Assembly (NCBI GenBank): GCA_944372455.1 | Contig: CALVZF010000001.1 | Coordinates: forward strand, 1,815-65,814 | Direction of reading: 5' to 3' | Length of the DNA: 64,000 bases | DNA from: an uncultured Bacilli bacterium | Lineage (GTDB): Bacteria; Bacillota_I; Bacilli_A; RF39; UBA660 | Part shown: piece after piece, positions 1-64,000 of the stretch | How the letters are laid out: every line of letters begins with the position of its first letter | How positions within the stretch are numbered: position 1 is the first letter of the stretch | Notes under the pieces: generated by a model | Databases searched by the model: none | What the model was told of the DNA's origin: nothing | The model's input: only the letters and a program-made list of their open reading frames with translations | Made by a program: the position numbers and the translations under genes

Positions 1-44
1 CTGATCCTTATGTTATTCAATAAAAAAATTAGATTTTCAAAAAT

Positions 45-425
45 CTAATTTTTTTCTTCTTCAGTATGTCCTTGCTTTCCTATAATACCACCAGTCATTG
101 AAGAAAATATTAATATAACATAATAAATTAAATTTTTCCATTCAAAACTTTTATTAAATCCTAATATAGAAACTAATAATAAAAACATACTAATAATAGC
201 GCCAATTTTAATTCCTTCTAAAAATCCTCTATTAGAACTTCTTTTTGATAAATAAAATCCACTAAATACTAATGTTGAAACTACTAAAATCATTTTAATA
301 ATATTTGTAGTTTTATCACCTAAAATATCAAAATAATTAAAAACAGTTAAAATTAAAACTCCAATTATAATAGTCAAAAAAGTATACATAAGATCTTTTA
401 AATATGTTTTTAACATAATAATCAC
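45..425 (-). CDS. small multi-pass membrane protein, unknown function
   Basis: 126 aa ORF with about 4 hydrophobic helices; no recognisable catalytic motif. Confidence 0.3.
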   Translation of the reverse strand: MIIMLKTYLKDLMYTFLTIIIGVLILTVFNYFDILGDKTTNIIKMILVVSTLVFSGFYLSKRSSNRGFLEGIKIGAIISMFLLLVSILGFNKSFEWKNLIYYVILIFSSMTGGIIGKQGHTEEEKN

Positions 426-490
426 CTAATTAATACTATGTAGTGAATAAAAATATATGACTTCTCCCATAACGTATATAGGTGATTATT

Positions 491-1135
491 ATGGATTATT
501 TTACTGTTATATTTAGAACTATTTTTTTCTATTTTACTGTTTTAGTTCTCTATAGACTGATGGGAAAAAGAGAAGTAGGACAATTAGGAATTATTGATTT
601 AATAGTTTCAATTCTTATATCTCAATTAGTTGCGATAAGTATTGAAAATTATAAAGATACTATTTTTATGTCATTAATTCCAATAGTTTTATTAACCCTT
701 TTACAATTTCTTTTAGCTTTTATTTCATTAAAAATTCCCAAGACTAGAGATTTTTTAGATGGTAAACCTTCTGTTATTGTTAAAAGTGGTAAAATTAATT
801 TTAAAGAGATGGTAAAACAAAAATATAATTTAGATGATCTATTAATGCAACTTCGTGAAAGTGGAGTAAGAAGTCTAGAAGAAGTAGATTATGCTATCTT
901 AGAAACTAGCGGAAATCTTTCAATTTTTAAAAAGAACTTTTTTAATTTTCCTTCTAGTTATCCATTTGCTATTATTTTAGATGGAAAAATTCAAGAAGAT
1001 ATTTTAAAAGAAATTAATAAGAGTAGAAACTGGATAGAAAGAATATTAAAAAATAAAAATATAGAACTAAATGATGTTTTTTATGCTTTTTATAAAGGGA
1101 GTAAAGTTTTTATTATTAAAAGAAGTGACCTTTAG
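491..1135 (+). CDS. DUF421 (YetF/YdfS-like) membrane protein
   Basis: N-terminal TM helices followed by R-x-MGKR-x-x-GQL-x-x-x-DL motif typical of DUF421. ATG at 491 sits 5 nt after a GGTGA RBS; the ORF track starts at an upstream GTG at 482. Confidence 0.5.
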   Translation: MDYFTVIFRTIFFYFTVLVLYRLMGKREVGQLGIIDLIVSILISQLVAISIENYKDTIFMSLIPIVLLTLLQFLLAFISLKIPKTRDFLDGKPSVIVKSGKINFKEMVKQKYNLDDLLMQLRESGVRSLEEVDYAILETSGNLSIFKKNFFNFPSSYPFAIILDGKIQEDILKEINKSRNWIERILKNKNIELNDVFYAFYKGSKVFIIKRSDL

Positions 1136-1177
1136 TTAAAATTTATAGTATAATCTTATTATAAGGAGAGGGTAGAT

Positions 1178-2266
1178 ATGAAAAAAATAAGTAAATTAGT
1201 CTTAACTATTCTTTTTGCATTTTCTAGTTTTATTCCAATAGTAAGTGCGAAAGAACAATTTATATCACAAATAGAAGAAAATATTAATTTGACTGAAGAA
1301 ATATTAGGAAGTAGTACTTTAATAGGAAATAATGTTAAAGTTGATAAAAATATAAGTGGAATATTATTTGCTGGCGCTAATAGTTTTAAATTTAATTCTA
1401 CAACTGACTATCTAGTATCAGTGGGAAATATTATAAGTATAAACGGTACTATAAATAATGATGCTTTTATATTAGGAAATGAAATTAACTTTATAAAAGA
1501 TACAGTTATTAATCGTGATTTAGTAATATATGGAAATAATATTACTATTTCAGGGACAATAGGTAGAGATTTAATAATTAACGGACAAAATATTATAATT
1601 GATAATGCCAATATTAATGGTAATGTTACTTTAAATACATCTTCGTTTGAGGTAACTGAAAATAGTAATATATTAGGTACTTTAAAATATAACAAAAATG
1701 CTAAAACTAAAATTGATAACAAAGCTCAAATAAATAATATTATAAAAACAAAAAGCACAGAAGAAGTAGGTCCTACAATAACTAATATTATTATTGAAAG
1801 AGTTTTATCTTTTATAAGAATGCTTGTAGTATTACTTGCAATGGTACTTATAATTCCTAGGTTATTTAAGAAAATTAAAAAACAACATATAAAAAGTCAA
1901 ATAAAGGATTCTTTATTAACTTTTGTTGAAGGGTTACTTGCTTTAATTTTAATTCCACTGACAATATTAATTCTCTTAATATCAAGTCTTGGAATTTCAT
2001 TGGGATTATTACTTTTAGTAATTTATATAATTAGTATATATATTTCATTTATATTATCTGGATATTATATTGGAATGTTTATATTTAAAAAATTATTAAA
2101 AAAAGATACTAATGATTTCTTTATAGGTAGTATCGGAATTTTGATTATTTATCTATTAAAATTTATTCCTTTTATAAGTTTTATAGCAACTATTATTGAA
2201 ATTTCACTTGGATTTGGAATTATGTTAAAATTATTTACCAATAAAAAAATAGGTTTGGAAAATTAA
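1178..2266 (+). CDS. secreted beta-helical-repeat protein with C-terminal multi-TM anchor
   Basis: Signal peptide (MKKISKLVLTILFAFSSFIPIVSA); repetitive I-x-G-x-I-x-x-D beta-strand repeats; 3-4 C-terminal hydrophobic helices. Confidence 0.35.
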   Translation: MKKISKLVLTILFAFSSFIPIVSAKEQFISQIEENINLTEEILGSSTLIGNNVKVDKNISGILFAGANSFKFNSTTDYLVSVGNIISINGTINNDAFILGNEINFIKDTVINRDLVIYGNNITISGTIGRDLIINGQNIIIDNANINGNVTLNTSSFEVTENSNILGTLKYNKNAKTKIDNKAQINNIIKTKSTEEVGPTITNIIIERVLSFIRMLVVLLAMVLIIPRLFKKIKKQHIKSQIKDSLLTFVEGLLALILIPLTILILLISSLGISLGLLLLVIYIISIYISFILSGYYIGMFIFKKLLKKDTNDFFIGSIGILIIYLLKFIPFISFIATIIEISLGFGIMLKLFTNKKIGLEN

Positions 2267-2282
2267 TTTCAATCCTATTTTT

Positions 2283-3416
2283 TTATTTATTTGTAAATCT
2301 TAAGTTTTCATTTGAAATGCTAAACAATAAACCAGCCATTATCATATACGATAATAAGGAGGATCCCCCATAACTTATAAAGGGAAGAGTAATACCTGTA
2401 ATAGGAAGTAACCCAATAGTCATTCCAATATTTTGAATTTGTTGGTAAATTAACATACCAGCAATTCCTGCAATTGTATATTTATTTATATTATTAACAC
2501 TTTTACTTCCTAAACCAATTATTTTAATATCAAAGAATACTAATAAACCGATTAATCCTATTGAACCTATCAAGCCATAATTGCTTGCAAATACTGCAAA
2601 AATAAAGTCTGTTTGTGGTTCAGGAAAATAAATTGGAGTTTGTAAAAATCCTTTCCCAAATAATCCAGCAGAACCAATCGCCATTAAAGCGTTTTCAAGC
2701 TGCATTCCACTACCACTTTTCCAGTCTAATAATCTATCTATTCTATAAAAGAAATCAGTACCAAAAATTTTAATAAATAAATCCTCATTTAAAAAATGAA
2801 TTAATAATACGGAACCTAATGATAATACTAAAAGCCCTATTGCAAATACAAACCATCTATATCTTATACCACTTACAAATAACATACAAAATGTTATTAA
2901 TAAATAAATCAAAACTACACCAGTATCAGGTTGCAGGAAGGTTAAAATTGAAGGAATAAGTACTATTACTCCTACTTTAAGTAAAAATTTAAATTCATCT
3001 AGTAAAGTAGGTGAATCATATTTTTCATTAAAATCATTTATCACCCGTGCTAAAGTTAAAATAAGAATTATTTTCATAAATTCACTAGGTTGTATAGTCC
3101 CAATTCCAGGAATTGAAAACCAAGCTTTAGCATGATTAATTGTAGGTGCAAATAAAAGAAGTGCAATAAGAGAGATTATACCAATAATATAAAGTATATA
3201 AACATTTTTATAAAGAAAATCATTACCTATATACATTAAAAGATAAGCTAAAATAAACCCTACAATAAACCAAAGTGCTTGTTTAATATATAAACTACTA
3301 TAACTTGAATTAAGTAATCCCTGGGCACTATATATTGTAGTAATACTAATTATAGCTAAAATTATTAAAGGAATTAATATTCCTTTTTCTACTTTATATT
3401 TTGAGACATTTTTCAT
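2283..3416 (-). CDS. SEDS-family peptidoglycan glycosyltransferase (FtsW/RodA/SpoVE family)
   Basis: 377 aa with about 10 TM helices; conserved SEDS segments (GSGMQLENALMAIGSAGLFGKG, PEPQTDFIFAV). Confidence 0.8.
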   Translation of the reverse strand: MKNVSKYKVEKGILIPLIILAIISITTIYSAQGLLNSSYSSLYIKQALWFIVGFILAYLLMYIGNDFLYKNVYILYIIGIISLIALLLFAPTINHAKAWFSIPGIGTIQPSEFMKIILILTLARVINDFNEKYDSPTLLDEFKFLLKVGVIVLIPSILTFLQPDTGVVLIYLLITFCMLFVSGIRYRWFVFAIGLLVLSLGSVLLIHFLNEDLFIKIFGTDFFYRIDRLLDWKSGSGMQLENALMAIGSAGLFGKGFLQTPIYFPEPQTDFIFAVFASNYGLIGSIGLIGLLVFFDIKIIGLGSKSVNNINKYTIAGIAGMLIYQQIQNIGMTIGLLPITGITLPFISYGGSSLLSYMIMAGLLFSISNENLRFTNK

Positions 3417-3513
3417 TTAAATTCACCTATTAATATGATATACCAAAATAAGTATTTTTACAATGAAAGTTTTGTAAAGTTTTGGCATATTATTTAACTA
3501 GGAGAGTGATAAC

Positions 3514-3882
3514 ATGGATAATAAATTACCCAAAGTTTTTGCAAATAGAGTAAATAATGTTAGTAATAACAAAAAATTTTTTTATTCCGAATTAGAAAGA
3601 AAAAATGTTAATGTCACTTCAAAAAAAGATCCTAATCAAAATACTAAAGAAGAAATTATTAAAAAATATAATTTAAGTAATACTGTAAAACAAAGTGATA
3701 TTAGAAATAAAATAGTAGACTTATTTAAATCTCCAAACAATGTATATAAAGTTAATGTAAAAATTAAAATAGGTGGTAAAACAATTACAAAGAGTTTAAT
3801 TGGAAGAACAAATTCATCCTTGATTACTTTAGATGATGAACTTATTAATATTAATGAAATAGATGATATTGAAGCAGTATAA
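3514..3882 (+). CDS. hypothetical protein
   Basis: 122 aa ORF, Lys/Asn-rich, no recognisable domain. Confidence 0.25.
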   Translation: MDNKLPKVFANRVNNVSNNKKFFYSELERKNVNVTSKKDPNQNTKEEIIKKYNLSNTVKQSDIRNKIVDLFKSPNNVYKVNVKIKIGGKTITKSLIGRTNSSLITLDDELININEIDDIEAV

Positions 3883-3937
3883 TAATTGACAAATTAACTA
3901 TTGGTTTGATATTATAAAAATGAAGTAGGGATGTATA

Positions 3938-4540
3938 GTGAATGGAGTAAGTAATTTAGAATTCAAACTTTTAAAAACATATTTAAATAGAATTGATATT
4001 CAAAATAGTTTAATTAGCGCATTAAATATTAGAAAAATTAACTACGATACTTTTTTACTTAGTGGAAAGTTAAGAGAGATAAAACCTTTTGAAATTACTT
4101 TGAGTGAATGTAATATTATTGTTAATATATACGATGAAAAGGTTATAATATTATCAGCAGTTAGTAAAACGGGAAATTCCAAAATAGCTAATGATGTTTC
4201 ATATATAAAAAGTAAAAATACTAGATTTGATAAATTCAGTAAAGAAGATTTAGAAATAGTACACACGAATTATGGTTTTGAAGAGCAACTATTTGATAAG
4301 ACTTTTTATAGAGGAAAAGAAAGATTTAAGGTTAATAAAAATACTAACCTTACTAAACCTTTTGATATTGTTAAATTAAGAGAAAGACATTCCATTTGTC
4401 CTAAAAATCCTGTAGAAGCTTATTTAATTGATAGTTCAATAATTGATTTACTAAAAAATGCTGATGACTTATTTGACAACTTAAATTGTCAAAAACTTGG
4501 TAAGAGTGATATCCAAAAGATAAAAAGACTAAATAACTAG
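3938..4540 (+). CDS. hypothetical protein
   Basis: 200 aa ORF with no recognisable domain. Confidence 0.3.
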   Translation: MNGVSNLEFKLLKTYLNRIDIQNSLISALNIRKINYDTFLLSGKLREIKPFEITLSECNIIVNIYDEKVIILSAVSKTGNSKIANDVSYIKSKNTRFDKFSKEDLEIVHTNYGFEEQLFDKTFYRGKERFKVNKNTNLTKPFDIVKLRERHSICPKNPVEAYLIDSSIIDLLKNADDLFDNLNCQKLGKSDIQKIKRLNN

Positions 4541-4566
4541 TCTTTTTATCTTTTGGAATTATTTAA

Positions 4567-5016
4567 TTACAAACAATCAACACAAGTATCATTTAAACAT
4601 TTAATAGCACATATACAATCACAATTTATTGTGAAGAATGAATCTGTTGCATCATAATTACAAGGACTTGATGAATCTCTGTTAGGTACTAATACTCTAA
4701 ATGTTGCACAGTTTCCATCTAATTTTTCAATTCTAAATACGCATGAAGTTTCACATGATGCTGAACAGTCTGCTTCTCTAGATACTGGCATGTTCCATGG
4801 TGTACCATTTCCACAGCAAGTATATAGTGTTACTGGTCTTGTATTACAATTGATTGGAGTTCCACAACCTAACACTGGTCTATCACATGAGTCTAGACAA
4901 GTTTCAGGTCCACAAACACTTTGTTGTAATACTAAGATAACTTGTAAGATTTCTGTAATACAATTTGTTTTATTTGCATTGTTGTTTGAATTATTGTTAT
5001 TACACATATATTCCAC
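4567..5016 (-). CDS. CotY/CotZ/ExsY-family cysteine-rich spore coat (crust/exosporium) protein
   Basis: 149 aa with 22 Cys. C-terminal VFRIEKLDGNCATFRVL...DSFFTINCDCICAIKCL resembles the B. subtilis CotY region FFRVEKL-CDCCATL...DFCIEVDLGCFCAVQCL. Locally elevated GC. Confidence 0.6.
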   Translation of the reverse strand: MEYMCNNNNSNNNANKTNCITEILQVILVLQQSVCGPETCLDSCDRPVLGCGTPINCNTRPVTLYTCCGNGTPWNMPVSREADCSASCETSCVFRIEKLDGNCATFRVLVPNRDSSSPCNYDATDSFFTINCDCICAIKCLNDTCVDCL

Positions 5017-5169
5017 CCCTTCTTCTATTCACTATTAACATATTCTTAAAATAAAAATTAGTATATAGCTAAAACCTATATTTTATTTAGAATCAAAGAT
5101 ATAAATTTTGTAGCTTAAAATTCTTTTGCAAATTTTTCCATTTAATAGTATAATTAAATAGGTGATTAT

Positions 5170-5496
5170 ATGTTATATCAATATATTATTATAATAGTAG
5201 TTTTATTATTAGTTGCTTTCGCAATAGTTAGATTAAATAAAAAAGATGTTAGAATTGAAATGAACAAACTAGTTAGTTATCTTGGAGGAAAAGAAAACAT
5301 TTTAAATGTAGAAGTAAATAAATCAAGATGTAAAGTTACTTTAAAAGATGTTAGTATAGTAAATAAAGATGCAATTCAAAAGCTTGGTGCTAGAGGAATC
5401 GTAGAAATTGATAATCAATTAAAAATCATTTTAGGAAGTAATGCTAGAACATTAAAAAAATATATAGATGACTATATTTTAGATAATAAGAAGTAA
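5170..5496 (+). CDS. membrane-anchored PTS EIIB(Glc-type)-like domain protein
   Basis: N-terminal TM helix, then a PTS EIIB type-1 fold signature (NVEVNKSRCKVTLKD with the conserved Cys). Confidence 0.4.
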   Translation: MLYQYIIIIVVLLLVAFAIVRLNKKDVRIEMNKLVSYLGGKENILNVEVNKSRCKVTLKDVSIVNKDAIQKLGARGIVEIDNQLKIILGSNARTLKKYIDDYILDNKK

Positions 5497-5590
5497 AAAA
5501 ACTACTTCTTATTTTTTTTCGACACCATGTGACAAAATTCAACTAAAAAAAAGAATATAATACAATTATCAAAGAAAAGGGATGGGGTAA

Positions 5591-6793
5591 ATGAGTATTT
5601 TAGATAATGTAATTGTTAATATAATTTATATAACTTTTCCATTATTGTGTTATTTGTTTTATATTGCATACAATAAAGATTTTTCTAAAAAAAGTAATGA
5701 GTTGTTTTTGGAAATCTCACTTTTTACATCAATATATTTATGTTTAAAATTAGGAACTAACTCATATTTATTAGTTAGTATTCCAGTATTAATATGTTTT
5801 TTATGTAAAAGAAAGTTTTGTTCATTTTTATTTCCTATATTAATAATAATTTATTCTATAATAATTTTTAATTATAATCCAATTTTATTATTTGTAGAAA
5901 ATATTTTAAGCTATATATTATTCTTACTTTATTATAATGAGAAAATTAATTATAAAGTATTAATAATAACTTTTTTAGCTATTCATTCTATAGTAAGTAT
6001 ATTTTATATTGATTTAGAGTTTTTAAAAGCTATATTAAATAGTATAATATATGTAATTATTACTTTATTAATATTATATTTACTTAAGAAGTCATATAAT
6101 ATTGCTAATATACATACAAGTATTAAAGAAATTGAAAAAGAAAAACAACTTAGAAATTCATTATTTAAGATTACACATGAGATAAAAAATCCTATCGCAG
6201 TATGTAAAGGATATTTAGATATGTTTGATAAAGATAATAAGGATCATTTAAAATTTATACCAATTATAAGATCAGAAATTAATAGAACATTAACTATTAT
6301 GAATGACTTTATGGAATTTTCTAAAATTAAACTTAATTTAGATGTAATGGATATTGAATTATTGTTAGAAGAAGTACTTGATACTTTAAATAATTTATTA
6401 AATGAAAATCATATTAAATTAGAATATAAAATTAAAGATGAAGAAATATATATTAATGGTGATTACGATAGACTTAAACAAGCATTTATAAATGTAATTA
6501 AAAATAGTGTAGAAGCTTTAGAAAATATTAGTGACGCTAAAATTAAGATTAATTATAGAGTGGTAAATAATAATATTGTTATTAAGATAGAAGATAACGG
6601 TATTGGTATGAGTGAAGAAGTTAAAGATAAGATATTTGAAGCTTTTTATACTACTAAAAAGTGTGGAACCGGACTTGGAGTAAGCTTATCAAAAGAAATT
6701 ATTGATGGTCATAATGGAACTATTTTATATGAATCAGAAGAAAACTTAGGAACAATTGTAAAGATTACACTACCAATACTTAATTTAGTTTAA
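5591..6793 (+). CDS. sensor histidine kinase (multi-TM N-terminus, HisKA + HATPase_c); no adjacent response regulator
   Basis: H-box ITHEIKNPIAV, N-box/G-boxes (IEDNGIGM, GTGLGVS); about 5-6 N-terminal TM helices. Confidence 0.8.
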   Translation: MSILDNVIVNIIYITFPLLCYLFYIAYNKDFSKKSNELFLEISLFTSIYLCLKLGTNSYLLVSIPVLICFLCKRKFCSFLFPILIIIYSIIIFNYNPILLFVENILSYILFLLYYNEKINYKVLIITFLAIHSIVSIFYIDLEFLKAILNSIIYVIITLLILYLLKKSYNIANIHTSIKEIEKEKQLRNSLFKITHEIKNPIAVCKGYLDMFDKDNKDHLKFIPIIRSEINRTLTIMNDFMEFSKIKLNLDVMDIELLLEEVLDTLNNLLNENHIKLEYKIKDEEIYINGDYDRLKQAFINVIKNSVEALENISDAKIKINYRVVNNNIVIKIEDNGIGMSEEVKDKIFEAFYTTKKCGTGLGVSLSKEIIDGHNGTILYESEENLGTIVKITLPILNLV

Positions 6794-6913
6794 ATTTTGT
6801 TAAAAAAATTATCAAAATTTCAATAAAACATTGATTTAAGCGTTAAAACATGATATTTTATAAATGTAAGCATAAAACAGCTTATTTAAATGACAAATAG
6901 GAGGTAAAAGAAC

Positions 6914-7186
6914 ATGTCAAAACAAGAATTAATTGATGTAATCGCAGAAAAAGCAGGTTTAACAAAAGCTGACGCAGGACGTGCTTTAGATGCAACTTTA
7001 GAAGGAATTAAAGAAGGATTAAAAAAAGAAGGAAAAGTTGCTTTAGTAGGATTTGGAACTTTTGAAGCTAAAACAAGAGCTGCAAGAGATGGTAGAAATC
7101 CACTTACAGGAGCTACTGTTCATATTCCTGAAAAAGTTGTTCCATCTTTCAAAGCTGGAAGTAAATTAAAAGATGCTTTAAATTAA
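6914..7186 (+). CDS. hup: DNA-binding protein HU
   Basis: 90 aa; canonical HU sequence (MSKQELIDVIAEKAGLTKADAG...GFGTFE...RNPLTG). Confidence 0.95.
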   Translation: MSKQELIDVIAEKAGLTKADAGRALDATLEGIKEGLKKEGKVALVGFGTFEAKTRAARDGRNPLTGATVHIPEKVVPSFKAGSKLKDALN

Positions 7187-7258
7187 TAAATGAAAGGGCA
7201 AATAATTTATTTGCTCTTTTAATTTGTTTTCATGATATAATTATTAAGGTGGTGAAAA

Positions 7259-8353
7259 ATGCTTGAAGTTAGTATAGAGATTTTAAAAAAGTTAGAAGAG
7301 AAGAATTTTAAAGCTTATATTGTAGGAGGTTTTGTAAGAGATTATATTCTAAATATTCCATCTATTGATGTAGATATATGTACAAATGCTAAACCAAAAG
7401 AAGTATTAGAAATATTTCCTACTGCAATCCCTAATGAAGATTATGGGAGTATAAGTTTAACCTATAAAAAAATTAATTTTGAAATCACTACTTTTAGAAA
7501 AGAAAAAAAATATGTTGATCATAGAAAACCACTTGAAATAGAATATACTAATGATTTAAGAGAAGATTTAGTAAGAAGAGATTTTACTATTAATACTCTT
7601 TGTATGACCAGTGAAAAAGAAATTATAGATGTATTAAATAGTATGAAAGATTTAAACGGGAAATTGATAAAAGTAGTTGGAGATCCAGAAAAAAAACTGG
7701 AAGAAGATGCACTTAGAATTTTAAGATGTGTAAGATTTGCCACTAAATTAAATTTTAAAATAGAAAATAAAACAATTCATGCTATAAAAAGAAATTCTAA
7801 ATATTTGAAAACATTATCATATACTAGAAAGAAAGAAGAATTAGATAAAATCTTTGCTAGTAAAAATGTTAAATATGGAATCAAATTAATTAAGAAATTA
7901 GGGTTAGATAAACCTTTGGAATTAGAAAATATAAAGAAATTAAAAATTGTAGATGATATACATGGAATTTGGGCACAACTTAATGTATTAAATAAATACA
8001 GTTTTACTAAACAAGAAGAACAAATAATTTTTACAATAGAAAAATTATTAAACGAAAAAACTAATATTTTAGATTTATATATAATATATAAATATGGGGC
8101 CTATATTACTTCTATAGTAGCTGAAATTAAAGGAATAAAAAAAGAAAAAGTAAATGCTATATATAGAGAACTTAGTATTTATAACAAAAATGAAATTAAT
8201 TTTTCAGGAGAACAAATAATAAAACTTTTAAATAAAGAACCAGGTAAATGGGTTAGTGAAGTAATAAATGATCTTGAAAAACAGATTGTATATAAAAAAT
8301 TAATTAATAGTGAGGATAAAATTAGAGAATATATTATAAAAAAATACAAATAA
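7259..8353 (+). CDS. cca: CCA-adding tRNA nucleotidyltransferase
   Basis: PolyA-polymerase head domain GGFVRDYILN...DVDICT; 364 aa, typical of Firmicutes Cca. Confidence 0.8.
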   Translation: MLEVSIEILKKLEEKNFKAYIVGGFVRDYILNIPSIDVDICTNAKPKEVLEIFPTAIPNEDYGSISLTYKKINFEITTFRKEKKYVDHRKPLEIEYTNDLREDLVRRDFTINTLCMTSEKEIIDVLNSMKDLNGKLIKVVGDPEKKLEEDALRILRCVRFATKLNFKIENKTIHAIKRNSKYLKTLSYTRKKEELDKIFASKNVKYGIKLIKKLGLDKPLELENIKKLKIVDDIHGIWAQLNVLNKYSFTKQEEQIIFTIEKLLNEKTNILDLYIIYKYGAYITSIVAEIKGIKKEKVNAIYRELSIYNKNEINFSGEQIIKLLNKEPGKWVSEVINDLEKQIVYKKLINSEDKIREYIIKKYK

Positions 8354-8382
8354 ACATACTCTTTTGTAGAGGTGTTTTTTTT

Positions 8383-9024
8383 ATGAGGTTTATTAAAATA
8401 TTTATAATTATGTTATTTCTAGTAACATTTTGTATATTTATACACCCTAATGCATCCCAAAATACCAAATACAATATTAAAGTTAAAAAAGATGATAGCT
8501 TATTAATTTTTATCTTAAATAAAAATTTAAATGCTTTATATATAAAGGAAAATAACATAACATCTATTGTAATTTTAAATTATAGTGTAAATGATAAACA
8601 AATAGAAAAAATATTAAATGAGAACAATATAACTAATGTTGATAAATTGTATAATATAACCCCTGTTATGTTAAAAATTTTTGATAAAGAAAGTAAATTT
8701 CTTACTACTAAAAACAATCTTATAAGTTTAAAAGTAGGTAAAGATAATTTTTGTATTTTTAATGAAGAACAGTATAATATAGATAATAATTTTAAAGATT
8801 GTAAATTTCTATATATGTTTAATTTTAAAAATGATGTATTAAAAGACTTAATTGGAAATCCTTATGTAATTTTTCAAAACTATAATAATCCATTACCAAT
8901 TTTAACTCAAGAACAAATATATGATGATTGGACAGAATTATATACTATTGAAAAAGATTACTATACGATTTTAAAAGTTTCAAATAAAGAATTTAATATA
9001 ATTGTTATTCCAATAGTAAATTAA
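8383..9024 (+). CDS. hypothetical secreted protein
   Basis: N-terminal signal peptide; no recognisable domain. Confidence 0.3.
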   Translation: MRFIKIFIIMLFLVTFCIFIHPNASQNTKYNIKVKKDDSLLIFILNKNLNALYIKENNITSIVILNYSVNDKQIEKILNENNITNVDKLYNITPVMLKIFDKESKFLTTKNNLISLKVGKDNFCIFNEEQYNIDNNFKDCKFLYMFNFKNDVLKDLIGNPYVIFQNYNNPLPILTQEQIYDDWTELYTIEKDYYTILKVSNKEFNIIVIPIVN

Positions 9025-9051
9025 ACCTGGTATAATATTACTGGTGATAAC

Positions 9052-9480
9052 ATGAAAAAAATTATTTTAGTAGTAGTAGGGGTTTTATTAATAGGAGTAA
9101 TTGCAGTTATACTTATGACTAATTTAAGTAGTAGTAACCTTAAAAAAAATATTGAGACTGCTAAAACTACAGTTATGTTAAATTATAATATTGATAGTAT
9201 TCAAGAGGTAACAGTATATAATGGTGAAGAATCGTACTATATTATGTCATATACTAAAGATACTAAGAAGTATATTGGAGTTATTTCAAAAGATTATAAT
9301 ATGGTTTTTAGTATAGAAGAAGCTAAATTAGCTAATATTGATGAAAAGGATTATCAAATTGGATATAAGGATAAGAAGCTTATATACGAAGTTCAAAAAG
9401 AAGATAAGGATGGGTTAAATTATTATTATTATGATGCACTTACTAAAGAGTTAATTAAGAAAATAAGTGTTAATAGATAG
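9052..9480 (+). CDS. YpmB-like membrane-anchored protein (PepSY-like)
   Basis: N-terminal TM anchor, 142 aa, located immediately upstream of dnaD-nth as ypmB is in Bacillus. Confidence 0.35.
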   Translation: MKKIILVVVGVLLIGVIAVILMTNLSSSNLKKNIETAKTTVMLNYNIDSIQEVTVYNGEESYYIMSYTKDTKKYIGVISKDYNMVFSIEEAKLANIDEKDYQIGYKDKKLIYEVQKEDKDGLNYYYYDALTKELIKKISVNR

Positions 9481-9490
9481 GAGTGGTATT

Positions 9491-10156
9491 ATGAGTATTA
9501 AAAATACTGATAAATTAATTGATTTTATGAAGCTTGGAACTATTACTATTCCTAAATATATATTTTTAAATTATAATAAATTAAATCTTACTGCAGAAGA
9601 GTTTATTGTACTTATTTATTTATTAAATAATAATGGGGTTATAATATTTAATCCTAAAGTTATTGCTCAAGAACTAAATTTAGATGTTAAAAAGATATTA
9701 GAGTTAATTAATTCATTATCTAACAAACAACTTTTATCTATTGAGCTTATGAAAAACAAATTGGGAATTACTGAAGAATATATTTCTTGTGACTTGTTTT
9801 ATAAAAAGCTTTCTTTATTTATGATGGAAGAATTAAATAATGATGTTAAAGTAAATACAAACTTGTTTGAACTTTTTGAAAATGAATTTGGTAGAACTTT
9901 ATCTCCTATGGAATATGAGATTATTGGAGGGTGGAATAAAGAAGGTTTTAGTGATGAATTAATCATTGAGGCTTTAAAAGAAGCTACTTTTAATGGGGTT
10001 AGTAATTTAAGATATATTGATAAAATTCTTTTTGAATGGAAAAAGAAAGGTTATAAAACTGTTTTGGATGTTAAAAAGAATAATATTAAGAGAAATAAAA
10101 AAGAAGAGAAAATAGAAATTTTTGATTATGATTGGTTGAATGGTGATGACAAATGA
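9491..10156 (+). CDS. dnaD: DnaD-domain replication initiation/membrane attachment protein
   Basis: DnaD-like N- and C-terminal regions (EFIVLIYLL, SPMEYEIIGGW); position upstream of nth as in Bacilli. ATG 9491 lies 4 nt after an AGGAGTGG RBS; the ORF track starts at GTG 9467. Confidence 0.6.
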   Translation: MSIKNTDKLIDFMKLGTITIPKYIFLNYNKLNLTAEEFIVLIYLLNNNGVIIFNPKVIAQELNLDVKKILELINSLSNKQLLSIELMKNKLGITEEYISCDLFYKKLSLFMMEELNNDVKVNTNLFELFENEFGRTLSPMEYEIIGGWNKEGFSDELIIEALKEATFNGVSNLRYIDKILFEWKKKGYKTVLDVKKNNIKRNKKEEKIEIFDYDWLNGDDK

Positions 10157-10782
10157 TAGAGCAAATTGAAAATTATTTGGATACTTTATATCCAAATCCT
10201 AAATGTGAATTGAATTATAATAAAGATTATGAATTACTTATCGCAGTAGTTTTAAGTGCTCAAACTACTGATAAAAGAGTTAATAAGGTAACAGAAATAT
10301 TATTTAAAAAATATCCTTCTTTAAAAGCTTTAAAAGAGGCTAATTTAAAGGATATTCAAAATATTATAAAAGAGATTGGAACATATAGAAAAAAGGCTGT
10401 ATTTGTAAAAGAAATAGCTAAAAGACTGGATGAAGAATGTGGAGGAATAGTTCCTAATGATAGGAAGTTACTAGAAAGTTTTAGTGGAGTAGGAAGAAAA
10501 ACTTGCAACGTAGTATTAAGTAATATATATAATGTTCCTGCTATAGCTGTGGATACCCATGTTTCAAGAGTAAGTAAAAGATTAGGATTAGCTAAAAAAG
10601 ATGATGATGTATCTACAATAGAAAAGAAATTAATGAAAAAAGTTGATAAAAATAACTGGAGTAAATTTCATCATCAAATGGTATTATTTGGAAGATATAA
10701 CTGTAAAGCCAAAGGTCCTGATTGTACTAAATGTAAGTTATATGATATTTGTAAAGAAGAAAATGAAAAAAGAAAAAAATAA
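10153..10782 (+). CDS. nth: endonuclease III (DNA glycosylase/AP lyase)
   Basis: HhH-GPD motif (LESFSGVGRKTCNVVL...AVDTHV) and 4Fe-4S cluster loop C-x6-C-x2-C-x5-C (CKAKGPDCTKCKLYDIC). Confidence 0.9.
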   Translation: MIEQIENYLDTLYPNPKCELNYNKDYELLIAVVLSAQTTDKRVNKVTEILFKKYPSLKALKEANLKDIQNIIKEIGTYRKKAVFVKEIAKRLDEECGGIVPNDRKLLESFSGVGRKTCNVVLSNIYNVPAIAVDTHVSRVSKRLGLAKKDDDVSTIEKKLMKKVDKNNWSKFHHQMVLFGRYNCKAKGPDCTKCKLYDICKEENEKRKK

Positions 10783-10806
10783 TGGTTTAGTAGCCATTAT
10801 TTTTTA

Positions 10807-13632
10807 CTATTCTGTTGTAGGAGGGTTACTATTATCAACAACATTAACTGTTCTGGTTAATTTTTTTGTTTGATCTTTATAACTTACTTTGTATGTAATT
10901 GTGTAACTACCTGCAACACTAGTATCAAGAGTTTCAGGAGTCTTAACTATAGTTGCTTTACTAGATACATCATCGTTTCCTTCTAGAACAAATATTCCTG
11001 GATCATTAAATGTTTCTCCTACATTTAAAGTTATTACTTCATCTCCATTTAATTTAAATATTATTGGCTCAGTTTCAATAGTTTCAGTTAAATCTACTGA
11101 AGTACTAACTCCATTACTTTCAATACCATCTATATTTGAATAACTTGTTTTAACTACAAAAGTATATTTTTTATTTTCGTTTAAAGTAATTTTATAGCTT
11201 GTAGCATCTGTAGTTCCAATTTTGGTACCATCTTGATAAATTGAATAAGTTGGTAATCCACTTGTATCAGGCATAATAGGTGCGGTCCAACTAAGAGTAA
11301 CTGTTTGACCATTAACTTTAGCACTTAATCCTGAAACATCTGGAATTTTCATATTAGTATTATCTGTTTCAGTAGGTTCAGTTCCTTTTTTAAAGTATTC
11401 GTATAATACTTGATCTGATGGAGTATAATCACTAGCAAGTTTTAATGGATCTGATCCACGTACCACTTTAACTTTTACAACACTATCTGGTGCTTTAAAT
11501 GTTTTACCTGTTTTTTCAAATATTCCTCTTGCAATTGCATTCCATAATGCAGTTCTATCTGACCAGTTAGCAGTAGTAAAATAATGATCACTGTAAATTT
11601 TTTCATATCCAAACCACATACCAATTGCATATTCTTGATCATACCCAACTTCCCATAAATCATTAATTGCAGTTGATTTTAAACCATGTGCGGCTTTTGT
11701 TTCTTCATCAAAATTTGAAGTTCCGGTTTTAGCAGCATATTGAACACCAGATATTCTACCACCACCGATGTTACCACTATTAATTCCGTTATTTAAGATA
11801 TCAGTAATCATAAATGCAGTAGAATCTGACATTGCTCTAGTTTTTTTAGGAGTGAAAGTTTCTTCACTTCCATCTTCATCATAAATAATTTTAGTTACAG
11901 AATAAGGTTCTATATAATATCCACCATTTCCGAAAGCCGCATAAGCAGCTGCCATTTGAAGAGGGTTACAACCTGTAAAAGCTCCAAGCGCATGTGCCTC
12001 ATGCAAATCTTCTTCTGGAGTAATTCCAAGTCCTTCTACGAATTCTCTAATTTTTTTCTTATCATTTTGTTGAAAAGCTTTAACTGCTGGAATATTTCTA
12101 GATGTAGCTAATGCTTGCCTCATAGTTAAAGTTCCTCTATACGTTCCATCTGAATTTCTAATTGGCGTTCCATCACTATATGTGTAAGGTTCATCTACAA
12201 ATGTTTTAGCTGGACTCCATCCTTCGTATTCTAAACCTGGTCCATAGTCAAATAATGGTTTTGCAGTAGATCCTATTTGTCTTTTTATCATTGTCGCATT
12301 ATTTAAGGTTTTAGCACCTACCTTATTTCTACCGCCACCAATAGCTACTATAGCTCCAGTATTTATATCAGTAACTGCAATTCCTGCTTGAACTACGTCA
12401 TCTTTAAATTTATATATTTCTCCTGCTAGAATTTTTTCTATATAATCTTGTTTTTCTGGTATCAGAGTAGTATAAATTTGCATTGAAACATTATACGGAC
12501 TTTTTCCTGTTTTCTTTTCTACCTCACTTGTTACTATATCTAAATAAGCTTGATATTTATTTTTACTAGTAGCATTATTTGATAACATGTCTTCTATTTT
12601 TACTTCACTAGCAGCTTTTCTTTCTTCTTCAGTTATATATCCGTGTCTTTTCATTAAATATAAAACTGTATTTCTACGTTTTTCAGTATTTTCAGGGTTT
12701 ATTGTTGGATCATAGGTATTAGGTGCTTGAAACATTCCTGCAATCATTGCAGCTTCTGGTAAAGATAAATCTTTTACATCTTTTCCAAAGTATGAACGGC
12801 TTGCTTGTTGTACACCGTAAGCACCATTTCCCAAATAAGGAATATTAACATAGAATTCCATAATTTCTTCTTTGGTGTATTGTTTTTCTAGTTTAAATAC
12901 AGCTAAATATATATCTGTAAACTTTCTAGTTAAAGTTTGTTTTTTACTTGTAAATCTATTTTTTACAATTTGCATTGATAGAGTAGATGCACCACCACCA
13001 TCTTTTCCCATTAATTGTTTAATTGTCGCTACTGTAAATCTTCCAAAGTCAACTCCATTATGTTTAAAGAAGTTAGCATCTTCGGTAGCTAAAATCGCAT
13101 CAATTAGAATTTGTGGTAATTCATCGTAAGATACTTTTTCACGTTTTTCCAAACCTAATTCAGCAATAATGTTATTATTACTATCATATACCACACTTTT
13201 TTCTTTAGAATAAAGTTTTTCTGCATCAAAAGAAGGAGCATTTAAAACTATATATCCCATAAATCCTGCCATAATAACTAATCCGGCAAAAATAATAATT
13301 AAAAAAGCTAATAAGACATTGTTTAATTTTTTTCGTTTTTTAGGTTTTTTCTCTTTTGAAATTTTTTCTTTTTTTGCATCATTAATTGTCGTGATTTCAA
13401 TAGTATCACTTTTATTTTTTCCCTTTTTAATTCTTTTCATTATATCATCTCCATATTCGTATATTACATATATTGACGCTATTACTAATAAAAGTAAAAC
13501 TGTTTTAATTATACCAATTACAAATATTCCAATTATTAATATTAAAAAACTTAGGAAAAATATCGGTATTAAATCTTCTTTTCCTTTGAAAAAGTTTTTA
13601 ATTTTTGATATTAAATTTTTCATTAAATTCAC
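10807..13632 (-). CDS. ponA: class A penicillin-binding protein 1A (transglycosylase + transpeptidase, C-terminal Ig/Fn3-like repeats)
   Basis: GT51 motifs (EDANFFKHNGVD, RQIGSTAKP), transpeptidase SxxK/SxN/KTG (AKTGTS). True start may be the internal MKRIKKGK near 13437, which gives a single TM. Confidence 0.9.
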   Translation of the reverse strand: MNLMKNLISKIKNFFKGKEDLIPIFFLSFLILIIGIFVIGIIKTVLLLLVIASIYVIYEYGDDIMKRIKKGKNKSDTIEITTINDAKKEKISKEKKPKKRKKLNNVLLAFLIIIFAGLVIMAGFMGYIVLNAPSFDAEKLYSKEKSVVYDSNNNIIAELGLEKREKVSYDELPQILIDAILATEDANFFKHNGVDFGRFTVATIKQLMGKDGGGASTLSMQIVKNRFTSKKQTLTRKFTDIYLAVFKLEKQYTKEEIMEFYVNIPYLGNGAYGVQQASRSYFGKDVKDLSLPEAAMIAGMFQAPNTYDPTINPENTEKRRNTVLYLMKRHGYITEEERKAASEVKIEDMLSNNATSKNKYQAYLDIVTSEVEKKTGKSPYNVSMQIYTTLIPEKQDYIEKILAGEIYKFKDDVVQAGIAVTDINTGAIVAIGGGRNKVGAKTLNNATMIKRQIGSTAKPLFDYGPGLEYEGWSPAKTFVDEPYTYSDGTPIRNSDGTYRGTLTMRQALATSRNIPAVKAFQQNDKKKIREFVEGLGITPEEDLHEAHALGAFTGCNPLQMAAAYAAFGNGGYYIEPYSVTKIIYDEDGSEETFTPKKTRAMSDSTAFMITDILNNGINSGNIGGGRISGVQYAAKTGTSNFDEETKAAHGLKSTAINDLWEVGYDQEYAIGMWFGYEKIYSDHYFTTANWSDRTALWNAIARGIFEKTGKTFKAPDSVVKVKVVRGSDPLKLASDYTPSDQVLYEYFKKGTEPTETDNTNMKIPDVSGLSAKVNGQTVTLSWTAPIMPDTSGLPTYSIYQDGTKIGTTDATSYKITLNENKKYTFVVKTSYSNIDGIESNGVSTSVDLTETIETEPIIFKLNGDEVITLNVGETFNDPGIFVLEGNDDVSSKATIVKTPETLDTSVAGSYTITYKVSYKDQTKKLTRTVNVVDNSNPPTTE

Positions 13633-14200
13633 CTCTATACAAATTATCTACTACTTTTAAATAGTCAATTCTTGGTTGAAATTTATAATCTAATATAGTT
13701 GCTTTTTCTTCAAAATAAGAAATTGGGATTGATTTTCTGCTTCTTTCTTCTATAAAAGCTATTAAATCTTCACCCTTTAAAAGAAATAATTTATTTAAAG
13801 TTGTAAAACTTACTATGATAAATCCAATCCCTCCATGTTTTATTATAGCATTTAAATGAGCTATTTGATGTTTATGTATATTTGAAAGTGGAAATGAAGT
13901 TTTATTTTTAGTTTCTTTAGCTTCAAAATCTATATATTTACCTTTATAAATTCCATTATAATCTGTAGTTGATGGAATTTTATAATGTGCTTCTGTTATT
14001 ACTGCATCTATTCTTGATGGATAATCTACTTTATTGACAGTTATAGGAGTAGGTTTCTTATGTATAACTGCTATATCGTTATCTAAATAGTATTTATTAG
14101 TAACATTTATATCTGTTTCTAAATTCATCCCACGATTTCCATAGTATACATCTTTTTTTATAGATTTTTTAATTCCAGCTGGGTACTTCATTTTGCTCAC
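13598..14200 (-). CDS. recU: Holliday-junction resolvase RecU
   Basis: Near-colinear with B. subtilis RecU ([52 protein letters not shown]). Confidence 0.9.
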   Translation of the reverse strand: [200 protein letters not shown]

Positions 14201-14496
14201 CTGTGATAGTATTATACTACAAAATTATCTAAAGTTCTATAATTATAATACAAAAATATTTTAATAGTTCTGTAATAACATTATTTGACAACTATTGTCG
14301 AAACAGATGATTATTTTTTATAAAAATGTTAGTTTAGATGTGGAGATGATAATTTATGAATACTTTATATATTGAAGTTATGTTTGATGAGTTAATAGAA
14401 AGGGTAGAAGATACTAAACTTAGATCTTATATTTTAAAGAAATTTTGATATTTTCAAATGAAGGTGTTATAATAACTAACACAAAGGGATGGTTAT

Positions 14497-15303
14497 ATGG
14501 TTACAGTAGATATAATTAGTGATCAAGCAAATAGAAGAGTGAAAAAAGATATTGAAAAAAATGATTTGGATGCTAATATTATAGAAGGTTTAAACAGAGA
14601 AGAAATTGTTGAGTTTATAGATAATAGTCATAGTAATTACATTTTATTTTTAGATAAAAAAGATAGTATTAGTAATAGTTTATTAGATAAATTATGTAGT
14701 GTGGCAAAAGGCGGGATAGATAAAAGTATTATTTCTCCTAATTTTAATCGTAGATTGCAAATAAATGGGAAACTTATTCCTACTTTTTGGTTACAACAAT
14801 ATTTACTTCACAATAAAATTTTACGTTATGATTCAACAGATATGTATCCATTTTTATATGAAAGTCCTGAAATAAAATGTAATAGTGTTTCTTTTTGTCA
14901 AAATAGATATATAAAGTTTGAAGAAGCTCATAAAAATCTTTTAACGTCTATTCAAAAATTAGAAGAATTACAAAAATTATTACAAGCTAAACAAATATAT
15001 AATGAAAAAGAATTCAAAAGTATATATTTAGATGAATTAATTTTTAGATATAAACAATATAGAAATAGTTCTTCATTTCTTTTTAAACCTATACATGCTA
15101 ATGAAAATATTTTAGAAATTTTATATGCTATCATAAATGTTAAATTTGGCGATGTAAAAGAATTTGGATTTAAAATGAAAATTGATGAAGATCCTAATTT
15201 GCAATTTGATTTTGAAATAATAGATGATAATGCAGTAAAAGAAATTATTAACAAGTTAGATGTGAAAACTAAAATGCTTGTTTTAAATAAGGTACTCAAA
15301 TAA
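14497..15303 (+). CDS. hypothetical protein
   Basis: 268 aa ORF with no recognisable domain. Confidence 0.3.
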   Translation: MVTVDIISDQANRRVKKDIEKNDLDANIIEGLNREEIVEFIDNSHSNYILFLDKKDSISNSLLDKLCSVAKGGIDKSIISPNFNRRLQINGKLIPTFWLQQYLLHNKILRYDSTDMYPFLYESPEIKCNSVSFCQNRYIKFEEAHKNLLTSIQKLEELQKLLQAKQIYNEKEFKSIYLDELIFRYKQYRNSSSFLFKPIHANENILEILYAIINVKFGDVKEFGFKMKIDEDPNLQFDFEIIDDNAVKEIINKLDVKTKMLVLNKVLK

Positions 15304-15423
15304 TTAATTTTTAATTCTTCCTTGACTAAATAATGCTTTACATATTACAATAGATATATACGTTAAAATATATTTATTATTATTAACATATATATTGATT
15401 ATTTAGGATGGAGGAATTTTTGT

Positions 15424-16977
15424 ATGGATAAAATTTTATTCTCCATTTTACTTGTTATTGTTGGTGTTTTTCTTGGAATTATTGTAACAATTATTATTAA
15501 TTATATAAGAGGAAATAAAGCTTCAAAGAAAGCTGAAAAAATTATTGTTGATGCTAAGAAAGAAGCAGACAAATCTAAAAGAGATGCAATTTTAGAATCA
15601 AAAGAAGAAATTTATAGATTAAAGCAAGATGCAGATAAAGAAATAAAAGAGCGTAAAAATGAAATAAAAAATAGTGAGGATAGACTTTTACAACGTGAAG
15701 AAAATATTGACAAAAGAGATCAAGCTTTACAAAATAGGGAAAAACTTTTAGATGAAAGAGATAATAATTTATTACAAAAACAAAAAGAAATTCAAGATAA
15801 GGAAGTAAATTTGGAAGAATTACAAAAACAACAATTAGAAGTATTAGAACGTATTTCTGGTTATTCAAAAGATAAAGCTAGAAATGAAATTATGAAAAAA
15901 GTAGAAGATTCTATGGGATTAGAGATTGCAGAATATATTAAAGAACGTGAATCTGAAGCTAAATTAGAAGCAGATAGAAAAGCTAAAAATTTATTAGTTA
16001 TGAGTATGCAAAAGTATGCTTCTGATATTACAAATGAACAAACAGTTACTGTAGTTAATTTACCAAATGATGAAATGAAAGGTAGAATAATCGGTAGAGA
16101 AGGTAGAAATATTAGAACAATTGAAGCAGTTACAGGAGTTGATTTAATTATTGATGATACTCCAGAAGCAATTGTTTTATCTAGTTTTGATCCTTTAAGA
16201 AGAGAAATTGCTAGAGTTACTATCGAAACTTTAATTAAGGATGGTAGAATTCATCCAACTAGAATTGAAGAATTATATGATAAAACTTGTAAGGATATAA
16301 ATGCCAGAATTACTGAAATAGGTGAAGGTGCTTTATTTAAGTTAGGTATTACAAAGGTGGATTCTGAATTAGTTCATATATTAGGAAAACTTTATTTTAG
16401 GACTAGTTATGGACAAAATGCATTACAACATTCAATAGAAGTAGCTAATCTTGCTGGAATAATGGCTGCAGAAATTGGTGAAAATGTTTTACTTGCTAAA
16501 CGTGCTGGTTTATTACACGACATTGGTAAAGCAATTGACTTTGAAATTGAAGGAAGTCATGTGGAAATTGGTGCGGATTTAGCTAAGAAATATAAAGAAG
16601 ATGAGGTAGTAATTAATGCTATTGAATCTCATCATGGGGATAAAGAACAAACTAGTATTATTTCTTCATTGGTAATGATTGCTGATGCTTTATCAGCTGC
16701 TAGACCTGGTGCACGTAACGATTCTTTTGAAAATTATGTTAAACGTGTAAAACAATTGGAAGAAGTAGCCAAAGATATTGAGGGTGTAGATAAAAGTTAT
16801 GCTCTTCAAGCAGGTAGAGAACTTAGAGTTATAGTTAAACCAGAAAAAATTGATGATTTAACTAGTTATAAGATTGCTCGCGATATTAAAGAAAAGATTG
16901 AAAAAGAAATGAAATATCCGGGTACAATTAAAATAACTGTTGTACGAGAAACAAGGGCAGTAGAAGAAGCTAAGTAA
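15424..16977 (+). CDS. rny: ribonuclease Y
   Basis: N-terminal TM, coiled coil, KH domain ([26 protein letters not shown]), HD domain (LLHDIGKA). Confidence 0.9.
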
Positions 16978-17117
16978 TATTTGGGTTATTGACATATAAT
17001 GTGTTAATAATCTTTTTATTTGTAAAAATTATCATTTTAACTTTTTTTTACTTGAAAATGCTTTTTATATATAATATAATTTAAATAGTATTAAAGTAGA
17101 GAATGGTGGGATTTCCA

Positions 17118-18956
17118 ATGACTAATAAAAGTGGTTTTTTTGGAATAAGAGAAATATATGCTTCATTTATATTAGTAGCTACTATGATATTTGTTTCCAT
17201 TTTTTCTTCAATGGCTGTATTTCAAAAGACAGTAGAAAAAGTAGGAGTTGCTTCATTAGTTGCTAATAATGTTAATCAAGTTTTATCTTCAACTGAAAGC
17301 TCATTTGTTTTATCAACAGATAAAACTTATGGAACTATTTTGGTTTCTTCTGGTAGTAGTAAATTTTTTGATATTACTATTACTAACGATAAAAATATAA
17401 ATACAAAGTATAAACTTTATTATAGGTTTACTTCTGGAGTTACAGTTTTGGATGTAGAGGTTGGTGTTTCTGATCAAAGTTTGAATAGTTCAAGTGCTAG
17501 TTTAAATAAATCTGGAAATGATGGTAATTCAAAAGTAGTTAGAGTTGGTATAAGAAATACTTCTAATCAAGATGTATCTATAGATATTGGTTCTCAAGGT
17601 GGATATGAAAATAATGAAGTTATATTACTTTCTGGAAGAAATGAAATGGGTACAATTTTAGAAAGTTATAAAGATAGTAGTGGAGCAAATTCACCAAAAT
17701 TAGCAAGCGGAATGATACCTGTAATTTATGATTCTGATAATGATAAATGGTTAAAAGCAGATGTTACAAGCGAGTGGTATGATTATGATAATCAATGGTG
17801 GGCTAATGCAGTAACAGTAACAAGTGATACTAGATCTACTTATCAAAGTGCTAGTCCATTAACTGAAATAAGTATGGATGATATCAATACTATGTGGGTA
17901 TGGATTCCAAGGTACAAATATAAAATTCCATGTGATATAGGTAGTAGTTCATCAATTGCTAGTCCACCAGAAATAGATGTAATATTTGAAAATGGTGTAG
18001 ATACCACGGGAGAAGAATTAGCAGATTGTCCAATAACATCAACAAGTTGTTATTATACTCATCCAGCATTTAGAGATGGAAGTAGTGTATATAAAACAAT
18101 AGCTTACGATCAAGGAGGTTGGGATAAAGAATTAGAAGGAATATGGGTAGGAAAATTTGAAATGGGCGGTAATAATACAACCCCAATAATAAAACCTAAT
18201 GAAATAACACTAAAAATTCAAGATGTAAGTACTCAATTTGATACATCATTAAAGTTTGCCGGTGGATCAAGAAATACAAGTAACGGAGCAATAACATTTT
18301 CAGGAAATAATATATATGGATTAACAAGTAGTACTGATACCCATATGATGAAAAATACTGAGTGGGGAGCAGTGGCTTACCTTTCGCAAAGTAAATATGG
18401 AAAGATGGGAAATTCAAATTATAGTGGGACAGATAAAGAAATTTATAAAAATAATAGTAGTACATATACAGGAAGAAGTAGCGGAAGTCCAAATGGTTCA
18501 GCTAATATTTATTCTTATAATGATACTATTTGTTCTGATACTTCCTGTGATGGGTCCAAGGTATTAAATAAAGGTACGGGGGCAAGTACTACAGGAACTA
18601 TATATGGTATTTATGATATGCACGGGGGAGCAAATGAATATATAATGAGTAACTGGGAAAATGATGTAAACATATCTGGATTTGATACAAATAATTTACC
18701 TGGGGGAAGTAATGGAAGCAAATATTACGAAAAATACACAGGATCTAATTCATCAATTGATGTAAATAATGCAATAAAAGGAGACGCAACATATGAGGTA
18801 AATAACTGGTATTTTGATTATAAGATAGATTCTGTCATTATTAGTTGGATTAATCGTGGATCAGGCTATGATGATAGCGATGGAGGAATTTTTGCATACG
18901 GTTCTTATGATGGTTATTCTGGTATAAATTCTACTCATGTAGTCTTGATTCCGTAA
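17118..18956 (+). CDS. membrane-anchored protein with FGE-sulfatase (SUMF1/EgtB/PvdO)-like domain
   Basis: N-terminal hydrophobic segment (possible degenerate pilin-like signal G-FFGIRE). C-terminal motifs resemble the FGE family (TEWGAVAYLSQSKYG; GIYDMHGGANEY vs YDMSGNVWEW). Confidence 0.4.
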   Translation: MTNKSGFFGIREIYASFILVATMIFVSIFSSMAVFQKTVEKVGVASLVANNVNQVLSSTESSFVLSTDKTYGTILVSSGSSKFFDITITNDKNINTKYKLYYRFTSGVTVLDVEVGVSDQSLNSSSASLNKSGNDGNSKVVRVGIRNTSNQDVSIDIGSQGGYENNEVILLSGRNEMGTILESYKDSSGANSPKLASGMIPVIYDSDNDKWLKADVTSEWYDYDNQWWANAVTVTSDTRSTYQSASPLTEISMDDINTMWVWIPRYKYKIPCDIGSSSSIASPPEIDVIFENGVDTTGEELADCPITSTSCYYTHPAFRDGSSVYKTIAYDQGGWDKELEGIWVGKFEMGGNNTTPIIKPNEITLKIQDVSTQFDTSLKFAGGSRNTSNGAITFSGNNIYGLTSSTDTHMMKNTEWGAVAYLSQSKYGKMGNSNYSGTDKEIYKNNSSTYTGRSSGSPNGSANIYSYNDTICSDTSCDGSKVLNKGTGASTTGTIYGIYDMHGGANEYIMSNWENDVNISGFDTNNLPGGSNGSKYYEKYTGSNSSIDVNNAIKGDATYEVNNWYFDYKIDSVIISWINRGSGYDDSDGGIFAYGSYDGYSGINSTHVVLIP

Positions 18957-19025
18957 AATTTTTGATAACAATCTACCGGTGACAACTGGTGGATTTGTTG
19001 TGACTCTGTTAAGTCATATAATAAG

Positions 19026-19060
19026 AAAAGATATCCTTTGTTTTTTTGGATATCTTTTTT
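19026..19060 (+). terminator. rho-independent terminator
   Basis: AAAAGATATCC-loop-GGATATCTTTT perfect 11 bp stem followed by a T-run. Confidence 0.6.
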
Positions 19061-19172
19061 AATAAAAGTATTTTTATTTGGCGTTACAATTATTAATTTT
19101 TATCTTTATAATGAGATTTATTATAATTGTTATAAAATCCACAATTATAATTAGTGGACTATTAATTTAAAA

Positions 19173-19790
19173 TTAGAATTTTCTATATAATCCTATAGCT
19201 TTTCCTAAAATAGTAACACTATCTAAAATTATAGGATTCATCGTGTCATTTTCTGGTTGTAATCTAAAATAACCTTTTTCTTTATAGTATGTTTTTAATG
19301 TTACCTCATTATCCTTTGTCATTGCAACCACTATATCTCCATTACGTGCAGTATTTTGTTTTTGTACTATTACTATATCCTTATCAAATATTCCTGCATT
19401 TATCATACTTTCTCCACTAACATTTAAAGTAAAAACTTCTTTTTGTTTAGGAATTAAAAATGCAGGTAAAGAAAAAAATTCATTTGGTCTTTCAATTGCT
19501 TCAATTGGACTTCCAGCGGTTACTTTTCCTAATAAAGGAACTTCTACTACTTCTTCATTTTTATTTTCGTATTCGTTTTCTACTAATAATTCTAAAGCTC
19601 TATTTTTTGAACTATCTTTTTTGATAAACCCCTTAGCTTCTAAGTTATTTAAATGCGAGTGAATTGTAGCAGGGGAAGAAAGTCCTAAAGCTTTACCAAT
19701 TTCTCTTACTGTTGGGGGATATCCATTAGATACTATAAATTCTTTTATATAATTTAAGATTTCTGTTTGTCTATCAGTTAATTTTTCCAT
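19173..19790 (-). CDS. lexA: LexA repressor
   Basis: wHTH N-terminus (LTDRQTEILNYIKEF...TVREIG), Ala-Gly cleavage site (VTAGSPIEA), S24 peptidase Ser/Lys motifs. Probable start MEKL at 19790. Confidence 0.9.
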   Translation of the reverse strand: MEKLTDRQTEILNYIKEFIVSNGYPPTVREIGKALGLSSPATIHSHLNNLEAKGFIKKDSSKNRALELLVENEYENKNEEVVEVPLLGKVTAGSPIEAIERPNEFFSLPAFLIPKQKEVFTLNVSGESMINAGIFDKDIVIVQKQNTARNGDIVVAMTKDNEVTLKTYYKEKGYFRLQPENDTMNPIILDSVTILGKAIGLYRKF

Positions 19791-19839
19791 TAGACCAACT
19801 CCTTTATGTATATATATTAACACACATTTACAATTTTGT

Positions 19840-19890
19840 CAAACAATTGTTCGCAAAACTCTTGACACGAACGTGTGTTCGGTATAGAAT
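19840..19890. promoter_or_regulatory. two LexA (Cheo/SOS) boxes in a divergent promoter region: CGAACGTGTGTTCG (19868-19881) and CAAACAATTGTTCG (19840-19853)
   Basis: Perfect CGAAC-N4-GTTCG palindrome lies in the 17 nt spacer between TTGACA (19862-67) and TAGAAT (19885-90). A second, one-mismatch box overlaps the likely lexA promoter. Confidence 0.7.
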
Positions 19891-19916
19891 ATTAAGTGTG
19901 AAGGGAAGTTGATAGT

Positions 19917-20069
19917 ATGTTAAATAATGTTTTGAAACAAAGAAAGGAATTATTTTTATTTTTATTAATGTTTATTCTATTTGCATATTTTGCTGTAATT
20001 CGTGTAGATCATTTAGAAAATGGATATATTAACCATGAAAATATTATAGAAATGGTGTATAATAAATGA
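19917..20069 (+). CDS. small membrane protein, putative SOS-induced gene (YneA-like position, no LysM)
   Basis: 50 aa ORF with one TM helix, immediately downstream of the Cheo-box promoter and divergent from lexA. Confidence 0.35.
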   Translation: MLNNVLKQRKELFLFLLMFILFAYFAVIRVDHLENGYINHENIIEMVYNK

Positions 20070-20245
20070 AAGAAAATGTTTTAAGATTTTTTAATGGTAA
20101 CATTTTAAGAAATAAAATCATGGTTAAACTTTGGGATGACAAACAACAAAAATGGTATTTTGAAGTTATTAATGTGAAAAAAGAAGAAGCTAATGCTATA
20201 ATTAGTTATGATGAATTATTAAATAGGAGTAAGCATAAGAAATAA
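20066..20245 (+). CDS. small hypothetical protein
   Basis: 59 aa ORF whose start overlaps the stop of the previous ORF (ATGA). Confidence 0.3.
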   Translation: MKENVLRFFNGNILRNKIMVKLWDDKQQKWYFEVINVKKEEANAIISYDELLNRSKHKK

Positions 20246-20256
20246 GAGGCGGTAGT

Positions 20257-21093
20257 ATGATAACTATTAAAAATAGTTCTATTAATTTAAAAGATACAAT
20301 TACTTGTGGACAATGTTTTAGATTTTTTGAGGAAGAAGATAATAGTTTTACTATTATTTTGAGTGATAGAGTTATAAACATTAAGCAAGTTGATAATGAA
20401 TTAATTATTATTTCAAATAATGAAGATAATTTAGAAAATGTTATTAAAGAATATTTTGATTTAAATACTAATTATGATGAAATTAATAAATATTTGTTAT
20501 CATTAGATGATAAGTTAAAAGAGGCTATTACAGATTCTAAAGGTTTTAAAATATTAAGACAAGATCCTTTTGAAATGTTGATTTCCTATATAATATCTCA
20601 AAATAACAATGTAAAAAGAATAATGAAATCTGTAGATAAATTAGCTTTGAAGTATGGGGAAAAAAGTGAATTTAACAATAAGATATATTACTTATTTCCT
20701 AAATACGAAAAATTAAAAGATATATCAATAGATGATTTAAAAGATATTGGTGTAGGTTTTAGAGATTCATACATTATAAATGCATTAGACCTTATTAAAA
20801 ATAATACTATTAATTTGGATAAAATAAATGACATGAGTACTGATGAAGCGCTAAGTTATTTAGAATTAATAAAAGGGGTAGGTCCTAAAGTGGCTTCTTG
20901 TATTCTACTTTTTTCTTATCATAAATATGATGTTTTTCCTGTGGATACTTGGGTTACTAAAGCTATGTTAGTACTTTATCCTAATATTGAATCAAATCAA
21001 AACAAAATTATAGAGTTTGCAAAAGAAAAATATGGTATTTATTCTGGAGTTGCACTTCAATATATGTATCATTATATGAGAAATTTGAAATAA
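20257..21093 (+). CDS. HhH-GPD DNA glycosylase (Ogg/AlkA-like, 8-oxoguanine glycosylase candidate)
   Basis: OGG-like N-domain, HhH-GPD motif with catalytic Asp (GVGPKVASCILLFSYHKYDVFPVDTWV). Confidence 0.6.
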   Translation: MITIKNSSINLKDTITCGQCFRFFEEEDNSFTIILSDRVINIKQVDNELIIISNNEDNLENVIKEYFDLNTNYDEINKYLLSLDDKLKEAITDSKGFKILRQDPFEMLISYIISQNNNVKRIMKSVDKLALKYGEKSEFNNKIYYLFPKYEKLKDISIDDLKDIGVGFRDSYIINALDLIKNNTINLDKINDMSTDEALSYLELIKGVGPKVASCILLFSYHKYDVFPVDTWVTKAMLVLYPNIESNQNKIIEFAKEKYGIYSGVALQYMYHYMRNLK

Positions 21094-21171
21094 ACATTTT
21101 AGTTTATTTTTTTAATGTTTTAAAAGTGTTTTAAATTTTGTTTACGACTATTATTATTGGGGAGGTAAAAT

Positions 21172-23286
21172 ATGAAAAAAAGAATAATAGTCATTAAACA
21201 AGAAGGTGTAAAAGACTGTGGAGTAGCTTCTTTACTTTCTATAATTAAATATTATGGTGGAAATATTGGTATAGAAAGATTAAGAGAAGAAACAAAAACT
21301 ACTAAGAATGGTACTACTGCTTTTCATTTAATTGATTATGCAAATAAAATAGGATTTAGTTCTAAAGGAATAAAATGTGCAGATATAAATGACTTGAAAT
21401 CTATCACTCTTCCTGCAATTGCTCATTTAGTTATCAATAAATCATATAAACATTATGTAGTAATTTATAAAGTAGATTTTAAACATAATGTAATAACAAT
21501 TATGGATCCTGCCTATGGTGTTAAGAAATTAACTTTTAAAGAGTTTAATAATATTTGGTCAAAAGTTATTATAACTTTTTATCCAATTGGTAAGATATCA
21601 AAATATGAGCAAAATAATAAAATTTATTCCTTAATCAAAAATATTCTTTTATCAAATAAAAGATTAATTTTTTGTACCATTATATTATCAATTTTTGTAA
21701 TAGGGTCAAATATTGTTAATTCTTATTATTTTAAAATTATAATTGATAATTTTTTTGGTAATTCTTTTTATAGTTTTTGTTTTATATCATTTATATTTGC
21801 TTTAATAATATTTTTAAAATTAATAAGTGATTATTTTAGAAATAAATTACTATTTAGCCTTCAACAAAAAATTGATTTTAATTTAATAACCACTTCTTTT
21901 AAACATATTATTAACCTCCCATATAACTATTTTAAAAACCATACTTCTGGAGAATTAATATCGAGAATTAACGATTTAAACTATATTAAAGAAATACTTA
22001 GTAAAATAATACTCAATGTTTTTTTAGATTCTATAATGATAATTTTTATTGCTATTATTTTATTTAATATTAATTTAAAATTATTTATTATAACTATCTT
22101 TATGTGTATGTTATATCTATTGATTGTTATTATCTTTTCTAAACTTTTTAAAAAACAAATTTTAATTTCTCAGATAAAATTTTCTAAAACTAATTCTTAC
22201 ATGTTTGAATGTACTAATGGGTTTGAAACAATAAAAAATATGAATTTAGAGAACAAAATTACTAATAATTTTGAAAATAAATATGTAGATTATCTAGGAC
22301 ATGAATACAAAGTTAGAAATTATAATAATATACAACAATTTTTTAAGAGTTTAATAAATGATATTGGTTCTTTAATAATTCTTTTTACAGGATATGTTTT
22401 AGTACTTCAAAACAAATTAAGTTTAGGGGAACTTATAACTTTCAATGTACTTTTATCATATTTTGTAAATCCTATAAGAAATATTCTTGATTTGGAGCCA
22501 TTAGTTAGATATGCTTTATCATCTTTAAAAAGAATTAATGAAATCTTTGAAATCAAACAAGAAAATCTATGTATTGATAATAAATATAGCGGTTGTAATA
22601 TTAAAGGAGAACTAGAGTTTAAAGGTCTTACATTTTCTTTTAATGATAAAGATAATATTCTAAATAATATAAATCTTAAAATTAGAAAAGGAGAGAGAAT
22701 AGCTATTATTGGTAAAAGTGGGTGTGGAAAATCTACTATGTTAAAATTGATTTTAAGATATAATGATATTAAAAGAAATATGATTTTTATTGATGGTAAA
22801 GATATTAATGATTATAATCTTAAAGAACTTAGAAATAATATTACATATGTATCACAAAACGAAGTATTGTTTAATGATACTATAATGAATAATATTTTGA
22901 TTAAAAATAATTTAGATTATGATACTTTTTTAAATAAGTGTAAATTAACTTTAGTAAATAATATTTGTAACAATAAATATTTAGGTTATGATACTTTATT
23001 AGAGGAAAATGGATTTAACTTATCAGGTGGAGAAAGAGAAAGAATAATTCTTTGTAGGGCTCTTACCAAAAATTCTAATTTAATTATTTTAGATGAAGCT
23101 TTAAATCAAATTGATGTAGATATGGAAAGAAAGATTTTGAAAAATTTATTTAGTTTGACTTTACACAAAACTATTATTGTTGTTTCACATAGGTTAGAAA
23201 ATTTAGATTTATTTGACAGAATTATAACAATGGAAAACGGGAATATCAAAAAAACAAATAAGAGAAGAGTTTATATTAATGGATGA
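21172..23286 (+). CDS. peptidase-C39 ABC transporter (bacteriocin/peptide exporter, ComA/LagD-like)
   Basis: N-terminal C39 domain with catalytic Cys (GVKDCGVASL), 6 TM helices, Walker A GKSGCGKST, signature LSGGERER. Confidence 0.9.
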   Translation: MKKRIIVIKQEGVKDCGVASLLSIIKYYGGNIGIERLREETKTTKNGTTAFHLIDYANKIGFSSKGIKCADINDLKSITLPAIAHLVINKSYKHYVVIYKVDFKHNVITIMDPAYGVKKLTFKEFNNIWSKVIITFYPIGKISKYEQNNKIYSLIKNILLSNKRLIFCTIILSIFVIGSNIVNSYYFKIIIDNFFGNSFYSFCFISFIFALIIFLKLISDYFRNKLLFSLQQKIDFNLITTSFKHIINLPYNYFKNHTSGELISRINDLNYIKEILSKIILNVFLDSIMIIFIAIILFNINLKLFIITIFMCMLYLLIVIIFSKLFKKQILISQIKFSKTNSYMFECTNGFETIKNMNLENKITNNFENKYVDYLGHEYKVRNYNNIQQFFKSLINDIGSLIILFTGYVLVLQNKLSLGELITFNVLLSYFVNPIRNILDLEPLVRYALSSLKRINEIFEIKQENLCIDNKYSGCNIKGELEFKGLTFSFNDKDNILNNINLKIRKGERIAIIGKSGCGKSTMLKLILRYNDIKRNMIFIDGKDINDYNLKELRNNITYVSQNEVLFNDTIMNNILIKNNLDYDTFLNKCKLTLVNNICNNKYLGYDTLLEENGFNLSGGERERIILCRALTKNSNLIILDEALNQIDVDMERKILKNLFSLTLHKTIIVVSHRLENLDLFDRIITMENGNIKKTNKRRVYING

Positions 23287-23713
23287 AATAATTAATATTA
23301 AAGATTATAAAAATTTAGATATATTAGAGTTTAAATATACCCATAAGTATTTAATAGTCTGTTTAGTAATACTAACAATGATTGTTATAATGTTATTAAA
23401 CATTAATGTTAATTTTATGTATGAAAATAAATTGTTAGTTCAAAAGAATTGTATAATTACTTTAATTAATATTGAAGATATAGATTTATTTAATAGAGTT
23501 AACTATATTACTATAGGTAATAAAAAATATAATTTTAAAATTCAATCTTTAAGTATACCTAAAAAAGTTAATAATGATTTTTATCAAGAGTTAAGATTAA
23601 CTTTAAATAATTTTAATTCTACAGAAAATGAAGTTATACCATATAGTATAAATTATGAATCTAAAAAAGTTTTTAAAATAGTTAAAGAAATCTTTAATGA
23701 TAGGAGGGCATGA
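23279..23713 (+). CDS. small membrane protein, bacteriocin accessory or immunity candidate
   Basis: 144 aa with one TM helix; translationally coupled between the exporter and the peptide genes. Confidence 0.35.
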   Translation: MDEIINIKDYKNLDILEFKYTHKYLIVCLVILTMIVIMLLNINVNFMYENKLLVQKNCIITLINIEDIDLFNRVNYITIGNKKYNFKIQSLSIPKKVNNDFYQELRLTLNNFNSTENEVIPYSINYESKKVFKIVKEIFNDRRA

Positions 23714-23850
23714 TGTTATTAAGTAATGAACAATTATTAGAAATTGAAGGAGGTATAAATACACTTACATTTTCTGGGATACTAGGTGGAATTATTTTTT
23801 TAATTGGCATAGTATCTGGATTTGTAAGACCAATTAAATGTTCAAAATAG
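23710..23850 (+). CDS. double-glycine-leader bacteriocin precursor (peptide alpha)
   Basis: RBS TAGGAGGG; leader MMLLSNEQLLEIEGG; mature INTLTFSGILGGIIFLIGIVSGFVRPIKCSK (GxxxG-rich, cationic C-terminus). Not in the ORF track. Confidence 0.65.
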   Translation: MMLLSNEQLLEIEGGINTLTFSGILGGIIFLIGIVSGFVRPIKCSK

Positions 23851-23865
23851 GAGGTTGAAGTAAAA

Positions 23866-24033
23866 ATGGAATTAAAAAAAGAAGAATTATTAAATATAGA
23901 AGGGGGAATCAATCTTTCTGGAACCCTTATATCAGCTTTTACTAAAATTATTACTACAATATTAGATGTTGGTAGAAGTCTAGGTTCAGCACTTAGAAGG
24001 ATTAGTAGTGGTATGGTATGTCCCTTAAGTTAA
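23866..24033 (+). CDS. double-glycine-leader bacteriocin precursor (peptide beta)
   Basis: RBS GGAGG; leader MELKKEELLNIEGG; mature 41 aa peptide with a GxxxG motif and a single Cys. Not in the ORF track. Confidence 0.65.
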   Translation: MELKKEELLNIEGGINLSGTLISAFTKIITTILDVGRSLGSALRRISSGMVCPLS

Positions 24034-24091
24034 TGTGGAATATATTTATATATATTAAAAAGTATTTATTGTACTTTATATAATTTTAAAA

Positions 24092-24122
24092 GGATAATAT
24101 TTAAAAAATATTGTCCTTTTTG
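24092..24122 (+). terminator. rho-independent terminator after the bacteriocin genes
   Basis: GGATAATAT-loop-ATATTGTCC stem (one G-U pair) followed by TTTTT. Confidence 0.55.
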
Positions 24123-24143
24123 TTGAATTTAGGAAACTTTTTA

Positions 24144-24172
24144 TTGTTAATTAAAATTAGTTGTGTTATAAT
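24144..24172 (+). promoter_or_regulatory. putative sigmaA promoter of rpsU
   Basis: TTGTTA - 17 nt - TATAAT, about 30 nt upstream of the rpsU RBS. Confidence 0.4.
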
Positions 24173-24204
24173 TAAGGGCGAAACAAGAAGGGAGGGAAAC
24201 AAAA

Positions 24205-24399
24205 ATGGTACATGTATCAGTTAAAAATGATAATGTTGATGGTGCACTTAAAGTTTTTAAACAAAAATTTGCTAAAAGTGGAGTCCCTTCTGAAATCAAG
24301 AAAAGAAAACACTATGACAAACCTGGGGTAAAAAGAAGATTAGAAAAAAAAGAAGGAATTAAAAATTCTAGAAGAAATGCAAGAAAAAACAGAGACTAA
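24205..24399 (+). CDS. rpsU: 30S ribosomal protein S21
   Basis: 64 aa, highly basic, FKQKFAKSGV...KRKHYDKPGVKRR signature. Confidence 0.9.
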   Translation: MVHVSVKNDNVDGALKVFKQKFAKSGVPSEIKKRKHYDKPGVKRRLEKKEGIKNSRRNARKNRD

Positions 24400-24436
24400 T
24401 AAATCTCTGTTTCTTTAATGTTTTATAAAAAAATAG

Positions 24437-24465
24437 AAAGGTTGCACCCCCTGAGGGCAACCTTT
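24437..24465 (+). terminator. GC-rich stem-loop after rpsU containing the CCCCCTGAGG motif
   Basis: AAAGGTTGC-ACCCCCTGAGG-GCAACCTTT; 9 bp stem, no strong T-run. Confidence 0.4.
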
Positions 24466-24658
24466 CAAAAAAGAATAAAAAGGGGTTGGCTAGTGTGATA
24501 CTAGCACCAATTCGCCTAATTGGGAATTGGTAGTTCCTATACTAATTCATCTTTAAATATTTGTCAACATTTTTTAACATTTTTTTTAATTTTTTTCAAT
24601 ATAGTTTTTTTTAATAGTTATTTTAGTTATAATATTATATAAGAAAAAGGTGATCATC

Positions 24659-26653
24659 ATGGATTTATTAAACGTGTCTGGTATTGGTCCTAAATCAATA
24701 AATCTATTACATAAATTAAATATTTATACGATTTGCGATCTTTTAAATTATTATCCTTTTAGATATGAAATTTTGAAACTTGATAAACTATCTTTAAAAG
24801 CTGATGACGAAAAAGTAATTATAGAAGGATTAATAGAAAAAATTCCAACTGTTATAAGATTAAAAGGAAACATGAATAAAATGAGTTTAAGAGTTTTATC
24901 AGATGATATGTTAGTCAATGTTGTAATTTTTAATAGAGGGTTTATGAAACCTCATTTTCAAATTGGAAAAGAAATTACCATTATTGGTAAATGGAATAAG
25001 CTTAAGAATACTATCACTGCTTCTGATATTAGATTTGAAAAAATTAATGGTGTAAAAATAGAAAGTATTTATAGAACTACTCAAGGTTTAAATAAAAGAA
25101 TGTTATCAAAATATATAGATAATGCAATTAATGGGTGCATTAATGAACTTACTGATTATATACCTTTTTTTCTTTCAAACAAATATAATTTTATGGATAA
25201 AGAACAAGCAATTAAAATAATTCATAATCCGTTTGATATTGAAAGTTTAAAACAAGCACAAATAAGATTAAAATATGAAGAATTATTTGTTTTCATGTTA
25301 AAAATTAATTGTTTAAAACTTAAAAATCAAAAGCAAAACAATGGTTTACAAAGAGAAATAGATTATAATAAAGTAACAGAATTTATTGAACATCTTCCTT
25401 TTAAATTAACTACTGATCAATTAAGTGCAGTTTCAGAAATAAAAGATGATCTAATAAGTCCTAAAAGAATGAATAGATTACTACAAGGAGATGTTGGTAG
25501 TGGTAAAACTATTGTTAGTATTATTGCTTCTTATATAAATTATTTATCTGGTTATCAAACTGCTTTTATGGCACCTACTGAGATATTAGCTACTCAACAT
25601 TTTGAAAATATAAAAAAGTTATTTAATGATTATAATATAAACGTAGAACTATTAACTGGAAGTACAAAGAAGAAAGAAAAAAAACAGATTTATCAAAAAT
25701 TAGAAAATGGCGAAATAGATTTAATTATTGGTACTCATACTTTGATTCAAGACGATATTAAATATAAAAATTTAGGATTAGTTATAACAGATGAACAGCA
25801 CCGATTTGGAGTTAATCAAAGGTCAAATTTGAGCAATAAAGGAATGATGCCAGATATTTTATATATGAGTGCGACTCCAATACCTAGAACTTATGCTTTA
25901 ACTATATATGGAGATATGGATGTATCAAATATAAAGACAAGACCACAAGGTAGAAAAGATATAATAACTTATGTTAAAAATAATAATGAAATTATTGATG
26001 TGTTAAAATTGATGAAACAAGAACTTGATAGTAACCATCAAATTTATATAATAGCTCCACTAATTGAAGAGAGTGAAAGAAGCGATTTAGAAAACGTGTA
26101 TAAATTAGAAACTAATTTTAAAAAAGCTTTTAAAAATAATACTATTGAAATTTTGCATGGAAAAATGAGTTCAGAAGAAAAAGATGACGTAATGAATAAA
26201 TTTTCTAAAAATGAAACTAATATTTTAATTAGTACTACTGTTATAGAAGTTGGTGTAGATGTTAAAAATGCTACTATGATAGTAATTTTTGATGCTAATA
26301 GGTTTGGGCTTTCAACTTTACACCAATTAAGAGGAAGAGTAGGTAGAAATGATTTACAATCATATTGTGTATTAATTAGTGATAAATCAAAAGAACGATT
26401 AGAAATATTAAAAAATACTAACGATGGTTTTGAAATTAGTGAACAAGATTTTAAATTAAGAGGACAAGGAGATTTATTTGGAATAAAACAAAGTGGTGAT
26501 ATGACTTTTAAAATTGCCAATTTGAAAGAAGACTATAAAATATTGTTACAAGCTAAAAATGATTCATTGGAATTTCTTAAAAATGAGGTTTACACTCTTG
26601 ACAATAAGAAAATAATAGATGAAATCCTTGGAAATATTGACAATTTAAACTAA
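24659..26653 (+). CDS. recG: ATP-dependent DNA helicase RecG
   Basis: Wedge domain, Walker A GDVGSGKT, DEQH box (ITDEQHRFG), helicase C motifs (QLRGRVGR). ATG 24659 follows a GGTGA RBS. Confidence 0.9.
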   Translation: MDLLNVSGIGPKSINLLHKLNIYTICDLLNYYPFRYEILKLDKLSLKADDEKVIIEGLIEKIPTVIRLKGNMNKMSLRVLSDDMLVNVVIFNRGFMKPHFQIGKEITIIGKWNKLKNTITASDIRFEKINGVKIESIYRTTQGLNKRMLSKYIDNAINGCINELTDYIPFFLSNKYNFMDKEQAIKIIHNPFDIESLKQAQIRLKYEELFVFMLKINCLKLKNQKQNNGLQREIDYNKVTEFIEHLPFKLTTDQLSAVSEIKDDLISPKRMNRLLQGDVGSGKTIVSIIASYINYLSGYQTAFMAPTEILATQHFENIKKLFNDYNINVELLTGSTKKKEKKQIYQKLENGEIDLIIGTHTLIQDDIKYKNLGLVITDEQHRFGVNQRSNLSNKGMMPDILYMSATPIPRTYALTIYGDMDVSNIKTRPQGRKDIITYVKNNNEIIDVLKLMKQELDSNHQIYIIAPLIEESERSDLENVYKLETNFKKAFKNNTIEILHGKMSSEEKDDVMNKFSKNETNILISTTVIEVGVDVKNATMIVIFDANRFGLSTLHQLRGRVGRNDLQSYCVLISDKSKERLEILKNTNDGFEISEQDFKLRGQGDLFGIKQSGDMTFKIANLKEDYKILLQAKNDSLEFLKNEVYTLDNKKIIDEILGNIDNLN

Positions 26654-26785
26654 TGATTAAAAATTTTAAATTTTATTGGTATAAATATTATTGACATTTA
26701 TTTGAATTTTTAATATTATGTATTTAGCGTGATAGTATTACACGCTCACTCTTACGATTATATGTGAGAGTGTATTCAACCAAAA

Positions 26786-26823
26786 CCCCCTGAAGACGGA
26801 CTTATGTCCGTCGCTTTTTGTTT
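26786..26823 (+). repeat. CCCCCTGAAGAC + hairpin + T-run element (terminator-like), copy B
   Basis: CCCCCTGAAGACGGAC-TTAT-GTCCGTC-GCTTTTTGTTT. Same motif as 32990-33028 with compensatory stem changes. Confidence 0.5.
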
Positions 26824-26841
26824 ATGTACAATTAAAAAATA

Positions 26842-26870
26842 TTGACTTTTAGATAATTAAATAATAGAAT
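26842..26870 (+). promoter_or_regulatory. putative sigmaA promoter of the six-gene operon
   Basis: TTGACT - 17 nt - TAGAAT. Confidence 0.4.
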
Positions 26871-26921
26871 ATTAGTGAATTTTTGGAAATTGTGTTTTCC
26901 TATGGAGAAGACCAACTAGAA

Positions 26922-26956
26922 GGACAAAGGAAACATTTTACTTTTTGTCCTTTTTT
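26922..26956 (+). promoter_or_regulatory. leader terminator/attenuator hairpin in the 5' UTR of the six-gene operon
   Basis: GGACAAAG-loop-CTTTTTGTCC followed by TTTTTT, between the promoter and the RBS of the gene at 26988. Confidence 0.5.
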
Positions 26957-26987
26957 ATAAATTTACAATATTAATGAGAGGTGCAAT

Positions 26988-28115
26988 ATGGTCTGTAATA
27001 TTAAACAAAATACTTTAATAAAGAAGATTCATAAAGATATAGATAGAAAATTTGATAAAGTTATTTATATAAATATTCAGAATTTTTCAATTAATGGCTG
27101 TGCAATCTATCAAAAGAGAAAATGTTTTTTCAAAATAACAGATGAGGATTATTTTATTAAAGAAATAAATGGTTATCTTATTTCTTATAAAGAAATTCCA
27201 ACTATGACCATATTATTTGTAAAGTATTTATCTCATTGTAAAAAATATTTAATTGCTTATAATTTTAATAATAAAGTAAAGGAGAATAGTGGCTTATTAA
27301 ATGATATACTTGTAAAGAATGATAAAACTAATATAAGAGATAAAGCAACAGATAGAGAACTTAAAAATATTTTAGATGCTTATAGTACTATTTATAGTAG
27401 AAAAAAGGTATTTAGAAGTTATTGTCCTAGTAATATATTCTTTATTGAAAGGATAAATTCAAGATTAGACAAATGGTATATGAACTGTAGTGATTTTAAA
27501 AAGTTAATTGTCATAAATGGTAAGTACAACTTTAATTTACAAAACATTTTAAAAGAAACAAAAGAATATTTTTTAAATAATAAAAATAAAAAGTATCAAT
27601 GTATTTTAAGCCAAGGTGATCCAAATACTCTAAATATTTCCTCAACACCGTGTTTTTTTGATTTAGCAACTGCTGGTTATAATCCTATAATTGGTGAATT
27701 AGCTATTACAATTATATCTACTTTAATTTATGACAATTATTTTTGCCCAAAATATCATAGTAAATCGTACTATTTACACGAACTTGCTATTGAACAGTCA
27801 AGTTTATTTGAACCTAATTTACATTATAAATATAATAAATCTAATATTTATATAAATTCCGATATAATAACAAGTGATATAAGAAAAAAATATATTTTAA
27901 GTTATTTAGAAATTTTAAAGAAAAATAATATACATATAGGAAAAGAAATTAAGTATTATATTATAATGAGATTATTGTGTGTTTTTAATGTTAGAAAAAT
28001 GTCAAAAAAAGATTATTATTATTCTCTATATTTAGTATGTTATTTTTATAAAAATATAGACAATAATTTTTATAAATCTATTAGTGATATAATTAATGAA
28101 ATGGGGTGCGTTTAA
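26988..28115 (+). CDS. protein-kinase-like (APH/ChoK-fold) small-molecule phosphotransferase
   Basis: Catalytic loop LSQGDPNTLNI (cf. HGDxHPGNIL) and metal-binding FDLATAG (cf. DFE/DxG). Confidence 0.5.
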   Translation: MVCNIKQNTLIKKIHKDIDRKFDKVIYINIQNFSINGCAIYQKRKCFFKITDEDYFIKEINGYLISYKEIPTMTILFVKYLSHCKKYLIAYNFNNKVKENSGLLNDILVKNDKTNIRDKATDRELKNILDAYSTIYSRKKVFRSYCPSNIFFIERINSRLDKWYMNCSDFKKLIVINGKYNFNLQNILKETKEYFLNNKNKKYQCILSQGDPNTLNISSTPCFFDLATAGYNPIIGELAITIISTLIYDNYFCPKYHSKSYYLHELAIEQSSLFEPNLHYKYNKSNIYINSDIITSDIRKKYILSYLEILKKNNIHIGKEIKYYIIMRLLCVFNVRKMSKKDYYYSLYLVCYFYKNIDNNFYKSISDIINEMGCV

Positions 28116-28802
28116 ATGAATAATAATTATACAGATATAATTGATGATTATATAGAAAATTTGAAAGGGGCACTAGATAATAATCTTGAATTAATTTATA
28201 TAATTGGTAGTAGTGCTACAAAAGATGTAGTTGTTGGTTGGAGTGATATAGACTGTATTATTGTTATTAGTAATTATAATTTTAATGATATAGAAACCAT
28301 TAAAAAAATTTCTAATAGTTATGATATTAAGATAGGTAATACAATTTATTCTAAAAATGAATTTGAAAAGGGATTGTTAGATCAAAAAACTATATATTAT
28401 CTTTTATTAAATCAAGAAAAAATCTTAAATATAGCTTATATAAATTCAAATTTAAAAATACCAAATATAGATTATAATAATTGTAAAAATGCGACTAAAA
28501 CACTTCTTTTTAATGATTTACATAATTGCAAGAGATTATTAACATATATGAATTTAGATAGCGGACAAGTTAAATCTTTATTTAAAAAAATATATGTAAT
28601 TATGAAATCAATTCTAATATTACATAATTATAGACCGAAAAATTATAAAGAAACTTTTAATATGTTTAGCACTAACTTTAACTATGAATATTTTGATTAC
28701 CTTAAATTTATAGAAGATTTTAAAATGAATCAAGTAGACGAAAAAAAACTTAAAAATTATGCTTTTAAATTAATAGTATATGTTACTGATAAGATTTTAT
28801 AA
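28116..28802 (+). CDS. Pol-beta-superfamily nucleotidyltransferase (ANT/Lnu/AadA-like: NTase + helical C-domain)
   Basis: GSSATKD-x6-SDIDCIIVI minimal NTase motif (GS...D.D); start codon abuts the upstream stop. Confidence 0.55.
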   Translation: MNNNYTDIIDDYIENLKGALDNNLELIYIIGSSATKDVVVGWSDIDCIIVISNYNFNDIETIKKISNSYDIKIGNTIYSKNEFEKGLLDQKTIYYLLLNQEKILNIAYINSNLKIPNIDYNNCKNATKTLLFNDLHNCKRLLTYMNLDSGQVKSLFKKIYVIMKSILILHNYRPKNYKETFNMFSTNFNYEYFDYLKFIEDFKMNQVDEKKLKNYAFKLIVYVTDKIL

Positions 28803-28830
28803 TTCATATTCCAGGGAGGTGGAAGTAGCA

Positions 28831-29976
28831 ATGAATATGCCAAGACAATTTGATGATTTTGTTACATTTTTTGATATTGGAATAGAAAATATTAATCAAG
28901 AACAGTTTAGAACTTTGTACTGTGTTATGTCCGAAACCGTGAAGAAAAGAAATAATATTACTAGATTAGCATTACAATATTTATTAGATAAAGAGAAACT
29001 TACACAAGAAGAAAAAAATATTGCAACAACTATACTTGATGATAGTTATTATCAGAAACCTAATAGATATGAACATTGTAAACTATGTTCTGATGATTTT
29101 AATAGAGAAATACTGGCAAAATATAGTAATAGATTTAGGTTTTGGGAATTGTGCTTTCCAACTGTCCCATATTTTCCTGCTAATATGATGGTATATTTAA
29201 AAAATAGACAATTTATTCATAAAGAAAATTTTCAAGATTTAACAATAGAAGAACTAGAAGAATTAAAATATATTATAAGTAATTTAAAGGAAACTTTAAA
29301 TAATAATGTATTTAATGGTGAACTTACAGGTATAAATGTTTTGTTTAATCAAATATCTAAATCACAATTATGTATTCATGGGCACATAGAGTTGATGATA
29401 AGAAATATTGATAAATTAAATTATGGATGTACTTTGCTTAAAACTAGAAATTATGACCCTGTTGTTGAGAAAATAAATAATAAAATGAAAAGAAAAACAG
29501 GAGTTATACCAACATTAGAAGGTATTAGAATAAATATGAGCAATGTTAGTGATAAAATAGCATTAGATTATATAAATGAATATGAAAATAATTTATTAGA
29601 TATTATAAGATTAGGTAATGAATTAAGAAAGGGACAGCAAAAGGTAAATGGTGATTTTGATATGCTGTTGTTGAACGGCTTGAGTCCAGCACCTACAGAT
29701 TCAATATATTTAACTGATTACAGAGGAGAGTTGTTTTTATCAGCTGTTCCTGAAATTATACCACCAACTATTAATATTTCTGAAGTTGGGGATTTAAATG
29801 ATGCAGAAAATATGTATTTAATTAAATATAATGCTACAACACCTAATAGTAAATATGCAATTATGAAAAAGTATAGTCCATTAGTTAGACCGAGTAGTAA
29901 AGTTCCTTATGAAATGTCATATACCGAAAATGTAAAAGTGTTGACAAGAAAGATAGGTGATGTATTAAATATATGA
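28831..29976 (+). CDS. hypothetical enzyme, possible HIT/GalT-like nucleotidyl transferase or phosphorylase
   Basis: H-G-H-I-E motif (CIHGHIELM) reminiscent of HxHxQ/HxHxH; otherwise no clear domain. ATG 28831 follows a GGGAGGTGGA RBS. Confidence 0.3.
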   Translation: MNMPRQFDDFVTFFDIGIENINQEQFRTLYCVMSETVKKRNNITRLALQYLLDKEKLTQEEKNIATTILDDSYYQKPNRYEHCKLCSDDFNREILAKYSNRFRFWELCFPTVPYFPANMMVYLKNRQFIHKENFQDLTIEELEELKYIISNLKETLNNNVFNGELTGINVLFNQISKSQLCIHGHIELMIRNIDKLNYGCTLLKTRNYDPVVEKINNKMKRKTGVIPTLEGIRINMSNVSDKIALDYINEYENNLLDIIRLGNELRKGQQKVNGDFDMLLLNGLSPAPTDSIYLTDYRGELFLSAVPEIIPPTINISEVGDLNDAENMYLIKYNATTPNSKYAIMKKYSPLVRPSSKVPYEMSYTENVKVLTRKIGDVLNI

Positions 29977-31496
29977 AAACTAATGAGTTAATTTATGATA
30001 AAACTTTAAAGAAAATGCTTTTTGAATATATAGAAAAATTAGACAGTTTTATTATTAATACAAGTGGATATCCAACTTCAAATTGTCAAACTAAAGGAGA
30101 AGTAAACGATGTTTTCTTCAAAAAGTTAAATACAACAAAAATAAAGAAACTTTATAGTGGTGACTATCTATCTTTGTTTAATGAGTATTATAATTTATTA
30201 CAAGGAAAAGTAAAAACAAATAAAATTATAGCGTTGCTGTATAAAGATAATGATATTTTCGAATTTTCGCAGTTAATTGATAAAGAAAAGTTTTTAGATA
30301 ATGCTAATGTTTTTCAATGGGATGATATAAGTAATCTCTTTGATATAATTCTATTAGAAATTAATGCTTGTGTTAATTATAATAAAAGTAGTAAAATAAA
30401 GTTGGGAATTGAAACAGCGATTTGGAATTTTACAATAGATGGTATTCTTTTTGATTTAGATCCACCTAAACTATTAAAGAAAACAGAAGATACAAGTTTT
30501 ACTAGAAAAGAAGATATTAATCATATTAAAAGAACAATTTATCGTAGTTTTGATGAAACAGGTATGAAAATTAACTTGCTTGTTACTTTGAAATTAGGAG
30601 AAAAACATAATAGTTTTATTATAAAAAATAAACCTGATAATTATCTAATAATTCTTTTAAAAAAAATACTTGATAGTTATACTAAAGAAGATGATAGAAA
30701 AAAATTAGTAGAAAAATTATACAATGGTGTGTCTGCAAATGAGATGTTTGTAGATCACCCTATAGAAATTTTAAGGAGGGAACTTATGATGAGAGAACAA
30801 AGTATGAATAAAGAAATAGTATTTGTTGCTGGTACTTCTGAGTCTGGCAAAAGTGGAGGAATAAACTATTTAAAAGATAAATATGATGAAATTCAACATA
30901 TAAAAATAAGAGATGTTTTTCCTAAAGTTTATGAAGATACTCAAACAAATTTATCTTTTGAAGAATGGCAAGATGTTGAAGAAAAAAGAGATTTAAATAA
31001 CTTTTGGAGATTATTTGTAAATAAGGTTTATGAAATGGCTAATCCTGAAAAAAGTATTATAATTTTAGATACAATGTACGGTGTTGATGGTATGATAGAG
31101 TTATATAAAATATTAGGTGATAAAGTTAATTTACTATATATTGATGCTCCATTCAATGATAGAGTTATGAGAGAGTATTTAAGATTAAGAACAGATTCTC
31201 CAAGAGGTACAAGAAAAGCAGATTTATCAGTAACAATAGAAGATGTAGTAGAAAGAACAATAAAAAAAGATAAGAAAAAAAATAGCAGACGTGCTAATAA
31301 ATTAAAAGAGTTACGTTATAGTGCTGACTATAAAAGTTTAGAAATAGGTGGATTAGGAGAGCAATTTACTTATTTAATTAATAATGATAGTAATATTGAT
31401 AACTTTTATTCGTCTTTAGATAAATATATTAATCATATAAAAAATAAAAGTACTGATAAATCAGATGTAGAGTTACAAAAGAGGCTAAAAAAATGA
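29973..31496 (+). CDS. two-domain protein with C-terminal P-loop kinase-like NTPase
   Basis: Walker A VAGTSESGKSG and a hydrophobic-strand-Asp Walker B candidate (IIILDTMYG); N-terminal 270 aa of unknown fold. Overlaps the upstream stop (ATGA). Confidence 0.4.
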   Translation: MKTNELIYDKTLKKMLFEYIEKLDSFIINTSGYPTSNCQTKGEVNDVFFKKLNTTKIKKLYSGDYLSLFNEYYNLLQGKVKTNKIIALLYKDNDIFEFSQLIDKEKFLDNANVFQWDDISNLFDIILLEINACVNYNKSSKIKLGIETAIWNFTIDGILFDLDPPKLLKKTEDTSFTRKEDINHIKRTIYRSFDETGMKINLLVTLKLGEKHNSFIIKNKPDNYLIILLKKILDSYTKEDDRKKLVEKLYNGVSANEMFVDHPIEILRRELMMREQSMNKEIVFVAGTSESGKSGGINYLKDKYDEIQHIKIRDVFPKVYEDTQTNLSFEEWQDVEEKRDLNNFWRLFVNKVYEMANPEKSIIILDTMYGVDGMIELYKILGDKVNLLYIDAPFNDRVMREYLRLRTDSPRGTRKADLSVTIEDVVERTIKKDKKKNSRRANKLKELRYSADYKSLEIGGLGEQFTYLINNDSNIDNFYSSLDKYINHIKNKSTDKSDVELQKRLKK

Positions 31497-32014
31497 ATTT
31501 AACATTTTTAAGACATGGTACAACTGATTTAAATGGAAAAGGATTAATTGCTACAAAGTTAGACTATTCTTTAAATGATAATGGAAGAAAACAATGTGTG
31601 GAAAATATTTTTGCAAAAGATGATTTTAGCATCGTTTATTCTTCGCCTTATAAAAGGACTTTAGAAACTGCTAGACTTGTGTATCCATATAGTGAACCTA
31701 TTATATTACCTTGTATTGTGCAACGCAATTTAGGTGTTTTAAATGAAAAATATAAAAAAGATTATACTAGAGAATATTTAAAGTTGGTTAGAGATTATAT
31801 AGTTAATCCCGAAGGTGCAGAAACATTAAATGATATAATAATTAGATTAGATTACTTTTTTGATTACGTTAAACTAAATAATAGTGAAAATGCTAATATT
31901 TTAGTAGTTACTCATAATGGTATTATGAGAATAATAAAGAAGTATTATATGAATGAAACAAATAATATAGAAAGTGAAAATTTGGAAAAATTTACTTTGA
32001 CTTTAAAGAGGTAA
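31493..32014 (+). CDS. histidine phosphatase (phosphoglycerate-mutase/CobC family)
   Basis: RHG motif (LRHGTTDLN), SSPYKRTLETA, second His (VVTHNGIMR). Confidence 0.7.
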   Translation: MNLTFLRHGTTDLNGKGLIATKLDYSLNDNGRKQCVENIFAKDDFSIVYSSPYKRTLETARLVYPYSEPIILPCIVQRNLGVLNEKYKKDYTREYLKLVRDYIVNPEGAETLNDIIIRLDYFFDYVKLNNSENANILVVTHNGIMRIIKKYYMNETNNIESENLEKFTLTLKR

Positions 32015-32168
32015 GATACTAACAAAATATAATATGAATTTTTGGAATATATTATTAATACTAATTATTTAGCAGTTGTAATATAATTTGTTCATTATAC
32101 AACAGGAAGTACATTTACAATATAGATAGTGTAAGAAAGTTATTCTAAATAATAGAGGTGGTTATTAT

Positions 32169-32657
32169 ATGCGAGAAAGTATAAAAATTAAAACAGATAA
32201 TTATAATTTTAAGTTTAGAGTTTCAGGATTAATTATAAAAAATAATAAGCTTTTATTAGTTGATATGGATGATAGTGGTTTTTGGTGTTTACCTGGAGGT
32301 TATGTAGAACTAGGTGAAACAACAGAGACTGCAGTTAAACGCGAATTGTTAGAAGAAGTAGGAAAAAAGTTTGATATTAGTAAATATTTGGGTGTAGTAG
32401 AAAATTACTTTATAAATAAATATTCAAAAAAAATTCATGAAATATCTTTCTACTATTTAATGAGTCCTATAGAAAATATAGATACTAATAATTTTACTAT
32501 TATTGAAAATGATAAAGGTCATAATATAAAGTTGGCTTTCAAGTGGATTGATTTAAAAGAAGTAAATAATTATGATATCAGACCTAGTTTTCTTAAACAA
32601 ATCTTAGAAAGTGAAAATCTTGAATTTAATCATCTGATTTTTAATGAGTTAGATTAA
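32169..32657 (+). CDS. Nudix hydrolase
   Basis: Nudix box GGYVELGETTETAVKRELLEEVG. Confidence 0.8.
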   Translation: MRESIKIKTDNYNFKFRVSGLIIKNNKLLLVDMDDSGFWCLPGGYVELGETTETAVKRELLEEVGKKFDISKYLGVVENYFINKYSKKIHEISFYYLMSPIENIDTNNFTIIENDKGHNIKLAFKWIDLKEVNNYDIRPSFLKQILESENLEFNHLIFNELD

Positions 32658-32989
32658 GCGCATTATTATTTATAATAAAAAATGATAATTATTTAAACCT
32701 TAAAAAGATTTTAATATTTATAGATAGAAATCTTTAGATTACCAATTCAAGTGATATAGTTATTATGAAAGGTATAAGGTTTTTATGGAAAAATAGTAAT
32801 TGAACTATATATAAAATAATTTCGGGATTCTATACATGTATAAAATATTAAATTAGGTAATAATTAGGTAATATTTTTTTAGATTTTTCTTAATTATATT
32901 TAATTTTCTTTAATATAAATTAAATTAAAACAGTTAAAAAAATAATGGGAAAATGAAGTTGTAAAATAAAAAATGACTAAACAACTTCG

Positions 32990-33028
32990 CCCCCTGAAGA
33001 CAGACCGAGAGGTCTGTCATTTGTTTTT
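32990..33028 (+). repeat. CCCCCTGAAGAC + hairpin + T-run element, copy C
   Basis: CCCCCTGAAGACAGACC-GAGA-GGTCTGTC-ATTTGTTTTT, preceded by hairpin GAAGTTGT...ACAACTTC. Confidence 0.5.
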
Positions 33029-33191
33029 ATACCCATAAAATGGGGGATTTAAGATAAATTTAAATATTTCCAAACTACATTAAACCACATTTTATTAATT
33101 TTCAGTGGTTAGATAAATGAATAAAGAGTTTAACTAAGAGATTTTTAATAAATTTCTTAGTTTTTTTAATAAATATAGAAAGGAGTCAAAA

Positions 33192-33335
33192 ATGTCAGAA
33201 TGTAAAATAATCGCAATAACAAATCAGAAAGGAGGGGTAGGTAAAACTACAACTACCTTTAATCAAGGATGCATCAAGAATTATAGAATAATTACTTATC
33301 TTTTATACCAACTAGTACATCTAATGAAACATTAA
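33192..33335 (+). pseudogene. truncated ParA/Soj-family partition ATPase (N-terminal 30 aa, then out-of-context tail)
   Basis: MSECKIIAITNQKGGVGKTTTTFNQG deviant Walker A, then the frame runs into the antisense strand of the XRE gene and stops after 47 codons. Confidence 0.6.
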
Positions 33336-33732
33336 AAATTTTACATAAACTAATTAGTGTTTCAACAGAAATTGATCTTTTTTGAGTTTCATATTGTGAT
33401 ATTGTATTATGATTATAGGATAGTTTATTCGCTAAGTCTTTTTGTGTCGTATTTTTTGATAACCGGTAATTTTTAAGAATTTTAGTTAATTGGGATAATT
33501 TAAATTTTTTTCTATTACCATTAAAGTATTTAATGTTTGTTATTCCTACAATATAATCTAAACTAACATTATAAAATTCAGCAATTTCAAGTAGTAAAGA
33601 AATTGGTATAGCATTTTTTTGTGTTTCATATTCTACATAGGATCTACGATTTATATTTAATCTATTTGAAATATCTTCTTGTGAATAATTATAATATTCT
33701 CGTAAATCTTTGATTCTAAATTTTTTAATCAT
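33292..33732 (-). CDS. tandem XRE-family HTH transcriptional regulator
   Basis: Two Cro/C1-type HTH repeats (QEDISNRLNINRRSYVEYE and QKDLANKLSYNHNTISQYE). Confidence 0.7.
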   Translation of the reverse strand: MIKKFRIKDLREYYNYSQEDISNRLNINRRSYVEYETQKNAIPISLLLEIAEFYNVSLDYIVGITNIKYFNGNRKKFKLSQLTKILKNYRLSKNTTQKDLANKLSYNHNTISQYETQKRSISVETLISLCKIFNVSLDVLVGIKDK

Positions 33733-34041
33733 TTATACACCGCCTATTTTATACATTCATAACGTATCATAGATGAATTATTTTTATTTTCGTTTGGCAT
33801 AAATTGCGAAGTTGTTAAGAATCATTAAAATATTGTCTAAACTAAAATTTATTTAGTAAATATTTAGAAAGGAGCAGGTCTAAAATATCTTATATTAGTA
33901 ATTTTAGGTTAAAAAAAGTATGTTCAAGATAAATTATTATGTAATTTTATTAACAATCTATCACGTTTTTATACTTACCAAAAAGTGCGTACTACCACAA
34001 ATGAAAGTGTTGTTGTATAATATATATAGGAGTTGATACCT

Positions 34042-34353
34042 ATGACAAAAACTTATACAAATTGTCCAGTTGAATATACAGCATCTATTATAGGAAACAA
34101 ATGGAAAATTATTATTCTAAGAGATTTACTAACGGGCACAAAAAGATATAATGAGTTAACAAGAAGTGTTGTTGGGATATCAGCTAAAGTATTGACAGAA
34201 AATTTAAGAGAATTAGAAGGTGACGGAATTGTTAAAAGAAAAGTTTATCCTGTAGTACCACCTAAAGTAGAATATTCCTTAACAGATAAAGGAAACGAAT
34301 TAAAAGACGTACTTGATATGATGAAAGCGTTTGGAGAAAAATATAAACAATGA
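34042..34353 (+). CDS. HxlR-family winged-helix transcriptional regulator
   Basis: CPVEYTASIIGNKWKIIILRDL...RYNEL signature of HxlR/MarR-like regulators. Confidence 0.8.
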   Translation: MTKTYTNCPVEYTASIIGNKWKIIILRDLLTGTKRYNELTRSVVGISAKVLTENLRELEGDGIVKRKVYPVVPPKVEYSLTDKGNELKDVLDMMKAFGEKYKQ

Positions 34354-35237
34354 TTTTAAATGTTAGTGGAAGGACAGATATAATTGCTTTTTACAGCGAA
34401 TGGTTTATGAATAGATATAAAGAGGGATTTGTAGATGTAAGAAATCCATTTAATCCTAAAATGATTAGTAGAATATATTTTGACGATGTAGATGCTATCA
34501 TGTTTTGTACAAAAAATCCGATACCTATACTAAAATATTTAAGGGAAATCAAAAAGCCAATATTATTTCATGTTACTTTAACTTCATATCATAAAGATAT
34601 TGAACCAAATGTTCCATCAAAAGGAAAGATAATAGAAGCCGTGAAAGAATTATCTAATATTGTTGGAGTAGATAATTTAAGTATTAGATATGATCCTTTA
34701 TATATAAGTGATAAGTACAACGTAGAATATCATAAAAAAGCATTTGACAAATTGTGCAGTTTATTAGAAGGATATGCAAAAAGAATAATAATATCGTTTA
34801 TAGATGATTATAAAAATGTTAGAAAAAATGAAAAGAAATTAAACTTTCGTGAATTTACTGAAAATGATTATAAAGAAATAGGTATTAGTTTTAGTGAAAG
34901 TGCAAAAAAATATGGAATGACAGTTCAAACTTGTTTTGAGGATAGAAATCTTGCAGAATATGGCTTTACTATAGGAGAATGTGTATCACATGAATTAGCA
35001 TATATTTTAACTGGTAAAAAATATCCTAATTGGAAAGCGAGAAAAGAACAAAAATGTAATTGTGTTCAAATGGTTGATATAGGAGTATATAATACTTGTA
35101 ATCACATGTGCAAGTATTGCTATGCTAATTATGATGAAAAACAAGTATTAAGTAATATGTGTGAGCATGATAAAAATAGCAGTTTACTGATTGGTCATAT
35201 TAATGAAGATGATATTATCAAAGTTAGAGAGGGATGA
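34350..35237 (+). CDS. DUF1848-like protein with C-terminal CxxxCxxC cysteine cluster
   Basis: C-terminal NTCNHMCKYCYANY (radical-SAM-like C-x3-C-x2-C) plus extra Cys (CNCVQ, CEHD). DUF1848 assignment is from recall. Confidence 0.45.
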   Translation: MILNVSGRTDIIAFYSEWFMNRYKEGFVDVRNPFNPKMISRIYFDDVDAIMFCTKNPIPILKYLREIKKPILFHVTLTSYHKDIEPNVPSKGKIIEAVKELSNIVGVDNLSIRYDPLYISDKYNVEYHKKAFDKLCSLLEGYAKRIIISFIDDYKNVRKNEKKLNFREFTENDYKEIGISFSESAKKYGMTVQTCFEDRNLAEYGFTIGECVSHELAYILTGKKYPNWKARKEQKCNCVQMVDIGVYNTCNHMCKYCYANYDEKQVLSNMCEHDKNSSLLIGHINEDDIIKVREG

Positions 35238-36000
35238 TTCTATAAATAATATTGATTATTTAATTCAAGAACTAATTAAAGAAGATACAAGACTAGCTAA
35301 CATAAAAATACCATCATCATTAGAAGAAAAGAAAGAATTATATCGTGCAATTAGAAATATAAGAGAACCAAAGCCAATAAGTGAAGAATACCTAAAAATT
35401 CAAGATGAATATTTACAGGAAGAAATAAAAAAGAAAGGTATTGTGAATGAAGAAGAAATCCCATTTGATAAAAGTATTATTTCTATATGGAGAGGAGATA
35501 TAACAACGCTAAAATGTGATGTAGTAGTAAATGCTTGTAATAAATATTTACTTGGTTGTTTTAATCCTGCTCATAGATGTATAGATAATACAATTCATTC
35601 ATTTTCAGGAATAGAACTTCGTGAAGAATGTAATAATATTATGAAAGGTAGGACATTACCTAATGGTAAAGTTGTTTTAACTAATGCATATAATTTACCT
35701 AGTAAATATATTATTCAAACAGTTGGACCAGAGGTAAATGGGATTCCAACTGAACAAGATAAAGAAGATTTAAAAAATTGTTATTATAATTCATTAGAGC
35801 TTGCCAAAGAAAAAGGATTAAAAAGTATTGCATTTCCATGTATAGCAACAGGACTTTATGGATTTCCACAAGATGAGGCAATTGAAATAGCAATTAAAAC
35901 TATTACAAATTACATAGAAGAAAATATAGGTATATTCAAACATATTATATTTAATGTATTTAAAGATGAAGATTTAATAATCTATAAAAAAAATCTATGA
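35203..36000 (+). CDS. macrodomain protein (MacroD/YmdB-like ADP-ribose hydrolase) with about 95 aa N-terminal extension
   Basis: Macro motifs GDIT-CDVVVNACN, IHSFSG, IIQTVGPEVNG, SIAFPCIATGLYGFP. Start overlaps the DUF1848 gene. Confidence 0.8.
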   Translation: MKMILSKLERDDSINNIDYLIQELIKEDTRLANIKIPSSLEEKKELYRAIRNIREPKPISEEYLKIQDEYLQEEIKKKGIVNEEEIPFDKSIISIWRGDITTLKCDVVVNACNKYLLGCFNPAHRCIDNTIHSFSGIELREECNNIMKGRTLPNGKVVLTNAYNLPSKYIIQTVGPEVNGIPTEQDKEDLKNCYYNSLELAKEKGLKSIAFPCIATGLYGFPQDEAIEIAIKTITNYIEENIGIFKHIIFNVFKDEDLIIYKKNL

Positions 36001-36018
36001 TAAAGGTGATGAAATATA

Positions 36019-36846
36019 ATGACTGATATTATTAAAATTAAAAAATGGATTGATGAAGCAAATGCAATTATAATTGGTGCAGGTGCAGGATTATCAGATG
36101 CAGCAGGTATTCATTATAGTGGAGCAAAATTTGAACACGATTTTATAGATTGGATTAGAAAGTACGGAATAAAAGATTTATATACTTCATCTTTTTATCC
36201 ATTTAGAACAGAAGAAGAAAGATGGGCTTATTGGTCTAAACACATTTATTTTTCTTATTATGAAAGAAGAAATACTGACCTTTATAAAAATTTATTTAAT
36301 CTAATTAAAGATAAGAATTATTTTGTTATCACAACTAATACTGATGGACAGTTTATAAATAATGGATTTGATAAAGAAAGAGTATTTGAAGTTCAAGGTA
36401 GTTATTCAAAACTACAGTGTGCTACACCATGTCATAACAAACTATATGATAATGAAGAACAAGTAAAAGAAATGTTATCAAATATAGATGAAGATTTAAA
36501 AATACCTTCTTCATTAGTTCCTAAATGTCCTGTGTGTGGTAAAAAGATGTCAGTTAATTTAAGATGCGATAATACATTTGTTGAAGATGATAATTGGTTT
36601 AAAATGCAAAATAAGTATAATAATTTTATAAGAAATAATTCTGATAAAAATGTACTTTTATTAGAGTTTGGTATTGGTTTTAACACGCCTGGAATTATTA
36701 GATTTCCATTTGAACAAATGACATTTATGTACGATAATTTCAAGTTAATAAGATTTAATGATAAATATGCAATGATACCAGAAGAAATTAGAGATAGGGC
36801 TATACCTGTAACTGATAATATAAATGGAACAATAGACTTAATATAA
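36019..36846 (+). CDS. Sir2-family protein, macrodomain-linked sirtuin (SirTM-like)
   Basis: Rossmann GAGAGLSDAAGI, Zn ribbon CATPCHNKLYD...CPVCGKKM; immediately downstream of the macrodomain gene. Confidence 0.75.
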   Translation: MTDIIKIKKWIDEANAIIIGAGAGLSDAAGIHYSGAKFEHDFIDWIRKYGIKDLYTSSFYPFRTEEERWAYWSKHIYFSYYERRNTDLYKNLFNLIKDKNYFVITTNTDGQFINNGFDKERVFEVQGSYSKLQCATPCHNKLYDNEEQVKEMLSNIDEDLKIPSSLVPKCPVCGKKMSVNLRCDNTFVEDDNWFKMQNKYNNFIRNNSDKNVLLLEFGIGFNTPGIIRFPFEQMTFMYDNFKLIRFNDKYAMIPEEIRDRAIPVTDNINGTIDLI

Positions 36847-37033
36847 AAATTAAATTATATATAATATAGAAAAGAATCTAGAAAATATTTTAGATTTTTT
36901 TTAATAAATTTACATGCTAAAAACTTTCTTTTTTTCTTATTTCAAAATATAATTAATTATGGTATTATTAACTAAACTAAAAGTAGAGTTATAAATTTAA
37001 TTTATGTGATATGATTATTTTGAGGTGAAAATC

Positions 37034-38854
37034 ATGGATAATAATAAAGTTGGAAAATTTATTGCAAGACTTCGTAAAGAAAAAAATTTAACTCAACAAG
37101 AATTAGGAGATAAATTATTTGTTACAGATAAAGCTGTAAGTAAATGGGAACGAGGATTAAGTTTTCCAGATGTTACACTTTTAGAAAAATTAGCAAGTGA
37201 ATTAGGAGTAGACGTCTCTGAAATTTTAAGTGGAAAAAGAGGAAAGGTAAGTAAATTAAATGTTCAAGAAGAAGTAAATAAAGCTATAAAAAATATAAAG
37301 GAGGAACAACGTCTAAAAAAAGAAAATTTTAGAAAAAAAGTAAAAAAAGTGTCTATTATTGCTTTTTGCTTTCTAATAGTTATAGCTTTACTATTGATTA
37401 TTAGATATAAACATTATCATCCAAAAACAATTAAGGAGGGAAACAATCCTTACGAAATCGGATTTATCGGATTTTATAATTTACAAAATAAAGGATTAGA
37501 AGAATTTATTGAAATAATGAATAAAACGGAGAATCAAAAAAATTTAAAATCTAATATTGTAGGACTAAATATTGATTTAAATAAAAAAGGTAATATTAAA
37601 TCTATTTCCTTATCAATTAATTATTTTGACAACGATTTAAAATATGTAGGTAGAGGATATTACAATTATAAAAATAAAAATTTAGAGTATAGTTATGAAA
37701 GTGTTAAAGAATGTAAAACAGTTACAGATTGTGAAATTAATTCATCTTTGGTAATGGAATACTCTAAAAGTTTAAATATAAGTTATTTAAGCGACAAACT
37801 AAAAACCATACCTTTTAAAAATCAAATCAAATTGAGCAATTTAGATTATTATGTAGTCTCTATATATCCTAACAAAAAGTTTTCAGATTCTACGGTAGTA
37901 TTTGACATGAGGGATAACAAAAAAATAGAGGCACTAAATTTTGACGATTATAAAGCTGGAAAAGGTGGAACAGTATCTCAAGGAATTTATTTAACTATCA
38001 CACTTAGTGATGGTAGTAGTGTTGTTGCTCCTGAAATATATCAATACATCTTTGATAATGTAGATGGAGATACAAAAAAAGTTGATTATAGTATGGAAAC
38101 AGATTATTATATAAATTCCAAAAACGAGTTATTATTTACAAGAGATTATGGTAATAATTGGATTAAAACTGACATTTCAAGTAATGAAGTAGAAGAAACA
38201 TTAGATTTTTATAAAGACATTTCGCTTAAAAATAGTAGTTGGTTTATCTCAACTAATGAATTAGTACCTATTGCTTATTTTTATGGAAAACAACCAAAAT
38301 TAAAAATATCAACAGATAATGGAAATAATTGGATAGAGAAAACTTTTGAATTAGCAAACACTGAGGTACATAAAGATATAACACGTCGTATTGTAGGGTT
38401 TACCGATCAAAATTTTGGATATGTAGCTTTAGGTACAGATTGGACTATGGGAAGCGGTGAAATAAAAAAAGCCTATATAACAAAAAATAGTGGTAATGAT
38501 TGGGAAACTATTGAATTACCAGAAAATGGAACTAGTAAAACTTTAATAGATTTCATAATGTATGATGAAAAAACTGGAATTGTTTTACTTCATAATAATC
38601 AAAAAGAATTTCCATATATATTTTCTACCATAAATGGTGGTGAGTCTTGGGAAAATGTTGGATATATAAATGAAATTCCAAAGACTGTTACTTATTTAAG
38701 TAATATAGATAATATAGAAAAAGAAAATAATAAATATATTATAACTTTAAGCCAAGGAGATTCTGCAACAACTAAAATTAAATTAATATCTTCCGATTTA
38801 ATAAATTGGAAATATGATTCTACATTTACAAGTAATATACATACTGTGGGTTAA
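37034..38854 (+). CDS. membrane-bound XRE-HTH regulator with extracellular BNR/Asp-box repeat (beta-propeller-like) domain
   Basis: N-terminal Cro/C1 HTH (LTQQELGDKLFVTDKAVSKWERG), one TM, then repeated S/D-x-G-N-N/D-W motifs (DYGNNWIK, STDNGNNWIE, KNSGNDWE, INGGESWEN). Confidence 0.6.
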   Translation: MDNNKVGKFIARLRKEKNLTQQELGDKLFVTDKAVSKWERGLSFPDVTLLEKLASELGVDVSEILSGKRGKVSKLNVQEEVNKAIKNIKEEQRLKKENFRKKVKKVSIIAFCFLIVIALLLIIRYKHYHPKTIKEGNNPYEIGFIGFYNLQNKGLEEFIEIMNKTENQKNLKSNIVGLNIDLNKKGNIKSISLSINYFDNDLKYVGRGYYNYKNKNLEYSYESVKECKTVTDCEINSSLVMEYSKSLNISYLSDKLKTIPFKNQIKLSNLDYYVVSIYPNKKFSDSTVVFDMRDNKKIEALNFDDYKAGKGGTVSQGIYLTITLSDGSSVVAPEIYQYIFDNVDGDTKKVDYSMETDYYINSKNELLFTRDYGNNWIKTDISSNEVEETLDFYKDISLKNSSWFISTNELVPIAYFYGKQPKLKISTDNGNNWIEKTFELANTEVHKDITRRIVGFTDQNFGYVALGTDWTMGSGEIKKAYITKNSGNDWETIELPENGTSKTLIDFIMYDEKTGIVLLHNNQKEFPYIFSTINGGESWENVGYINEIPKTVTYLSNIDNIEKENNKYIITLSQGDSATTKIKLISSDLINWKYDSTFTSNIHTVG

Positions 38855-38865
38855 ATGGAGGAATT

Positions 38866-39669
38866 ATGAAAAAGAAAATAATTATTTCGGTTTTAGTAAT
38901 TCTTTTAATTATTTTAATACTATATTTTTTAATACTGAGAAATATATACTTAGGATATAAAAAAATAAGTATAATCTATGATAAAGAAAATAATAGTCAA
39001 ACGGTAGAATTAGGGATTCCTAAATTATCATTCATGGCTAAAGAAAATGATAAAAGTTATTCGTTTAAAAATTTAAGAAGTAATAAAGTTTTGCTTAATG
39101 AAGTTAAAGATTTTTTAAAAACTTTAGAAAGCTTAAACTGTAATAATACAACCTATTATTATGATTCAAAAAATGACTTTACCATTGTAGACTATTCCGT
39201 AAAAAATAATTTTGTTTATAATACTATCTCTTATAGAATTGTTTATGGTAATTATTGCAATCAAAACAAACTAGCTGAATACGCAAAAAAACTTGGTGGA
39301 CTTAAAAGATATCATACTATAAATGGTGGAAAAATAACTTTAAATGAAAGCTGGAATTCTAAATTTGAAATGTTGTTTTTAGATGACATTACTGAATCAA
39401 ATAAAGGTTATAAATTTAAAGCTAATTTAAAAGTAATGTATTATAAAAGAAAATCCGAAAAAGAATTTTACACATATACTTTAGAAAATTCAGTTGGAAA
39501 CTTTCAAATAAAAGATGATAAGTTATATTATACTAGAACAGAAATATTAGAAAGTTCTAATGATATAACAATTCCTAATGAATCTATTTTTAAAATAAAA
39601 GATAGTAAATTAATTTTAACTGACAATTATTTAAGTAATTATTATGATCAAGAAATAATTTTAAATTAA
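38866..39669 (+). CDS. membrane-anchored hypothetical protein
   Basis: N-terminal TM; 267 aa extracytoplasmic portion with no recognisable domain. Confidence 0.3.
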   Translation: MKKKIIISVLVILLIILILYFLILRNIYLGYKKISIIYDKENNSQTVELGIPKLSFMAKENDKSYSFKNLRSNKVLLNEVKDFLKTLESLNCNNTTYYYDSKNDFTIVDYSVKNNFVYNTISYRIVYGNYCNQNKLAEYAKKLGGLKRYHTINGGKITLNESWNSKFEMLFLDDITESNKGYKFKANLKVMYYKRKSEKEFYTYTLENSVGNFQIKDDKLYYTRTEILESSNDITIPNESIFKIKDSKLILTDNYLSNYYDQEIILN

Positions 39670-39849
39670 AAAAGGCGATTTTTTATTGTCTTTTTTAATT
39701 TACTATAAATTATACAAGTCAATATCTAAATAATATTTCTTTAAATTTTAAATAAGCAATAATGAATTTATTTAATTATTTAAAAAATGTATACAAAAAG
39801 CCAAAATAATAGTATATTAACATTAGGTATTTAAAAAGGAGTGATATTT

Positions 39850-40527
39850 ATGAATAGAGTAAGTCATTTATTATGGGGAGTCTTCTTGGTTATTATTGGA
39901 GTTATTTTTGGATTGAACGCTTTAGAAATTACAGATATTAATATTTTCTTTGATGGTTGGTGGTGTTTTATTATAATTATTCCATGTTTTATTGATTTAT
40001 TTAAAGATAAAGATAAAAGTTTCGATATCATAGGGATAATTGTTGGTACTATATTGTTTTTAGGATGTCAAAGCCTAATAAGTTTTGAACTTATTTTAAA
40101 GTTAGTTATACCTTTAATTTTAGTTTTGAGTGGTTTATCATTTATTTTTAGAGACTTATTAAATAGTAAAGTAAAAAAAGAAATTAAAAAAATTAATAAA
40201 AAGAGTGGTAAAGAATATTATGCTACTTTTGGAGGTCAAAATCTTAATTTTGATGATGAAGAATTTACAGGATGTAGTTTAAACTCTATTTTTGGCGGGA
40301 TAAAATGTGATTTAAAAGATGCCATTATAAAAAAAGATACTGTAATAAATGCCAGTTCAATTTTTGGGGGAATAACAATATATGTACCTGATAATGTAAA
40401 AATAAAAATAAATTCAACCCCTATTTTTGGAGGAGTATCTGATGAAAGAAAAAATAGAAATACTGAATCAGAAATAACATTATATATTAATTCAACTTGT
40501 ATTTTTGGAGGGATTGAAATTAAATGA
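39850..40527 (+). CDS. LiaF-like membrane protein (toast-rack/DUF2154-like C-domain)
   Basis: 4 TM helices, then repeated IFGG beta-strand motifs (SIFGGIKCDL, SIFGGITIYV, PIFGGVSDE, CIFGGIEIK). Confidence 0.45.
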   Translation: MNRVSHLLWGVFLVIIGVIFGLNALEITDINIFFDGWWCFIIIIPCFIDLFKDKDKSFDIIGIIVGTILFLGCQSLISFELILKLVIPLILVLSGLSFIFRDLLNSKVKKEIKKINKKSGKEYYATFGGQNLNFDDEEFTGCSLNSIFGGIKCDLKDAIIKKDTVINASSIFGGITIYVPDNVKIKINSTPIFGGVSDERKNRNTESEITLYINSTCIFGGIEIK

Positions 40528-41321
40528 TCCAGTTTCAAAAGTTAATTAAATATTGTGCTATTGCTTTCGCCTTTTTTCTTATATTTAATATTATTTCAGG
40601 AATTATTTATGGAATTTCATTATTTAGTAATGCTTCTAATAATAGTTTAAATGAATTTGAAAACTTAAATGTAAATCAGGATACATTTGTTTTAAATATT
40701 GATATATTTAGTATGAATATATCTATCAAAACTGGTAATAAACTTAAGATTGAAACTAATAACAAAAACATTAATTTTAAACAAGATAATAACAGATTAC
40801 ATATTAAAGAAAAACATGGATGGTTTAATAAAACTCAAAATAGTGATTTAATAATATATGTACCTCAAAATTTTATATTTGATATGGTTTCCATTGAATC
40901 TGGTGCAGGAAAATTAAATGTTGACCAATTGCTTACTAAAAATTTATACTTAGACCTGGGAGCAGGGAAAGTAGTTATTAATAATTTAAATACATTTGAT
41001 AATACAGAAATTGATGGAGGAGCTGGTTCAATAGAAATTAATAATGGAAAAATTAATAATTTAGATTTAGATATGGGAGTAGGACAATTATCTTTAAATT
41101 CTACATTAACTGGTAATAATAAAATAGATTCTGGAGTAGGTGTGATAGACCTAAATTTGAATGGAACTATTAATGATTATAAAATAAAAATTGATAAAGG
41201 AATCGGAGCTGTAAATCTTAATGGCGAAAAAGTAAAAGGAAATACTTATTACGGTACTGGTTCAAATTTAGTTGATGTTGATGGTGGGATAGGTAATATT
41301 AATATTTCCATTTTAGACTAA
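40524..41321 (+). CDS. DUF4097 (LiaG/YvlB-like putative adhesin, beta-strand repeat) protein
   Basis: N-terminal TM; repeated G-A/V-G-x-h-x-h-N repeats (SGAGKLNV, LGAGKVVI, GGAGSIEI, MGVGQLSL, SGVGVIDL, KGIGAVNL). Confidence 0.5.
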   Translation: MIQFQKLIKYCAIAFAFFLIFNIISGIIYGISLFSNASNNSLNEFENLNVNQDTFVLNIDIFSMNISIKTGNKLKIETNNKNINFKQDNNRLHIKEKHGWFNKTQNSDLIIYVPQNFIFDMVSIESGAGKLNVDQLLTKNLYLDLGAGKVVINNLNTFDNTEIDGGAGSIEINNGKINNLDLDMGVGQLSLNSTLTGNNKIDSGVGVIDLNLNGTINDYKIKIDKGIGAVNLNGEKVKGNTYYGTGSNLVDVDGGIGNINISILD

Positions 41322-41354
41322 AAAGATGGTAAAATAAGTATATAGGTGATCATT

Positions 41355-42563
41355 ATGAGTAAAAACGAAATATATATTGGTGATAATTTTAAAGTTATGA
41401 ATACTTCTAATTTTAAGAAGTACCAAAATAAAATTAAAATGATTTATATTGACCCACCCTATAATACAAAAGGAAATAAAAGCTATAACGATAAGGTTGA
41501 AAGTAATGATTGGGCTTCATTTATGTATGAACGTATAAAAAAATCAAAAGAATTTTTAAAAGATGATGGTGTTATTTTTATTAGTATTGATGACAATGAA
41601 TATGCTAATCTTAAAATCTTATGTGATCAAATTTTTGGAAAAGATAATTTTGTTGGAACTTTCATTACTAATCAATCTCAAAGAAGTAATGCCAAACATA
41701 TTAATACTGTTCATGAATATATTTTGTGTTTTGCTAAAAATAAGAAAAAACTTGGAAAATTTCAAATTAATAGAATGGAAATCCCTGAAGATAAACAAAT
41801 GATTACAAAATTATATAGAGAAATAACTAAGATTTACAAACAAGAAGGCTACAAAATTGCTAATGAAAAAATTAAACCTATAATAAAAAATTATTGTTTT
41901 AAATACGGAATTACTTGGTTAAAAAATTACTGTAATGTAGATGAAAGCGGTAGAATATTTTTTGCAACAGACCTTTCAACTCCTGGAACTCCTCGTGATG
42001 TTAACATTAAAGAAATAGGTTTAAAATTAAAAGCATTGAAAACTAGAGGATGGTCAAGTGATAAAAAATTAATTGAATTACATAATAAAAATTTACTTTA
42101 TTTTAAAGAAGGTAGACCATATCATAAACATTATCTAGAAGAAGCTATGGATAATGTACCATCAATTTTAAAATTTTTCTCAAGACAAGGAACAAACGAC
42201 TTAAAAAAACTTGGGATTCCTAATATTTTTGATACTCCAAAACCAGTTGAAATGATTAAATTTTTAATTAGAATTTCAACAAAATCAAATGATTTAATTA
42301 TGGATTTTTTTGCAGGATCTGGAACTACAGCTCAAGCAGTATATGAATTGAATAAAGAAAAAGAAAGAAAAAATAAGTATATATTGATACAAATAAATGA
42401 AAAAGTAAATAAAAATTCTTTTGTGTATCAAGCATGTATAGATAATCACATTGATCCAAATGTTTCTGAAATTTTACAATTTAGAATAAATTATTATTTG
42501 AAAAAAAATAATATGAAACAAGATTATGAATTATTTAAAATAGATAATTTAAATGAGGTGTAG
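41355..42563 (+). CDS. beta-class DNA methyltransferase (N6-adenine or N4-cytosine), Type II R-M
   Basis: Motif IV IYIDPPYN near the N-terminus and motif I FFAGSGTTAQA near the C-terminus (IV-before-I order, beta class). Confidence 0.85.
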   Translation: MSKNEIYIGDNFKVMNTSNFKKYQNKIKMIYIDPPYNTKGNKSYNDKVESNDWASFMYERIKKSKEFLKDDGVIFISIDDNEYANLKILCDQIFGKDNFVGTFITNQSQRSNAKHINTVHEYILCFAKNKKKLGKFQINRMEIPEDKQMITKLYREITKIYKQEGYKIANEKIKPIIKNYCFKYGITWLKNYCNVDESGRIFFATDLSTPGTPRDVNIKEIGLKLKALKTRGWSSDKKLIELHNKNLLYFKEGRPYHKHYLEEAMDNVPSILKFFSRQGTNDLKKLGIPNIFDTPKPVEMIKFLIRISTKSNDLIMDFFAGSGTTAQAVYELNKEKERKNKYILIQINEKVNKNSFVYQACIDNHIDPNVSEILQFRINYYLKKNNMKQDYELFKIDNLNEV

Positions 42564-42565
42564 GT

Positions 42566-43228
42566 ATGAATAATAAAGATTTAAAATTACTTCATAAAGG
42601 GTATTTTGAACCAATAGATGAAAACTTTATAAAAGAAGGAACTGAAATTTTAAAACAATTAAAAGTGATTCAAGAAAAATATCAAAAAGAAGATACCGAT
42701 ACTTTTATAAATGAATTAAGAGATTCCATTGCTGGTAAAGCTTTAGGATTTAATTTAGTAAATACTGAAAAACATGGTTTTGATTGTAAAGAAGAAAAAA
42801 ATCAATCTATTTATTTAGAAGTTAAATCCGCAAGTTTTATTGCTAAGACATGGCAAGCCACATTTAATGATACTACTTTTGAAAAAGCTGAAGCCTTTAA
42901 AAATAAAAACGTATATTTAGCTTTAGCAGTATGGAATGATGCTAGTGATCTACTATTTATTTGTTATGGACAAAATAGGGAAATAGGAGAATTTCTTGAA
43001 AAAAAAGTTAAACATTTTAAAGAAGGACGTACAGTAAGGAGTACTCAATCTATACCATTATCAACTTTAGTATTCAATTATGGATTTAAAATACTTGCAG
43101 TTAATAGAAGTAAACAAGAAGTATTAAATATTTTAAAAGCTAAAAATTTAAAATTTAAAAATTTAACTATTGATAATATAGTATCAGTTGAAGAATTTAA
43201 TAGAATTGAAGAAGAAATTTACTGTTAA
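42566..43228 (+). CDS. putative Type II restriction endonuclease (PD-(D/E)xK)
   Basis: Translationally coupled to the MTase; candidate PD-(D/E)xK core HGFD...YLEVK. Confidence 0.5.
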   Translation: MNNKDLKLLHKGYFEPIDENFIKEGTEILKQLKVIQEKYQKEDTDTFINELRDSIAGKALGFNLVNTEKHGFDCKEEKNQSIYLEVKSASFIAKTWQATFNDTTFEKAEAFKNKNVYLALAVWNDASDLLFICYGQNREIGEFLEKKVKHFKEGRTVRSTQSIPLSTLVFNYGFKILAVNRSKQEVLNILKAKNLKFKNLTIDNIVSVEEFNRIEEEIYC

Positions 43229-43285
43229 ATAAAATTTACTAAATAATTTATATATAATAGACAATACTAAAAATGGTGAGAAAAA

Positions 43286-43768
43286 ATGACAAAATTTTCA
43301 AAATATATTTTAAGTATTGTTTTTCTTATTATTTTATTTATACAATATTTTACCTTTATCAAAAATAATAACAATACAGTTAGTGTATTTAATCAAAATA
43401 AAAATCAAACAAATAATGAATTTAATTATTATGAATTAACTTTTAAAAATGGAATAAATATTAAGAATATGAAAAATTATTTTTCAAAATTAAAATCTAA
43501 TGAATATAAAATTAATATAGTAACTCCAAAAATTAATCCCGCTTGGAATAATAATCTTAAAGAAAACCTTGAAAGTATAGAATATACAAGTATTGATAAA
43601 TTATTTAAATACTATCTTAATTGTTTAGAAGAATATCATTTAGATGAGGAAATTAATAATACTAAAATTTATGGTATAGAAATAGAAAAGTTAGTTATAT
43701 ACACTTCAAATAAAAATATAAAACTATTAAAAGCTAGCGACAATAATTTAGAATATAAACAAAAATGA
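43286..43768 (+). CDS. hypothetical membrane-anchored protein
   Basis: N-terminal TM; no recognisable domain. Confidence 0.3.
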   Translation: MTKFSKYILSIVFLIILFIQYFTFIKNNNNTVSVFNQNKNQTNNEFNYYELTFKNGINIKNMKNYFSKLKSNEYKINIVTPKINPAWNNNLKENLESIEYTSIDKLFKYYLNCLEEYHLDEEINNTKIYGIEIEKLVIYTSNKNIKLLKASDNNLEYKQK

Positions 43769-43790
43769 AGAAACTTTTTAAGTTTCTTCA

Positions 43791-43988
43791 TTATTCAGTC
43801 ATTGAGATTGCTCCAGTTGGACAATTTTCAATTGCTTCTTCTACATCAGCTTTGTTTTCATTAATTTTAGCATCATCCATTACAAATGCAAGTCCATCGT
43901 CATCTATTTCAAATACTTCTGGTACCATTGCTTGACAAGCACCACAACCTATACATACATCTTTATTTACTTTAAGCATTTTATTCAC
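43791..43988 (-). CDS. small ferredoxin (Fe-S, Cys-x2-Cys-x2-Cys ... Cys-Pro)
   Basis: 65 aa; CIGCGAC...CPTGAI motifs. Confidence 0.8.
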   Translation of the reverse strand: MNKMLKVNKDVCIGCGACQAMVPEVFEIDDDGLAFVMDDAKINENKADVEEAIENCPTGAISMTE

Positions 43989-44085
43989 CTCTATACATGA
44001 TTATATATATTAAAAATTAAAAAATCAACAAAAAAAGTGTTATATATTTTATTTTTGACAAAAATATGTTATTATTTTGATATGA

Positions 44086-44931
44086 ATGGTAAGAAGGTGG
44101 TTATTTGTGAAGAGTAGAATGGATAGATATTACAACGCAAATAATAAGTTTGTCGGAAGGACAACTAAAAATGAAAATTTGTATAAAGAAGCAGATTACA
44201 GTGTATATTCATCAAATGAAACAATAATTGACACAAATAATGAAATAGATATTACCAAATTGAAAGATATTATAAAAAGTAGAGAAGATTATCAACGTGC
44301 TAAATCATATAGAAATATGCTTAACGATAAAAAATTTGATTATGATGATGTTAGTTATGAAGAAGATACTTATGAAGAAAAAGATTATGATATTAATGCA
44401 CTTTTAGATAAAGTAAAAAAAGAAAAAAATATTGTTCACGAAGAAGATAAATATAGAAAACTTAGAAATACACAATACGATATATTAAGTAACCTTGATA
44501 TAAAAAACAAACATAAAACTAATCAAATTAACGAAGAAGAAGAAAAACAAGATTTACAGGGATTAATAGATTCTATTACTCATAAAACTAATAGTAACGA
44601 ATCAAAAACCTTAGATCCTACTGATTTATTATCAGATTTAAAAGCAGAAAATACTATGGTTACCGATCCAATAACAGAAGATACATTAAAAGAAAAAGAA
44701 ATAGAAGAATTACAAAAAAAGAAAGAGTTAAATGAAGAAAGTGATACTAGCTTTTATTCAGATTCGTTTAATTTTTCTAAAAAAGATTTTGAAGGTTTTC
44801 AAGATTTACAAGATGATGTTAAATCAAATAATATCTTAATCAAAATTTTAATATTTATTTTGGTAATCATAATTTTAACAATTGGGGTTTTAATTTTAGA
44901 TTATTTTTATCATTTTATACCATTTATGTAA
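44086..44931 (+). CDS. acidic protein with C-terminal TM anchor, unknown function
   Basis: Highly charged/acidic low-complexity body with a C-terminal hydrophobic helix. Confidence 0.3.
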   Translation: MVRRWLFVKSRMDRYYNANNKFVGRTTKNENLYKEADYSVYSSNETIIDTNNEIDITKLKDIIKSREDYQRAKSYRNMLNDKKFDYDDVSYEEDTYEEKDYDINALLDKVKKEKNIVHEEDKYRKLRNTQYDILSNLDIKNKHKTNQINEEEEKQDLQGLIDSITHKTNSNESKTLDPTDLLSDLKAENTMVTDPITEDTLKEKEIEELQKKKELNEESDTSFYSDSFNFSKKDFEGFQDLQDDVKSNNILIKILIFILVIIILTIGVLILDYFYHFIPFM

Positions 44932-44977
44932 TATTTTAAGTTAATCATAATATACTTTATTGAAGCGAGGGATATAT

Positions 44978-45502
44978 ATGATTAACAAACAAAGTATATG
45001 GTTTTTAACACTTTTCAGTCTAATACTTGTTTTAAGCGTTTATTACATTACAATGCCAAATGAACTTCTTTTAACTAATAATTCAACGCAAACTACTAAA
45101 AATGAAGAAAAAACTGAAACTACTAGTAAAACTGATGACGTAGTAGTAAAAGAAAGTGAAGTTTTGACGGCTCTAAGAGTAGAAGCAGAAGAAAAAAGAA
45201 CAGAAGAAATTAATGAGTTAAACAAAACTTTAAATAATAAAGAAGCTAGTGTTGAAGATAAAAATAATGCATTTGAAAAAATAAAAGATTTAAATTCTAT
45301 AAAAGGAAAAGAACAGTTATTAGAAAAAAAGATTAAAGAAGAATACAAATTAGATGCATTTGTAAAAGTTGATGATAATAATCAAGTAAGAGTAGTAGTA
45401 TCAAGTAGCGAACAAAGCGTAGAACTTGCTAACAACATTATGAGATTAGTCCAAGAAAACTTTGATACAAAGATGTATATATCTGTAAAATTTCAAAGCT
45501 AA
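44978..45502 (+). CDS. SpoIIIAH-like sporulation protein (N-terminal TM + YscJ/FliF-like C-domain)
   Basis: Architecture and C-terminal FVKVDDNNQVRVVVSS... resemble SpoIIIAH; lies upstream of gerE. Confidence 0.4.
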   Translation: MINKQSIWFLTLFSLILVLSVYYITMPNELLLTNNSTQTTKNEEKTETTSKTDDVVVKESEVLTALRVEAEEKRTEEINELNKTLNNKEASVEDKNNAFEKIKDLNSIKGKEQLLEKKIKEEYKLDAFVKVDDNNQVRVVVSSSEQSVELANNIMRLVQENFDTKMYISVKFQS

Positions 45503-45612
45503 CAATTGTTAGTTTTTTTAGTTAAAAAGCCTTTCACTTATATTTAACATAAACATACAATACTATGAGTAAAAATATAAGCCACCTCTATTAGGAGGAA
45601 AGGAAGGGAAAT

Positions 45613-45819
45613 ATGAGTAAAGAAATAATGACCAAAAGAGAGAAGGAAGTATTTGTATTACTTGTACAAAATAAAAGTACTAAAGAAATTGCAAACGAAT
45701 TAAATATTAGTGAAAAAACAGTAAGAAATCATATCTCTAATGCAATGCAAAAATTAGGGGTTAAAGGTAGAGCACAAGCAGTAGTAGAATTATTAAAATT
45801 AGGAGAATTGAGTCTATAA
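45613..45819 (+). CDS. gerE: GerE (LuxR-family sporulation transcription factor)
   Basis: Near-identical to B. subtilis GerE over LTKREREVFELLVQDKTTKEIA-EL-ISEKTVRNHISNAMQKLGVKGR-QAVVELL. Confidence 0.85.
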   Translation: MSKEIMTKREKEVFVLLVQNKSTKEIANELNISEKTVRNHISNAMQKLGVKGRAQAVVELLKLGELSL

Positions 45820-45898
45820 AACAAAAGTCATCAAAAATAAAATGGTGACTTTTCATTTTTTATAAATATATACATATCATTAATTAGAGGTGGAATTT

Positions 45899-46864
45899 AT
45901 GTTAAAAAGAATTTCAATTAGAAAAATCACTTTAGCAACATTTACTTTACTAGTATTATTAGTTATGTATTTAATTCCTAATAATACTAAAGATTTAAAG
46001 GTTCCACAAATAGAAGAATATACTTCATTGGATACTAATAATATGCATGAAATTTATTTAATAGATAGAAATAATTATGTGGCTAGAACTACCATATCAT
46101 ACGTATCTAGTAATAAATCCGTTGAAGAACAAGCTAAAGAATTATTAGAAGCAATGATAGTTGAAGGAAAAAAAGAAAGTTTAATTCCTAATGGATTTAA
46201 GGCTATAATTCCTTCAGGTACAAAAATTTTAAGTATAAATTTTGATAATGGTAATCTTAAACTAAATTTTTCTAAGGATTTTTTAGATATAAATGAAGAA
46301 TATGAGGAAAAAATGATTGAATCTATTTGTTACACTTTGACTAGTATAGATGAGATAAAAGGAATTTTAATTTATGTTGAAGATAAACTATTAACTGAAT
46401 TACCAAAAAGCAAGAAATTTTTACCAAGTATTTTAAATAGAAGTTTTGGGATTAATAAAGTATTTAATATCACTAGTATTAAGAATGTTGACCCAGTTAC
46501 TATTTATTATATAAATAAGTATAACGATAATTATTATTATATTCCGGTTACCAAATATTTAAACAAAAAAGATGATAAAGTAAAAGTAATTATTGAAGAA
46601 TTAGCAAGTACTCCAACATATCAGAATAATCTTATGAGTTTTTTAAATTCAAATGCTAAATTATTAGATTATGAAATTAAAGATAAACAAATGAGTTTAG
46701 AATTTAATAATTATTTGCTTGATGATTTTGAAAAAATGAACATTTTAGAAGAGGTTAAATATACTATTTCATTGTCAATTAAAGATAATTATGATGTAGA
46801 TGAGATTGTTTTCTACGTTGATAACAAAGAAATTTCAAAAACTGTATTTAAAAATGTTGAATAA
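45899..46864 (+). CDS. GerMN-domain (GerM-like) sporulation/germination protein
   Basis: N-terminal anchor plus two repeats of GerMN-like length; position next to gerE; weak motif support. Confidence 0.4.
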   Translation: MLKRISIRKITLATFTLLVLLVMYLIPNNTKDLKVPQIEEYTSLDTNNMHEIYLIDRNNYVARTTISYVSSNKSVEEQAKELLEAMIVEGKKESLIPNGFKAIIPSGTKILSINFDNGNLKLNFSKDFLDINEEYEEKMIESICYTLTSIDEIKGILIYVEDKLLTELPKSKKFLPSILNRSFGINKVFNITSIKNVDPVTIYYINKYNDNYYYIPVTKYLNKKDDKVKVIIEELASTPTYQNNLMSFLNSNAKLLDYEIKDKQMSLEFNNYLLDDFEKMNILEEVKYTISLSIKDNYDVDEIVFYVDNKEISKTVFKNVE

Positions 46865-46916
46865 TCCTTTATTTTGTTGTATAATTAACATGCGATTTAA
46901 TTATTTTGCATGTTAT

Positions 46917-46993
46917 GTCCTGGTAGCTCAGTTGGATAGAGCAATCGCCTTCTAAGCGATCGGTCAGGGGTTCGAATCCCTTCCAGGACACCA
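46917..46993 (+). tRNA. tRNA-Arg (anticodon TCT)
   Basis: Cloverleaf: acceptor GTCCTGG/CCAGGAC, D-arm GCTC-AGTTGGATA-GAGC, anticodon loop CTTCTAA, T-arm GGGGTTCGAATCCC, encoded CCA. Confidence 0.9.
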
Positions 46994-46999
46994 CTTTAT

Positions 47000-47084
47000 G
47001 CGGATGTGGCGGAATTGGCAGACGCACTAGACTTAGGATCTAGCGGAGCAATCCATGGGGGTTCAAGTCCCTTCATCCGCACCA
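47000..47084 (+). tRNA. tRNA-Leu (anticodon TAG), long variable arm
   Basis: Acceptor GCGGATG/CATCCGC, anticodon stem-loop CTAGA-CTTAGGA-TCTAG, variable arm, T-arm GGGGTTCAAGTCCC, encoded CCA. Confidence 0.9.
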
Positions 47085-47095
47085 TTGAGGTTGAT

Positions 47096-47127
47096 ACACG
47101 CACACCTATATTAGATGTGTGTTTTTC
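47096..47127 (+). terminator. putative terminator after the tRNA pair
   Basis: CACAC-loop-GTGTG stem followed by TTTTT; modest. Confidence 0.35.
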
Positions 47128-47194
47128 TTTGTTTAAAATAAGTTCATAATATTTGGTATTATGGGCTTTTTTCAATACTAGGAGGTGAATTTTT

Positions 47195-47488
47195 TTGAAA
47201 ACGACCATAGAAACTTTAAAATTTCCTTGTGAATTTAAGAAAAAACTTAAAATGAAAGCGAGTTTAGGTAATTTAAGTATTAGTTATATTGATGGACATT
47301 TAATTAAGATTAATAATATTAATCTAGGTATAACAGAACCATATAAGATGATTATTAAGAATAATAAAATTACTTTAATTGCTTATTTATATGAAGATAA
47401 TGATAAAATATATTTACCTATTAGTAATGCAATTATAACATTCACAAAATTTACTCAAATACTTAATTCAATGAATAATTTTATTTGA
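47195..47488 (+). CDS. hypothetical protein (TTG start after a strong RBS)
   Basis: AGGAGGTGA RBS 6 nt upstream of TTG; 97 aa, no recognisable domain. Confidence 0.25.
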   Translation: MKTTIETLKFPCEFKKKLKMKASLGNLSISYIDGHLIKINNINLGITEPYKMIIKNNKITLIAYLYEDNDKIYLPISNAIITFTKFTQILNSMNNFI

Positions 47489-47726
47489 TAGTTTATTTAA
47501 GAATTTATTTTTTAATTTAATCCTTATAAAATATGGAAAAGCGGCAAAAAAACACAACTAAAAATACAACTAAAATTTCCACTAAATTCGCTACTGACAA
47601 AGCAATTTAAAACTGCTAAAATAAGGTATGCTAGGAGAAAATTAGATATAATCCTAGTAATTAAACACAAGGAAAATTTTATTTCTTGTGTTTTTTCATA
47701 TTTAAAAAGGAAGGAGGTAGAAAAAT

Positions 47727-49009
47727 ATGCAAGAAAAAAAAATAATAGCTGGTTTATATCCTCGTGTATCAACTGAGGATCAAAGTAGATATGGACATAG
47801 TCTAGATGAACAAGAAGATAGATTAAAGAAATTGTGTGATTATAAGGAATATGAAATTTATAAAGTCTATCGTGAAGAAGGGGTTTCAGCTAAAAGTATG
47901 AAACGACCTAAATTTCAAGAAATGATTGAAGATATGAAGTCTGGTAAAATAAATAAAATTATTGTTTATAAATTAGATAGATTAACTCGTTCTATACAGG
48001 ATTTAGAAAGTATCTTTAGAATGCTTGAAGAATATGATTATAGCTTAGAAAGTGTATCAGAAGATATTAATACTGAAACAGCAACTGGTAAATTCTTTGT
48101 TAGAATGACTACAATACTAGCTCAACTAGAAATTGAAAGATGTTCTGAAAGAACTAAATTTGGTTTAGTAGGAGCTGCTAAAAAAGGTCATATAAGTGGA
48201 CAGCCACCTTTAGGTTATACTAAAGAATCAGAAAATAAATCTATTATAATTGATGATGTACAAGCTGAAGTTGTAAGAAGAATATTTAGATTGTATCTTG
48301 ATGGTATGTCAGTATGTTCTATTTGTAAATTATTTAAAGAAGAAAATGTATTAAATAGAAGATGGCCTACTACAACTGTAGATAAAATATTATCTAATCA
48401 ACTCTATATTTGTAATGTGGTTCATAGAAAAAGATCTGGTGAAGATGTAGAAATATTTGAAGATGTTGTACCTGCAATTATAGATAAAACTGATTTTGAA
48501 ATGGTACAAAAAGCAAAGAAAAGAATCTAAAGAATTATATGAGAAAACATACTTTTATCTTTATGCAGAAAATTAAATGTCCTAAATGTAATAAGATTAT
48601 GGGTGGATGCTCTAGTACAAGTAAAACTGGTAAGAAACATATCTATTATCAATGTTCAAAATGCAGAATGAGAATCAGCGAGAAGAAATGTGAAAAATCC
48701 ATCTTAAAATTCTTAAATGATATGTTGGATTTCTTCTTAATAATTGATAATTCATTTAAACCTATAATGAATAAAGACACATCAAATGAAATAATAAAAT
48801 ATAAAAATAAATTATCAGAACTAGAAGAAAAAGATACAAGAATTAAGAAGGCATTTGTTGATGGATTATTAGAACCAGATGATTTACAAACTGAAATTAA
48901 ATTATTAAATTCGGAAATTGATATTGTAAAAAACAAAATAAATGAGTTAGAAAAGTTACAAAATTCATTAGATTATAAACAAGATATTAATACATTCTTT
49001 AATCTATAA
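47727..49009 (+). pseudogene. large serine recombinase (resolvase + recombinase + zinc-ribbon/coiled-coil), split by a frameshift near 48500-48530
   Basis: N-terminal catalytic YPRVSTEDQ and recombinase domain in frame 0 (47727-48530). Zn ribbon CPKCNK...CSKC and coiled coil continue in the -1 frame from 48500, open to 49009. The junction sits in an A-rich tract. Confidence 0.7.
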
Positions 49010-49021
49010 GAAATAGAAAAA

Positions 49022-49462
49022 ATGAAAATAAAATCTGACTATGTTAAACAAAATAATCTATGGATAAAACTAACTAAAGAACAGAAACAATACATTATAA
49101 ATAAGTATATTGATGAGTTTGAAGTTAAAGTAGATAAAGATTATAATGTTCAAATCACTAATATTATTTTCAATAAAAATGAATTAGAAAATATTGGATA
49201 TATGTTTAGAAATGATTGTTTTGATCTAATTGTTAACGTAAAAGATAGAGATATTATTTTATCTAACCATAAAACTGATGAAGAAACTATAAACTATATT
49301 GATACACTAAAAAATTTTTATAAGATAACTGAAACAGAAATTACTGGAGAATTATTTAATATAAATGATTATGATAATGATGAAATTATTCAAATAATTC
49401 CACAAGAAAAAAAGAATAAATTTGAAAAAAATAAATTTAAAATTTTACAAATTGAAGCATAA
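49022..49462 (+). CDS. hypothetical protein
   Basis: 146 aa ORF with no recognisable domain. Confidence 0.3.
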   Translation: MKIKSDYVKQNNLWIKLTKEQKQYIINKYIDEFEVKVDKDYNVQITNIIFNKNELENIGYMFRNDCFDLIVNVKDRDIILSNHKTDEETINYIDTLKNFYKITETEITGELFNINDYDNDEIIQIIPQEKKNKFEKNKFKILQIEA

Positions 49463-50223
49463 CATTTGCTTCTTTTTTTTTACTTAAGGGGGGTTGATAA
49501 ATATGAATTGTTTTTTTTAATTTTTATTAGCGCAATTACTAGAATATTTTGATAATGATAAAGAAAAATTATTAGAATTTATTCCTATAATTGCATTAGA
49601 AAATTATAAAAATGATATAAATGATGTAATACGGTTAGAAACATCAAAAATAAGTGAAAAATCATAAATCACTAAATTTAGTTGATTAAAAAACCTTATA
49701 AAATAAGGGTAAAAACACTATAATAGTTAAAATTTGAACCTAAAAAGTGGAAAAATAGTTGTTTTCGCAAGTGCGAAAATGGTTGTTGGTGCATTCCCAT
49801 ATCCTATTATAATTAAAATTTTAACTATTTTGAAGAAAGGAGGTATTTTTTATAATGGAAGTCAGTGTTGTATTACACGAAGAAGATGCAGAATTATTAT
49901 CAAAATATATGAAAGATAATAATATAAAAACTAAGCAAAAGTTGTAAGAAAATGTATAGAATTTGCTTCAAGAAAATTATCAATGGATGATATGATTTGT
50001 GATATAGATAATAAAATAAATAGACTTTTATATAGAGAAAATTTTAAGAAAAAACTATTAGAACAATTTTATGCGAATATGGAATTTAAAAAGGAAGCGG
50101 ATGTAAAAACTGAGCTAAGTTTAAGAAGATTTTATGATAGTAAAAGTCTTTTAATTAATAAGACCAAGGATAAAAAAATATGATATAATATGTATAATTA
50201 ATTACTTTGGGAGGTGTGATTCC

Positions 50224-51111
50224 ATGAATAATTTTAACTTAAATTTGTTTAAATATTTCTATTATGTCGTTTATTACAATGGGTTTACTAATGCATCAAA
50301 AAATTTAAATATTGCTCAATCATCATTAAGTTATAATATAAAACAATTAGAATTACAGTTAGATAAAACATTAATTATTAGAGATAATAAGATTTTTGAA
50401 TTAACTGAAGATGGATATAATTTGTATGAAAATCTAAAATCCGCTTTTATTATTTTAAATCAAAATTTGGAACAATTTGATAATAAAAATACTATGGAAT
50501 TGACTATTGGGGTTAGACATTATTTATCAGATTTTATTTTTTTAGATTCGATAGTTGAATTTATTAATACATATCCTAATATCCATATTAATATAAAACT
50601 ATATTCTAAATTGGATGTTAAAAAATTTGAAGATGAATATGATGTGTTAATTGATTATGAAGATTATACTAATTTAATTAATACTAATAATAAAGATTTA
50701 TTATGTATTTTAAACAATACTTTTGTTTCAGGAAAAGAACTATCAAAAAATTATGATTCAATTCAATCTATTAAAGAACTAGCAAATACGAGATTAATAT
50801 CAATGTGTCCAAATAAACGAAATGGTAAATTTCAAAAAATGTGTTTTGAAAATGGTATTTTATTTAAAAACATTATATCAGTTAATGATAGTATAATATC
50901 TAAGGAATTAGTAAAGAATAATTTAGGATTATGCTTTGTTAATAGGGAGTTTTTTAAAGAAGAAATTGCAAATGGAGATGTAAAAGAAATTAAAGTAAAA
51001 GAACAATTGTTTAATGACAGTGTATATATTGTTTATAAAAATGGTAAAAATATTAATAACATAAACAAATTTATTAAGATATTAAAAAATCAATATAAGG
51101 AGGAATTATAA
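50224..51111 (+). CDS. LysR-family transcriptional regulator
   Basis: N-terminal LysR HTH (LNLFKYFYYVVYYNGFTNASKNLNIAQSSLSYNIKQLE) and substrate-binding domain length. Confidence 0.8.
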   Translation: MNNFNLNLFKYFYYVVYYNGFTNASKNLNIAQSSLSYNIKQLELQLDKTLIIRDNKIFELTEDGYNLYENLKSAFIILNQNLEQFDNKNTMELTIGVRHYLSDFIFLDSIVEFINTYPNIHINIKLYSKLDVKKFEDEYDVLIDYEDYTNLINTNNKDLLCILNNTFVSGKELSKNYDSIQSIKELANTRLISMCPNKRNGKFQKMCFENGILFKNIISVNDSIISKELVKNNLGLCFVNREFFKEEIANGDVKEIKVKEQLFNDSVYIVYKNGKNINNINKFIKILKNQYKEEL

Positions 51112-51626
51112 TGAGTAAGTGGGACTTATATGATGATAAATTTAATAATACTGGAATTATTATAAATGATACTGATGAAATACCCGATGGTAAGTATCAT
51201 TATTCTATAAATGCATGGATATTAAATTCAAAAAAACAATTATTATTAATACGAAATACTTTAAATTATAATATTCATTATCCTGGTTTTTGGAATAGTA
51301 TTAATGGTAATGTTTTAAGTGGTGAAAGTCCAACTGATACCTGTATTAGAGCAATTAATTCTAAAATTGGAATAAAAGTTTCAAATTATGATATTAAAAA
51401 AATAGATACAAAATTGCGTGATCCTTATCATTACATTTATGAAACTTATATAGTTAATAAAGATATTAATTTAAATGAGATATGTTTTGCAGATAATACT
51501 GTTGTTCAGGCAAAATGGATTGATTTGAATGAATTATATAACATGATTGAAAATGGGGAAATCGCGTGGGTTTTAATTCCAAGAATAGAAGAATATGTAA
51601 TACCGCTAATGAAAGAGACTAACTAA
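51111..51626 (+). CDS. Nudix-like hydrolase (degenerate Nudix box)
   Basis: Nudix-fold length and partial box (GESPTDTCIRAINSKIG); overlaps the LysR stop. Confidence 0.45.
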   Translation: MSKWDLYDDKFNNTGIIINDTDEIPDGKYHYSINAWILNSKKQLLLIRNTLNYNIHYPGFWNSINGNVLSGESPTDTCIRAINSKIGIKVSNYDIKKIDTKLRDPYHYIYETYIVNKDINLNEICFADNTVVQAKWIDLNELYNMIENGEIAWVLIPRIEEYVIPLMKETN

Positions 51627-51668
51627 AATTGAACTGAACCCCAAAAGTTGGACAGTTTATAATTAGTA

Positions 51669-52508
51669 TTAATTAGAGGATTGTAACCTGTAATTTACAG
51701 GAGACAGTCCTTTTAATTTTTCTTTAAGTCTATCATGATTATAATAATAAATATAGTCATCTATTGCATTTATTAAATTATCCAATGTCTCATATTTATC
51801 TTCCTGATCATAAAACATCTCTGTTTTTAGTATTCCGAAAAATTTTTCCATTAATCCATTATCCATACTATTTCCTTTTCTGGACATACTTTGTTTTATA
51901 CCTTTATTTTTTAATCTCTGTTGATATGTGTCATGTTGATATTGCCATCCTTGATCAGAGTGAAATATTAAACCCTCTAAATTTCTTCCATCAAAAGCTT
52001 TATTTAACATATCATTTATTTGTTCTAAATTTGGTGATTTAGAAACATTATAGGATATTATTTCTTGATTGAATCCATCTAATACTGGTGAAAGATAGAT
52101 TTTTTCTCCTCTTAAATTAAACTCTGTAACATCAGTATACCATTTTTTATTTGGTTTATCTGCTTCAAAATCTCTGTTAATAAGATTATCTGCAATTTTA
52201 CCGATAGTTCCTTTATAAGAAGAGTATTTACTTTTATTTCTTTTTAAAGGTCTTAATCCCGATTTAACCATTAAACGATATACTTTTTTATGATTTACTT
52301 TATAGCCACGATTTCTTAATTCTAAAGTTATTCTGCGATAACCATATCTTTCTTTATGTTTAAAAAATATTTCTTTTATTTTATCAATTATTTCGCTGTT
52401 TTTATCATCTTTATCATTTTTAGATAAAGTATAATAATAAACGGATTTTGCCAATCCTGATACTTTTAGAAGAATCTTTAATGGATATGTTAGCCGAAGT
52501 TCATTCAC
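51669..52508 (-). CDS. IS3-family transposase OrfB (DDE/rve integrase core)
   Basis: Integrase core motifs (WYTDVTEF, HSDQGWQYQ). -1 frame relative to orfA with an AAAAAG slippery tract at the junction. Confidence 0.85.
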   Translation of the reverse strand: MNELRLTYPLKILLKVSGLAKSVYYYTLSKNDKDDKNSEIIDKIKEIFFKHKERYGYRRITLELRNRGYKVNHKKVYRLMVKSGLRPLKRNKSKYSSYKGTIGKIADNLINRDFEADKPNKKWYTDVTEFNLRGEKIYLSPVLDGFNQEIISYNVSKSPNLEQINDMLNKAFDGRNLEGLIFHSDQGWQYQHDTYQQRLKNKGIKQSMSRKGNSMDNGLMEKFFGILKTEMFYDQEDKYETLDNLINAIDDYIYYYNHDRLKEKLKGLSPVNYRLQSSN

Positions 52509-52513
52509 AACAC

Positions 52514-53020
52514 TTACTTTTTCTTCTGTTGTTGATTCTTCCTTGCTTGAACAACAGCTCTCAATTTTTTTGAGTATTCTAATTCTGCCTTCAAATATAA
52601 TTTTTCTTCTTCTAATCTTTTGATTTTTTCATCTTTAGTTTCATTTTCTTTTTTCTTTTCTACTTTTGGCATAGTTGGACGACCTCGCTTTCGTTCAACT
52701 ATATTATAACCGTTTTCTTTGTATTTTTTAATCCAATTTTGTAACATTCCATCGCTTGACAAACCTATATCTAAAGATACTGACCATACTGGTTCTTTAT
52801 TTAATAGTACTCTATCTATTGCATCCTGTTTAAACGTTATAGGGTAACTTTTATTTCTTGATGTCTTGACCACATCAAATCCATGTATATCTATTAATTT
52901 TATTAAATATGTAATTCCTGATTCCCTTTTATTATATTTTCTTGATAATGTATTTATTGATGAACCTTCTTTGTAATCGTGGCATAAATTTATTTTATCT
53001 TCATAACTTAATTTGCTCAT
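52514..53020 (-). CDS. IS3-family transposase OrfA (HTH + leucine zipper)
   Basis: HTH near the N-terminus, basic/coiled-coil C-terminus ending KKNQQQKKK before the frameshift window. Confidence 0.8.
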   Translation of the reverse strand: MSKLSYEDKINLCHDYKEGSSINTLSRKYNKRESGITYLIKLIDIHGFDVVKTSRNKSYPITFKQDAIDRVLLNKEPVWSVSLDIGLSSDGMLQNWIKKYKENGYNIVERKRGRPTMPKVEKKKENETKDEKIKRLEEEKLYLKAELEYSKKLRAVVQARKNQQQKKK

Positions 53021-53161
53021 ATAAAAACCTCGTTTCTATGTCCAAGAAACGGGGTTCATATCAAATTGATTAGTCTCTTTATTATTGATTTTTTCTATAT
53101 GTTATATCGAATTTTTGAATGATTAAAATGTACTGTATTATTATATAATATATGTGATTTG

Positions 53162-54692
53162 GAGTGATTATATGCAAAGTATACCAGATTCATTAAAACG
53201 AATTATAGAAAAAAATCCAATTTTGGAACATACCGTTAGAGGATTACCAAATTTAGGTGAAAACTTAGTTGATGGTCAATTTTCCAGAGAAGTTAATAAA
53301 ATTTATGATGCTTTTGAATTATATGGCAATGATTTATATGAACTTGAAAATGAAAGAATTAAAAATATTTCTTCAAGATCACTTGGTGGTGGAAGTCCAA
53401 TGAGAACATTTGCATTTCCTTTATGTAAAGAAGAACTAATTAAAATAATTGATAGCGATAAGTTATCAGATTATCCTATGGCTGCAGGTGATGAGGAGTC
53501 AAGAAAAATAATTTTAGAATATTTAAATCAAGAAGGATTTAAAAGTAATAGTGGGTTATCAAAAGATAATATTATTTTTACAGTTTCCTCTACACATGCA
53601 TTTAACATTATTTCAAGTATTATTGCTAGGCCATATGATGTAATATTAATGACAGGTCCAAATTATGGCTTATTTACGTTTGTTCCTGAACGTATTTCTG
53701 GGGCAACTGTTGAGATTTTGCCATTATCTGAAGAAGATAATTGGTATGTTAATCCACAAAAGTTATCAAAAAGGATTGATGAAATTAATGCAGATTTAAA
53801 AACTAAATATGGTGAATCTTTAGGATATACACCAAAAGTTGTTGCATTTTTAAATGAAAATCCACATAATCCTTTAGGCAAAGTAATGAATGAAAATAAT
53901 AAAGAAATACTTGAAGGTATTGGAAATGTTTGTTTATCAAAAGGTGTATTTGTTATAGATGATTTAATATATAGAGACCTAACTTATGATAGAAATAATT
54001 TAGCAAAACCGATAGCTTCTTATGAAAAATTCTTTGATAATACAATAACAATAACTGGTTTATCAAAATCTTATGGTTTAGCATCGATTAGATCTGGTAT
54101 GGTAGTTGCAAATGAGATAATAATTAGAGCGATACGAAATAAAATTTTTCAAACAATGGATTCTTCACCAGTATTACAAGGTAGAGCTTTGGCTGGTGCA
54201 TTTAACGCATCTGAAAGACGAAAAAAAGAGTATAATAATTATTTTAATCCAATTATTGAGGAATATAAATATCGTTTAGAATTATTGAAAGCATTAATTA
54301 ATGGTATAGATTTTATTAAAGATAGTAACTTAAAAGTGCAAATAGAAAATGATATAAGAAATTATGCTTATGATTATAATATAAGTCAAATTTTAGACGG
54401 AATACCAAATATCGATTTTGTAAATGGAACAATACCTGATTCTGGATTTTTTGAAATGTTAGATTTTACAGGATTAAAAAACAAAGTTGCTGAAAACGGT
54501 AGAGTAATTAGTGATGAAAAAGAATTGCTTAAATATTTGTATGAACAAGAAAAAATTAAACTTATATTAGGTCAATCAATATCATGGCCAAATGAGGAAC
54601 AACTTATAGGAAGAGTTACCACTGCACTTCCAAGAGAAGATTTAGTTGAACATTTTGGTGCAATGAATAAATGTTTAAGGAAGTTGAAATAA
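53162..54692 (+). CDS. PLP-dependent aminotransferase (class I/II fold)
   Basis: NENPHNPLG (NPxNPTG-like) and PLP-lysine motif SKSYGLASIRSG. Confidence 0.75.
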
Positions 54693-54693
54693 A

Positions 54694-55566
54694 ATGAAAA
54701 ACGTTGGAATTATATCTTGTGATAAGTGGATGAATAAAATCACTGAAGATTTATTATTAAAGCAAGAATTAATGAATAATAATATAAATGCGAAAATTAT
54801 TTCGTGGGAAGACATGACAATTGATTATTCAAAATTTGATTGCTTAATATTGCGTTCAGCTTGGGGGTATCAAGATAAATATTTAAAATTTAAAGAATGG
54901 TTGCAGATGATAAAAAATAAAAATATTTTATTATTAAACTATCCAGATATTATTATTAATAATATTCAAAAGAATAAACAATTTAATATTTTAGAAAGAA
55001 ATAATATTCCATTCATCCATACTAGTTTTGTATACAATGAAGATGATTTATTAGAAAGACTTAATTTAAATCCTTTAATAGTTGTTAAACCAATAATATC
55101 TGGAAGTGGAAAAAATACATATTTAATAAATCGAGATGATTTATTAAATTTAAGAAATATATTAAATAAATTAAAAAATATTTTTATCCAGAATGATAAT
55201 GGAATAATGATACAACCATATATTAATGGTATAGAAAATGGTGAGTATTCTTGTATTTTTATTGATGGTATTAATACCCATAATATGTTAAGGTTTCCTG
55301 GTATTTTTTCAGAAAAAAAAAGACCGATATATTTATCAGACATACCACATTGTGTTAAAAAAATAGCAAATGATGTATCGAAATTAGAGGAATTTACAGG
55401 TTATTTATATATGCGAGTTGATATTGTATTACAAGATGGTAATCCAATAATTATGGAAGTTGAACTAGCCGAACCAGATTTGTTATTTAAGTATATTGAA
55501 TACGACAAAGTTAGAGATCGAGGAATAAAATTACTATCAAAAAGTATAGTTAGGAGAATAAAATAA
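54694..55566 (+). CDS. ATP-grasp family ligase (RimK/glutathione-synthetase-like)
   Basis: Domain length and pattern (pre-ATP-grasp, then IVVKP...SGSGKNTYLI, central and C-terminal lobes); by eye only. Confidence 0.5.
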   Translation: MKNVGIISCDKWMNKITEDLLLKQELMNNNINAKIISWEDMTIDYSKFDCLILRSAWGYQDKYLKFKEWLQMIKNKNILLLNYPDIIINNIQKNKQFNILERNNIPFIHTSFVYNEDDLLERLNLNPLIVVKPIISGSGKNTYLINRDDLLNLRNILNKLKNIFIQNDNGIMIQPYINGIENGEYSCIFIDGINTHNMLRFPGIFSEKKRPIYLSDIPHCVKKIANDVSKLEEFTGYLYMRVDIVLQDGNPIIMEVELAEPDLLFKYIEYDKVRDRGIKLLSKSIVRRIK

Positions 55567-56816
55567 TGAAAACTTTATTATATTTTGAGGAATATGAATC
55601 TGATCTTTCAAAAGCATTGAGAAGAAGAAAAGATATTAATGTTTTATTTATTAGAACAGATAAGAATATAAATTTTTTTAGTAATGAGTATTTAGAAAAA
55701 TACAAAGATTATTATCAATTCTTCTATTATAATGATTTTGATATAGAAATTCATAAGTTTAAAAATTGGCTGAATCATAAAAAAATTAAAGTAGATTATT
55801 TTTTAAATGATTCTGAATTTTATATGGAGTATTCAAATAAAATTGCTGATAAACTTGGATTAGATTGTTTAAGTCCTGAACAAGTAAAGTGGGTAAGAGA
55901 TAAAGTTGCTATGAAAGATAGATTTAATCAAATTGGTTTAAAAACAGTTGATTATCAAATTGTTACTTCTAAAAAAGATATTTTGGAATTTATGAAAAAG
56001 CATTTAGGAGAACCAATTATATTTAAACCGAGAGATTTAATGAATAGTAAAAATGTATTTAAAATTGATTGTATTAGTGATTTAGATCAAATAGATTTAA
56101 ACTTAGAAGATGAAAGGTATATGGTTGAATCATATTGCTATGATCAAGAATGGTCAATAGAAAGTCTTGTTCAAAATGGTATAGTACTTGATTCTTATGT
56201 AACTTATATACCTAATAGAACTTTATGGGCGGCAATGGATAATAGATTAAATTGTCATATGACAGTTCCTAAAACACCTAAATATTTTAAGTTTATTCCC
56301 AAAGACTTTATTCAAAAAATAGTAGACGGTATGAATTTAAAAAATGGTGTAATGACAATAGAGGTGTTCATAGATGACGATGGTAATGTGATGCCAAGTG
56401 AATTAGGATGGCGTTTACCTGGTTGTCAAGCAACTAAGAACCATAGCTTATCTTATGGGTTTGATATGATTGATGCATTAATTGATATAGTAATTCATAA
56501 AACAGTTGATTTAAAATATAGAGATGAAATTATTAGTGTAGGTGACTTATATCTTCCTAATAAATCAGGGTTAATAGAAAAAATAACGCCATTAGAAAAA
56601 TTATTAAAAATGAATGGTGTAATCGATGGTGAAATGTTTGTTAAAACTGGAGATTATCGAGAAAAAAGAAGAGTTGGAAATGATGCATCTGGTTGGGTTC
56701 AAGTTTCAGGTAAAAATGAATTTGATACATTAAGAAAGATGCAAGCTGTTTATGATGATTTTGAAATAGTATCATCAGATGATATAGGAGGAAGAAAATA
56801 TGTTAAAAAGATTTAG
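55566..56816 (+). CDS. ATP-grasp family ligase (possible L-amino-acid ligase)
   Basis: ATP-grasp core (DKVAMKDRFNQIGLKT...IIFKPRDLMNSKNVFKI, ME-loop region); start overlaps the upstream stop. Confidence 0.55.
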   Translation: MKTLLYFEEYESDLSKALRRRKDINVLFIRTDKNINFFSNEYLEKYKDYYQFFYYNDFDIEIHKFKNWLNHKKIKVDYFLNDSEFYMEYSNKIADKLGLDCLSPEQVKWVRDKVAMKDRFNQIGLKTVDYQIVTSKKDILEFMKKHLGEPIIFKPRDLMNSKNVFKIDCISDLDQIDLNLEDERYMVESYCYDQEWSIESLVQNGIVLDSYVTYIPNRTLWAAMDNRLNCHMTVPKTPKYFKFIPKDFIQKIVDGMNLKNGVMTIEVFIDDDGNVMPSELGWRLPGCQATKNHSLSYGFDMIDALIDIVIHKTVDLKYRDEIISVGDLYLPNKSGLIEKITPLEKLLKMNGVIDGEMFVKTGDYREKRRVGNDASGWVQVSGKNEFDTLRKMQAVYDDFEIVSSDDIGGRKYVKKI

Positions 56817-57591
56817 TGGATATTTATTAGTAATTATACCTATTATATTAATAACAACTGGTTGTACAAATAAATTAAGTGTTATAAATAAAAAAGATGA
56901 TTTAAATAATAAAAATATAGGTGTATATACAGGTTCAGAATATGATAGCATTGCAGAAGATAACATAGAAAATCCTAAAATCTTATATTACAACAGCTAT
57001 AGTGATCAAATATCTGCTTTAAAATCTGGTAAGATAGATGGTTTCCTAGCCGATAAACCTTTAGCGAAAGAAATAATAAAAGAAAATACGGAATTAAAAA
57101 TATTAAAAGAAAAATTAACAGAAGATAGTTATGCATTTGCTATTAATCCAGAAAAAAGTAATTTGCAGTATGAGATTAATAAAGAATTAGTTAAGATGAA
57201 TAAAAATGGTAAATTAAAAGCATTTGAAGATAAATGGATGGGTAATGATGAAAGCAAGAAAGAATTAGAAGTTTATCATTATGATGATTCAAAAGGCGTG
57301 GTTAAATTTGCTACGGTATCTGGTTCAGCACCATTTGCTTACATGAAAAATAATAAAATAGTTGGATATGATATTGATGTTATTAGTTATATTTGTAAAG
57401 AATTAGGTTATAAATTAGAGATTATAGAAATGTCATTTGATGGAATAATACCAGCATTAAAATCGGGAAAAGTAGATATAGCTGGATGTTCGATTATTGT
57501 TACTGAGGAAAGAAAAAAATCTGTTTTATTCTCAGAACCAGATTATACTGGTGGAATTGTAGTAGTTGTTAGAGGAACAAATGAAAAGTAG
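56800..57591 (+). CDS. amino-acid ABC transporter substrate-binding lipoprotein (SBP family 3)
   Basis: Lipobox LITTGC; SBP_bac_3 motifs (IGVYTGSEYD, GKIDGFLADKP, GYDIDV...GKVDIAG). Confidence 0.8.
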   Translation: MLKRFSGYLLVIIPIILITTGCTNKLSVINKKDDLNNKNIGVYTGSEYDSIAEDNIENPKILYYNSYSDQISALKSGKIDGFLADKPLAKEIIKENTELKILKEKLTEDSYAFAINPEKSNLQYEINKELVKMNKNGKLKAFEDKWMGNDESKKELEVYHYDDSKGVVKFATVSGSAPFAYMKNNKIVGYDIDVISYICKELGYKLEIIEMSFDGIIPALKSGKVDIAGCSIIVTEERKKSVLFSEPDYTGGIVVVVRGTNEK

Positions 57592-58357
57592 AACTAAGTT
57601 TATAAAAATTTTTACTGTATTATTTCTTATACTAATAGTTATATTTATTAGTAAGAATGTAATTATAGATTTTTTAATTAATATTAGTAATAGTTTTAAT
57701 CGAACAGTAATAGTAGAAAAAAGATATATTTTATTCTTAAAGGGATTAAATTCAACTCTATTAATTTCATTCTTATCAATTATATTTGGCACATTATTAG
57801 GAATTATTTTATTCTTGTTACAAAGATTAAAGATACGAGTTTTAAATATATTATCGTATATGGTGGTACGTTTTTTGCAGGGGATTCCAGTAACAATATT
57901 ATTATTAACATTCTATTTTGGAATTTTTGGAGATATAAAAATAGAACCTATTTTAGTAGCAATAATAACATTCTCAATATATTTTTCAGTATATGTTTCT
58001 GAAATTGTTAAAGGATCATTTCTATCAATTAATAGAACACAAATTGATTCTGCTTATGCTTTAGGTTTTACTAAACTTCAAGCAGTTAGATATATAATTA
58101 TTCCTCAAGTGCTTTCGTATGTAATACCAGTTTATAAAAACGAAAGTGTTTCATTAATAAAATCTACTTCTATAGCTGGATATATATCTATAATAGAACT
58201 AACTAAAGCAAGTGATATCATAAGAAATAGAACTTATGAAGCATTTTTCCCATTAGTATTTACATCGCTTATATATTTTATAATTTGTTATGCATTTTGT
58301 AAATTATTGGATCTATTGTATAAGAAAATTAATCCAAGGATGGTGAAAAAATCATGA
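57581..58357 (+). CDS. amino-acid ABC transporter permease (His/Glu/Gln/Arg/opine family)
   Basis: EAA-like loop (ESAYALGFTKLQAVRYIIIPQ) and 5 TM helices. Confidence 0.8.
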   Translation: MKSRTKFIKIFTVLFLILIVIFISKNVIIDFLINISNSFNRTVIVEKRYILFLKGLNSTLLISFLSIIFGTLLGIILFLLQRLKIRVLNILSYMVVRFLQGIPVTILLLTFYFGIFGDIKIEPILVAIITFSIYFSVYVSEIVKGSFLSINRTQIDSAYALGFTKLQAVRYIIIPQVLSYVIPVYKNESVSLIKSTSIAGYISIIELTKASDIIRNRTYEAFFPLVFTSLIYFIICYAFCKLLDLLYKKINPRMVKKS

Positions 58358-59025
58358 AAAAAGATTGCATATTAGAATTTGAAAATGTTTCAAAATACTA
58401 TGGTGATGAATTGGTATTTAATAATGTTAATTTAAAAATTAAAAAAGGTGAAGTGATTTCTATAGTAGGAAAAAGTGGAAGTGGAAAGAGTACTTTATTA
58501 AAGTGTATAAACCGTTTAGAAAGTATTGATAATGGTAATATAAAGTTTAAAGGGATGGATATAGCAAAAAAATCTCTTGTGGAATTAAGACAAAAAATTG
58601 GTATAGTATTTCAAGATTATAATTTATTTGAACACCTAACTGTATTTGATAATCTTATGATAGGTTTAATTAAAATAAAGGGTTACTCTAAGAAAGATAG
58701 TATTCATAAGGTTTTAAATATTTTAAAAAAAATGGATTTGACTGATAAAAAGGATAAATATCCAGATGAATTATCTGGAGGGCAAAAACAAAGAATTGCT
58801 ATTGCCAGAACTCTATTAATGGAACCAGATATTATTCTTTTAGATGAACCTACAAGTGCTTTAGATAAAGAAATGAGAGATAGTGTATTAGAATTAATTA
58901 ATGACCTTGTTGATGAAGATATGACTTTAATTGTAGTATCACACGAAAATGAATTTGTTAATAAAGTGTCAGATAGAATTTTTATCCTTAATAAACATAC
59001 TTTATTGGAGAAGAAAAATGGATAG
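58354..59025 (+). CDS. amino-acid ABC transporter ATP-binding protein
   Basis: Walker A GKSGSGKST, signature LSGGQKQR, Walker B ILLDEPTSALD. Confidence 0.9.
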   Translation: MKKDCILEFENVSKYYGDELVFNNVNLKIKKGEVISIVGKSGSGKSTLLKCINRLESIDNGNIKFKGMDIAKKSLVELRQKIGIVFQDYNLFEHLTVFDNLMIGLIKIKGYSKKDSIHKVLNILKKMDLTDKKDKYPDELSGGQKQRIAIARTLLMEPDIILLDEPTSALDKEMRDSVLELINDLVDEDMTLIVVSHENEFVNKVSDRIFILNKHTLLEKKNG

Positions 59026-59905
59026 TATCAATAGTTATAAAATTATAGAAAAATTTCTATTAGGTGGTTCATCTGTTCAAAAATATATTGTTGAAAAAAA
59101 CAATAAAATATTCTTGCTAAGATTATATGATATAAGATTTATGAATAGTAGATATAGAGCTTTTGATAATATTAGAATCTTATATGATAATGGAATAAAT
59201 GTTCCTGAAATATATGATTTTGGTGAACTTTCTGATAATAAACATGGTTATGTTGTTATGGATTGGGTTGATGGAGTTTCTTTAGATAATTTATTAACTG
59301 ATGATAGTTGTTTAATTAATAAATATGTAAAAATAGTGGCAAATGAATTATTAAAAATGCATAGTATAGCTATAAATGAAAATATAGATATACATGATAA
59401 GTTTATAAAGTCGTTTAATAAGAAAATAAATAAGTTGAAAAATCTTGGTATAGATTATACATCTTCAGTTTTAGAATCGTTTGTTTTAGATAATAGTAAA
59501 GTTTTAAAAGAATTGGATACAAGTATTATACATGGAGATTTTCACCCTGGAAATATAGTAGTTAATGATGATAGTATTTGTTTTATAGATATGGATGTAT
59601 GTAAGAATGACTTTGCTTGGGTGGATCTATCAACAAATGCTTGTAATCTCAATTATCCTAAGTTTTATACAGCTTTAATAAATGAGTATTTTGATAATAA
59701 TATACCAGATGATTTTTGGCTAATATATAATCTATACGGTTTATTATATTGCTTAGATTATATACTTTATTGTAGTAGAATGGATAATAAAACACTTGAA
59801 GATGGTACTACAGTCTTAAAAAAATTTTTAGATTATTCAGATGAATTTAGTTCATTGAAACCTAAGTGGTTTGATAATAGTAAGGTTTTAAGAAAGGAAA
59901 AATAG
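59018..59905 (+). CDS. APH/ChoK-fold phosphotransferase (kinase)
   Basis: Brenner motif IIHGDFHPGNIVV and DFG-like ICFIDMDV; start overlaps the upstream stop (ATGGATAG). Confidence 0.7.
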   Translation: MDSINSYKIIEKFLLGGSSVQKYIVEKNNKIFLLRLYDIRFMNSRYRAFDNIRILYDNGINVPEIYDFGELSDNKHGYVVMDWVDGVSLDNLLTDDSCLINKYVKIVANELLKMHSIAINENIDIHDKFIKSFNKKINKLKNLGIDYTSSVLESFVLDNSKVLKELDTSIIHGDFHPGNIVVNDDSICFIDMDVCKNDFAWVDLSTNACNLNYPKFYTALINEYFDNNIPDDFWLIYNLYGLLYCLDYILYCSRMDNKTLEDGTTVLKKFLDYSDEFSSLKPKWFDNSKVLRKEK

Positions 59906-59907
59906 AT

Positions 59908-60834
59908 ATGAGAGAATTGAAAAAATATGAAGGAAATAGAGTTATATTAATGGCTTGTTCAAAATGTAATGTTGCTTGCAAACATTGTTACATAGGATAT
60001 GCTGGAAATAGAACTCCAGAAGAACTAAAAATATTAGCAGAACATTATAAAAATAAATATAAAATAGTAAGAATAGATGGTGCCGAACCACTTGTTGACT
60101 TAGGATATTTGCCTTCTTACAAAATAGTTGAACAAGATTGGATTATGACAAATGGCCTTAGAATATTTCAGGAGCCTGAGATAATAGATTTATTATTAGA
60201 AAATGGAATAAGAAATGTATTTATGTCTTATCATTTTGAAATACAAGATAGTTTAAATGGTATTACTAATGAGATGTTAAATGAAGTTATTAAAATATTA
60301 AGAGAAAAAGGAATTAGAGTTGTTTTAATGACAACAATTACAAACAAAAATGCTAAAGATACTTTAGAAATATGTGATAATGCATATGAATTGGGTGCAT
60401 CTGGAATAGAATTTAATAAAATATTTATTCAAGGAAGAGCTAAGAATCTATCTAATATTGGATTAGTAAAAGAAGATTATGATTGTTTTTTTACACAGTT
60501 AAAACAGGCTAGAGACAAATATGATATAAATGACTTTGAAGTAAGAAGAAGTGGTACTTTTGGTTGTGATACTGTTAATGAGCCAAATAATTTTAGATGT
60601 AGTGCAGGTGTAAAAAAAGTATGTATTACACCTGATGATAAAGTTTATGGTTGCACATGTATTTGTAAACCAGGTTATGAAGTTGGAAAAATAATTGATG
60701 GTGAAATATATATATATTCTGATTTTGAAAATGATCGTACATGGTGTTTAGGCGATAAAATGGGTGAATTAGGTATCGAAAATATTCAGGATCTTAATAA
60801 TCCAAAAATTAAGAGTTTAGTTAGAAAGATTTAA
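59908..60834 (+). CDS. radical SAM enzyme with C-terminal SPASM/twitch-like Cys cluster
   Basis: CNVACKHCY (C-x3-C-x2-C) near the N-terminus; C-terminal FRCSAGVKKVCITPDDKVYGCTCICKPG auxiliary-cluster cysteines. Confidence 0.7.
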   Translation: MRELKKYEGNRVILMACSKCNVACKHCYIGYAGNRTPEELKILAEHYKNKYKIVRIDGAEPLVDLGYLPSYKIVEQDWIMTNGLRIFQEPEIIDLLLENGIRNVFMSYHFEIQDSLNGITNEMLNEVIKILREKGIRVVLMTTITNKNAKDTLEICDNAYELGASGIEFNKIFIQGRAKNLSNIGLVKEDYDCFFTQLKQARDKYDINDFEVRRSGTFGCDTVNEPNNFRCSAGVKKVCITPDDKVYGCTCICKPGYEVGKIIDGEIYIYSDFENDRTWCLGDKMGELGIENIQDLNNPKIKSLVRKI

Positions 60835-60835
60835 T

Positions 60836-61603
60836 ATGAATAAGAACGAATTAAATAATATACTAAAAAAGTACTATTCTTTTAGCGATGTAGCTATGAG
60901 TAAATTGAATATAAATGATAAGCAACATTTTGATTTAGTGATTGTTTCTCCAACTTGGAAACCGCATTTTGTATTTAATGAAAAATATAGTGTCGAAAAT
61001 TTGAAAAAAGGAAGCACTTCTACATTTATTTTGTATTATAATAATAAAAAAATATTATTTATTAAGACTGGCAAAGGAGCACCAAATATGTTTGATAATT
61101 TACTACTATTGAGAAATATCGATGCACCATATATATTTTTAGGATCTGCTGGTTCTTTGAGTGAAAATGTTCAGGAGGGAGATATTTTTATACCAGATTA
61201 TTCTATTTCAGGTGATGGTGCATCATTATATTTTGAAAAGAAAATAGATACTGCTAATTTTTGTAATAAAATATTTTTTAGTACTGAAATTAAACAACAT
61301 ATCGAGAGTGTTTTAAAAAATAGTAATTTTTCGTATAAAACTGGTGGAATTTATTCCACGGATACATTAATTGGCGAATATTATCATACTCAAGAAATAA
61401 TAGAACTTGGTGCATCTTGCATTGAACAAGAAACTGCTTCATTTGGTAAATGTATGAAAATTATGGAAAAAGAAGGGTTTCCAATTTTAGTGATATCTGA
61501 TTCATTAGTTACTGATACAAGCTATTATGAACCAATCGAGAATAAGCAAAAATACCTTTTAACTAGAACAAAAAAACTACAAAAGATAATTAGTAAATTT
61601 TAG
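60836..61603 (+). CDS. PNP/UDP-phosphorylase-fold (nucleoside phosphorylase/nucleosidase family) protein
   Basis: GSAGSL...GDIFIPD and IEQETASF patterns typical of the PNP_UDP_1 fold; by eye only. Confidence 0.45.
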   Translation: MNKNELNNILKKYYSFSDVAMSKLNINDKQHFDLVIVSPTWKPHFVFNEKYSVENLKKGSTSTFILYYNNKKILFIKTGKGAPNMFDNLLLLRNIDAPYIFLGSAGSLSENVQEGDIFIPDYSISGDGASLYFEKKIDTANFCNKIFFSTEIKQHIESVLKNSNFSYKTGGIYSTDTLIGEYYHTQEIIELGASCIEQETASFGKCMKIMEKEGFPILVISDSLVTDTSYYEPIENKQKYLLTRTKKLQKIISKF

Positions 61604-61611
61604 GGGGAATT

Positions 61612-62178
61612 ATGAAATATATAATAATGTCAGATGGAAAAGGAACAAGATGGAATAATTATCTTGGCATTACGAAACAAGAAGTTATTATTAACAATGA
61701 AAGATTAATTGATAGAACTATTAGAATGATTTTAGAAAGGTCAATTGATGATATATATATATTATCAAGTAATCAAAGTCATGAAAGTAAATATGCGAAG
61801 AGAATAGTTTCAAAATATGATGATTATTTTCATAAAAAGTATGCTTACGATTATCTTGATGATTCAATAACTTATTTATATGGAGATACATTTTATGATG
61901 AAAAAACAATGGATATAATTATAAAAGATATATGTGAGAACATAAGTTTTTATGGTAATGAACATGCAATTGTTGCCGTGAAAGTAAATAATTATAAGTT
62001 ATTAAAGAATGTAATAGATAACTCAGATAACAGTCATCATTCTCTTTATCATTTATTTGACAATTTTGAAGAGTATAGAACTTTTGTTAATGTTGGAGAT
62101 GGATTTGTCAATATAAATACTCCAAATGATTATACTAACTTAATTAAAAATGATAAAAGATTGATATTAAAGAGGTAA
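61612..62178 (+). CDS. MobA/LicC-like NTP-transferase (nucleotidyltransferase)
   Basis: N-terminal IIMSDGKGTRW (cf. LAGGxGTRL/M) signature of sugar or phospho-alcohol nucleotidyltransferases. Confidence 0.5.
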   Translation: MKYIIMSDGKGTRWNNYLGITKQEVIINNERLIDRTIRMILERSIDDIYILSSNQSHESKYAKRIVSKYDDYFHKKYAYDYLDDSITYLYGDTFYDEKTMDIIIKDICENISFYGNEHAIVAVKVNNYKLLKNVIDNSDNSHHSLYHLFDNFEEYRTFVNVGDGFVNINTPNDYTNLIKNDKRLILKR

Positions 62179-62182
62179 TTAT

Positions 62183-63088
62183 ATGCTTGATGAAATAGTT
62201 GTACAAATAATAGAAAAAAATATAAACGAAAAAATAACAAGTATAAAGCAAATTAATTCTGGCTACAGTAGAATAATTTTTCTGATAAATGATAAATATA
62301 TTTTGAAAATTGTCACTAATCCCATTAAAGATAATAATACAATTAAAGAAGTGAATTTTTTATTAAATAATGATATTCTAGAATTTATTCCAAAGGTGAT
62401 ATTTTGTGATTTTACAAAAAAGTCTTTTCCATATGTATACTATTTAGAAAGAAAAATTAATGGAGAATCATTATTATTAAAATGGCCTTTATTAAAAGAA
62501 AGTGAAAAACAACAAATATTAGTTCAATTATTGGAAAAGTTAGATAAATTACATTCTCTTGATTATAGTTCACATTTTGATAATAATTGTTTAGATTTAC
62601 TATTAAAAGAATATGATAATTACTTAAGTAAAATTATATATTCTAAAATTTTAAACAAAGAAAAAATACATTATTTATATGAATTAAAGAATACAATTCC
62701 ATATTTATTAGAAGGCGCAAAAACTGGATTAATTCATGGAGATTTGCATTTTAATAATATTTTAGTTAATGATGATAATAAGATATCAATAATTGATTTT
62801 GAAAAATTAAAACATTCATTTGTTGAGAGGGAATTAGATCCTATAAATCGTATGTCAAGAAATCCTAATTCTTTTAATACTAATCCAAAAATTGTATTAA
62901 TCGATTATGATTTTCGAAATATTATGAATTTTATAAAAAATAATTTTGAAGCGATAAATAATGATAAATTTGATGACAGATTATTACTTTTTGATTGTTT
63001 AAACTCATTAATGTGGTTAGAAAAGTATCCTAAATATGAGTTATATAATGATATTCTTTTTAACAAAAGTAAAAAATTATTAAGGTAA
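62183..63088 (+). CDS. APH/choline-kinase-fold phosphotransferase
   Basis: LIHGDLHFNNILVN and IIDFE motifs. Confidence 0.65.
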   Translation: MLDEIVVQIIEKNINEKITSIKQINSGYSRIIFLINDKYILKIVTNPIKDNNTIKEVNFLLNNDILEFIPKVIFCDFTKKSFPYVYYLERKINGESLLLKWPLLKESEKQQILVQLLEKLDKLHSLDYSSHFDNNCLDLLLKEYDNYLSKIIYSKILNKEKIHYLYELKNTIPYLLEGAKTGLIHGDLHFNNILVNDDNKISIIDFEKLKHSFVERELDPINRMSRNPNSFNTNPKIVLIDYDFRNIMNFIKNNFEAINNDKFDDRLLLFDCLNSLMWLEKYPKYELYNDILFNKSKKLLR

Positions 63089-63130
63089 ATGTGATATAAT
63101 ATAATTGATTAAAGAATGGAGTGAAGTTGT

Positions 63131-63658
63131 ATGAAAGAAATACTATATAATTATGATAATTTAAAGTTAGAGGATATTGATGAGGTTGTTACTAGAACAA
63201 AGGGTTTGATTATTAATAGTAATAATGAAATAACTTTAGGCTATTCTCATAAAACTTACCAATTTCCAGGTGGTCATTTAGAGCATGGCGAAAGTTTAGA
63301 AGAATGTTTATTAAGAGAAATAGCAGAAGAAACAGGAATAGAAATAAAAGATGCTAAATTAAAACCTTTTGAAAAAATTACTTATTATAGTAAAAATTAT
63401 CATGGATCTGGTAAAAATAGAAAAAATGATATTTATTATTATATTATAAATACTGATGCTAAATTTGATATGAACAATTCAAAATTAGATAATTGGGAAA
63501 AAGATGGTAATTTCACTGTTAAGACTTTCCCAATCGAAAACATTGAGCAAGTATTAATTGATAGTATACCTGATAATCCAATCAACAAGGTGATTGTTGA
63601 AGAAATGTTAGATATTTTAAAAGAATATAACAAAATAAGTAATATGGATAGAGATTAA
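63131..63658 (+). CDS. Nudix hydrolase
   Basis: Nudix box GGHLEHGESLEECLLREIAEETGIE. Confidence 0.8.
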   Translation: MKEILYNYDNLKLEDIDEVVTRTKGLIINSNNEITLGYSHKTYQFPGGHLEHGESLEECLLREIAEETGIEIKDAKLKPFEKITYYSKNYHGSGKNRKNDIYYYIINTDAKFDMNNSKLDNWEKDGNFTVKTFPIENIEQVLIDSIPDNPINKVIVEEMLDILKEYNKISNMDRD

Positions 63659-63659
63659 T

Positions 63660-64000
63660 ATGAAGTATTTAATTGTAATTGATAGTGATGGTACATTAAG
63701 ACATTCTGATGGTAATATTTCTGATAAAACCAAAAAAATTATGAAAAAGGTTGTGGACTGTGGAAATATTGTTGTTATTTGCACTGCAAGACCTAGATAT
63801 TATACATTAAAGGTTTCAAATGAAGTAGGTTTAAACGAGTATTTAATATCATCTAATGGTACAGAAATCTATGATAACATTAATAAAAAAAATATTTATT
63901 CTACATATTTACCAAAAGAGGAATGTAAAATAATATATCAAGAAACAAAGAAACTTGGGCTTAGAGTTATGTTCGTATCAGAAAATACTGAATATGTAAC
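63660..64000 (+). CDS. HAD-superfamily (Cof-like, IIB) phosphatase, 3' end outside the window
   Basis: Motif I VIDSDGTL and Cof-like spacing (ICTARP); truncated by the window end. Confidence 0.6.
   Translation, partial: MKYLIVIDSDGTLRHSDGNISDKTKKIMKKVVDCGNIVVICTARPRYYTLKVSNEVGLNEYLISSNGTEIYDNINKKNIYSTYLPKEECKIIYQETKKLGLRVMFVSENTEYV

What the first reader, a model, noticed from the sequence alone, without database searches (positions are those of the whole stretch)
26786..33028. Six-gene nucleotide-modifying operon (kinase, NTase, HIT-like, P-loop, His-phosphatase, Nudix) under a leader attenuator
Between recG and a plasmid-like remnant sits a tightly packed cassette with overlapping or abutting start/stop codons. 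Where Bacilli normally have fapR-plsX, this window has an APH-like protein-kinase-fold phosphotransferase and an ANT/AadA-like Pol-beta nucleotidyltransferase. They are followed by a possible HIT/GalT-like enzyme, a two-domain protein with a C-terminal Walker-A kinase domain, a PGAM-type histidine phosphatase and a Nudix pyrophosphatase. The cassette has its own sigmaA-like promoter (26842-26870) and an intrinsic-terminator hairpin in the leader (26922-26956), suggesting attenuation control. Two copies of the CCCCCTGAAGAC-hairpin element bracket it, at 26786 and 32990. The enzyme set matches no pathway I can name. It looks like stepwise phosphorylation, nucleotidylation and pyrophosphate trimming of a small molecule or nucleotide. 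Possibilities include a novel nucleotide-derived signal or defence module, or an antibiotic tailoring or inactivation cassette. Its neighbours are defence-associated genes (macro-Sir2, R-M).
Basis: partly seen in the sequence, partly recalled or inferred. Interest (0 to 1): 0.8.

Follow-up and report, generated by a model that had tools for sequence, protein, structure and literature searches.

The report
Mobile six-enzyme nucleotide-handling operon
A compact operon of three kinase domains, two nucleotide-transferring enzymes, a phosphatase and a Nudix hydrolase is real, is conserved in about twenty species of uncultured gut bacteria, and rides on a decayed mobile island inserted into a small-RNA gene; what molecule it makes or modifies is still unknown.

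Summary
P1 is an APH-like kinase (weakest call). P2 is a Pol-beta nucleotidyltransferase. P3 is a HIT protein with GalT/Apa2/Cwf19-like features. P4 is a protein-kinase-like domain fused to an NMP-kinase-like P-loop domain. P5 is a histidine phosphatase and P6 a Nudix hydrolase.

P1, P3 and P4 match no Pfam, NCBIfam or PADLOC family. P1-P2-P3-P4 are colinear in 14 of 20 species-level loci, all gut MAGs. An SDR gene present in close relatives has been deleted here.

The two CCCCCTGAAGAC hairpins are attL and attR. The left copy is the terminator end of a conserved, unannotated ~95-nt sRNA next to recG. That site is an integration hot spot: about a third of 58 metagenome loci have a tyrosine integrase beside it. 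The cassette is 95% identical to a relative whose recG is only 72% identical.

The "leader attenuator" is a weak hairpin conserved only in near relatives, so it is unproven.

No known pathway, resistance family or defence system fits. My best reading (about 0.4) is a multistep phosphorylation and nucleotidylation pathway acting on a nucleoside- or sugar-like small molecule. Interesting, but function unresolved.

The parts
26691..26719 (+). Promoter-like site (TTGACA-17-TATTAT, 11/12) of the small-RNA gene downstream of recG
   Evidence: Best-scoring site in the region. An equivalent -10 region sits upstream of the element in the metagenome loci.
26726..26820 (+). Conserved ~95-nt sRNA-like gene (ends approximate). 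It has two hairpins, a single-stranded UAUUCAACCAAAACCCCCUGAA stretch and a terminator. Its 3' end is the integration target.
   Evidence: Fold z = -5.96. The core is found in 58 metagenome loci. Hairpin 1 covaries (GC 13 / AU 10). Terminator stems differ between loci yet each looked self-complementary on reading. No Rfam hit.
26786..26815 (+). attL: CCCCCTGAAGAC core plus terminator hairpin GACGGAC-TTAT-GTCCGTC
   Evidence: D18. Similarity to L009, which lies in a different genomic context, begins at 26791 inside this core.
26842..26870 (+). Cassette promoter-like site TTGACT-17-TAGAAT
   Evidence: 10/12, not above chance on its own. The -35 and -10 elements are conserved in L001 and L009.
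26919..26956 (+). Leader hairpin (10-12 bp, A/U-rich, only 3 G-C pairs) followed by U6. A possible leaky terminator; function unproven.
   Evidence: structure present, z = -0.72 for the leader. Kept through G-U pairs in L001 and L009, absent in relatives at about 60% identity.
26988..28115 (+). P1, 375 aa: predicted APH/choline-kinase-like (protein-kinase-fold) small-molecule kinase from a family absent from Pfam
   Evidence: No Pfam or PDB hit for the sequence or for profile A2. The wider profile A4 hits only APH(3')-IIIa (E = 0.015) across the catalytic loop. N216, D225 and G230 are invariant and K49, E59 and D211 near-invariant in 74 sequences. The family has 338 representatives.
28116..28802 (+). 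P2, 228 aa: Pol-beta-type nucleotidyltransferase (GS...WSDID motif) with a helical C-terminal half
   Evidence: NTP_transf_2 is hit by 15 of 15 family members, best E = 7e-8; the window protein scores 19.2 bits against a cut-off of 21. PDB profile hits are an MNT-like NTase and ANT(4')-IIb, E = 0.02-0.04.
28831..29976 (+). P3, 381 aa: HIT-superfamily protein with partial two-lobe similarity to GalT/Apa2/Cwf19. Motif C181-I-H183-G-H185-x-E187 plus H82-C83-x-x-C86.
29973..30782 (+). P4 N-terminal domain (about aa 1-270): protein-kinase-like fold. Motif (E/D)-T-A/S-I-W-N ... L-F-D-L-D-P-P, plus K50.
30804..31496 (+). P4 C-terminal domain: NMP-kinase-like P-loop kinase (Walker A GTSESGKSGG)
31493..32014 (+). 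P5, 173 aa: histidine phosphatase (branch 1), RHG motif present
   Evidence: His_Phos_1 at 81.7 bits, E = 7e-23. Nearest NCBIfam models are alpha-ribazole phosphatase and PspA, far below their cut-offs.
32024..32146 (+). Remnants of a deleted short-chain dehydrogenase (SDR) gene
   Evidence: Window 32024-32089 matches L001 13461-13528. The window from 32079 on matches L001 from 13841 on, which is the 3' end of the 239-aa adh_short gene at L001 13189-13908.
32169..32657 (+). P6, 162 aa: Nudix hydrolase with an intact Nudix box
   Evidence: NUDIX at 56.8 bits, E = 3e-15. Nearest NCBIfam models are NTP pyrophosphohydrolases (NudG, YtkD, MutT), below cut-off.
32843..32880 (+). AGGTAATAATTAGGTAAT repeat just inside the right end; possibly an integrase arm-type site (inference)
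   Evidence: The same motif lies just inside both ends of the island in L001, at about 7186-7210 and 14466-14490.
32990..33028 (+). attR: second CCCCCTGAAGAC core plus a different terminator hairpin GACAGACC-GAGA-GGTCTGTC
   Evidence: High similarity to L001 ends at 32999, inside the core.

Best explanation
The block is the cargo operon of a decayed integrative island that has lost its integrase. The island inserted into the terminator end of a conserved sRNA gene beside recG.

The operon most likely encodes a multistep cytoplasmic pathway. It loads phosphate and a nucleotide onto a small hydroxylated molecule, probably nucleoside- or sugar-like, and then trims them off again.

Proposed order of steps (all inferred):
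1. P1, an APH-like kinase, phosphorylates the substrate X.
2. P2 (Pol-beta nucleotidyltransferase) and/or P3 (GalT/Apa2-like HIT enzyme, presumably through a covalent His185-NMP intermediate) couple or exchange an NMP, giving an NDP-linked or dinucleotide-type intermediate.
3. The two kinase domains of P4 add further phosphates. The NMP-kinase-like domain either converts NMP to NDP or phosphorylates the nucleotide ribose, as dephospho-CoA kinase does.
4. An SDR, lost in this strain, oxidises or reduces the intermediate. Relatives carry a carbamoyltransferase, a methyltransferase-like protein or a BtrH-like acyltransferase with a carrier protein instead.
5. The Nudix hydrolase (P6) and the histidine phosphatase (P5) remove the nucleotide and phosphate handles, either to release the product or to proofread.

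Shown here: the folds, the catalytic motifs, the gene co-conservation and the mobility of the block. Inferred: the substrate class, the order of steps, and whether the pathway is anabolic.
For: Folds and motifs.

Co-conservation:
- P1-P2-P3-P4 are colinear in 14 of 20 genuine species-level loci. Three more loci are cut off by contig ends or have P1 replaced.
- The histidine phosphatase, Nudix and SDR genes recur.
- P4 is split into two genes in several lineages, so its two kinase domains are separate activities.
- Contexts agree.

Hints of a nucleotide-level substrate:
- The P1 family occurs fused to Nudix and to UMPH-1/HAD 5'-nucleotidase domains.
- NT5C sits beside the Zeta-kinase-P3 fusions.
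- A dTMP-kinase-like gene is a neighbour in L088.
- P4's C-terminal domain is nearest to NMP and dephospho-CoA kinases.
- P6 is nearest to NTP pyrophosphohydrolases.

Hints of a biosynthetic or tailoring context in relatives:
- A NodU/TobZ-type carbamoyltransferase, a HAD phosphatase and a methyltransferase-like protein in L023 and L021.
- BtrH_N plus a carrier protein in L088.
- A B12-binding radical SAM enzyme next to the P3-Zeta fusion.
- DAHP synthase plus Pkinase-P3-His-phosphatase in L028.

Precedents for transient phosphate or nucleotide handles:
- Cryptic phosphorylation and dephosphorylation in sinefungin biosynthesis (bioRxiv 10.64898/2026.05.21.726688).
- Cytidylyl activation in phosphonate biosynthesis. 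The argolaphos cluster described in that paper also lists a NUDIX gene (PMC8976061).

Mobility.
Against: - The conserved core holds only phospho- and nucleotidyl-transferases and hydrolases. It has no scaffold-forming enzyme, exporter, regulator or obvious immunity gene.
- The substrate is unknown and no biochemical data exist.
- P1's kinase fold rests on motifs and one E = 0.015 profile hit.
- P3 has HxHxE rather than HxHxQ/H, and its global TM-scores to GalT-type structures are low (0.2-0.3).
- This strain lacks the SDR, and L009 has a frameshifted P1, so the trait is dispensable or decaying in places.
- Other islands at the same att site carry resistance and restriction-modification cargo, which favours the rival explanations.
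Confidence: 0.4

Rival explanations
1. It is an antibiotic or xenobiotic inactivation cassette. P1 (APH-like) and P2 (ANT-like) phosphorylate and nucleotidylate an exogenous drug, such as an aminoglycoside, lincosamide, macrolide or nucleoside antibiotic. The leader hairpin provides inducible expression.
For: - P1's only PDB profile hits are APH(3')-IIIa.
- P2 resembles ANT(4')-IIb in the GS..WSDID region.
- The block is island cargo, and another island at the same att site (L048) carries an ABC-F-like protein plus a bona fide APH.
- A hairpin with a U-run and a tiny uORF precede P1.
Against: - No AMR model comes near its threshold. ANT_4p_II scores 11.9 bits against a cut-off of 350, and P1 has no hit at all.
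- Resistance needs one enzyme, not five co-conserved catalytic domains.
- HIT, Nudix and phosphatase activities would tend to undo the modifications.
- The uORF sequence is not conserved between near relatives and lacks a Shine-Dalgarno sequence.
- Relatives sit next to tailoring and biosynthetic enzymes.
- No relatives are found in plasmid collections.
Confidence: 0.2
2. It is an anti-phage or competition module. It makes a toxic or signalling nucleotide analogue, or re-routes nucleotide pools, during infection.
For: - The block is mobile-island cargo at a hot spot that elsewhere carries a type III-like restriction-modification system.
- P2 weakly hits the PADLOC candidate PDC-M05A (E = 8e-7) and a CBASS cyclase model. 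P6 hits PDC-S07 (E = 5.5e-11).
- Distribution is sporadic: about 20 of 185,579 species.
- The enzyme set is nucleotide-centred.
Against: - P1, P3, P4 and P5 have no PADLOC hit.
- There is no sensor or effector module such as a nuclease, TIR, SIR2 or membrane protein inside the island.
- No relatives occur in phage or IMG/VR collections, where counter-defence homologues might be expected.
- The neighbours are not a clear defence island.
Confidence: 0.15
3. It is a salvage route. It converts a scavenged precursor (an amino sugar, cofactor moiety or unusual nucleoside) into a nucleotide-activated building block for a small-genome gut bacterium. The logic would be like NahK-GalT-GalE, AmgK-MurU or the last steps of CoA synthesis.
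For: - Kinase, then nucleotidyl transfer, then P-loop kinase is the standard salvage and activation order (established knowledge).
- A GalT-like enzyme next to an anomeric-kinase-like enzyme and an SDR parallels the LNB/GNB pathway.
- P5 is nearest to alpha-ribazole phosphatase models.
- The hosts are low-GC gut MAGs.
Against: - The block is rare, horizontally moved (95% identity against 72% for recG) and decaying in some lineages. That is unlike a core salvage function.
- No transporter or glycosyltransferase is linked to it.
- None of the equivalog models is approached.
Confidence: 0.15

Closest known systems
Leloir-type and LNB/GNB sugar activation (GalK or NahK kinase, then GalT-type HIT uridylyltransferase, then GalE SDR)
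   Same: An APH-fold or other kinase sits next to a GalT-branch HIT enzyme and an SDR. The chemistry is phosphorylate first, then exchange a nucleotide through a His-NMP intermediate. (The pathway comes from established knowledge; the folds are.)
   Different: This block adds a Pol-beta NTase, a second protein-kinase-like domain, an NMP-kinase-like domain, a Nudix hydrolase and a histidine phosphatase. P3 has HxHxE rather than HxHxQ and matches no GalT HMM. The SDR is a classical 239-aa type, not an extended GalE type.
Kinase, then nucleotidyltransferase, then P-loop kinase logic (last steps of CoA synthesis; Campylobacter O-methyl-phosphoramidate pathway Cj1418-Cj1415)
   Different: There is no sequence-level membership in any of those families. 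The resemblance in pathway logic is recalled from knowledge and was not tested here.
Transient ("cryptic") phosphate or nucleotide handles in natural-product biosynthesis (sinefungin SinF/SinD; phosphonate cytidylylation by Fom1, FrbH, PhpF; a NUDIX gene listed in the argolaphos cluster)
   Same: Forward enzymes (kinase, NTase) and reverse enzymes (phosphatase, Nudix) sit in one cluster beside variable tailoring enzymes (bioRxiv 10.64898/2026.05.21.726688; PMC8976061).
   Different: Those clusters contain scaffold-building enzymes and come from actinomycetes. This core has none and comes from ~24% GC gut Bacilli and Clostridia. No product is known.
Aminoglycoside-modifying enzymes APH(3') and ANT(4')
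   Same: The nearest solved structures by profile search for P1 and P2 share the same catalytic motifs.
   Different: E-values are only 0.015-0.04. The AMR HMM thresholds are missed by a wide margin. The two genes are embedded in a conserved 5-7 gene pathway.
Integrative (mobilisable) elements that target the 3' end of tRNA, tmRNA or sRNA genes
   Same: Direct repeats duplicate the 3' end of a small RNA gene. A tyrosine integrase sits next to attL in other loci. Mob_Pre relaxase and AAA_25 genes occur in sister islands.
   Different: The island in this window has lost its integrase entirely. The target is an uncatalogued sRNA with no Rfam family.

Membership tests
APH/choline-kinase-like phosphotransferases (Pfam PF01636), for P1 | Match to the family HMM at or above the gathering score | tested here: not met
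   The window protein has no hit at E <= 1. Only 1 of 74 family members hits APH, at E = 0.002.
APH/choline-kinase-like phosphotransferases (Pfam PF01636), for P1 | Catalytic residues: beta-3 Lys, alpha-C Glu, (H)xDxxxxN loop and DFG-type Asp | tested here: met
   N216 and D225 are invariant and K49, E59 and D211 at least 90% conserved in 74 sequences. The loop reads SQGDPNTLNI...FFDLATAG, with Q in place of H. It aligns to SHGDLGDSNI...FIDLGRSG of APH(3')-IIIa.
APH/choline-kinase-like phosphotransferases (Pfam PF01636), for P1 | Bilobal protein-kinase-like fold | not tested
Indirect evidence only: a genuine Pkinase-domain protein occupies the P1 position in L028.
Pol-beta nucleotidyltransferases (PF01909 NTP_transf_2), for P2 | G-S ... 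D-x-D motif and an HMM match | tested here: met
   G31, S32, S43, D44 and D46 are invariant. All 15 of 15 members hit PF01909, best E = 7e-8; the window protein alone scores 19.2 bits, just under the cut-off of 21.
ANT(4')/AadA aminoglycoside nucleotidyltransferase resistance families, for P2 | Score above the NCBIfam AMR model cut-off | tested here: not met
   ANT_4p_II scores 11.9 bits against a cut-off of 350.
GalT/Apa2 branch of the HIT superfamily, for P3 | HIT alpha+beta fold duplicated in one chain | tested here: inconclusive
GalT/Apa2 branch of the HIT superfamily, for P3 | H-x-H-x-Q/H nucleotide-binding motif with a nucleophilic central His | tested here: inconclusive
   The motif is H183-G-H185-x-E187. 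H183 and E187 are invariant and H185 is at least 90% conserved, but the last position is E rather than Q or H.
GalT/Apa2 branch of the HIT superfamily, for P3 | Cys/His metal site (C-x-x-C plus His) | tested here: met
   H82, C83, C86, C181 and H183 are invariant. Metal binding itself was not tested.
NMP-kinase-like P-loop kinases, for the P4 C-terminal domain | Walker A motif and the core/lid fold | tested here: met
Protein-kinase-like fold, for the P4 N-terminal domain | Bilobal fold with a catalytic D/E-x4-N loop and a metal-binding Asp | tested here: met
Histidine phosphatase superfamily branch 1 (PF00300), for P5 | HMM above cut-off and an RHG catalytic motif | tested here: met
   81.7 bits against a cut-off of 21.7. 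LRHGTT is at residues 6-11. No equivalog threshold is reached.
Nudix hydrolases (PF00293), for P6 | HMM above cut-off and the Nudix box Gx5Ex7REUxEExGU | tested here: met
   56.8 bits against a cut-off of 21.1. The box reads GYVELGETTETAVKRELLEEVG.
Known anti-phage defence systems (PADLOC-DB v2) | The component proteins of one system all match | tested here: not met
   Only P2 (PDC-M05A, 27.5 bits) and P6 (PDC-S07, 40.2 bits) have weak hits. P1, P3, P4 and P5 have none.
Riboswitch or attenuator RNA families (Rfam 15) | Covariance-model match in the leader | tested here: not met
   Nothing at gathering score. The best E-value hits are chance-level snoRNA or LhrC matches.
Integrative island at a small-RNA gene | Direct repeats that duplicate the 3' end of the target gene | tested here: met
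   Second copies lie 1.7-11.8 kb downstream in L048, L058, L066 and L086.
Integrative island at a small-RNA gene | Integrase gene inside the island | tested here: not met
   tblastn finds no integrase in the window. The relative L001 keeps a frameshifted, truncated copy at 7348-8022, and L024 has intact integrases on both sides of the cassette.

The most novel reading that the evidence does not exclude
The cassette synthesises a previously undescribed nucleotide-derived metabolite in gut Bacilli and Clostridia. This could be an NDP-linked or dinucleoside-polyphosphate-type antimetabolite or signal. It would be built by three novel enzyme families (P1, P3, P4) and spread on sRNA-targeting mobile islands as a competition or anti-phage trait.
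Probability: 0.25. Interest if true: 0.8.

Novelty: new variant of a known kind. Interest (0 to 1): 0.55.

Why it matters
- Three of the six proteins belong to families with no Pfam, NCBIfam or PADLOC model. They keep invariant catalytic residues and fixed gene order across Bacilli and Clostridia MAGs, so a real but unknown chemistry is being selected.
- If the product is a nucleotide-derived antimetabolite or signal, it would be a new class of small molecule from the poorly cultured low-GC gut flora, and a source of new kinase, HIT and NTase activities.
- Separately, the work exposes an uncatalogued conserved sRNA beside recG. It serves as an integration hot spot for mobilisable islands carrying resistance, restriction and this cassette. 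That is useful for island detection in gut metagenomes.

Tried and rejected
- Single-sequence and profile searches of P1, P3 and P4 against Pfam, NCBIfam, PADLOC and PDB gave nothing, or only weak superfamily hits.
- Rfam at gathering and at E-value thresholds found nothing for the leader or for the sRNA.
- The ribosome-stalling uORF idea was rejected. The uORF reads MEKTN* here, MTN* in L001 and MKNII* in L009. It has no Shine-Dalgarno sequence, and its sequence and start position are not conserved.
- A functional link to nrdDG in the Clostridia loci was rejected as probable insertion-site adjacency. A 93-aa NrdG-like fragment follows the cassette there.
- hhalign of the P1 family against P4 gave only 21% probability, over the N-lobe FFK region, so it is not usable.
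- P3 and P1 have no relatives in INPHARED phages, PLSDB plasmids or IMG/VR. The A4-based viral scan could not be run.
- The afdb50 fold library was unavailable.
- The SDR remnant is not significant by tblastn alone (E = 0.17). It rests on the blastn synteny.

Full report
**1. What is in the sequence**

The window is about 24% G+C throughout. Six same-strand ORFs follow recG (24650-26653):

| Gene | Coordinates | Length |
|---|---|---|
| P1 | 26988-28115 | 375 aa |
| P2 | 28116-28802 | 228 aa |
| P3 | 28831-29976 | 381 aa |
| P4 | 29973-31496 | 507 aa |
| P5 | 31493-32014 | 173 aa |
| P6 | 32169-32657 | 162 aa |

- P1/P2 abut. P3/P4 and P4/P5 each overlap by 4 nt.
Homologues are 376-381 aa, and a GGGAGGTGG Shine-Dalgarno sequence precedes the ATG at 28831. 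P2 and P3 are therefore 28 nt apart.
- The only terminator-like sites in 26500-33400 are the two hairpins that follow the two exact copies of CCCCCTGAAGAC, at 26786 and 32990. Shuffled sequence gives none.

**2. The six proteins**

*P5 and P6.* These are clear-cut: His_Phos_1 (E = 7e-23) and NUDIX (E = 3e-15). Both have intact RHG and Nudix-box motifs. Neither reaches any NCBIfam equivalog threshold.

*P2.* This is a Pol-beta nucleotidyltransferase.
- All 15 aligned family members hit NTP_transf_2, best E = 7e-8.
- The GS...WSDID motif is invariant.
- The nearest solved structures are an MNT-like NTase and ANT(4')-IIb.

*P3.* It has no Pfam, NCBIfam or PDB sequence hit.
- An AlphaFold2 model built from 25 homologues is confident (pLDDT 92.9).
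- Invariant residues give H82-C83-x-x-C86 plus C181-I-H183-G-H185-x-E187. That is a GalT-like Cys/His metal site and an HxHxE version of the HxHxQ/H motif.
- Global TM-scores are low (0.2-0.3). I therefore call it a HIT enzyme with GalT/Apa2-like features, not a GalT family member.

*P4.* The model (pLDDT 86.5) has two domains.
- In several lineages the two halves are separate genes.

*P1.* This is the weakest call.
- There is no Pfam or PDB hit, even with a 31-sequence profile.
- An exhaustive profile search found 338 cluster representatives.
- A 74-sequence profile hits only APH(3')-IIIa in the PDB (E = 0.015). The alignment runs over SQGDPNTLNI...FFDLATAG against SHGDLGDSNI...FIDLGRSG.
- N216 and D225 are invariant and K49, E59 and D211 at least 90% conserved; together these are the canonical kinase-fold catalytic set.
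- In locus L028 a genuine Pkinase-domain protein (E = 6e-28) occupies the P1 position next to P3.

**3. Co-conservation**

Each of P1, P3 and P4 has only about 70-115 clusters at 90% identity in a database of 5.8 billion proteins. None carries an informative name: the few source names are "hypothetical protein", from Erysipelotrichaceae or Clostridiales MAGs.

A scan of one genome per species (185,579 species) with the P3 profile found 21 loci, one of them marginal. All are gut MAGs titled uncultured Bacilli, Clostridia or Clostridium.

Classifying the ORFs of every locus showed:
- P1-P2-P3-P4 are colinear in 14 of the 20 genuine loci.
- Three more loci are cut by contig ends or have P1 replaced.
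- Three loci have P3 in another context.
- The histidine phosphatase and Nudix genes accompany the core in most Bacilli loci.
- An SDR accompanies it in many loci, upstream of P1 in the Clostridia ones.

In close relatives (L001-L003) a 239-aa SDR lies between P5 and P6. The window keeps only two short remnants of it, at 32024-32146. L009 has a frameshifted P1 and an SDR remnant.

**4. Variants that hint at function**

- The P1 family occurs fused to Nudix, to UMPH-1/HAD 5'-nucleotidase domains, and to BtrH_N-like domains.
- L023 and L021 add a NodU/TobZ-type carbamoyltransferase, a HAD phosphatase and a methyltransferase-like protein.
- L088 pairs BtrH_N-P1 and an extended P2 with a carrier protein, a dTMP-kinase-like protein, an NTP_transf_5 protein, a P4C-like kinase and a PPDK-like protein.
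- L090 has SDR, HAD-P1, P2 and Nudix.
- In L007 and L026, P3 is fused to a Zeta-toxin-type P-loop kinase. The fusion sits beside an NT5C-like (deoxy)nucleotidase (a weak Pfam hit, seen in L007) and a radical-SAM protein that is B12-binding by NCBIfam in L007; L007 also has an adenosine deaminase and an aldo-keto reductase.
- L028 has a U32 (TrhP/UbiU-like) protein, an MDH-like dehydrogenase, DAHP synthase, Pkinase, P3 and a histidine phosphatase.

The recurring partners fall into two groups. One group sets the phosphorylation state of nucleotides. The other is typical tailoring enzymes of specialised metabolism.

**5. The bracketing repeats are att sites in an sRNA gene**

*The sRNA.*
- The stretch 26722-26822 folds far better than shuffles (z = -5.96). 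It forms two hairpins, a single-stranded C-rich segment and the terminator.
- It is preceded by the best promoter match in the region, at 26691-26719.
- Its core, ATGTGAGAGTRTATTCAACC, occurs in 58 metagenome loci, with 44 distinct variants.
- Hairpin 1 covaries (GC 13 / AU 10).
- The terminator stems differ from locus to locus, yet those I read were self-complementary.
- recG lies upstream in most loci.
- No Rfam family matches.

*The hot spot.*
- In roughly 20 of the 58 loci a tyrosine integrase gene, or a fragment of one, lies on the minus strand about 120-190 bp downstream of the sRNA.
- In L048, L058, L066 and L086 a second CCCCCTGAA copy lies 1.7-11.8 kb further on.
- Two such islands carry Mob_Pre relaxase and AAA_25 genes. 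One has an ABC-F-like protein plus APH as cargo; the other has ResIII plus a DNA methylase.

*This island.*
- The window's cassette is 94.9% identical to L001 from 26838 to 32039, and similarity (about 85-89%, interrupted by the SDR deletion) continues to 32999, inside the second repeat. The adjacent recG genes are only about 72% identical.
- L001 has the same repeat pair. It also has a frameshifted, 5'-truncated integrase between attL and the cassette.
- The window has no integrase.
- L009 carries the cassette, at 91% nucleotide identity starting at 26791 inside the core, in an unrelated context.
- L024 has intact integrases on both sides.

The block is therefore horizontally moved island cargo.

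**6. The leader**

- The promoter-like site at 26842-26870 and the hairpin with U-run at 26919-26956 are present, and both are kept in L001 and L009. The hairpin is maintained partly through G-U pairs and its U-run is interrupted in those relatives.
- Relatives at about 60% protein identity have unrelated upstream regions.
- The leader's folding energy is ordinary (z = -0.72).
- The tiny uORF differs in sequence and start position between the three near relatives.
- Attenuation is possible but not shown.

**7. Interpretation**

The operon combines three kinase domains and two nucleotide-transferring enzymes with two enzymes that undo such modifications. In relatives it also carries variable tailoring enzymes.

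The best fit is a multistep pathway that phosphorylates and nucleotidylates a small nucleoside- or sugar-like molecule and later removes those handles. The same logic is seen in three places:
- kinase, then NTase, then P-loop-kinase routes such as CoA synthesis and the MeOPN pathway (from knowledge);
- GalT-type activation (from knowledge);
- the cryptic phosphorylation or cytidylylation steps of nucleoside and phosphonate natural products (bioRxiv 10.64898/2026.05.21.726688; PMC8976061).

I put this at about 0.4. The rivals are:
- drug inactivation, about 0.2, strengthened by the resistance cargo of a sister island;
- anti-phage or competition function, about 0.15;
- salvage of a scavenged precursor, about 0.15.

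The core has no scaffold-building enzyme, exporter, regulator or effector. This keeps all of these open.

**8. Verdict**

It is a conserved, mobile cassette built from three uncatalogued enzyme families, sitting in an sRNA-gene integration hot spot. All the folds are known kinds, the attenuator is unproven, and the function remains inferred.

- Novelty: new variant of a known kind.
- Interest: 0.55.

Noticed in passing
window 26691-26820: An uncatalogued, conserved ~95-nt sRNA-like gene sits immediately downstream of recG. It has its own promoter, two hairpins, a single-stranded C-rich stretch (ACCCCCUGAA) and a terminator. It occurs in 58 metagenome loci with covariation, and has no Rfam family.
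   Followed up: yes
L048 237-11800; L058 270-10476 (metagenome loci sharing the sRNA): Other islands at the same att site are integrative mobilisable elements carrying an integrase, a Mob_Pre relaxase and an AAA_25 protein. One has an ABC-F-like protein plus an APH phosphotransferase as cargo. The other has a ResIII helicase plus an N6/N4 DNA methylase.
   Followed up: partly
window 32024-32146: Remnants of a short-chain dehydrogenase gene that is intact between the histidine phosphatase and Nudix genes in close relatives (L001 13189-13908). The pathway in this strain may be incomplete.
   Followed up: yes
L009 6967-13218: The same cassette (91% nucleotide identity) sits in an unrelated genomic context. 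P1 is split by a frameshift (96 + 259 aa) and only an SDR remnant is left. This shows both mobility and decay.
   Followed up: partly
L001 7348-8022 (minus strand): A frameshifted, 5'-truncated tyrosine integrase pseudogene lies between the sRNA terminator and the cassette promoter. The window has lost this segment completely.
   Followed up: yes
L007 6436-11911; L026 3885-7644: P3 is fused to an N-terminal Zeta-toxin-type P-loop kinase (635-636 aa). Next to it are a B12-binding radical SAM enzyme and an NT5C-like nucleotidase. In L007 the cluster lies on a conjugative-element-like contig (PcfJ, ArdC, SSB, primase) together with an adenosine deaminase and an aldo-keto reductase.
   Followed up: partly
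L028 4033-10778: A variant cluster: a U32 (TrhP/UbiU-like) protein, an MDH/LDH-like dehydrogenase, DAHP synthase, a genuine Pkinase-domain protein, P3 and a histidine phosphatase. Integrase fragments lie downstream.
   Followed up: partly
window 33192-33299: A ParA/Soj-type N-terminal fragment (MSECKIIAITNQKGGVGKTTT...) that breaks off after about 36 codons, just beyond attR.
   Followed up: partly
window 34033-42563: The downstream neighbours are HxlR, DUF1848, a Macro-domain protein, a weak SIR2-family protein, a 609-aa HTH protein, a LiaF-like protein, DUF4097 and an N6/N4 DNA methylase. I did not test whether the Macro and SIR2 genes form a functional pair. This is not an obvious defence island.
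   Followed up: partly
L004 12837-13118 (and L005, L006): In the Clostridia loci the cassette sits between nrdD-nrdG and a 93-aa NrdG-like (Fer4_12) fragment. This suggests insertion into, or next to, nrdG rather than a functional link with ribonucleotide reductase.
   Followed up: no
window 32843-32880; L001 7186-7210 and 14466-14490: An AGGTAATAATTAGGTAAT motif lies just inside the island ends: both ends in L001, the right end in the window. It may be an integrase arm-type binding site.
   Followed up: no

Follow-up and report, generated by a model that had tools for sequence, protein, structure and literature searches.

A decayed large serine recombinase module at the CCA end of a tRNA-Leu gene in an uncultured Bacilli bacterium

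In a 64,000-nucleotide stretch of DNA from an uncultured Bacilli bacterium (the window), a pair of tRNA genes is followed by the broken gene of a large serine recombinase (LSR), raising the question of whether an integrative element entered at the tRNA, how far it extends, and whether it can still move. Tyrosine integrases have been regarded as almost the only ones to target RNA genes, with predicted use of 4.9% for serine versus 44.5% for tyrosine integrases and no serine integrase case proven by experiment, and the rarity of such use by serine integrases was left open by Mageeney et al. 2020 (PMC7192596). Short att sites are all that serine integrases require, host factors being unnecessary (PMC12884075). 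Sequence comparisons indicate that positions 47085 to about 50183 are very probably the dead integration module of an LSR-driven integrative element, fixed in the genome and decaying, and that an IS3-family element arrived later.

A left boundary at the end of tRNA-Leu

The tRNA pair and terminator described in the initial annotation were both recovered. ARAGORN called tRNA-Arg(TCT), a core gene (46917 to 46993, forward strand), and an intact tRNA-Leu(TAG) (47000 to 47084, forward strand). The slot of tRNA-Arg(TCT) behind SpoIIIAH-GerE-GerM is kept in related genomes by synteny (L011 to L021), and in the closest related genome (L011) homology ends exactly at 47084, the CCA of tRNA-Leu. The proposed junction at the tRNA was therefore borne out by relatives: the synteny break sits precisely at tRNA-Leu, the 3' CCA forms the left junction (the B arm of attL), and the LSR module starts at 47085. 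The left end of the element (47085 to 47135, forward strand) carries an invariant stretch, TTGAGGTT.A..C.CGCAC.C, which would be the P' arm of attL; it follows the CCA in 10 of 10 distinct contexts. Overlapping this stretch is a hairpin with a T-run at about 47098 to 47130 (−11 kcal/mol, z −1.4), kept across the LSR family. This terminator-like hairpin may be the element's gift to the tRNA.

The conserved module spans 3.1 kb, from 47085 to about 50183, and consists of this hairpin, orf97, the LSR gene, orf54, and orf105. It has 89 to 93% nucleotide identity to four related loci (L003, L004, L005, and L045), with a common right edge at about 50135 to 50190. In a Pfam search of the module, the LSR alone had matches, with none for orf97, orf54, or orf105. 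The LSR gene had been placed directly after the tRNAs, a description that missed orf97, an intact, conserved 97-codon gene (47195 to 47488, forward strand) that lies between them and is always found upstream of this LSR. Its product is 57 to 90% identical across loci, also lacks a PHROG match, and gave an AF2 model with a pLDDT of 85 for which a fold search returned no informative match. A second terminator-like hairpin, AAACACAAGG...CTTGTGTTT followed by a T-run (47663 to 47693, forward strand), precedes the LSR start codon by about 35 nt. It is conserved in 10 sequences, with 11 pairs and compensatory changes in 2 of them, making it a possible attenuator of integrase expression.

Lesions specific to the window copy

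The LSR pseudogene (47727 to 49462, forward strand; 1,736 nt versus 1,737 nt when intact) was identified by Pfam and as a PHROG integrase. It represents a gene of 578 codons now divided into three open reading frames (ORFs), 47727 to 48530, 48539 to 49009, and 49022 to 49462, and intact 578-aa homologues with 94 to 95% identity span all three (100% coverage). Most of the domain structure first read from the translation held up. The Resolvase domain (PF00239, E value of 2e-37) covers residues 10 to 155 and includes the motif RVSTEDQ with nucleophile S15, invariant in 10 LSR sequences, and the Recombinase domain (PF07508, E value of 1.4e-17) follows the catalytic domain at residues 178 to 265. 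The zinc ribbon match was weak, falling below the Pfam cutoff (PF13408, 22.5 bits versus 25.3, E value of 1.5e-4), with C285, C288, C310, and C313 all invariant; the coiled coil was placed at about residues 350 to 425 by eye alone.

Alignment with four intact genes placed the first lesion between 48512 and 48513 on the forward strand, where the Arg263 codon CGC has lost its first base and the frame shifts; the intact genes read CAAAAACGCAAAGAAAAG here, and the window copy does so without the C. The frameshift reported earlier is thus real, but it was accompanied by a second lesion that had been overlooked, and the lost base is a C beside an A5 run, not one inside a homopolymer. At 49007 to 49009 (forward strand), the AAA codon of invariant Lys428 has become TAA, an in-frame stop that severs the C-terminal 146 residues (the ORF at 49022 to 49462) and leaves three ORFs instead of the two first described.

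Damage continues downstream. The orf54 remnant (49503 to 49700, forward strand) has TAA in place of AAA at codon 6 (49518 to 49520), and the orf105 remnant (49850 to 50183, forward strand), which forms the right edge of the module, has a 1-nt deletion at 49932 that shifts the frame and leaves its C-terminal part as an ORF at 49983 to 50183. Two further 1-nt deletions lie in this stretch, at 49665 (within orf54) and 49827. Between 49786 and 49787 (forward strand), the spacer has lost 54 nt, a segment flanked in intact copies by TGGTGCA repeats. All of these module lesions are specific to the window copy. Unique nonsynonymous/synonymous changes numbered 14/17 in the window LSR versus 28/69 in the four intact copies, a trend only (P = 0.12). 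Because two inactivating lesions lie in the gene, the LSR is judged inactive, and the damage to orf54, orf105, and the spacer likewise supports the earlier view of a degenerating element.

Could the lesions be only apparent? Recoding could in principle yield one protein from this gene and keep the element active, through programmed frameshifting within the A-rich tract and readthrough of the single stop that separates ORF2 from ORF3, which share a frame. This would need two unrelated recoding events, however, and no X XXY YYZ heptamer is present at the site; the close homologues are all single ORFs of 578 to 580 aa with C and AAA at the lesion positions, and the adjoining orf54 and orf105 are also broken, making an active element extremely improbable. 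Errors of sequencing or assembly in a gene that is really intact would fit a source that is a metagenome assembly and a frameshift that adjoins the A5 run, but this too is very unlikely. The missing C is not the homopolymer base, the second lesion replaces an A by a T, and five more window-specific indels, including the 54-nt deletion, occur in the same 3.1 kb. In addition, a Logan contig (L001) matches the window over 4,287 nt with 100% identity, and the truncated 267-aa ORF1 product is on record in ENA and NCBI assemblies, although these copies (ENA scaffold, Logan contig, and NCBI record) may all stem from one sample.

The IS3 element and the downstream block

A complete IS3-family element of 1,434 bp, reported earlier between a Nudix gene and the candidate biosynthetic cluster, was confirmed at 51630 to 53063 on the reverse strand. 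It has TG...CA ends, which are corroborated by remnants in two other loci (L013 and L014), and inverted repeats beginning TGAACTGAACCCC... from 51630 and TGATATGAACCCC... from 53063 that match at 19 of 26 positions. The first gene, orfA (53020 to 52514), ends at a stop at 52516 to 52514, just behind a slippery AAAAAG at 52522 to 52517 on the minus strand; orfB (52508 to 51669) lies in the −1 frame, with codons in register with 52517. The orfB product scored 323.9 bits against the NCBIfam IS3 model NF033516 (cutoff, 160) and matched the Pfam families rve, rve_2, rve_3, and HTH_21, as for a DDE transposase. Length class, ends, the orfA/orfB −1 frameshift at AAAAAG, transposase type, and 3-bp flanks are those of the IS3 family, and nothing essential differs; the one distinction is a G instead of an A before AAA AAG (GAAAAAG, 52523 to 52517).

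The element, of which one copy was seen within the window, interrupts the hairpin terminator of the Nudix gene within its loop. Empty sites were found in L046 (3561/3566) and L047 (3433/3439), where the genes for Nudix and aminotransferase are direct neighbors, and the insertion is therefore lineage specific. AAT at both ends fits a 3-bp target duplication but is weak evidence in DNA of 76% A+T, and the duplication is not directly readable because the loop sequence differs in the two empty sites. The IS3 element very probably arrived after and independently of the LSR element.

On either side of the IS3 element is a conserved block on the forward strand, with a LysR regulator (50224 to 51111) as its first gene, a Nudix hydrolase (51111 to 51626, both by Pfam), and, from 53154 to 63658, genes for an aminotransferase, two ATP-grasp ligases, an ABC transporter, kinases, a radical-SAM enzyme, and a phosphorylase, which are colinear with LysR-Nudix elsewhere. 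The block occurs in other genomes and other contexts, three times near LSR genes (the window, L051, and L053). These occurrences favor mobility of the block, without tying its arrival to this LSR.

The initial annotation treated everything from 47.1 kb onward as acquired. The junction at 47084 and the LSR module to about 50183 sustain the first part of that claim, while a single island continuing beyond the module was not established. Comparison with relatives, proposed as a way to define both attL and attR, yielded only the left boundary. Between 47086 and 64000, no attR-like repeat was found (at ≤6 mismatches in 25 or ≤2 in 12) and no repeat of the tRNA or tmRNA 3' end, so the element's extent and the cluster's status as cargo stay proposals; G+C content is 20 to 27% throughout, on both sides of the junction, and gives no island signal. 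The favored reading of the LysR-Nudix-aminotransferase block, at about even odds, is cargo of the element, or at least flexible DNA. A serious if somewhat doubtful competitor is that the LSR module is the sole leftover of a prophage or mobilizable element that lost its body and attR by deletion, with the block an unrelated neighbor. The block starts at about 50176 to 50224 with its own promoter region, where the module ends at about 50183, it is found without this LSR in L046 to L050, and the window holds no attR. Against an unrelated neighbor, the block is beside tRNA-Leu in none of the sampled genomes, none of the relatives that share the GerM-tRNA locus has it within 10 kb, the cargo of related elements starts exactly after orf105, and in L051 and L053 the block stands beside other LSR genes.

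A recombinase family at the CCA ends of RNA genes

At all related loci, the module begins with CCA followed directly by TTGAGGTT, immediately after tmRNA (L003, L004, L005, and L045, the four closest intact relatives), tRNA-Met (L030), tRNA-Gly (L035), tRNA-Leu (the window), or a CCA-ended pseudo-site (L006, L007, L008, and L038 to L043). A sister LSR clade is likewise located after tRNA-Gly(TCC) and tRNA-His. Cargo differs by locus, with a temperate phage in L006, relaxase-bearing mobilizable elements in L038 to L043, and defense-like genes in L035. The phage link in L006 comes from tail and endolysin genes that precede the module, and this site may be either a genuine attP or the point where tandem elements join.

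These junctions suggest a mechanism in which the LSR would recombine the T-arm, acceptor, and CCA end of the target gene with an attP in which a short stretch mimics the 3' end of a tRNA. The crossover would fall at or next to the CCA, which is why the RNA gene would stay whole, and the element would provide it with a replacement terminator. Of the last 25 nt of tRNA-Leu(TAG), 20 are the same in the tmRNA 3' end at which the closest intact relatives sit. Since those four relatives are all at tmRNA, tRNA-Leu(TAG) was probably a secondary site of entry. Function would then have been lost through the 1-nt deletion and nonsense codon in the LSR gene and the breakage of orf54 and orf105, leaving the element fixed.

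Serine integrases of phages and integrative conjugative elements (phiC31, Bxb1, TP901-1, A118, SPbeta SprA, and CcrB) share with the window LSR the order of Resolvase, Recombinase, four-Cys zinc ribbon, and coiled-coil region, a similar size (578 aa here), and a gene position at the element end beside the att site. Among solved structures, the TP901-1 catalytic domain and SPbeta SprA matched best; in NCBIfam, the top matches were CcrB and XisF, both far under their cutoffs, and identity to any isolated-phage integrase was at most 32%. Unlike those integrases, the family would target tRNA and tmRNA 3' ends, not protein-coding genes, and in every case has an unrelated 97-aa protein as its partner; the window copy, moreover, is a pseudogene. 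In Tn4451/Tn4453-type clostridial mobilizable transposons (TnpX, TnpV, and a Mob/Pre relaxase), the LSR gene is likewise first at the left end and read inward, and the L038 to L043 relatives have a Mob_Pre relaxase beside a TnpV-bearing element. Insertion sites of TnpX are loosely defined and contain a GA dinucleotide, whereas the CCA/TTGAGGTT junction of this family is fixed at RNA genes.

The ssrA islands of Dehalococcoides, with the CcrB-like integrase DsiB, also have an LSR beside attL at the tmRNA 3' end, a conserved module with variable cargo, and some members that are fixed and decayed (McMurdie et al. 2011, PMC3146451). Tandem accretion is common to those islands and to L038 to L043. 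However, the DsiB module has six genes on the reverse strand, with a second, small serine recombinase (DsiA) and RecF, ParB, and Mom homologues, none of which is in the window module, and a 20-bp direct repeat marks attR there (PMC3146451), with none found in the window. The present family also uses tRNA-Met, tRNA-Gly, and tRNA-Leu.

For this genome, the comparisons give acquired DNA a precise left boundary at 47084/47085, indicate an element no longer able to move by itself, and date the IS3 insertion after the split from relatives with adjacent Nudix and aminotransferase genes. The locus is ordinary genome wreckage, and its integrase is in an uncharacterized group always positioned right where a tRNA or tmRNA gene, or a CCA-ended pseudo-site, ends. 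From the intact relatives, a set of serine integrases seems to emerge whose junction stays fixed at the CCA with which tRNA and tmRNA genes end. It may be, in a judgment poised between yes and no, that an uncharacterized LSR clade of gut Bacilli, with its 97-aa partner, inserts phages, mobilizable elements, and defense islands, each precisely at the 3' CCA of a tRNA or tmRNA gene, and that close variants differ in the RNA gene they use. Because tRNA ends are conserved across species, such a clade could become a source of integration tools for uncultured Bacilli, and it would help explain why serine integrases rarely use RNA genes.

The recombinase gene and its module

The large serine recombinase (LSR) gene at positions 47727 to 49462 is a pseudogene in three open reading frames (ORFs). 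Pfam matched Resolvase and Recombinase domains in the first (47727 to 48530), gave a weak zinc-ribbon match in the second (48539 to 49009), and had no match in the third (49022 to 49462), which shares the frame of the second with one TAA between them. Joining the three ORFs into one reconstructed protein gave matches to unbroken 578-amino-acid (aa) proteins at 94 to 95% identity and 100% coverage, and to about 1,900 homologs in total. Alignment located the frame change within VQKRKEKNLKNY, where four intact genes read CAAAAACGCAAAGAAAAG and the window lacks a C between 48512 and 48513. The TAA, at 49007 to 49009 (codon 428), is AAA in the intact genes and stands in place of an invariant Lys in FNLKEIEK. 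No further indels appeared in alignments of the 1,737 nt of the gene with the four intact copies. Homology across the three ORFs, together with these lesions, therefore identifies one gene with two inactivating lesions. The initial annotation had described a frameshifted recombinase split into two ORFs; the frame change is real, but there are three ORFs and a second lesion. Programmed recoding of the split gene was rejected, as the close homologs are uninterrupted ORFs of 578 to 580 aa.

The window LSR also carries substitutions at otherwise conserved positions, including C105Y and G229C. Unique nonsynonymous and synonymous changes (14 and 17 in the window versus 28 and 69 pooled over the four intact copies) gave only a trend in the direction that relaxed selection would produce (p = 0.12).

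From 47085 to about 50135 to 50190, the window shares 89 to 93% nucleotide identity with four loci carrying intact relatives (L003, L004, L005, and L045). The common unit consists of a hairpin with a T-run, a 97-codon gene (orf97), the LSR gene, a 54-codon gene (orf54), and a gene of about 105 codons (orf105). Unbroken in the window, orf97 was found beside the LSR in most loci examined (57 to 90% identity), with one LSR in L043 lacking it. In the window, orf54 contains a nonsense codon (49518 to 49520) and lacks 1 nt at 49665. After 49786, 54 nt of the spacer are missing (a segment bordered by TGGTGCA repeats in intact copies), and loss of 1 nt at 49932 shifts the frame of orf105, with a further 1-nt deletion just upstream at 49827. 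Lesions thus affect the LSR gene, orf54, the spacer, and orf105, and the whole module is therefore decaying.

Another terminator-like hairpin, AAACACAAGG...CTTGTGTTT followed by a T-run, lies at 47663 to 47693, about 35 to 45 nt 5' of the LSR start codon. It is strongly conserved throughout the family, at the same position in L003, L004, L005, L045, L030, L035, L038, L006, and L043, is kept even at the L043 LSR without orf97, and shows compensatory changes in two pairs. This hairpin may gate integrase expression. Another LSR gene, intact in L043 (578 aa), is split in two loci (L038:16088-21016 and L039:11855-16783), where an insert separates a Resolvase part of 134 aa from a Recombinase part of 413 aa and includes a Mob_Pre gene and a relative of the window IS3 element (orfB 79% identical).

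Junctions at tRNA and tmRNA ends

In every locus of the family, the module starts with TTGAGGTT immediately after a CCA end. The left neighbor is the tmRNA 3' end in L003, L004, L005, and L045, tRNA-Met in L030 to L033, tRNA-Gly(GCC) in L035 to L037, tRNA-Leu(TAG) in the window, and a short CCA-ended pseudo-site in L006, L007, L008, and L038 to L043. Members of a sister LSR clade (609 to 619 aa, about 50% identical in the N-terminal part) likewise lie directly after tRNA-Gly(TCC) and tRNA-His.

The window organism is a spore-forming member of the Bacilli, on record only as metagenome assemblies (e.g., ENA scaffold ONAT22-1_SAMEA6814459). Its tRNA-Arg(TCT) (46917 to 46993) and tRNA-Leu(TAG) (47000 to 47084) follow SpoIIIAH, GerE, and a GerM-like gene, and the order SpoIIIAH-GerE-GerM-tRNA-Arg is kept in related genomes. 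A look-up of the exact GerM protein, with its GTG start, found no entry. The tRNA-Leu gene has an intact acceptor stem and does not differ in sequence from its counterpart in L011, the closest genome sharing this locus, which suggests that crossover took place at or after the CCA. Over its last 25 nt, it agrees with the L004 tmRNA end at 20 positions. The four closest relatives all lie at tmRNA, which makes a secondary insertion site the best reading of tRNA-Leu. To the right of the junction, 22 nearly invariant nucleotides overlap the hairpin and T-run, so the terminator originally noted after the tRNA pair is present but belongs to the element. A scan of viral contigs for the junction motif matched only two, both already among the compared loci, and isolated or cultured phages yielded no close LSR relative (best match, 31% identical).

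Two related loci (L012:11070-11234 and L013:12438-12603) carry the tRNA-Arg/tRNA-Leu pair, at 46917 to 47084 in the window, in inverted orientation with respect to GerM, and other related genomes have tRNA-Arg alone after GerM. This locus is a rearrangement hot spot.

The LysR-Nudix block and the IS3 element

The initial annotation treated everything from 47.1 kb onward as acquired. Homology to L011 (78% nucleotide identity) ends exactly at 47084, and no relative has, in the 10 kb downstream of the locus, any of the genes that the window carries between 47.1 and 63.6 kb. The downstream cluster (53154 to 63658), which is headed by the LysR and Nudix genes and kept as a unit elsewhere, combines genes for an aminotransferase, a radical-SAM enzyme, a PNP/UDP phosphorylase, an ABC transporter of the amino-acid type, two APH-like kinases, and two ATP-grasp enzymes, one of which has an L-amino-acid-ligase C-terminal domain. 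Scanning metagenomes with the LysR protein recovered the LysR-Nudix-aminotransferase cluster, colinear, in seven other loci, with 72 to 92% nucleotide identity in the closer ones. The left edge of this block (about 50176 to 50224) adjoins the module's right edge, and its upstream context differs at each locus. L046 has a truncated class-B PBP gene and a kinase, and L047 has a truncated PBP gene and a DUF5655 protein. L051 combines a truncated PBP gene with a histidine phosphatase and an intact LSR of 583 aa, whereas L053 has tRNA-His, a gene resembling orf97, an LSR of 609 aa, and a relaxase-like gene. In L048 and L049, the context consists of ABC transporter genes with an ORF6N-domain gene. 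These varied contexts mark the block as flexible DNA, repeatedly near LSR genes, which favors its being cargo of the element. Weakening that reading, a search of the window revealed no attR-like repeat of the tRNA-Leu or tmRNA 3' end, and its composition is flat (G+C about 24%, with no step at the tRNA-Leu/module junction in the G+C profile). We therefore give the block about an even chance of being cargo; acquisition from 47.1 kb onward has the synteny break and the block's varied contexts elsewhere in its favor, but the missing attR and flat G+C against it.

The class-B PBP genes of L046 (159 to 443), L047 (16 to 1131), and L051 (5101 to 6060) end prematurely inside the transpeptidase domain upstream of the block, and in L051 the intact LSR lies between the two. 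This arrangement could reflect an element inserted into the PBP gene.

The complete IS3 element reported between the Nudix gene and the cluster was confirmed. Its ends, TGAACTGAACCCC... at 51630 and TGATATGAACCCC... (reverse strand) at 53063, form inverted repeats matching at 19 of 26 positions. Both termini are corroborated by related genomes, of which L014 retains a remnant of an end and L013 a solo end that is a 46-nt palindrome. Against the IS3 model of NCBIfam (cutoff, 160), orfB scored 323.9 bits; it is in the -1 frame, with AAAAAG at 52522 to 52517 immediately before the orfA stop. In L046 and L047, the Nudix and aminotransferase genes are adjacent without the IS, and the hairpin between them, GAGACTAA...TTAGTCT, is uninterrupted; the window IS occupies the loop of this hairpin, with AAT on both sides. 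The IS3 insertion is later than the arrival of the element. As for the further copies that the initial annotation proposed seeking, the window contains only this single copy, and a look-up of the exact transposase returned only this locus; two assemblies end inside the IS3, which hints at a repeated element. The L013 feature (L013:15747-15792) is an isolated, perfect palindrome of two IS3 left ends (TGATATGAACCCCGTTTCTT...AAGAAACGGGGTTCATATCA), and may represent either a solo end or a miniature derivative of the IS.

A recombinase family with variable cargo

Across the family, different genes accompany the module. It is preceded in L006 by tail protein and endolysin genes, an arrangement that fits a phage attP region, and is followed by a cI-like repressor in L004. 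In L038 to L043, a Mob_Pre relaxase gene follows, and the module is in tandem with a TnpV-bearing element. Cargo in L035 (15337 to 18266), the locus of an intact relative, encodes SMEK_N, MC6, and DUF2326 proteins, a trio that we take to resemble ABC-three-component conflict systems, with an HD/AAA protein and a UDG-like gene beside it.

Of 297 serine integrases, Mageeney et al. (2020; PMC7192596) predicted that only 14 use t(m)RNA genes, and they stated that no case had been reported. The closest precedent is the ssrA islands of Dehalococcoides, for which McMurdie et al. (2011; PMC3146451) inferred a CcrB-like serine integrase; these islands share a conserved module, vary in cargo, and accrete in tandem. 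The module described here differs from those islands in gene content and orientation, and its family uses several tRNA species.

The window thus contains an ordinary object, a fixed, decaying remnant of an integrative element with a later IS3 insertion, for which the initial description was correct but incomplete. The LSR family to which the remnant belongs is a more interesting result than the remnant itself.

Follow-up and report, generated by a model that had tools for sequence, protein, structure and literature searches.

Pseudouridimycin, which has glutamine as a building block, is made with an aminotransferase (PumG), a kinase (PumH), a phosphatase (PumD), and two amide ligases (PumK and PumM) (PMC8724604). 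The pathways for puromycin and 3'-amino-3'-deoxyguanosine use the aminotransferase Pur4, the Nudix protein Pur7, and the phosphatase Pur3 (PMC9239236, PMC11641026). The 4'-thiothymidine pathway includes the radical SAM enzyme ThmA, the nucleoside kinase ThmB, and the self-resistance NTPase ThmC (PMC12691670).

We examined a gene cassette from an uncultured Bacilli bacterium that resembles these three systems in its enzyme-class logic. Of the three, we tentatively consider pseudouridimycin and puromycin to have the closest pathway logic. The cassette matches no known pathway. The window, which is the whole 64,000-nucleotide stretch of DNA that we analyzed, includes these features:

46917-47084, +, tRNA-Arg(TCT) and tRNA-Leu(TAG) (ARAGORN; Rfam)
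47727-49462, +, large serine recombinase pseudogene (Pfam: Resolvase, Recombinase, and Zn-ribbon domains)
50224-51111, +, LysR-type transcriptional regulator, first cassette gene (Pfam HTH_1, LysR_substrate)
51111-51626, +, Nudix-fold protein with a degenerate box (Pfam NUDIX, 39.5 bits)
51630-53062, -, IS3-family element (Pfam rve, HTH_21, HTH_Tnp_1)
53172-54692, +, divergent class I (fold-type I) PLP enzyme, 506 aa (Pfam Aminotran_1_2, 94 bits)
54694-55566, +, ATP-grasp ligase 1 (grasp1), DcsG-like (NF058666 DcsG, 97.5 bits, cut-off 360; PF27100 DcsG_N)
55566-56816, +, ATP-grasp ligase 2 (grasp2), L-amino-acid-ligase-like (Pfam ATP-grasp_4 and LAL_C2)
56800-59025, +, polar-amino-acid-type ABC importer, the next three genes (Pfam)
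56800-57591, +, SBP_bac_3 lipoprotein, circularly permuted family 3 (Pfam)
57581-58357, +, BPD_transp_1 permease (Pfam)
58354-59025, +, ABC ATPase (Pfam)
59018-59905, +, APH-fold small-molecule kinase 1 (Pfam APH, 69 bits; HGDxxxxN present)
59908-60834, +, radical SAM enzyme, 308 aa, accessory/tailoring (SPASM/twitch structural clan)
60836-61603, +, PNP/MTAN-fold protein, accessory (Pfam PNP_UDP_1, 59.5 bits)
61612-62178, +, small NTP-transferase-like protein, accessory (Pfam NTP_transferase, 18.5 bits, under the cut-off of 21.2)
62183-63088, +, APH-fold kinase 2 (Pfam APH, 46.6 bits)
63131-63658, +, Nudix hydrolase (Pfam NUDIX, 50.5 bits; complete GX5EX7REUXEEXGU box)
63660-64000, cut by the window end, +, Cof-type HAD-IIB phosphatase, last cassette gene (Pfam Hydrolase_3, 86 bits; DxDGT motif)

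A mobile cassette in gut Bacilli

The cassette is a co-conserved, mobile, single unit of about 15 genes. It runs from the LysR gene at 50224 to the HAD phosphatase gene, whose last 440 bp or so lie outside the window. (The full HAD gene, encoding 259 aa, is at 10972-11751 in the identical contig L001.) In a 185,579-species genome collection, we found about 25 related loci from 23 species, all of them uncultured gut Bacilli, with the same gene order, which is still kept where identities between loci go down to 35-65%. Both flanks are unrelated in every locus compared: similarity at the DNA level begins at about 50170 to 50224, varying by locus, and what lies downstream of the HAD gene is unrelated sequence in every other locus. 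The closest related genome is L008, a circular MAG of 1.52 Mb. Searches of plasmid and viral collections gave no matches, and the cassette was found only in MAGs of uncultured gut Bacilli. A search of the cassette for anti-phage defense genes found nothing beyond weak fold-level matches.

From 53172 on, there are 13 plus-strand genes, or 11 functional items if the importer is counted once, with the folds and the overlapping or nearly abutting arrangement that the original prediction described. Their junctions are overlaps of 1-17 bp or spacings of 1-8 bp, with a 42-bp gap as the single exception, and we found no plus-strand terminator-like sites inside this operon. Together with the conserved order across loci with unrelated flanks, this indicates one functional unit. 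The prediction had the cluster begin at 53162, downstream of an IS3 element. Instead, the conserved unit starts at 50224 with the LysR and Nudix-like genes, and the IS3 element lies inside the cassette, where it interrupts it between this regulatory pair and the biosynthetic operon.

The IS3 element encodes orfA (52514-53020) and orfB (51669-52508), has terminal inverted repeats (TGAAC...TTGGACA / TGTCCAA...GTTCA), and is the only copy within the window. It sits within the loop of a terminator hairpin (AAAGAGACTAA...TTAGTCTCTTT), 3' of the Nudix-like gene. Relative to L010 and L017 it is a clean insertion: window positions 51622 and 53066 correspond to L010 positions 3129 and 3135.

The element with the cassette on it probably integrated at the tRNA-Arg/tRNA-Leu pair. 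As had been noticed, the serine recombinase beside these tRNAs is broken; it carries a single frameshift (near 48510-48530) and a single stop (49007-49009). With the intact 607-aa recombinase of L031 as the query, tblastn matched the pseudogene in two frames. At the nucleotide level, the pseudogene is about 67% identical to the L031 recombinase. Comparison with relatives, which had been suggested as a check of island status, agrees with mobility: in several loci, the cassette adjoins serine recombinase, TnpV, or relaxase genes, or transposases.

The universal core comprises the LysR regulator and the catalytically degenerate Nudix protein; the class I PLP enzyme, the DcsG-like ligase, and the L-amino-acid-ligase-like ATP-grasp ligase; and the polar-amino-acid importer, two kinases of interchangeable fold, and the Nudix and HAD hydrolases. 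The remaining genes, for the radical SAM enzyme, the PNP-fold protein, and the NTP-transferase, form an accessory set.

Core and accessory proteins

The LysR gene immediately precedes the aminotransferase operon in L004, L005, L008, L010-L012, L014-L017, L019, L020, L027, L031, and L032. Its stop overlaps the start of the Nudix-like gene, whose product lacks the glutamates of the REUXEE motif; the box is degenerate in 16 of 16 orthologs. The best NCBIfam match of this protein is IPP isomerase type 1 (34 bits). It is probably non-hydrolytic, and it is possibly a ligand-binding partner of the LysR regulator.

The PLP enzyme is the most conserved core protein (orthologs are 64-97% identical). Metagenome gene callers start it at ATG 53172, and the longest open reading frame starts at GTG 53154. 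It has an SKS lysine motif, NPHNPLG, and a C-terminal arginine. Every NCBIfam match is far under its cut-off (65 bits for the tyrosine/nicotianamine aminotransferase model), and the best PDB matches reach only about 45-53 bits (C-S lyase-like, AspAT/AroAT, KAT3, and ACC synthase). L031 and L032 have the aminotransferase but neither a radical SAM enzyme nor any other oxidase; amination of a sugar carbonyl is therefore probably not the reaction of this aminotransferase. Pur4, in contrast, is a DegT-type sugar aminotransferase; the cassette's enzyme is of the class I alpha-amino-acid type, so the two are not of the same kind.

The DcsG-like ligase matches DcsG in the PDB (6jil, E = 1e-12). It is hypervariable and mosaic: lineages with about 90% identity in the aminotransferase share only 39-55% in this ligase. 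The second ligase matches an L-amino acid ligase (4wd3, E = 1e-11) and BacD (E = 1e-6). Its identity pattern is also mosaic, and both ligases are far more divergent than the neighboring genes. The weak BacD-like match is all that is left of the suggested membership in a bacilysin-type cluster, which fails for every other gene. We rejected lic, bacilysin, and cycloserine clusters as the identity of the cassette.

All full-length related loci encode the importer. When its substrate-binding protein is aligned to AncQR (PDB 4zv1), the two halves are in swapped order, and the arginine of TEER and the aspartate are conserved.

Both kinases belong to the APH family (PF01636). The original prediction described them as ChoK-like; the fold stands, but the Choline_kinase family is not among the matches listed for either kinase at E up to 0.01. 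Kinase 1 has no match in a PDB sequence search and has weak similarity to fructosamine kinases, and it is replaced by P-loop kinases in L027, L029, L031, and L032. Kinase 2 is closest to APH(2'')-type kinases of aminoglycosides or sugar hydroxyls (APH(2'')-Ia in the PDB, E = 2e-7). Neither the P-loop nor the APH kinase fold is restricted to nucleoside substrates. The box of the Nudix hydrolase at 63131 is intact in 21 orthologs.

The radical SAM enzyme has CX3CX2C (C20/C24/C27) and conserved C231, C249, C251/C253, and C280. The SPASM/twitch cysteines that had been noted are conserved, and the set would fit one auxiliary cluster, as in twitch domains. The protein has no peptide-recognition domain. 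Its structural neighbors include small-molecule enzymes (BlsE, viperin, and MoaA) as well as peptide maturases, and its 43%-identical relatives are in a sugar/glycolipid cluster with a BshA/MshA-like glycosyltransferase, an NDP-sugar dehydrogenase, and a G1P-dehydrogenase-like protein.

The PNP-fold protein matches DeoD-type PNP (E = 1.5e-7) and AMP nucleosidase in the PDB. BLASTP comparisons to E. coli DeoD and MtnN show that it retains the E-x-E that binds ribose as well as the catalytic aspartate and lacks Arg87 of DeoD, so it may be a nucleosidase. It is limited to the window's clade, L004, and L021. The NTP-transferase-like protein is CobY/TIGR00454-like (about 22 bits; CobY in the PDB, E = 0.09). 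Its GxGTRW...K motif is invariant in an alignment of 10 orthologs, and the L012 ortholog scores 33.6 bits against a sugar-1-P nucleotidylyltransferase model.

Across variants, these accessory genes are swapped for sugar O-methyltransferase-like and dTMP-kinase-like proteins. The NTP-transferase and the PNP-fold protein are absent from many variants, and the radical SAM enzyme is absent from L031 and L032. The tailoring set can be the radical SAM enzyme, this enzyme and a paralog, the paralog and a methyltransferase, or the methyltransferase only. The methyltransferase is a NanM-like putative sugar O-methyltransferase (41 bits, cut-off 44). The variant kinases are dTMP-kinase/dNK-like, AAA_28, or AAA_18, and other variant genes encode a sugar-1-P nucleotidylyltransferase-like fusion, a MazG-like protein, and an extra Nudix protein. 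L021, L027, and L031 have nucleoside-type genes placed between their two ligase genes.

Possible products of the cassette

The cassette most likely joins amino acids to a phosphorylated sugar or nucleoside. We assign a probability of about 40% to a specialized metabolite of the antimetabolite type: an aminoacyl- or dipeptidyl-sugar or -nucleoside, made with cryptic phosphorylation. An amino-acid-derived metabolite made via ATP-grasp ligases, as originally predicted, remains the best reading. The folds and motifs are observed in the sequence, and from them we infer the substrates.

The LysR regulator and the catalytically dead Nudix-fold protein would control the operon from their own short transcription unit. 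The importer, with a Gln/Arg-type pocket in which the ligands of the alpha-carboxylate and alpha-ammonium are conserved, would take up an alpha-amino acid, and the PLP enzyme would make or convert an alpha-amino or alpha-keto acid building block. The two ligases would form two amide bonds via acyl-phosphate intermediates, with a lineage-specific building block set by the DcsG-like ligase. The two kinases (of the APH fold in the window, but P-loop kinases of dTMP-kinase/AAA_28/AAA_18-like type in other variants) would phosphorylate the sugar or nucleoside partner. The PNP/MTAN-fold nucleosidase, the small NTP-transferase, and the twitch radical SAM enzyme or NanM-like O-methyltransferase may supply, activate, or tailor this partner. 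The Nudix and Cof-type HAD enzymes would strip phosphates or pyrophosphates, either because phosphorylation is cryptic or because the producer must be protected from a toxic nucleotide-level analog.

The matches of grasp1 to DcsG and of grasp2 to L-amino acid ligases suggest the two-ligase amide chemistry. A sugar or nucleoside partner is suggested by the window's PNP fold, NTP-transferase-like protein, APH(2'')-like kinase, intact Nudix hydrolase, and Cof-type HAD; by the dTMP-kinase/dNK-like, AAA_28/AAA_18, NanM-like, nucleotidylyltransferase-like, and MazG-like genes of the variants, some of them between the ligases; and by a radical SAM enzyme that lacks a peptide-binding domain and has relatives in a sugar/glycolipid cluster. 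The swapped tailoring genes, mosaic ligases, mobile-element neighbors, and narrow range point to secondary metabolism. On the other hand, no variant contains an exporter or a recognizable resistance gene, and it is an importer that is conserved instead; there is no glycosyltransferase, base- or sugar-forming enzyme, or NAD-dependent oxidoreductase; and all matches to characterized enzymes are far under the family cut-offs.

The conserved importer and the missing exporter would be expected of an operon for uptake and conversion (salvage or detoxification) of a gut-derived amino acid or amino-acid conjugate, which we consider rather unlikely. The substrate would be imported and then phosphorylated, transaminated, ligated (such as by chemistry of the protective gamma-glutamylation type), and dephosphorylated for use by the cell itself, with LysR as a substrate-responsive activator. 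LysR-type regulators typically answer to a substrate or intermediate, a host with a genome as small as that of L008 may depend on imports, kinase 1 resembles fructosamine kinases, and family 3 binding proteins also bind opines and deoxyfructosyl-amino acids. But the core of the cassette is two ATP-grasp ligases, one of them hypervariable, and no variant encodes any of the enzymes expected of catabolism (amidase, peptidase, lyase, dehydrogenase, deglycase). A radical SAM enzyme that gives way to an O-methyltransferase points to tailoring rather than catabolism, and the cassette is mobile and was detected in only 23 species of the collection. The same importer could instead recover, loaded or free, a secreted public good that the ligases and the PLP enzyme would build from amino acids, for instance a signal or a chelator such as an opine-like metallophore, much as staphylopine-type operons take their metallophore back up. 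Nopaline-binding proteins are in family 3, and the nicotianamine aminotransferase score of the PLP enzyme would fit, yet this is very unlikely: metallophore importers normally have family 5 or family 8 binding proteins, known metallophore pathways have no use for the kinases, Nudix, and HAD, and the cassette lacks an exporter and any gene resembling those for nicotianamine synthase or opine dehydrogenase.

The kinases and the NTP-transferase-like gene had suggested LicA/LicC-type logic. On such a reading, a head group derived from an amino acid or amino alcohol would be activated by NDP or phosphate and then transferred to a teichoic acid, glycolipid, or capsule. Campylobacter capsule amidation, which uses a PLP enzyme, an ATP-grasp amidoligase, and a HAD phosphatase, is another model for such decoration. 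The host is walled (the gene for a class A PBP lies at 10807-13632), surface variation would suit the hypervariable ligase, and the variants' sugar O-methyltransferase-like gene and the distant radical SAM relatives fit as well. The LicA/LicC idea is weakened by the accessory status of the NTP-transferase, which many variants lack, and by the kinase family assignments. In the cassette genes examined (window and variants), there is no LicD-, LicB-, glycosyl-/polymer-transferase-, polymerase-, or flippase-like domain; no partner transferase is conserved nearby, as the flanks are unrelated between genomes; and an activated donor would not survive the Nudix and HAD enzymes. We consider envelope decoration unlikely. 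Lastly, each superfamily is common and also occurs in primary metabolism, so an amino-acid uptake operon, nucleotide-metabolism genes, and ligases might be juxtaposed by chance; the original prediction had named a known lic pathway beside an unrelated uptake operon as the outcome that would count against it. Synteny refutes a chance joining: neighboring genes overlap, some variants carry nucleoside-type genes between their ligase genes, and order and content are kept as a unit across the 23 species.

Gene content and limits of the cassette

The 13 tightly packed + strand open reading frames at 53154-64000 had been predicted, without database searches, to form a biosynthetic or decoration cluster that begins at 53162. 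Profile searches confirmed every fold that this original prediction named. The gene set is real, but its boundaries needed correction: in all of the other genomes, a LysR-family regulator and a Nudix-like gene lie directly upstream of the PLP enzyme, and the cassette runs from LysR to the HAD phosphatase.

Genes of the cassette in the window, in order (evidence in parentheses)

50224 onward: LysR-family regulator
51111-51626: Nudix-like protein, whose start overlaps the LysR stop
51630-53062: IS3 element
53172-54692, +: class I/II aminotransferase-fold PLP enzyme, 506 aa (profile search)
54694-55566, +: grasp1, a DcsG-like ATP-grasp ligase (NF058666, 97.5 bits; PF27100 DcsG_N)
55566-56816, +: grasp2, an ATP-grasp_4/LAL_C2 ligase resembling L-amino-acid ligases (profile search)
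56800-57591, +: family 3 solute-binding lipoprotein (profile search, 111 bits)
next, +: BPD_transp_1 permease (profile search, 59 bits)
next, +: ABC ATPase (profile search, 143 bits)
59018-59905, +: kinase 1, APH fold (profile search)
next, +: radical SAM enzyme (profile search)
next, +: PNP_UDP_1 protein (profile search)
next, +: small nucleotidyltransferase-like protein (below the Pfam cut-off; invariant GxGTRW...K motif)
62183-63088, +: kinase 2, APH fold (profile search)
63131-63658, +: Nudix hydrolase (profile search)
last, +: Cof-type HAD phosphatase, truncated by the window end (profile search)

In L001, a metagenome contig that is identical to the window, the HAD protein is 259 amino acids; past its gene, no gene was called for ~1.1 kb, and the genes beyond that are unrelated. 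To compare gene order across the related loci (labeled L001, L004, and so on), we used tblastn with the window's proteins, along with gene tables. The common order is LysR, Nudix-like protein, PLP enzyme, grasp1, grasp2, binding protein, permease, ATPase, kinase, (radical SAM), kinase, Nudix, and HAD. This synteny refutes chance juxtaposition. No DNA upstream of ~50180 or past the HAD stop is common to the window or L001 and any related locus, so the conserved cassette is ~13.5 kb (without the IS element) and its surroundings are variable. GC content is 20-29% throughout the window, which is very AT-rich, and a promoter scan in this DNA of 24% GC was uninformative (126 sites versus 134 expected).

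The elements upstream of the genes are as predicted: tRNA-Arg, tRNA-Leu, a broken serine recombinase, and an IS3 element. The large serine recombinase (47727-49462) is broken by one frameshift and one stop. The IS3 element matches HTH_Tnp_1, HTH_21, and rve from Pfam, has two overlapping reading frames, and has TG...CA inverted-repeat ends that we read from the sequence. By DNA comparison, window positions 51622 and 53066 correspond to positions 3129 and 3135 of L010, a related locus, so the IS3 element is a clean insertion; a target-site duplication is not evident in the sequence around it. In this region (51606-53085), it landed exactly in the loop of a terminator-like hairpin, AAAGAGACTAA...TTAGTCTCTTT, which closes the LysR/Nudix-like unit, and it did not disrupt the sequence that precedes the PLP gene. 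The metagenome assemblies L001 and L002 break at this IS3 element.

Properties of the encoded proteins

The PLP enzyme is strongly conserved, yet it is a very divergent member of class I. Its best scores against PDB entries are ~45-53 bits, to C-S lyase-like proteins, aspartate and aromatic aminotransferases, KAT3, and ACC synthase, and its NCBIfam matches are all far below the cut-offs. Its motifs (NPHNPLG, the SKS lysine, and a C-terminal arginine) are compatible with an alpha-amino-acid substrate, given what is established about class I enzymes. The AlphaFold2 model has a pLDDT of 56, and we set it aside. Because the length of 506 amino acids is unusual, we considered the NAD/SAM annulation chemistry of SbzP. 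This is not supported: the best 60 of 63 PDB profile matches (E ≤ 1e-3) contain no SbzP or PsePQ entry, and the nearest of them are generic class I enzymes.

DcsG, the ligase from D-cycloserine synthesis, is the nearest relative of grasp1 (6jil, E = 1e-12) in the NCBIfam models and PDB entries that we searched. However, its 97.5 bits fall far under the DcsG equivalog cut-off of 360, and the cassette has no domain expected of DcsA-F. Membership in the D-cycloserine pathway was rejected on these grounds, and the scores indicate that the substrate of grasp1 differs from that of DcsG. Grasp2 is nearest to L-amino acid ligases (PDB 4wd3, E = 1e-11, residues 77-370), and also resembles BacD; it matches ATP-grasp_4 with 34.4 bits (cut-off 27) and LAL_C2 with 26.3 bits, which is under the cut-off of 29.4.

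The two ligases vary far more than their neighbors. In pairwise matrices, the PLP enzymes are 64-97% identical between loci, versus 39-55% for grasp1 between lineages. Grasp1, and to a lesser degree grasp2 (window 54694-56816 and L004-L031), have divergent alleles inside cassettes that are otherwise 80-97% identical. The alleles are also mosaic: one form of grasp1 is found in the window, L008, and L009, and another is found in L010, L011, L027, and L031. Except for L031, all of these loci, whichever allele they have, encode PLP enzymes that are 87-97% identical to each other. For grasp2, L027 groups with L004, L012, and L031. From these alignments, the ligase pair is a hot spot of replacement, and the mosaic alleles suggest that specificity is swapped by recombination. 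This fits a change of building blocks between lineages.

The importer genes encode a polar-amino-acid type ABC transporter. The binding protein carries a lipoprotein signal, and its fold is a circular permutation of family 3, with the canonical C-terminal half first: the N-terminal half of AncQR aligns to residues 159-261, and its C-terminal half to residues 30-148. The permuted arrangement is presumably conserved, as tblastn matches are full-length in all orthologous cassettes. The alignment to AncQR also shows that the backbone-binding arginine and aspartate are retained; we take these to be the positions that bind the alpha-carboxylate and alpha-ammonium in Gln/His/Arg-binding proteins.

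Both kinases match the APH family (PF01636; 69 and 47 bits), and kinase 2 is closest to APH(2'')-Ia. The two Nudix-fold proteins are quite different. The protein at 63131-63658 has the complete GX5EX7REUXEEXGU box, as do 21 orthologs. In contrast, the Nudix-like protein next to LysR lacks the catalytic glutamates of REUXEE in 16/16 orthologs. Its best family match is type 1 IPP isomerase, a non-hydrolase with the Nudix fold. Possibly, the Nudix-like protein binds a ligand and acts together with the LysR regulator.

The AlphaFold2 model of the radical SAM enzyme is confident (pLDDT 87.7), and comparing it to known structures places the enzyme in the SPASM/twitch clan, with SkfB, SuiB, CteB, anSME, PqqE, BlsE, and viperin. 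The sequence has CX3CX2C and C-terminal cysteine ligands for an auxiliary cluster; we predict one auxiliary cluster, and there is no peptide-recognition domain. The maturation of a RiPP (of the sactipeptide or ranthipeptide type) was also rejected, as the protein (308 amino acids) opens directly with the radical SAM core, without an RRE, and the gene junctions leave no space for a small reading frame. More distant relatives of this enzyme (43% identity) are found in a carbohydrate context, in L006 (8957-17683) and L007. There, the neighbors are a glycerol-1-phosphate-dehydrogenase-like gene, BshA/MshA-like GT4-GNAT and GT genes, an NDP-sugar dehydrogenase, a PIG-L-like deacetylase, a second twitch radical SAM enzyme, and a homoserine-kinase-like kinase of the APH fold. 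Judging from its genes, this is an uncharacterized glycoconjugate cluster.

Aligned to E. coli DeoD and MtnN, the PNP-fold protein appears to keep the E-x-E that binds ribose and the aspartate of the SD motif, and to be missing Arg87 of DeoD, like MTA nucleosidases. The NTP-transferase-like protein scores 18.5 against a Pfam threshold of 21.2 and is closest to CobY/TIGR00454.

Distribution, variants, and mobile elements

The radical SAM family is very small: a word-indexed search across 5.8 billion proteins yielded 90 clusters, all from uncultured Bacillota/Bacilli, and an exhaustive profile search found 93 members among 1.84 billion representatives (E ≤ 1e-30). When we scanned one genome per species, we found 23 species, all of which are metagenome-assembled genomes of uncultured gut Bacilli or "Tenericutes"; the closest is a circular genome of 1.52 Mb. 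Sample and contig names indicate rabbit, goat, and Hadza human gut sources.

Gene content varies among the cassettes. L004 and L005 have a second radical SAM paralog. The PNP-fold gene is absent from L005, L012-L016, L018, L020, L024, and L025, and most of these lack the NTP-transferase gene as well. The PNP-lacking loci have an extra gene of ~750 bp between kinase 2 and Nudix, which is dTMP-kinase/dNK-like in L005 and L012, the two that we scanned. In L021, the PNP-fold gene is placed between both ligase genes. The APH kinases are absent from L027 and L029. L027 has an AAA_28 P-loop kinase between its ligase genes. Further on, it encodes the radical SAM paralog, a putative sugar O-methyltransferase resembling NanM (41 bits, below the cut-off of 44), an AAA_18/dNK-like kinase, two Nudix proteins, and a HAD protein of greater length. 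L031 and L032 match L027, except that they are without any radical SAM enzyme and have a MazG-like gene. All variants thus keep the LysR and Nudix-like pair, the PLP enzyme, both ATP-grasp ligases, the importer, two kinases (whose fold is interchangeable), Nudix, and HAD, which form the universal core. The radical SAM, PNP-fold, and NTP-transferase genes, which bore much of the original prediction's argument, are accessory.

Genes from mobile elements repeatedly lie beside the cassette, in the window and in L031, L008, L005, and L027. In L031 (441-4294), an intact large serine recombinase of 607 amino acids, related to the window's broken one, stands with TnpV and a relaxase upstream of the variant without radical SAM; the layout resembles that of a Tn4451-like mobilizable element. 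The neighbor in L008 reads like an IS4-type DDE transposase (judged by eye), and other transposases adjoin the cassette in L005 and L027. Carriage by phages or plasmids was rejected, as tblastn found no cassette homologs in a plasmid collection or in viral contigs. Overall, the cassette is an uncharacterized family of mobile clusters, built from known enzyme superfamilies and restricted to uncultured gut Bacilli. A literature search did not find any paper on this cluster.

Candidate functions and comparison to known systems

The evidence favors one pathway that joins amino acids with a phosphorylated sugar or nucleoside. The importer and the PLP enzyme would serve the amino-acid side, along with two ligases that form amides. 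For the sugar or nucleoside, the enzymes would be the kinases, the hydrolases (Nudix, HAD, and MazG-like), the nucleosidase of the PNP fold, the nucleotidyltransferase, and the dTMP-kinase-like proteins, and tailoring would be by sugar O-methyltransferase-like or twitch radical SAM enzymes. The folds and motifs are directly observed in these proteins; the substrates, the order of the steps, and the product are what we infer. The prediction of a biosynthetic cluster is partly supported, but the specific analogies to LicA/LicC and to bacilysin are not supported.

For the lic operon of phosphocholine decoration (LicABCD), what is common to both is a small-molecule kinase and a small nucleotidyltransferase. 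Neither kinase has a hit to the Choline_kinase family, the family of LicA, among the Pfam matches listed (E up to 0.01). No LicD or LicB domain was found in the cassette genes of the window, L001, L004, L005, L027, or L031. Nor is a LicC-type cytidylyltransferase conserved with the kinase, as the NTP-transferase-like gene is absent from many of the related cassettes.

Like the clusters for bacilysin, rhizocticin, tabtoxin, and dapdiamide, the cassette combines an LAL-like ATP-grasp ligase with a class I aminotransferase, which in those systems makes a non-proteinogenic amino acid. The products of those clusters are Trojan-horse di- or tripeptides. However, grasp2 matches the BacD equivalog (NF053745) with just 35.4 bits, against a cut-off of 850, and only across residues 75-168. 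The cassette does not encode BacA (prephenate decarboxylase), BacB, the SDRs BacC or BacG, PEP mutase, or an MFS exporter; an SDR downstream in L001 is outside the conserved unit. Conversely, the kinase, Nudix, HAD, and importer have no counterpart in bacilysin-type clusters.

The closest published logic is that of pseudouridimycin. Its pathway includes an aminotransferase (PumG), a kinase for cryptic phosphorylation (PumH), a phosphatase (PumD), and the carboxylate-amine ligases PumK and PumM, which attach glutamine and another acid to the amine of a nucleoside, giving a glutamine-containing dipeptidyl nucleoside (PMC8724604). The cassette family always has an aminotransferase, a kinase, a phosphatase, and a pair of amide ligases, and the importer here has a Gln/Arg-type binding protein. 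The cassette lacks a pseudouridine synthase (PumJ), a GMC oxidoreductase (PumI), an N-hydroxylase, an amidinotransferase, and an exporter, and it adds the importer, Nudix hydrolases, radical SAM, and APH-fold kinases. The hosts differ too: a low-GC gut organism of the Bacillus class instead of Streptomyces, an actinomycete.

Puromycin, A201A, and 3'-amino-3'-deoxyguanosine are made via NTP-level intermediates, using the aminotransferase Pur4, the Nudix enzyme Pur7, and the monophosphatase Pur3, followed by coupling to an amino acid (PMC9239236, PMC11641026). The cassette shares only the Nudix and phosphatase classes with these pathways, and has no Pur10-type NAD dehydrogenase, Pur6-type synthetase, or Pur6-sized protein. 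Its aminotransferase is of class I/II (PF00155), while Pur4 is of the DegT type, and its coupling would use ATP-grasp ligases. The thmABC genes for 4'-thiothymidine encode a radical SAM enzyme, a nucleoside kinase resembling dNK, and a nucleotide-hydrolyzing enzyme for self-protection (PMC12691670). The variant cassettes with dTMP-kinase/dNK-like genes plus Nudix or MazG-like genes resemble this system and that for the thionucleoside of albomycin. By enzyme class, these three comparisons (pseudouridimycin, puromycin, and thm) point to resemblances of logic rather than memberships, as the defining enzymes are absent.

Other known systems were rejected. For anti-phage defense, PADLOC gave weak, fold-level matches to the kinases, the Nudix proteins, and radical SAM; the strongest (PDC-S07, E = 6e-11) covers ~45 residues around the Nudix box. 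PADLOC had no match for the PLP enzyme, the ligases, the PNP-fold protein, or the NTP-transferase. Salvage of methionine or 5'-deoxyadenosine (by MTAN, MTR kinase, HAD, and an aminotransferase) was rejected for a negligible match to MTR kinase (E = 0.005 over 28 residues), the lack of an isomerase, dehydratase, or aldolase, and the accessory status of the PNP-fold gene. The Pbo cluster of P. syringae is unrelated, as it has in common only an LAL, a radical SAM enzyme (of the lysine-aminomutase type), and Nudix.

A more novel form of this favored reading, to which we give a probability of about 30%, is that the cassette makes a new family of antimetabolites, amino acids conjugated to sugars or nucleosides, in uncultured, small-genome gut Bacilli. 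The recombining, hypervariable grasp1 and the swappable tailoring (by twitch radical SAM or O-methyltransferase) would yield lineage-specific variants, and serine-recombinase or transposase elements would spread the cassette between gut species of many animal hosts. The product would then be a new chemical weapon or signal in the gut microbiome, and the chemistry of its ATP-grasp and radical SAM enzymes would be new. Alternatively, the cassette could be an operon for salvaging or converting an imported amino-acid-like compound. Every variant has the importer and none has an exporter or an obvious resistance gene, the cassette has no scaffold-forming enzyme, and the class I PLP enzyme persists in L031 and L032 without any oxidase. 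These features make salvage a serious rival, but we consider it unlikely, because the cassette has two ligases and no catabolic enzymes and because tailoring genes are swapped between variants.

Envelope decoration, as originally proposed, is quite doubtful: the organism does have a wall, with a class A penicillin-binding protein, but the NTP-transferase is dispensable, and the cassette has no transferase, LicB, LicD, or flippase. That the product is a public good, secreted and then re-imported, is very improbable, as the case for it is thin.

If the favored reading is correct, then this is an uncharacterized biosynthetic cassette in a group of never-cultured gut bacteria, from which our literature search found no natural products described. 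In that case, new enzymology is likely, because a pair of ATP-grasp ligases occurs together with a highly divergent PLP enzyme and a member of a tiny radical SAM clade. If salvage is correct instead, then the cassette would provide a nutrient route that is new and can move among gut Bacilli. With ~13.5 kb, defined ends, and natural variants, the cassette is directly testable, and its hypervariable ligase comes in natural forms that could serve as specificity variants.

Elsewhere in the window, the reading frames at 17103-18956 (617 amino acids) and 29973-31496 (507 amino acids) have no Pfam match at E ≤ 1e-5. An ABC exporter with a C39 peptidase domain (bacteriocin-type) is encoded at 21172-23286, and a similar exporter lies 1.7 kb upstream of the cassette copy in L005. 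The window also encodes a class A penicillin-binding protein with a C-terminal Ig-like domain (10807-13632, - strand) and a GerM-like (Germane) protein (45890-46864), so the organism, of 23% GC, has a peptidoglycan wall, even though some records label its relatives as "Tenericutes". A few kb upstream of the tRNA genes are a 609-amino-acid protein with an N-terminal HTH_3 domain and an N6/N4 DNA methylase (37025-38854 and 41346-42563), which may be part of a restriction-modification or mobile-element module.
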